A stretch of 26,426 bases of DNA, taken from positions 1-26,426 of the forward strand of contig DASWIR010000113.1 in NCBI GenBank assembly GCA_036397575.1. The letters run 5' to 3'. The notes beneath the pieces are model-generated. The model was not told the DNA's origin, searched no databases, and saw only the letters and a list, made by a program, of their open reading frames with translations. The DNA comes from Alteraurantiacibacter sp. (lineage in GTDB: Bacteria > Pseudomonadota > Alphaproteobacteria > Sphingomonadales > Sphingomonadaceae). The translations under genes and the position numbers were made by a program. Below, piece after piece: positions 1-26,426 of this stretch (the stretch's first letter is position 1; each line of letters opens with the position of its first letter).

Positions 1-1080
1 AGCAAGGCGGTTTACGCCAACGCCACGATCCGGCCGTTCGACGAAGGGGCGCTCGGGGGCCTCAGTTTCACTGGCGGCCTGCGCTATTCGGACGACAAGA
101 AGGTCGTGTCGCTTTCCAACCTCGTGGAGGACACGCCCAACCCCACCGATATCGAGTTCGACGTGACGCCCGAAGCGCAGGTGCTGAGCTGGAAACTCGG
201 GGTCAATTACGAGGTCAATTCGGACGTCCTGCTCTATGCCTCGGCGGCTACGGGCTACACTCTCCCCGGCTTCAACCCGCGGCCGCAGCAGCCGAGCCAG
301 ATCGCCCAGTTCGACGGCAATGAAAGCGTCGCCTATGAACTCGGCGCCAAGCTGGACCTGCTCGACCGCCGCCTGCGATTGAACCTCGCTGGCTTCTACA
401 CCGACTTCAAGAAGCGCCCGCAGGCGCTGGGCGGCCAGGAGCTCCTGCTCGGCCCGGATGGCCAGCCGACCGGGGGCAACAGCGTGCTGATCCCCCTTCC
501 CGACGGACCGGAAGGATCGACCACCTGCCGCACGCGCACGCCGGAAGAAATCGCTGCCAACGTTCCGGGCTTCTCGTGCATTATTCGCAACTATTACATC
601 AACACGCCGGCAACGATCTGGGGCTTCGAGGCGGAAGCGACGGCCGAGCCGGTGGACGGCCTCGTCTTCAACGGAGCGGTGGGCTATCACAAGTTCAGCT
701 CACCCGACGTGGACAACCGCGCCATCAACCCGCGCCAGCCAGAGCCGTTCTGGACCGCCAATGCCGGCGTGCAATACACGATCGAAGGCGCACCGCTGGG
801 TGGGACGATCACCCCGCGCGTCGACTGGAGCTACCAGGGCAGCCGGATCCAGAGCACGCGCACGACCGAGTGGAACGAACCGGCCTATTCGCTGGTCAAT
901 GCGCGGCTGACCTATGCGCTGCCCGATGAAGGGTTCTCGATCGCGCTGGGCGTCACGAACCTGTTCGACAAGCTCTACTACCACAACTTCTTTATCCTGC
1001 AGGATTTCGGACAATCCAACGTCCAGGGCCAGCCTGCCGCTCCCCGCGAGTGGTATCTGAGGCTCGCCAAGGACTTCTGA
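1..1080 (+). CDS. TonB-dependent receptor, C-terminal part (5' end outside window)
   Basis: Frame is open from base 1 (SKAVYANATIRP...GGLRYSDDKK). Beta-barrel motifs YASAATGY..PGFN, YELGAKLDLLDRRLRLN, NLFDKLYY, and a C-terminal Phe (PREWYLRLAKDF). Confidence 0.95.
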   Translation, partial: SKAVYANATIRPFDEGALGGLSFTGGLRYSDDKKVVSLSNLVEDTPNPTDIEFDVTPEAQVLSWKLGVNYEVNSDVLLYASAATGYTLPGFNPRPQQPSQIAQFDGNESVAYELGAKLDLLDRRLRLNLAGFYTDFKKRPQALGGQELLLGPDGQPTGGNSVLIPLPDGPEGSTTCRTRTPEEIAANVPGFSCIIRNYYINTPATIWGFEAEATAEPVDGLVFNGAVGYHKFSSPDVDNRAINPRQPEPFWTANAGVQYTIEGAPLGGTITPRVDWSYQGSRIQSTRTTEWNEPAYSLVNARLTYALPDEGFSIALGVTNLFDKLYYHNFFILQDFGQSNVQGQPAAPREWYLRLAKDF

Positions 1081-1107
1081 ATTTTCTGAATCCCGCACCT
1101 CCCAACT

Positions 1108-1153
1108 GGCCAGGGCTTCGGGCGATTTCGTCCCGGAACCCTGGCCGTTTTTT
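1108..1153 (+). terminator. Rho-independent terminator of the TonB receptor gene
   Basis: Stem GGCCAGGG (1108-1115) / CCCTGGCC (1139-1146) with further imperfect inner pairing, followed by GTTTTTT, 27 bp after the stop. Confidence 0.75.
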
Positions 1154-1273
1154 GCCGATAGCCGATTGTCCAAACCGACAGGCCATCTCAGCGCAATTTC
1201 CTCTCAGGCGCAGGCGTAGCGCCGCCCGCCGAGCATTATGTGAGGAAATGCCAATCCGGCAGGGGCGGCATAT

Positions 1274-1305
1274 GGCGGTGATGTCAGTCTAACCGCAACT
1301 CGTCT
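1274..1305 (+). repeat. 32-bp direct repeat, copy 1 (partner 14818-14849)
   Basis: GGCGGTGATGTCAGTCTAACCGCAACTCGTCT vs GGCGGTGCTGTCAGTCTAACGGCAACTCGTCT, 30/32 identical. Confidence 0.92.
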
Positions 1306-1382
1306 CCGATTGACGGAACTCTCCCCTCCCCAGCTTCAGCTCAGACCATAAGGGACCGTCACTCTGCCGGGGCGGCCGAGCG
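1274..1382 (-). mobile_element. IS6-family remnant (right terminal repeat plus degenerate transposase C-terminus), left copy
   Basis: Minus strand 1382-1341 reads RSAAPAE*RSLMV*, matching the alphaproteobacterial IS6 transposase ending RSAALAEWxSLM as I recall it. It is followed by an end reading GGTGATGTCAGTCTAA inward, similar to IS6 IRs (IS26 GGCACTGT, IS6100 GGCTCTGT). Confidence 0.65.
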
Positions 1383-1403
1383 GTGGGCCAGGCGGAGGCC
1401 GGA

Positions 1404-2786
1404 TCAGACGGGAGCGCCCTCGGCGCGCATGGCAAGGATGCGCTTGCGGTACGGCTTCAGCCCCAGCCAATAGCAGATTGCCGTCGCGGGAAACAGGATC
1501 GCGGCCGAAACGGCGATAGCGTAGCGCAGCAGCGCCTCGTCACCGAACACGTGCTGCGTCAGGAACGCGAGCCAGGTCGGCCCGATGCCCCGGCTGGCGG
1601 CAAGCACGATGAACAGGTAGATTGCCGTCATCTGTCCGCGCATCGCGTTCGGGGTGATGATCTGCAAGGCGGTGTTGAGCGAGGGAGCGGAGATCAGCAT
1701 GACTGCCGGGCCCACCGCGAGCAGCACCAGCGCGAGCCATGGCGAAGGCATCAGCGGCCCGGCGATCATGAACGGGATCGCGACCGTCAGGCCGATGGCC
1801 ATGACGCGCATGTTGGTATCGGCGTGGCCGCGTTTGCGGAAAAAGTCGTTGAACCAGATCGCACCAAGCAAGCCCGGCACGGCCAGCCCGAGGTAGAGCA
1901 TGCCCTGGTAGAACCCGATCTGCGCCGGCTCCCACCCGTATGTCCGCGAATAGAAAGCCGCGCCCCAGGTAGCCAGCCCCATCATATGGATGGAGGTGAA
2001 GCACAGGCCGAGGAACATCGGCCCGTAGAGCCGCCGCTCGCGCCACAGGTAGGCAAGCACCTGGAGCAGGCTTGCCGCGCCGCCCTTGCCGGCGGCGGGA
2101 GCGACGGCGGCGAAACTGCGGCGCTTGGGCTCCGCCACGCCGACCATCAACAGCGCGATAGGAAGACCCAACAGGCCGGTCAGGAGGAAGACAACTTGCC
2201 AGTCGGCCATGAGGCCAACCAGCGGCACATCGAGCGGCGGCATGTTTGACAGGATGTGGATCGCCAGCGCGCCGAACAGCATCGACAGCGCGATCCCCGC
2301 CTGCATGCCGACGTTGTAGATCGCGATCGCGCGGGGCAGCTTCTCGGGCGGGAAATAGTCAGCAAGAAGGGAGTACGAAAGCGGCCCGCTGATCGCTTCC
2401 CCGGTCCCGATCCAGAACCGCGCCGCGAAGAACTGCCAGAAGCTGTTCGCCAGCCCGCACGCCGCCGTCGCCGCGCTCCAGATCCCGATCGACCAAGTCA
2501 TTAGCCACTTGCGGTTGTGGCTATCCACAAGCCGCGCCGCAGGAATCCCGACGAAGGCGTAGAACAGCACCACCGAAAACCCGAGCAAGTAGCTCATCTG
2601 CATGTCGGTCAGCTGCAAGTCGGCCTTCACCGGCTCTACCAGCAACATCATCACGCCGTCGTTGAGCATCGCGCACATCTGCACCGCCGCGAGAACCCAC
2701 GCCACATAGTAGGCCTGGCGCAGGGGTGGCCACGGCTCATCCTCAACGCCGTCGGCGGCTGGCTGCGCGGCGCTGATGTCAGTCAA
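1404..2786 (-). CDS. MFS transporter (spinster-like)
   Basis: Hydrophobic multi-TM pattern, motif A-like ARLVDSHNRK, GTGEA and PPEKLPRA. Probable TTG start at 2786 behind GGGAGAG (ORF track extends to 2846). Confidence 0.9.
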   Translation of the reverse strand: MTDISAAQPAADGVEDEPWPPLRQAYYVAWVLAAVQMCAMLNDGVMMLLVEPVKADLQLTDMQMSYLLGFSVVLFYAFVGIPAARLVDSHNRKWLMTWSIGIWSAATAACGLANSFWQFFAARFWIGTGEAISGPLSYSLLADYFPPEKLPRAIAIYNVGMQAGIALSMLFGALAIHILSNMPPLDVPLVGLMADWQVVFLLTGLLGLPIALLMVGVAEPKRRSFAAVAPAAGKGGAASLLQVLAYLWRERRLYGPMFLGLCFTSIHMMGLATWGAAFYSRTYGWEPAQIGFYQGMLYLGLAVPGLLGAIWFNDFFRKRGHADTNMRVMAIGLTVAIPFMIAGPLMPSPWLALVLLAVGPAVMLISAPSLNTALQIITPNAMRGQMTAIYLFIVLAASRGIGPTWLAFLTQHVFGDEALLRYAIAVSAAILFPATAICYWLGLKPYRKRILAMRAEGAPV

Positions 2787-2885
2787 AAAACTCTCCCCAC
2801 CAGATGCCGGCGATGCGCCAGGGCTGTCCTTGCAAGTTCCGACCACGGCGGTCCTCAGGGGACATCGACACAGGACCTGGAGCCG

Positions 2886-3926
2886 CTAGTTGCCATACGG
2901 CCCCGGCGACCCCCCGGGCTTGGTGGCGCCGTTCCAGTGTTCGACGAGCCGGTTACCCTCGATCCGAAACATGTCGAACCAGGTCGTGGTGTAAGTCTCT
3001 CCCGCACGCCTTGGGTGAGGGTGTTCGCGGGCGGATACCACCACCACGAGATCGCCCTGCGCCAACACGGCGACGAGCGGTGCCTGCATCGATCCAGGGA
3101 CGGGCGAGCCGCTGCGAGCCGCGATACGGGTCCTGAAGGCCTCCCGGCCCGTATCGATATTCGGATCATGTTCGATGTAGTCTTCGTCGAGATAGAGGTC
3201 GGCGACCTCCTCGCGTCCTGCATCGATCGTCTGGCGCCAGGCATCGAAGACGAGGCGCTTGTTGGCCGCCAGCACCGGGTTTGCCGCTTGCAGCAGCGCG
3301 AGTTGCGCGGTGCCCGAAACGCCGGTGACCGGTTGCGGACCGCCCTCCGCGGCAGAGGGCAGGTCCGGGCGTGGTGCGTCCTGCACCGAATGCCAATGTT
3401 CGGCGAGGCGGCCGTCTTCGATGCGGAACAGGTTGAAATGCGTGGTCGTGTAATACCCGTCGCTGCCTGGTTCCGGCACACTCTCACGCAGCGCCATCAC
3501 CACCAGGTCTCCTTCCGCGATGATGGTCACCAGAGGGGGTGAAACCAATTCGGGAATTTCCGTGCGCTTCACGACGGAGAAGATCTGTTTGAAGGCTGCG
3601 CGGCCCGTGGGCAGAATCGGACTATGCTGGATATACTCTTCGCGAAGCATCTCATCCGCCAGTTCGACCTGTCCGGCGTTGACGATGCTGCGCCACATAT
3701 CGAACACTAGGCGTTTGTTGGCGGCGTAAGCCGGGTCCTCATCCTCGACCAGCGGAAGCGGGTCTGGATGGCCCGATACCTCCACGGGCCCCGGCCCGGT
3801 GGCCAAAGGCGGTGGGGGCGCCAGGCTTGCAGTTGGTGGGGGTGATATCATTCCATCCGTGGCGGCGGCGCAGGCTAACAGGAGCAAGAAGACGGTAGCT
3901 GCACCGAAACGCATACTTCTCTTCAT
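2886..3926 (-). CDS. Secreted protein with two SnoaL/NTF2-like domains
   Basis: Signal peptide MKRSMRFGAATVFLLLLAC, Pro-rich linker, then two homologous domains (ANKRLVFD.WR, YI[QE]H, GDLVV, F.[LM]FRIE..RL.EHW). Confidence 0.85.
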   Translation of the reverse strand: MKRSMRFGAATVFLLLLACAAATDGMISPPPTASLAPPPPLATGPGPVEVSGHPDPLPLVEDEDPAYAANKRLVFDMWRSIVNAGQVELADEMLREEYIQHSPILPTGRAAFKQIFSVVKRTEIPELVSPPLVTIIAEGDLVVMALRESVPEPGSDGYYTTTHFNLFRIEDGRLAEHWHSVQDAPRPDLPSAAEGGPQPVTGVSGTAQLALLQAANPVLAANKRLVFDAWRQTIDAGREEVADLYLDEDYIEHDPNIDTGREAFRTRIAARSGSPVPGSMQAPLVAVLAQGDLVVVVSAREHPHPRRAGETYTTTWFDMFRIEGNRLVEHWNGATKPGGSPGPYGN

Positions 3927-4100
3927 GATCACCCTTTTTACCGTGTGTGTTACCTCTCGGTCCGCTGCGGTCCGGCTCCGAAGAACCAGGCCGCAGCCGG
4001 CAAGGCGTTAAAACTTCTTTCCAAACTGAACCTGGAACACGCGGCCAAGCGGGCTGCCGATCACTTCACCCGCGGCTTCACGCAATCCTGTCGGTTCGCC

Positions 4101-6659
4101 TCAGAACTCCTTCTTCACCGTGACCGCCCATTCGCGCGGACGACCGACCTGGGCCACCAGCGGGCCGTTGCCGGTGGCCGCGTTGCGGATGTCGAACTTG
4201 TTCACGAAATAGTACTTGTCGAAGATGTTGGTGACCTCGAGGCTGACCGAGAGGTCGTCGTCCGCATTGCGCCAGGTAATGCGGCCGTTAGCCAGCGTGT
4301 AGGCCGGGTTGAGCCCCGACGCATCTATTCCGCGCAGCACGCCTCCGGGCAGGGCCAGCGAGCGGCTGACGTCGATGCGCGGTGTGATCGAGCCGTTGTT
4401 TCCGCCGAGCTGCGCTTCGTACTGGATACCGAACGCCCACTTCCAGCCGTGCAGCGGCTCGGCCAGCAGGCCGATGACCGCCGGATCGGAGCTGCATGGC
4501 CCGTTCGGAAGGCCGACGACGGCGGGGTTGACGCACTTGTACTCGCTGTCGAGGTATGAGGCCGAGCCGTCGATCAGCAGGCCCTCGATCGGGTTCGCCG
4601 TCAGCTCCAGCTCGATCCCCTTCTGCCGCGAGTCGCCCGCGTTCTGCGGCGCGGCGCACGGCGTGGGCGACACCGGGTCGAGGCTCGGACAGTCGCTCAA
4701 GACGAGCTGCTGGTCCTTGAACTCGTTGAGGAAGGCGGTGACATTGAAGCGAACCCGACGGTCGAACAAGTCGGTCTTCAGGCCCACTTCGTAAGTGGTG
4801 ACTTCCTCGACGCCAAACGGCGCGGCCTGTGCTGCGGTAAACGGACGGGGGACGACGCCGCCGCCCTTGAAGCCGGAGGCGATCGTCGCATAGGCGAGAA
4901 TCGCGTCGCTGAAGCGATAATCGACCGAAGCACGGTAATCGAAGCGGCTGCCGTCGTAGTTGGCCGTGCGCCCGCTCAGCGCTGTCACGATCTCCGTGGT
5001 ATTTCCGTTACCGTTGATGTCGGCGGAGTCCGGTCCGTTGTAACCGATCCCGTAGAAGGCTCCGACCCGGTCGAGGAACCGGTTAACGGTCGTGCCATCG
5101 ATGTTGTAGCGGAAGAACGTGTAGTCCTTGTGCTCCTCGGTGTAGCGCCCGCCGAGAGTGACGGTGAGGTCCTCCAACGGCTCGATGATAAGGGTCGCGA
5201 AGGCCGCCTTCGTATCGGTGTTCACCGGATCGTCGCCGATGAACTGCAGCGGGAACAGTCCCACCAGTCCGAACGGCGGGCCGATATCAACCCCAATCGA
5301 GCGGATATCCTGCAGCGTCCAATAGGTCGTACGCTCGTCCGAGTAATAGGCGCCGAGCGTCAGGTCGGCGATGTCGCCGAGGTCGACGTTGAGGCGCAGC
5401 TCCTGGCTGACGAACCAATGGTCCAGCTCGTTTTGCCCGAAGCCTCCGATGGTCGGCGCAAGGTCGGTATCGCTGTCGAAGGCCGTGTCCCATTCGCGGT
5501 AGGCCGAGATCGACACTAGGTTGAGCCTGTCGCTGAGGTCGATCGAAAGATTCGCCGAAACACCCCACCCCTCGTAGGTGACTCGCGGATCCCCCATTAG
5601 GCCCGGCAGGACGACCACCGGCGAGAAAGCGCCGAAGAAAGGATCGGGAACGAGAATGCCGAAGAAAGGCGCGGTATGGCTGGAGTACTGGGAGTAATTG
5701 CAGAACCGGCCGCACAGGAACCGGCTGTCGAACGGCTGCCCGTCCGCGCTCAATATGTTGGTGTTCGGGTCGTTTGCCGCGAGCAGGATTTCGGGGGCCT
5801 GATTGCGCACGTCCTTGATGTAGTCGGCGGAAATCAGCAGGCTCACCGCGTCGGTCGGTTCGAAGTTCAACATGCCGCGGACCGCGCGGTAGCCCACGTC
5901 GCCGAGCCGGCCTTCGACGCAGTCTGAGCCCGACTGGATACCCCCGTTCGCGCAGTTGTAGTCGATGCGATCGACATAGCCGTCCTGGTCCGCCATCGTG
6001 CCGGTGATGCGGCCGGACAACGTGTCGGTCAGCGGGAATTCGGCCGCGGCACGCAAGTTGATGCGGTTGCGGCTGCCGTACGTCGCCTGCACGTAGCCGC
6101 CGGTGTCGCCGGTCGGGCGACGGCTGAAGAACTTGATCGCGCCGCCTTCCGAATTGCGCCCTGTGAGCGTGCCCTGCGGTCCGCGGAGGATCTCGACGCG
6201 CTCCACGTCCATGATGTCGAAATTCGCGCCGGTCAGGCGCGGGTAGTAAACGTCGTCGATGTAAAGGCCGACGCCGGGCTCCATCGCGGGGTTGAAGTCG
6301 CCTTGGCCAAGCCCGCGAATGGTGGCCGAGATCGCCGGACCGAAGGCGCCAGTCTGCGGGCGCAAGTCGACGCTCGGCGCCTGCCGCACAACCTCGGAGA
6401 GCGTCGTCTGGCTGCGCGCCTCCATCATCTCGGCATCGACCGCGGTGATCGCCAGAGGCGTGTCCTGCAGCCGCTGCTCGCGGAACTGTGCGGTCACGAC
6501 GATCTCGTTGGAGCCGGCCGAACCGATCCCGGCCTGCTCGGGGCTTTCGGTGGCATCGTCCTGCGCCAACGCGGGAGACACGCCCAGCGTCAGGGCCAAG
6601 GCGGAAGCGCCCGCGGTGAGCGCGGCGCGGATGTGGCTGGGGTAGCGTGAAATTGCCAT
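4101..6659 (-). CDS. TonB-dependent receptor (about 852 aa)
   Basis: ATG at 6659 behind GAGGGAGAG. Signal peptide ending ALAQ, TonB box EIVVTAQ, plug motif VERVEILRGPQGTL.GRNS.GG, C-terminal REWAVTVKKEF. The ORF-track extension to 7127 is non-coding. Confidence 0.95.
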   Translation of the reverse strand: MAISRYPSHIRAALTAGASALALTLGVSPALAQDDATESPEQAGIGSAGSNEIVVTAQFREQRLQDTPLAITAVDAEMMEARSQTTLSEVVRQAPSVDLRPQTGAFGPAISATIRGLGQGDFNPAMEPGVGLYIDDVYYPRLTGANFDIMDVERVEILRGPQGTLTGRNSEGGAIKFFSRRPTGDTGGYVQATYGSRNRINLRAAAEFPLTDTLSGRITGTMADQDGYVDRIDYNCANGGIQSGSDCVEGRLGDVGYRAVRGMLNFEPTDAVSLLISADYIKDVRNQAPEILLAANDPNTNILSADGQPFDSRFLCGRFCNYSQYSSHTAPFFGILVPDPFFGAFSPVVVLPGLMGDPRVTYEGWGVSANLSIDLSDRLNLVSISAYREWDTAFDSDTDLAPTIGGFGQNELDHWFVSQELRLNVDLGDIADLTLGAYYSDERTTYWTLQDIRSIGVDIGPPFGLVGLFPLQFIGDDPVNTDTKAAFATLIIEPLEDLTVTLGGRYTEEHKDYTFFRYNIDGTTVNRFLDRVGAFYGIGYNGPDSADINGNGNTTEIVTALSGRTANYDGSRFDYRASVDYRFSDAILAYATIASGFKGGGVVPRPFTAAQAAPFGVEEVTTYEVGLKTDLFDRRVRFNVTAFLNEFKDQQLVLSDCPSLDPVSPTPCAAPQNAGDSRQKGIELELTANPIEGLLIDGSASYLDSEYKCVNPAVVGLPNGPCSSDPAVIGLLAEPLHGWKWAFGIQYEAQLGGNNGSITPRIDVSRSLALPGGVLRGIDASGLNPAYTLANGRITWRNADDDLSVSLEVTNIFDKYYFVNKFDIRNAATGNGPLVAQVGRPREWAVTVKKEF

Positions 6660-7010
6660 TCTCTCTCTCCCTCTGAACTGTTGTTGGACGGCTGGACCGT
6701 CAGTTCCCAAGTGGAACATGCCGGATCTGCGACCGGCGCGCGGAGGGCGCACCAGCCGCCCCAGCGGCTCCAGGAGGGCTGTCACTTGGCTACTGGAATG
6801 GGAGGGAAGCCGTGATTTGCCCGAATGGGCACGCCGATTGCGCGCATTACGTGGGTTGCCAGTAGTCATCTCATCCCTCCCCGGTGAGGAGCTTGTGCGG
6901 CCGCGTTTTCCGCCGAACCTTGCCGCCTGCCTTCGGCAGACCGCGCCGTTCGATCTTTGTTCTGGACGCTCGCTCTCGTTCAATGGACGGTGTGTGACGT
7001 TTGCCGGGCG

Positions 7011-7030
7011 CGAAAATAGTGCTGTCAATT
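7011..7030 (-). promoter_or_regulatory. Conserved 20-bp element containing TTGACA, facing the TonB receptor
   Basis: Minus strand AATTGACAGCACTATTTTCG is identical to plus strand 7192-7211. Confidence 0.7.
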
Positions 7031-7191
7031 GCCCAGCCCCGCCGATCGCGGGGCGGCCACGCCGATCCGGCAAGCCCGAAATCGAGATGCGATGGCCCTC
7101 GGCCCGACGCCGGCCCGGTATCGACATCGCCCTGGATGAGCGAGGCGCGGCCTATGTCGCCGATGGGCGACGCGCGGCCTCCTCAGCGAGG

Positions 7192-7211
7192 AATTGACAG
7201 CACTATTTTCG
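7192..7211 (+). promoter_or_regulatory. Conserved 20-bp element containing TTGACA, facing the dioxygenase operon
   Basis: AATTGACAGCACTATTTTCG is a perfect inverted copy of 7011-7030; similarity continues downstream for about 60 bp. Confidence 0.7.
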
Positions 7212-7388
7212 TGCCGGGCAAACGCTTCACAGTATCACTTGAACGACAAATAGGCGCCGAGAACAGACGTCGAACCAGCTCTGGAGGCTGACGCAGAAGC
7301 TGGGTTTGACGAAAGCGCGGTCGCGCATCGCCTTCGATGGCCGTGCGTCAGACCTTACAAGACGGGGCGAGGACGCAAGGGCACAAGA

Positions 7389-8261
7389 ATGCAGATCAAC
7401 CAGCTTCACCCGAGGTTCGTCGGGGAAATTATCGGCCTGGACACTTCGGCACCCATCACGCCCGAGACGATCGAGGCTGTCGAGGCCGCAATGGCGCAAT
7501 ATGGCGTCTGCGTGATCCGCGATGCCAGCCTGACGGACGAGGATCACCTCCGCTTCAGCCGCGCTTTCGGCCCGCTCGAGCTAGCACCGGGTGGGGGCAA
7601 GCGTATCGCGCCGGAGATCTTCGACGTCGGCAATCTCGATCCCAACGGCGAGATCATCCAGCCGAACCCCGAGGGGCCCCAGGCAGCGGACTTCGAACTG
7701 TTCCATACCGACAGCCCTTGCAACACAATGCCGACCAAATGGTCGCTTCTGCTCGCCTATGTCACGCCGCCTGTGGGCGCCAACACGGAATACATCGATC
7801 TGCGCGCCGTCTATGAAGATCTGCCGCAAGAAACGAAGGACCGGATCGAGAATCTCGCCGCCGAACACGATCTCTTCCATGCGCTCGAGCTGAAGAGCGG
7901 CAAGTCCGTGAGCGACGACTTGCGCAAGGCTTATCCGCGAACGCCGCAGGCGCTCGTGCGGACTTCCGCGAGCGGTCGCAAGACGCTTTACCTGGGCTGG
8001 CATGCCGTCGGGATCGTCGGCTGGAGCGAGGGGGAAGGCCGCAAGCTCCTGAGCGAGCTCTACGCGTTCGCGACGCAGGACAAGTACGTCTATTCGCACA
8101 AATGGCGACCCGGCGATCTCGTCATCTGGGACAATCGCTGCACAATGCATAGCGCCACGTCCTTCGAGCGCTACCGCTACAAGCGCGACATGCGCCGCAC
8201 GACGATCAACGAATACGGCCCTGAGGAATTGGGGATCGAGGGTATGCGCGCCGCCGGCTAG
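7389..8261 (+). CDS. TauD/TfdA-family Fe(II)/2-oxoglutarate dioxygenase (TfdA-like)
   Basis: HxD (FHTDS), distal His in WDNRCTMH, Arg in KRDMRR. Resembles TfdA in LHP.F, FGPLE, D.RA.Y..LP and SGRK.L. Confidence 0.92.
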   Translation: MQINQLHPRFVGEIIGLDTSAPITPETIEAVEAAMAQYGVCVIRDASLTDEDHLRFSRAFGPLELAPGGGKRIAPEIFDVGNLDPNGEIIQPNPEGPQAADFELFHTDSPCNTMPTKWSLLLAYVTPPVGANTEYIDLRAVYEDLPQETKDRIENLAAEHDLFHALELKSGKSVSDDLRKAYPRTPQALVRTSASGRKTLYLGWHAVGIVGWSEGEGRKLLSELYAFATQDKYVYSHKWRPGDLVIWDNRCTMHSATSFERYRYKRDMRRTTINEYGPEELGIEGMRAAG

Positions 8262-8309
8262 CGCCGGCCAGCGCATGCTAACGGCGATCGAACCGATCGG
8301 AGAGAACCA

Positions 8310-9119
8310 GTGGAAAGTGTAGCAGCCATTACCAGTTCGGATCATGGCACAGTCGCCAGTTTCATTCGCTATTCGGCTCGCGACGCGGATGGCGGCTATA
8401 TCGAGGGGAACGGCGTCTATTCGTTCGGGATGGAGGACCATCCGGCGATCGTGCGCAATGCACGGCTGGCGGAGACCTCTTGGAAGACGCACGGCTTTGC
8501 GCTGCTCAAGCATTCGACCGATGTCGACTTCGCCGACAAGGAGGACTTCGAGAGACGCTATTACCCCGAAGTCAGCCGACTGGTGCGCGAGCTGACGGGT
8601 GCCAGCGAGGTCTTCGTTTTCCTCGGCATATTGCGCGGCGGCGAGGATGCGGCGGGCGGCGGTCCGGCGCTGAGCGCGCATGTCGACTTCAACGAGGCGG
8701 CCTTGCGCGACTGGGTGCGCCGCCTGGCGCCTGACCGAAGCGAAGAGCTGGCCGGGAAGCGGCTGATGAACGTAAACGTTTGGCGCGGCGTGCGCCCCGT
8801 GGAGAACATGCCGCTGGCGGTGTGCGATGCGCGCAGCGTCGACAAGGGCGATTTCATGCGCGTGGCGCTCGGCAAGCCTGAGGGCGGGTTCAGGGACGAC
8901 ATGCCGGCAGGCCTGAACATGGCCTACAACCCGAAGCACGAGTGGTACTATTTCCCCGACATGCAGCCCGACGAGGCGCTGGCGTTCCGACTGTTCGACA
9001 CCGACAACCCCGACTGGAAGATGACCGGGCACACCGCCTTCGAGGACCCCAGCTCCAAACCCGATTCTCCCAAACGCCAGAGCTTCGAAGTCCGAACCAT
9101 CGCGGTTCTCGAAGAGTGA
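8310..9119 (+). CDS. CmcJ/NvfI-family oxidoreductase (putative Fe/2OG oxygenase)
   Basis: Motifs AHVDF, NVWR, PLAVCD, WYYFPDM.PDEAL.F, HTAF.DP and RQSFEVR. GTG start behind GGAGAG. Confidence 0.85.
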   Translation: MESVAAITSSDHGTVASFIRYSARDADGGYIEGNGVYSFGMEDHPAIVRNARLAETSWKTHGFALLKHSTDVDFADKEDFERRYYPEVSRLVRELTGASEVFVFLGILRGGEDAAGGGPALSAHVDFNEAALRDWVRRLAPDRSEELAGKRLMNVNVWRGVRPVENMPLAVCDARSVDKGDFMRVALGKPEGGFRDDMPAGLNMAYNPKHEWYYFPDMQPDEALAFRLFDTDNPDWKMTGHTAFEDPSSKPDSPKRQSFEVRTIAVLEE

Positions 9120-9163
9120 TGCCGGCGCGTAACCAGATCCGGATCGACGCCGGCAAAGTTGAG

Positions 9164-9475
9164 TCAGTCGATTGCGGCACCCGCCGGCGCACCGATGCGG
9201 AAATGCGCTTCTTCCAGTCGGACCAGACTGGCGTGCCCATCCTGCTGCCAGGGATCCTGGGAAAGGCGTTCGCGCACATGGTCCTCGCTGTCGGCAAGAA
9301 ACACGAACAGCACATCGTTCGTCTCCTGCAGCAGGCCGGCCATGGCGATGAAACCCTCCTTCTCGAGCCCGTCCATGTGGGCCACGTGACCAGCGAAACC
9401 CTCCTGCTCATGCGCTGGCTTGGAGTGGTCCCACGCATCGGTGCGCCTGACGATGGCCACGAACGTCTTCTTCAT
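9164..9475 (-). CDS. YciI-family protein
   Basis: About 103 aa with GHVAHM..L..EG.I..AG and DPW motifs. ATG at 9475 behind GGAAAGG. Confidence 0.75.
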   Translation of the reverse strand: MKKTFVAIVRRTDAWDHSKPAHEQEGFAGHVAHMDGLEKEGFIAMAGLLQETNDVLFVFLADSEDHVRERLSQDPWQQDGHASLVRLEEAHFRIGAPAGAAID

Positions 9476-9557
9476 GATGGCAGCCTTTCCCATTGGTTTC
9501 ACCAGCCGGTCTATAAGTTATTGACTGCATAACTCAAGTTAAAAATGGAGCTTAGAA

Positions 9558-10757
9558 ATGCAAGTTTTCGTATTTGACTGGACTGCCTACGCAGAGAACG
9601 TAGATAAGTTCCGTATAGATGACGAAATGCCGCGCCTTGTTAAAGAGCATTTTGAGCCCAAAGTTGCAACTAATACTTACAAATGGCATATTGAGGCTTG
9701 GGTCGAGCTCGAAAATCTCGGTTTTGACGGGGTCGCCATCAACGAACACCATGGCACGCCCTTCGGTTTGGGCAATTCGCCGAACCTGATGGCTGCCGCG
9801 CTTTCGCAACTGACTAGCAAGCTCAAGATACTCATCTATGCCAACCTGCTGCCAATCCACGAGCCTCTGCGCCTGGCCGAGGAACTGGCGATGCTCGATT
9901 GCATGACCAACGGCAGACTGATCGCGGGCGTCGGACGCGGCGCGCCGCGCGAATACAAAATCTTCAACGTGCCGATGAGCGAATCGCGCGGGCGCTTCAA
10001 CGAAGGCTTCGAAGTGATGCGCCGGGCCTGGACCGAGGACAGCTTTTCTTTCGACGGCGAATTCTACAAGTTCGACGACGTATCGATCTGGCCGCGCCCG
10101 GTGCAGCAGCCACACCCGCCGATCTGGGTCCCCCTGACCGGCTCCAAGGAGTCGATCGAATGGGCCGCCGCCAACGACGCGGCGATCACTCCCGGCATTT
10201 TCGCCGGCTCCATGCGCGAGGACACAATCCGCTATTTCGCGCAGTGCCAGGCGAAATACGGCCGCACCGTTCGGCCGGACAAGATCAGCATCATGGTCGA
10301 TTGCTACGTCGCCGACTCCAAGGAGCAGGCGATCGAGGAATACGGCGAGTATCTGATGTACCTGTTCAACACGCTGCTGCGCTACGATCAGGTCTGGCAG
10401 AAGGACGTCAGTAAGCAGGGCTATTACAGTTCCACGGCCTTCGAACATTTGCGCGAAGGCGCGAAAGGCACCCTGGCCGAGGACGACACTGTCTTCAACG
10501 AATGGACGTTGGAAACGGTGCGCGCCGCGGCCGAACATATGCCGATGGGGACGGCCGACGAGATCGTCGAACGGATCATCGCGGAATGCGACGATGCGGG
10601 TGCCAACAACGTCCTGCTGGTCTGCAATCGGGGGCACATGCCGCAGGAGATGTATCTCAACCAGATCCGGCGGATCGGGAAGGAAGTTCTGCCGAGGCTA
10701 CAGGCGCATAACGTGACGTTCGTGCCGCATGCGCAACAACAGGTCGCGGCAGAGTAG
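9558..10757 (+). CDS. LLM-class flavin-dependent oxidoreductase (luciferase-like monooxygenase)
   Basis: LGFDGVAINEHH, PLRLAEELAMLD..TNGRL..GVGRG and PRPVQQPHPPIW motifs. Confidence 0.93.
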   Translation: MQVFVFDWTAYAENVDKFRIDDEMPRLVKEHFEPKVATNTYKWHIEAWVELENLGFDGVAINEHHGTPFGLGNSPNLMAAALSQLTSKLKILIYANLLPIHEPLRLAEELAMLDCMTNGRLIAGVGRGAPREYKIFNVPMSESRGRFNEGFEVMRRAWTEDSFSFDGEFYKFDDVSIWPRPVQQPHPPIWVPLTGSKESIEWAAANDAAITPGIFAGSMREDTIRYFAQCQAKYGRTVRPDKISIMVDCYVADSKEQAIEEYGEYLMYLFNTLLRYDQVWQKDVSKQGYYSSTAFEHLREGAKGTLAEDDTVFNEWTLETVRAAAEHMPMGTADEIVERIIAECDDAGANNVLLVCNRGHMPQEMYLNQIRRIGKEVLPRLQAHNVTFVPHAQQQVAAE

Positions 10758-10867
10758 GATCGGCTGCGCGGCGATAGCCGGGTCGGAATGGCTCCGCTCG
10801 CGAAGCCGACGCCGTGCCGTCACCCAAACCGTGGGTGTCGGAAAAGAAACTGACTAGGGAGCAAGGA

Positions 10868-11587
10868 ATGGCAAGCAAGCGCGCGACAATAGTGATCGTC
10901 CATGGCGCATGGGTTGGCGGTTGGCGTTGGCGAACCGTGGCGGACATGCTGCGCGACCGCGGTCACCGTGTGTTCACGCCCACGCTCACCGGCCTTGGAG
11001 AGCGCGCGCACCTGACGAGCCCCGCCGTTAACCTCTCCCTGCACGCCCGCGATGTTGCCAATGTCATCGAGTACGAGCGGCTCGAGAACATTCTGCTTGT
11101 CGGCCATTCCTATGGCGGGATGCCGATCTCGGTGGCGGCGGAGCTCGTGCCCGAGGGCATCATTCAGTCGATCATGTACCTGGACGCCTTCCTTCCCGAG
11201 GATGGCGAATCCTTGAACGATCTCGTCCCCGGGGAGCCGCACTTGCCGCCCGACCCCGAGGATTACCTCGTGCCGCCGCCCCGCGCCAACTTGGTGGGAT
11301 TCAACACCCATATGGATGCCGAGGCGCGTGCGGCCTACGAGGACCGCCGTACGCCGCAATCGGTCCATTGCTTCAGCGAAAAAGCGCACCTCACGGGCGC
11401 ACGCGAGCGCATCGCGCAAAAGACCTATGTGCTTGCCACCGGGTACAAGAACGACACCTTCACGCCGGTCGCCGAAAAGCTCCGCGAACGCCAGGGCTGG
11501 CGGGTGGAGGAAATGCCCTACACGCACGATCTGCAGCACGTCGCGGTGACGGAAACCGCCGACATGATCGAGACGGCGCTCCCCTAA
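10868..11587 (+). CDS. Alpha/beta hydrolase (esterase-like)
   Basis: VHGAW.GGW.W, nucleophile GHSYGG, YLDAFLP.DGES, C-terminal His (THD). ATG at 10868 behind GGAGCAAGGA. Confidence 0.9.
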   Translation: MASKRATIVIVHGAWVGGWRWRTVADMLRDRGHRVFTPTLTGLGERAHLTSPAVNLSLHARDVANVIEYERLENILLVGHSYGGMPISVAAELVPEGIIQSIMYLDAFLPEDGESLNDLVPGEPHLPPDPEDYLVPPPRANLVGFNTHMDAEARAAYEDRRTPQSVHCFSEKAHLTGARERIAQKTYVLATGYKNDTFTPVAEKLRERQGWRVEEMPYTHDLQHVAVTETADMIETALP

Positions 11588-11589
11588 GG

Positions 11590-13023
11590 GTGCCAGCTGG
11601 GGAGAACACGCAAGCGGGGGGCATTGTAGCCACGCCCGCGGCGGAACATCCGCTGCTCAGGCCGGGCTACAAAAGGTGGCTCGTTTTCGTGCTGCTGCTG
11701 GTGAGCGTGTTCAATTTCGCCGACCGGGCGATACTGGCGGTGCTCGCTCAGCCGATAAAGGAAGACCTTCACCTCACTGATACCGACCTGGGCATCCTCC
11801 AAGGGCTCGGATTTGCTATTCTCTATTCGGTGCTCGGCGTTCCGCTGGGAATGATGGCCGAGCGCGTCAACCGGACACGCCTGATCGCGATTTGCATCGC
11901 CGTGTGGTCGGTGATGACGGTGGCCTGCGGGTTCGCGACAAGCTTTTTCACCCTGCTGCTCGGCCGCATCGGCGTCGGTATCGGCGAGGCCGGCTCGCAG
12001 CCGTCGACGATGTCGCTGCTGTCCGACCATTTCAAGCCGGACCGCCGCGCCTCAATGGTGGCTATCGTGATGCTGGGAGCTCCCTTCGGCTTCCTGCTCG
12101 GCCAGTCGGTCGGCGGCTGGGTTACCAGCGTGTGGGGCTGGCGCGCCGCCTTCTACGTGATGGGCGTTCCGGGCGTGCTTGTTGCCTTGCTGGTCTTGTT
12201 CACCTTGCGCGAGCCGCCGCGCAGCCTAGTCGACGGCGTAGTGTCAACGGGCAAAGCACCCTCCCTGATGGCGGTGCTGCGCTATCTGCTTTCCAGGCCG
12301 ACATTCAGGCACCTGCTCGCGGGGTTCACGATCGCGGGCTTTGCGATGAATGCCATCGCGAACTTTGTGCTGCCGTTCTACTTGCGCGGCTTCACCATGC
12401 CGCTGATGGTGCTCGGCGTGGTGTTCGGCTTCGTCACCTTCACCTCGAACGGTATCGGGATGCTTCTCGGTGGATTCGGCTTCGACCGGCTTTCGAGAAA
12501 GGACGCGCGATGGATCCTGTGGGGGCCGGCACTGGCGCTGGTCCTGTGCGTGCCGGTCCTTTTCGGCGCATTCATCAGCCAGGCGATCTATGTTTCGCTT
12601 GCCTTCATGTGGCTCGGCAATCTGTTGATGATCACGTTCATGGCGCCGACCCTGGGGACGATGCAGAACCTCGCCGGTCCCCGAATGCGCGCCACGACCT
12701 CGGCTCTGACCCTCATGGTCAGCGGGCTGCTTAGCGCGGGACTGGGACCGACTGTCCTGGGCATGGCGAGCGACTTCTTTGCAACTCGCGCCTTTGAGGG
12801 TCCCGATTTCATTGCGAGCTGCCCTGGTGGGCGAGGACCGGACGGTTCGGGTAGCGCGCTGGATATTGCCTGCCTGTCGGCGTCGACGGACGGGCTGCGC
12901 TATGCCCTGATTGGCGTGCTGGTGTTCCTTTTGTGGGCGGCGATCCACTATGTGCTCGCCGCGCGCCATCTGAAGGACGATTTTTACGATCCGGCGAAGG
13001 AAGATCCCGCGCCCGCTGCCTGA
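11590..13023 (+). CDS. MFS transporter (spinster-like); start codon uncertain
   Basis: FNFADRAILAVLAQPIKEDL.LTD, AERVNRTRLIA, GIGEAG and DHFKPDRRA. The in-frame GTG at 11590 follows the hydrolase stop. Confidence 0.88.
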   Translation: MPAGENTQAGGIVATPAAEHPLLRPGYKRWLVFVLLLVSVFNFADRAILAVLAQPIKEDLHLTDTDLGILQGLGFAILYSVLGVPLGMMAERVNRTRLIAICIAVWSVMTVACGFATSFFTLLLGRIGVGIGEAGSQPSTMSLLSDHFKPDRRASMVAIVMLGAPFGFLLGQSVGGWVTSVWGWRAAFYVMGVPGVLVALLVLFTLREPPRSLVDGVVSTGKAPSLMAVLRYLLSRPTFRHLLAGFTIAGFAMNAIANFVLPFYLRGFTMPLMVLGVVFGFVTFTSNGIGMLLGGFGFDRLSRKDARWILWGPALALVLCVPVLFGAFISQAIYVSLAFMWLGNLLMITFMAPTLGTMQNLAGPRMRATTSALTLMVSGLLSAGLGPTVLGMASDFFATRAFEGPDFIASCPGGRGPDGSGSALDIACLSASTDGLRYALIGVLVFLLWAAIHYVLAARHLKDDFYDPAKEDPAPAA

Positions 13024-13059
13024 CGCTTTGCTCCCGCCGCCGTGAGCGACGGGCCTGGA

Positions 13060-14484
13060 TCAGAGGGGGCGGCTGCGGCTCATCTCCAGCATCACGCGCG
13101 CCGATTCCCGCTTGGCCCATTCGAGCTGCGCCTGGTCTCCTGCATCGATCTTGTCGAGCAGGCGGTGCAGCAGGTCGAAGTACTCGGCCTGCATATGCAC
13201 CGGCAGTCCCTCGGCGAGGAAAGGGTGGAAGCGCGCCTCGTAAGCGGCAAGGCTGCGCGAGAACAGGTCGATGATAGGACTGTCCGAAAGCTGCGAGACG
13301 CATTGGACCAGCCGCAGCAGGTCGTAGCGGTCGATCGGATCGCTGCGCTGCGCACGCTCGAGCAAGGTCTTCAGCTTGCCGCGCTGCTCCTTGTTCGCGC
13401 GGCTCGCGGCCAGCGCCGGTACGAAGCGGTTGAGCTGGAACAGTATGGTGCCTGCCGCCATCGGATCCATTTGGCGGCTGATGAGGTAGGCCAGCACCAG
13501 CCGGATGCTGCCCGTTCCCCGCAGGTCTCGCACGACCAATCCGTTGCCCCGGCCGCGGCGGCATTCGACGAGGCCGCTGTCCTGCAACTGACGGATGGCT
13601 TGGCGCAACGTCGGTCGGCTGACGCTAAAACGCTCGCATAGGTCCCATTCTGATCCCAGCCGCTGGCCGGCGCCAGCGCTACCAAGGATTTCGGCACCGA
13701 GCCTGCGCGCAACGAGTGTTGACAGCGTGCGATCATCGGCCATGCGCGAGGTGTCTATCGCGGGCAGTTGCAGCGCACCGTCGTCTCGCCGCAGCCATTC
13801 GTGCAACCCTACGTCGAGCCTGGCAGCTTCTGTCTGGGCGGCATTGACGTCGCCGCTTTCGAGCGCCGTGCACATGACCTCTGCCTGGCTCGCGGCGTGC
13901 ATTTGCCAGCCGCTCGCTTCGGCGTCGGAACGGACGAATTCCGCCGTAAGATCGTTCAGGCATTCGACGATGAGCTCAATGACCGGCTCGCCGGTCAGTC
14001 TCGCGATTGCTGCACGAATGCGTAGATGCCACTCGGGCCCGCTGCCGCATTCGCCCGGCTGAGCCAGTTTCGCGATCTGCTCGGCATCCGGCCTGGCCGA
14101 TGCCGCAAGCCCCGCGGCCATCAGATCGACGGCCTCGCGCGCGTCTTTCAATTGGGTCAGCGTTATGCCTGCCATGCGGAAGTAATTGGCCAGTTCCGCT
14201 CCGATCGCTCCAAAATCGGGCTGGGCAACGATGAACCCGCCGCACGGACCCGGGCGTAATCGGCCGAGTCCTCTGCGTTCGAGCAGCGCGACAGCCTCGC
14301 GCGCAGCGGCCCGGCCTACGGAATAGCGTTCGGACAATTCGCGCAGGGATCCCATGACGCCGCCCACGGGAACATTGTTGGACGCGATGTCGTCCTCGAT
14401 CAGTCGGGCCAGCTTTTCCGCCAGCCCCGCAGTCGCGGCATCCTCGCTGGTGGATGCAGAGTAAATCTTTTCTGCGGTTGTCAT
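13060..14484 (-). CDS. Tandem GntR/FadR-type regulator (two wHTH plus effector-domain units)
   Basis: HTH1 GSLRELSERYSVGRAAAREAVALLERRG and HTH2 GSEWDLCERFSVSRPTLRQAIRQLQDSG, each followed by a helical FCD-like domain; 474 aa. Confidence 0.85.
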   Translation of the reverse strand: MTTAEKIYSASTSEDAATAGLAEKLARLIEDDIASNNVPVGGVMGSLRELSERYSVGRAAAREAVALLERRGLGRLRPGPCGGFIVAQPDFGAIGAELANYFRMAGITLTQLKDAREAVDLMAAGLAASARPDAEQIAKLAQPGECGSGPEWHLRIRAAIARLTGEPVIELIVECLNDLTAEFVRSDAEASGWQMHAASQAEVMCTALESGDVNAAQTEAARLDVGLHEWLRRDDGALQLPAIDTSRMADDRTLSTLVARRLGAEILGSAGAGQRLGSEWDLCERFSVSRPTLRQAIRQLQDSGLVECRRGRGNGLVVRDLRGTGSIRLVLAYLISRQMDPMAAGTILFQLNRFVPALAASRANKEQRGKLKTLLERAQRSDPIDRYDLLRLVQCVSQLSDSPIIDLFSRSLAAYEARFHPFLAEGLPVHMQAEYFDLLHRLLDKIDAGDQAQLEWAKRESARVMLEMSRSRPL

Positions 14485-14564
14485 ACGGTCCTCTCGGGAT
14501 TGATTGAAACCCCTGCAGACCGCCGATGCAAGCCAAAAGCCCGCCCGGAGGATTTATATTTTTC

Positions 14565-14588
14565 CTGACCAATGTCAGCACTATTTTC
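14565..14588 (+). promoter_or_regulatory. Candidate operator upstream of the GntR gene
   Basis: Palindrome CTGAC-CAAT-GTCAG (14565-14578) overlaps CAATGTCAGCACTATTTTC, which matches the 7192 element at 16/19. Confidence 0.5.
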
Positions 14589-14616
14589 AGAGTAGCGCGG
14601 GCTGCGGCTCAATACG

Positions 14617-14829
14617 ATGTCCCCAAACATCACCCTCTTCAATCTGCGCGGGATCTCGCAGAACAATTTCACCGACAATCTCGAAGCGCCCGTAGCTGTC
14701 TACTTTGACGACGCCTACATGGGCTCGATCAACGGCATCAGCGGTCAGTTATTCGACCTCCAGCGCATCGAGGTCCTAAGAGGACCTCAAGGCACTTTGT
14801 TCGGCCGCAACGCAACGGGCGGTGCTGTC
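14617..14829 (+). pseudogene. TonB-dependent receptor plug-domain fragment
   Basis: PNITLFNLRGISQNNF...APVAVYFDDAY...DLQRIEVLRGPQGTLFGRNATGGAV. No signal peptide or barrel; ends at the IS6-like end. Confidence 0.85.
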
Positions 14830-14849
14830 AGTCTAACGGCAACTCGTCT
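14818..14849 (+). repeat. 32-bp direct repeat, copy 2 (partner 1274-1305)
   Basis: 30/32 identity with 1274-1305. Confidence 0.92.
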
Positions 14850-14990
14850 ACACCGGGCGCATGATCGCCAAATCGGCTCGCGCTCAGGACATAAGGATTG
14901 CCACTGAGCCAGGGCGGCGGAGCATCTTTTCTTGAATGTCTTTCAATCGGCTAGATGGAGTTCCTGGTTTAAGGTTGTGGACGCAGACGG
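14821..14990 (-). mobile_element. IS6-family remnant (right terminal repeat plus degenerate transposase C-terminus), right copy
   Basis: Minus strand from 14969 reads NQELHLAD*KTFKKRCSAALAQWQSL, matching the recalled IS6 ending NQERHLVDRQTYK.RRSAALAEWQSL; VHN lies just upstream in another frame. Ends in GGTGCTGTCAGTCTAA read inward. Confidence 0.7.
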
Positions 14991-15007
14991 CTCGTGAGGG
15001 GCAGATC

Positions 15008-15565
15008 CTACTCGTCTCGCGCCGGATCCTGTCGGTCAGTATTCCGCTTCGCTTCCGCGTCCCATCGCGCCTGCCGTTCCTCCTCGCGCAGTTCGTCGGC
15101 GATCCCGTCGTCGCAACGGCGTTCCTGAAATCGCTCCCACTCCTCCATACTGACACGCAATGTGCCGGTCTTCTGCGGCGCGTACTTCTGCCGGAGAAGC
15201 TCGTTCTCCTGCTCAAGACGGTCCATCCTGTCAGTGAGCAGACGGCCGGTCATACGCTGCTGGAGATCGACATTCGAGGCCATCATCGTCAGTTGCAGAA
15301 AATCCTTGGCCGCAACCCGGTTACCCTTTGCTCCGGCAATGCCGAGGCGAAGAATATTCGCCTCGAATATCGTCAGGTTTTCAGTCTTGCCCTCGACGTT
15401 CACCGGAAGCTTGCGATCAGCCACCCGGAAGATCGCATTACGGCGTGACGCGGGAAGCTTGGGATCCCTCGCAATCCTGTACGGCCTGCCACGCGGATTT
15501 CCGGAACTCCTGAACCGCCCCTTCTGGTCGCGCTGAACTTCGGGCTGGTCGTCTTCATGGTTCAC
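15008..15565 (-). CDS. DUF5681 domain protein
   Basis: GRF..SGNPRGRP, then V.VEGK....T..EA and A.KGN..AAK.FL. The GTG start overlaps the methylase stop (GTGA). Confidence 0.8.
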   Translation of the reverse strand: MNHEDDQPEVQRDQKGRFRSSGNPRGRPYRIARDPKLPASRRNAIFRVADRKLPVNVEGKTENLTIFEANILRLGIAGAKGNRVAAKDFLQLTMMASNVDLQQRMTGRLLTDRMDRLEQENELLRQKYAPQKTGTLRVSMEEWERFQERRCDDGIADELREEERQARWDAEAKRNTDRQDPARDE

Positions 15566-16943
15566 GCCGCTTCTCCTGCCCTGGTTTCATTGAGTGCTGC
15601 CTCGACAAGTTCATCGAGTGCGCGCTGACGGCGTGCCTGGACATCCGCGAATGCTTCACCGGTGGATACAAGGAGAGCCTTGCGCCCGGTCAGCTCCTGC
15701 CAGCGCCTGATGGTGACGGCGCAGTACTTTGGCTCGATCTCGATCAGCCGCGCCCGGCGCTTTGCCTTCTCTGCGGCGATCAGGGTCGAGCCTGATCCTC
15801 CGAACGGGTCGAGCACGATCTCACTGCGCTTCGAGGTATCCTTGATCGCATCGATGATCATCGCAGCCGGCTTCACGGTCGGGTGCATGGCCAGCTCGGC
15901 CTTCCCGCCGGTCTTCGTCGCGCCGCGATACTCCCAGACATTGGTGCGGTAGCGCCCGTTTCGACCGAGTTCGACAGTGTTGAGATAGGGCGCCGCACCT
16001 GCCTTCCACACGAATACCAGCTCGTGCCGGGAGCGGTAGAAGCTGCCCATCCCGCCATTGTCCTTCGACCACACGCACATGTTGACCAGCCGGTCATAGG
16101 CTGCCTCGCCGGCATCGAGCATCTCACGCATGTGACGCCAGTCCATGCACTGATAGTGGATGGCACCGTCGATACTGAACGCAGCCTCGTGTTCGAACAC
16201 CGTGCGCAGGAACGCGGTGAACTCCTCCTGCGACATCTCGCCCGATGCCATCGCGAATTCCTCGTGATGCACCTTGCCGAGGCCGCCGACATGGCCATCG
16301 ACCGGAACATTGTAGGGCGGATCGGAAAACACCATCCGCGCCCGGTCCTCACCCATCACGGTTTCGTAGGAGGCGCGCTCAAGCGCGCTGCCGCACAGAA
16401 TACGGTGTTCGCCAAGGACCCACAGATCGCCCGGCTCGACGCCGGGGGAAGGCGCCGGTCGACCGGCGGAAGGCTGTCGGCCGCGATATCCTTCGCGGTC
16501 CGTCCGTCGAGGATGACCTCGATCTCGCCGGTCGCAAAACCGGTCAGCTCGATATCGAAATCAAGTTCGAGCGATATCAGTTCATCGATCTCGGCCCTCA
16601 GGTCCTCCGCGTCCCACGCCGCGTTCTCGGCGATGCGGTTGTCGGCAAGCGCATATGCGCGCAGTTCGGCCTCGCTGAGGTGAGCGATGCACAGAACCGG
16701 CACTTCCGTGAGGCCGATCCCGCGGGCCGCCTCGACCCGTCCGTGGCCGGCCACTATCCGGCCCTCGGCATCGACCAGCACCGGGTTGAGGAACCCGAAC
16801 TTGCGGATCGATCCGGCAATTTGCTCAAGCTGCCGCTCGCTGTGCCGGCGGGCGTTCCGCCTTGCCGGCTTCAGCCCGGAAACCGGACGCAATTCTACCT
16901 TGAGCGGTGCCACAGGCGGCCCGCCCACTGCATTCCCTGTCAT
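15562..16943 (-). pseudogene. ParB-N-terminal / N6-N4 DNA methyltransferase fusion, split by a 1-nt frameshift near 16440-16447
   Basis: The ParB part (RNARRHS..Q...IA.SI..FGF.NP.LVD, AGHGR, LADNRI) continues in another frame as VEPGDLWVLGEHRILCG...DPPY...HPTVKP...LDPFGGSGST. Adding one base gives a 460-aa ORF. Confidence 0.85.
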
Positions 16944-16978
16944 GTCAGTTACTCCGTAGTCAGTTACTCCGTAGTCAG
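16944..16978. repeat. 15-bp tandem repeat (2.3 copies) duplicating the ribosome-binding site
   Basis: GTCAGTTACTCCGTA x2 plus GTCAG; the minus strand reads ...GGAGTAACTGACTACGGAGTAACTGAC-ATG. Confidence 0.9.
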
Positions 16979-16992
16979 GTGCGCAGGAGACC

Positions 16993-17445
16993 TCACGGCT
17001 CCTTGAGCAGTGTTTCAAGTAATGCCGCCTCCCGCGGCATGCTGCGTTTGACGATCGCGGCCAGCTCACGCACAGCCGCCTCGCGGCTCATGATCCTCAG
17101 GCCATCGCGGTCGACGTAGCAGATGATTGCAGAACCTTCCGAGAGACCCTGCCCTTCAAGCCACGCCCGCGGCAGGCGGACCTTTCCACCCTTCTCCAGC
17201 ATCAACTGCTCGATGTTCGGATTGGCTGCCCGGGCAGAAGGCTCTCCACCGGCTCCCTCACTCCCGCCGGCCTCTGCCGCCTTCTTCTTCTCGTAGTCCA
17301 TGATTACGTTGCGGACGTGCTGGTACCGCCGATCGATGAACCGCGCGATGTCAGCCTTTGGCATTCCCGCATCGTAGAGGATGCGGATCTTCTCGGAGAG
17401 ACTGGGAGCGTCGGCCACCAGGCGTTCGTAGTCGCTGTGAATCAT
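16993..17445 (-). CDS. HTH plus AbrB/MazE/SpoVT-like DNA-binding protein
   Basis: N-terminal SEKIRIL..AG...ADIARF..RRYQHVRNV helix-turn-helix, C-terminal GKVRLP..W....GL.EG...... swapped-hairpin motif. ATG at 17445 behind GAGG. Confidence 0.7.
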   Translation of the reverse strand: MIHSDYERLVADAPSLSEKIRILYDAGMPKADIARFIDRRYQHVRNVIMDYEKKKAAEAGGSEGAGGEPSARAANPNIEQLMLEKGGKVRLPRAWLEGQGLSEGSAIICYVDRDGLRIMSREAAVRELAAIVKRSMPREAALLETLLKEP

Positions 17446-17821
17446 GTCAGCCTCGATATCGGTTCGATAGGGACTAACTATACAATCACAGCCCGGCGTC
17501 AACCAAAATACCAGTTTGTTTTTATAGTTCGTATCAAACAGCGACGGATCTCCCGCATGACCGATCCATCCCGGGAGACGCTTCTCGTGCGCATCTGGCA
17601 ATCTCTCACCTTGTTTGAGTGGGCAGAGCTACGGCGCTTTGCGCCGACTTAGCCGCCGTTGCAGGACCAAAGTAGAGACTCTATTAGCTGCGGCTGGTTC
17701 GTGGTTCGCCACCGACCTCCTGATGAGTTCGAGAAGCCGGCGATGAATCAGATTTCAGTTCTTTCGGAACCGGTCAGCGCATCATCTATATCGATTTCAA
17801 GATGGCACGCTGTGCTTCGCT

Positions 17822-26426: not shown

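What the first reader, a model, noticed from the sequence alone, without database searches (positions are those of the whole stretch)
1274..14990. Catabolic cluster bracketed by two decayed, same-orientation IS6-like ends (fossil composite element)
Seen: a 32-bp direct repeat (30/32) at 1274 and 14818. Each copy is followed on the minus strand by a degenerate peptide (RSAAPAE*RSLMV*; NQELHLAD*KTFKKRCSAALAQWQSL). Established: IS6-family elements bound cargo as direct repeats and make adjacent deletions; the IS6 tail match is from memory. Inference: the 13.4-kb MFS-to-GntR cargo was once mobilised or rearranged by IS6. The two tails differ, so two related elements or long decay are both possible. 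Neither remnant is in the ORF track.
Basis: partly seen in the sequence, partly recalled or inferred. Interest (0 to 1): 0.68.

Follow-up and report, generated by a model that had tools for sequence, protein, structure and literature searches.

The report
Two decayed IS6 insertion-sequence ends
The two 32-base repeats are real leftovers of two different IS6-family jumping genes that sit on either side of an accessory nutrient-breakdown gene cluster, but they look like separate old insertions, not the two arms of one transposon, so the finding is ordinary.

Summary
The 30/32 direct repeat at 1274/14818 is real (0 expected by chance).

The IS6 assignment is supported. The repeat is the right-end terminal inverted repeat (IRR) of an ~840-bp IS found intact in related genomes. 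Its 238-240-aa transposase passes NCBIfam transpos_IS6 and Pfam DDE_Tnp_IS240. A DNA profile built from 11 intact copies matches window 1277-1389 (IS positions 1-113, E 4e-15) and 14821-14988 (positions 1-172, E 4e-26). The true IS end is GGTG; the preceding GGC is flank. Relic b cut a TonB-dependent receptor gene, leaving a 200-bp plug fragment.

The composite-transposon inference is not supported:
- The relics are 27/29 identical in the inverted repeat but only 54% identical beyond it, so they come from two different IS6 lineages. IS6 copy-in and targeted reactions produce or need identical copies.
- The cargo cluster occurs in two other genera without IS6 nearby.
- A 99.8%-identical block shared with another metagenome strain runs across both relics.

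Some IS6 involvement in local rearrangements remains plausible. The finding is ordinary: new relic members of a known IS family.

The parts
1277..1389 (-). Relic a: right-end inverted repeat (IRR; 1277-1305, conserved 29 nt) plus spacer and the last ~15 codons of an IS6-family transposase gene, read on the minus strand with an in-frame stop. It corresponds to IS positions 1-113 of ~840.
   Evidence: nhmmer with a profile of 11 intact IS copies, E 3.6e-15; translation AHRSAAPAE*RSLMV* against intact C-termini ..RRSAALAEWQNLMA*; alignment A1.
14821..14988 (-). Relic b: IRR (14821-14849) plus spacer and about 33 C-terminal codons of an IS6-family transposase gene, read on the minus strand with an in-frame stop and a 2-base gap against the IS profile. 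It corresponds to IS positions 1-172.
   Evidence: nhmmer E 4.2e-26; tblastn of intact transposases to 14987-14889, 48-57% identity, E 6.5e-4 to 3e-3; translation.
14617..14820 (+). Orphan fragment of a TonB-dependent receptor gene (second half of the plug domain). It is cut at its 3' side by the IS end at 14821 and lacks its own 5' part.
   Evidence: Pfam Plug PF07715, profile positions 47-107 only, E 2e-8; translation; 70% aa identity to residues of a full-length receptor in G014.
1404..14484 (.). Accessory 'import and oxidise' cluster between the relics: MFS transporter, SnoaL-like protein, TonB-dependent receptor, TauD/TfdA dioxygenase, YDMC-family protein, luciferase-like monooxygenase, alpha/beta hydrolase, second MFS transporter, and a 474-aa GntR-type regulator.
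   Evidence: Pfam and precomputed Pfam. Orthologous cluster found in only 2 of 120 family genomes, with a different gene order.
15008..17069 (-). Phage-derived remnant fused to the truncated inner end of relic b: a DUF5681 protein and a ParB-like nuclease/DNA methyltransferase. The latter is split by a 1-base deletion in this genome.
   Evidence: Pfam; PHROGs phrog_498 and phrog_620; 1-base indel at about 16449 against L052 and L066.
1..1080 (+). 3' part of a separate TonB-dependent receptor gene, which forms the left flank of relic a.
   Evidence: Pfam TonB_dep_Rec_b-barrel E 5e-34. The same-genus ortholog in G001 C278 is followed by a different gene.

Best explanation
Positions 1277-1389 and 14821-14988 are dead, one-ended relics of two different IS6-family insertion sequences. 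Each keeps the right-end inverted repeat (IRR) and the 3' tail of the transposase gene.

The likely history is as follows. Each IS inserted independently into a tolerant spot of a mosaic accessory region. Relic a landed in the gap between two convergent genes. Relic b landed inside a TonB-dependent receptor gene. Later, deletions not made by the transposase removed the left end and most of the transposase gene of each IS, together with neighbouring DNA. These deletions stop 15-20 bp short of the stop codon of the next gene.

The relics now have no transposition function. The catabolic cluster between them is an accessory cluster that is not shown to have moved as an IS6 unit.

Shown: the IS6 identity, the truncation points, the disruption of the receptor gene, and the divergence between the two relics. 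Inferred: that the two insertions were independent, and the order of the deletions.
For: - The terminal repeat belongs to elements of 826-843 bp with imperfect inverted repeats that start with GG.
- Their transposases pass NF033587 and PF13610.
- The nearest plasmid homologues are annotated as IS6 family transposase: Sphingomonas sp. NY01 85% and Sphingopyxis macrogoltabida 78%.
- The IS profile matches both window segments from position 1, and nothing else in the window matches.
- The relics are 27/29 identical in the inverted repeat but 44/82 beyond it. Fisher p is 9e-5, and the probability of 2 or fewer repeat mismatches under equal decay is 5e-6.
- Relic a is closest to a copy in G001 (73%), which lies in a different context. 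Relic b is closest to G000 C187 (69%).
- Published experiments show that IS26-type targeted cointegration needs identical transposases and identical DNA at the reacting end, and copy-in duplicates a single IS (PMC7885326).
- Other relics in the same genome are also lone ends in ordinary intergenic gaps.
- The cargo cluster in G119 and G077 has no IS6 hit in the fetched regions, which reach about 7-28 kb beyond the cluster.
- The 99.8%-identical block in assembly L066 spans roughly 500-16500 and crosses both relics.
Against: - Two relics 13.5 kb apart in the same orientation is somewhat unlikely by chance, at roughly 2-3% given 3-5 other relics in 2.55 Mb.
- IS6 elements typically flank cargo as direct repeats (PMC7986276).
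- Relic a's truncated end abuts the 3' end of the MFS gene, exactly where the gene order differs from G119 and G077.
- Homology with the same-genus genome ends near the left relic.
- The genome is a 75%-complete MAG, so intact partner copies may be missing from the assembly.
Confidence: 0.7

Rival explanations
1. Fossil pseudo-compound transposon or cointegrate. A replicon or translocatable unit carrying the MFS-to-GntR cluster was joined to this chromosome by IS6 copy-in or targeted cointegration. That left the cargo between two directly oriented IS copies, which later decayed to the present relics.
For: - Same orientation and close spacing, about 2-3% by chance.
- A direct-repeat arrangement is the family hallmark (PMC7986276).
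- The cargo is accessory, found in 2 of 120 family genomes and not found in the same-genus genome G001.
- There is a synteny break near the left relic.
Against: - The two relics are only 54% identical right beyond a 93%-identical inverted repeat. They therefore diverged as active lineages, not as twins decaying in place.
- Both IS6 routes yield or require identical copies (PMC7885326).
- The cargo cluster elsewhere lacks IS6 neighbours.
- The block recently shared between strains is not bounded by the relics.
- No target duplication can be checked, because the outer end of IS b is gone.
Confidence: 0.17
2. IS6-shaped rearrangement without a composite unit. One or both elements did not carry the cluster in. 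While active, they caused adjacent deletions or inversions that reordered the cluster and removed the rest of the receptor gene and of a prophage.
For: - The receptor gene is cut exactly at the IS end.
- The MFS/SnoaL module is inverted and relocated relative to G119 and G077, with relic a at its new edge.
- The phage block is truncated where it meets relic b.
Against: - Transposase-made adjacent deletions and inversions leave the IS intact, whereas here the IS bodies themselves are truncated.
- No inverted partner copy or 8-bp signature is present.
- The gene-order differences are between genera and could have many causes.
Confidence: 0.1
3. Not a mobile-element relic at all. The repeat could be a chance or coding-motif repeat (the TonB-receptor GGAV motif), a small RNA gene, a MITE or a regulatory site.
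For: - Copy b continues the reading frame of the receptor plug motif.
- The ~165-bp unit first looked like a discrete dispersed repeat.
Against: - Copy a is not in a receptor gene.
- There is no Rfam family match.
- There is no second inverted end, as a MITE would have.
- The sequence aligns base for base with the IRR side of intact IS6 elements and continues into transposase codons.
Confidence: 0.02

Closest known systems
IS6 (IS26) family insertion sequences, alphaproteobacterial members such as the 'IS6 family transposase' elements on Sphingomonas sp. NY01 and Sphingopyxis macrogoltabida plasmids
   Same: - The intact relatives are 826-843 bp with a single 238-240-aa DDE transposase (NF033587, PF13610) and short terminal inverted repeats that begin with GG and resemble GGCACTGT.
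- They occur in multiple copies, often clustered in direct orientation.
   Different: - The window holds only 113-bp and 172-bp right-end stumps with stop codons, so there is no transposase and no left end.
- No clean 8-bp target duplications were seen even at 11 intact relatives.
- The inverted repeats are imperfect, and the conserved terminal block is longer (about 29 nt at the right end) than the 14 bp of IS26.
IS6100/IS26-flanked pseudo-compound (catabolic or resistance) transposons and translocatable units
   Same: An accessory gene cluster lies between two IS6-type ends in direct orientation, which is the arrangement described for this family (PMC7986276).
   Different: - The two ends come from different lineages, with 54% identity beyond the inverted repeat.
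- Both IS bodies are truncated, and the outer end of the right copy is lost.
- The same cluster elsewhere has no IS6.
- IS26-type reactions need identical partners (PMC7885326).
Truncated IS26 copies (delta-IS26) in resistance regions
   Same: They are one-ended IS6-family remnants left at the junctions of mosaic regions.
   Different: Delta-IS26 copies usually lie next to an intact IS26 that explains the truncation. Here no intact copy is adjacent, and the truncated ends lie 15-28 bp from the stop codon of the neighbouring gene.

Membership tests
IS6 family insertion sequence | Single DDE transposase of the IS6 type (NCBIfam NF033587, Pfam PF13610 DDE_Tnp_IS240) | tested here: met
   Intact elements that carry the same terminal repeat in G016, G022 and G018 score 179-229 bits against a cutoff of 125, and PF13610 gives E 1e-37 to 1e-39. 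The window relics keep only the last 15-33 codons. These align to those transposases and to the DNA profile.
IS6 family insertion sequence | Length about 700-890 bp (PMC7986276) | tested here: met
   Eleven intact relatives measure 826-843 bp. The window copies are truncated to 113 and 172 bp.
IS6 family insertion sequence | Short terminal inverted repeats beginning with GG | tested here: met
   The right end reads GGTGCTGTCAGTC.. and the left end reads GG(G/A/T)(C/T)(A/T)(C/T)TGTCA(A/G)A.. in 10 of 11 intact copies. They are imperfect. Only the right-end repeat survives in the window.
IS6 family insertion sequence | 8-bp direct target duplication | tested here: inconclusive
   None of 11 intact relatives shows a clean 8-bp duplication; the best is 7/8 at an offset. 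This cannot be tested for the one-ended relics. IS6 copies that arrived by cointegration or recombination often lack one.
IS6 pseudo-compound transposon / translocatable unit | Cargo flanked by two copies of the same IS in direct orientation | tested here: not met
   The orientation is direct, but the copies are 27/29 identical in the inverted repeat and 44/82 (54%) beyond it. Each is closer to copies elsewhere.
IS6 pseudo-compound transposon / translocatable unit | Same cargo found elsewhere with IS6 flanks or in a different context as a unit | tested here: not met
   The cluster in G119 and G077 is rearranged and has no IS6 profile hit in the fetched regions, which reach about 7-28 kb beyond the cluster. 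Near-identical metagenome contigs all show the same fixed structure.
IS6 pseudo-compound transposon / translocatable unit | 8-bp duplication flanking the whole unit, or an empty site in a relative | not testable with these tools
   The outer (left) end of the right-hand IS is deleted. The only same-genus genome is fragmentary and about 77% identical.

The most novel reading that the evidence does not exclude
The roughly 17-kb mosaic from 1277 to about 17650 (catabolic cluster, two IS6 stumps, receptor fragment, phage remnant) could be a strain-variable genomic island that was first brought in or stitched together by IS6 cointegration. It would then be a sphingomonad catabolic counterpart of IS26/IS6100 resistance and catabolic islands, with the stumps as its fossil seams.
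Probability: 0.15. Interest if true: 0.35.

Novelty: new member of a known kind. Interest (0 to 1): 0.15.

Why it matters
The result marks the MFS-to-GntR oxidation cluster as part of a mosaic, horizontally variable region. It also shows that an IS6 lineage with many intact copies in some related genera has left only stumps in this population. That helps annotation: two unannotated pseudogene relics, one receptor gene fragment and one frameshifted phage gene. It also guards against over-reading same-orientation IS ends as a transposon. It does not reveal a new mechanism.

Tried and rejected
- Coding-motif repeat: copy b continues a TonB-receptor plug motif, but copy a is intergenic and the first three bases are only flank.
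- Small RNA or discrete 165-bp dispersed repeat: there is no Rfam hit at the gathering thresholds, and only chance-level hits at E up to 5. The '165-bp unit' was an artefact of the query ending at the truncation point, because intact copies continue into a transposase.
- MITE: there is no inverted second end.
- DNA match to plasmids: none. A protein search did find annotated IS6 transposases.
- Target duplications: none convincing.
- Right-end retention bias: all terminal relics in this genome keep the right end, but related genomes have left-end and internal fragments too, so this is probably chance or sampling.
- Plug fragment and the receptor 3' part at 1-1080 as halves of one gene: rejected, because the G014 homologue of the fragment has no match to 1-1080.
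- tRNA-linked island: no tRNA in the window.
- Terminators or promoters in the relics: none.
- DNA-level synteny in 40-60 relatives: too divergent to resolve the right junction.
- L065 first looked like an alternative junction, but it is the same sequence with a gene call missing.
Full report
**Observation.** The repeat GGCGGTGATGTCAGTCTAACCGCAACTCGTCT at 1274-1305 recurs at 14818-14849 with two mismatches. A search allowing three mismatches finds only these two sites, and none in 100 dinucleotide-preserving shuffles. The window is the whole contig C113 of a 75%-complete, 486-contig metagenome-assembled genome.

**What the repeat is.**
- The same 29-32 nt also occur in this genome at C187:16915 and at C297:2382-2413 on the other strand. 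They occur in 10 of 36 genomes of the same family that were searched.
- Thirty-one copies were collected from the fetched loci. In many of them the motif GGTGCTGTCAGTCTAA.. is followed, on the opposite strand, by the end of an open reading frame ...HFNQERHLVDRQTYKTRRSAALAEWQNLMA*.
- In other copies it is followed on the same strand by ...ISYKRHRFPAAVIQHAVWLYYRF....
- Eleven copies are complete elements of 826-843 bp, and 10 of them carry an inverted copy of the motif (GG.nnnTGTCAGAC..) at the far end.
- Their 238-240-aa proteins score 179-184 bits on NCBIfam NF033587 transpos_IS6 (cutoff 125) and hit Pfam PF13610 DDE_Tnp_IS240 at E about 1e-39. The second type scores 229 bits. The two types are 48% identical.
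- The nearest plasmid-borne homologues are annotated 'IS6 family transposase' in Sphingomonas sp. NY01 (85%) and Sphingopyxis macrogoltabida (78%).
- Size, a single DDE transposase and short GG-initiated inverted repeats are the features given for the family in the review PMC7986276.

**Anatomy in the window.**
- An nhmmer profile of the 11 intact elements, oriented from right end (IRR) to left end (IRL), matches window 14821-14988 to IS positions 1-172 (E 4.2e-26). It matches 1277-1389 to positions 1-113 (E 3.6e-15). No other piece of the IS is present in the window (alignment A1).
- Intact transposases align by tblastn to 14987-14889: residues about 205-237, 48-57% identity, with an in-frame stop.
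- Both relics are therefore right-end stumps, with the transposase remnant on the minus strand. The missing IS body would have extended rightwards in both.
- The real IS boundary is GGTG. The GGC before it is flank, since other copies have other bases there.
- Relic a lies between the 3' end of a TonB-dependent receptor gene (1-1080) and the 3' end of an MFS gene (stop at 1404).
- Relic b abuts a 200-bp fragment of another receptor gene. Only the second half of the Plug domain remains, at 14617-14820. That IS therefore landed in, or was brought against, a receptor gene whose remainder is gone.
- The inner truncated end of relic b (14988) lies 20 bp from the stop of a phage-derived block: DUF5681 and a ParB-nuclease/DNA-methyltransferase.
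- The plug fragment's homologue in G014 (70% aa) has no match to the receptor part at 1-1080. The two are therefore not halves of one gene.

**Is the interval a fossil composite element?** There are points in favour.
- The relics have the same orientation and lie 13.5 kb apart. That is roughly a 2-3% chance event given 3-5 other relics in 2.55 Mb.
- IS6 elements characteristically flank cargo as direct repeats (PMC7986276).
- The cargo is accessory. An orthologue of its TauD-type gene was found in only 2 of 120 family genomes and not in the same-genus genome G001.
- In G001 the orthologue of the left-flank receptor is followed by a different gene, with homology ending at window 1153.

Several results go against it.
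- First, the relics are 27/29 identical in the inverted repeat but 44/82 (54%) beyond it. That is no closer than either is to elements of other genera. Relic a is nearest to a copy in G001 that sits in an unrelated context, and relic b is nearest to C187.
- If twins had decayed neutrally to 54%, keeping 27/29 in the repeat has a probability of about 5e-6, and Fisher p is 9e-5. The divergence therefore arose while the ends were under selection, in separate active lineages.
- IS26-type copy-in duplicates a single IS. The targeted route needs identical transposases and identical DNA at the reacting end (PMC7885326). Such unlike partners are therefore not expected to form or move a unit.
- Second, the cargo genes occur as a cluster in G119 and G077 at 57-85% aa identity and in a different order. 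There is no IS6 profile hit in the fetched regions, which reach about 7-28 kb beyond the cluster.
- Third, other metagenome assemblies carry the same structure with both relics base-identical.
- One of these assemblies, L066, is 99.8% identical from about 500 to 16500 and about 95% identical from 16500 to 17648. It then lacks window 17649-19496 and continues at 86.6%.
- If that contig is not a chimera, the block recently shared between strains crosses both relics and ends elsewhere.
- The right-hand junction could not be tested by synteny, because relatives are too divergent or fragmentary.

**Most likely history.**
- Two IS6 elements of different lineages inserted independently into a mosaic accessory region.
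- Later deletions that were not transposase-made removed their left ends, most of both transposase genes and neighbouring DNA. Transposase-made adjacent deletions would have left the IS intact.
- In three of the four terminal relics in this genome, the truncated end lies 15-28 bp from the stop codon of a co-oriented gene (1389 versus 1404, 14988 versus 15008, and C187 17137 versus 17165). This fits deletional erosion halted by selection on the neighbour.
- Some role of the elements in local rearrangement is plausible but unproven. Examples are the cut receptor gene and the MFS/SnoaL module relocated relative to G119 and G077.

**Ruled out.**
- There is no Rfam family, no MITE-type second end, no tRNA, and no terminator or promoter in the relics.
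- Plasmid records give no DNA match, and intact relatives show no clean 8-bp target duplication.
- The apparent discrete 165-bp repeat seen at first was an artefact of the query's own truncation. A full-length query shows complete copies and fragments of every part of the IS in relatives, up to 8 or more full copies in G016.

**Verdict.** The composite-transposon reading is not supported, though it is not excluded (about 0.17). These are ordinary relics of a known IS family, so interest is low.

Noticed in passing
window 6976-7030 / 7192-7246 and 14571-14592: A 55-nt inverted repeat (82% complementary, 161 nt apart) lies in the divergent promoter region between the TonB-dependent receptor and the TauD-type gene. 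Its core GACAGCACTATTTTC recurs upstream of the GntR-type regulator gene, so it is a candidate operator for that regulator.
   Followed up: no
window ~16449 (ORFs 15562-16359 and 16356-17069): The phage-type ParB-nuclease/DNA-methyltransferase gene is one 460-aa gene in assemblies L052 and L066. It is split here by a missing base, and it is also split in L064. This is either a polymorphic frameshift or an assembly error.
   Followed up: partly
window 16500-20378 versus L066 (ENA ERZ27256807 k141_1324853): Identity to another assembly drops from 99.8% to about 95% at roughly 16500. Window 17649-19496 (GST plus UPF0176/rhodanese genes) is replaced there by 444 bp, and then identity is 86.6%. This marks a strain-variable boundary at about 17648 that is unrelated to the IS relics.
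   Followed up: partly
G000 C187:16918-17137, C297:2307-2410, C274:16982-17142, C186:1755-2154: Further IS6 relics occur in the same genome. Two are right-end stumps in gaps between convergent genes, one is an internal fragment, and one is a type-B transposase piece at a contig end that may mark an unassembled intact copy.
   Followed up: partly
G018 C8:51468-100135; G025 C12:18789-23034; G016 (8 or more full copies): Related genomes carry several IS6 copies of this lineage in direct orientation within tens of kb, and nested insertions (L007). The family therefore appears to have been recently active (many near-identical full-length copies) in some genera of this bacterial family.
   Followed up: no
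window 13060-14484: The 'GntR' gene is a conserved 474-aa open reading frame (57-71% identical across its full length in G119 and G077). It has two GntR-type helix-turn-helix matches, the better one at residues 258-313. This is an unusual tandem architecture for the family.
   Followed up: no
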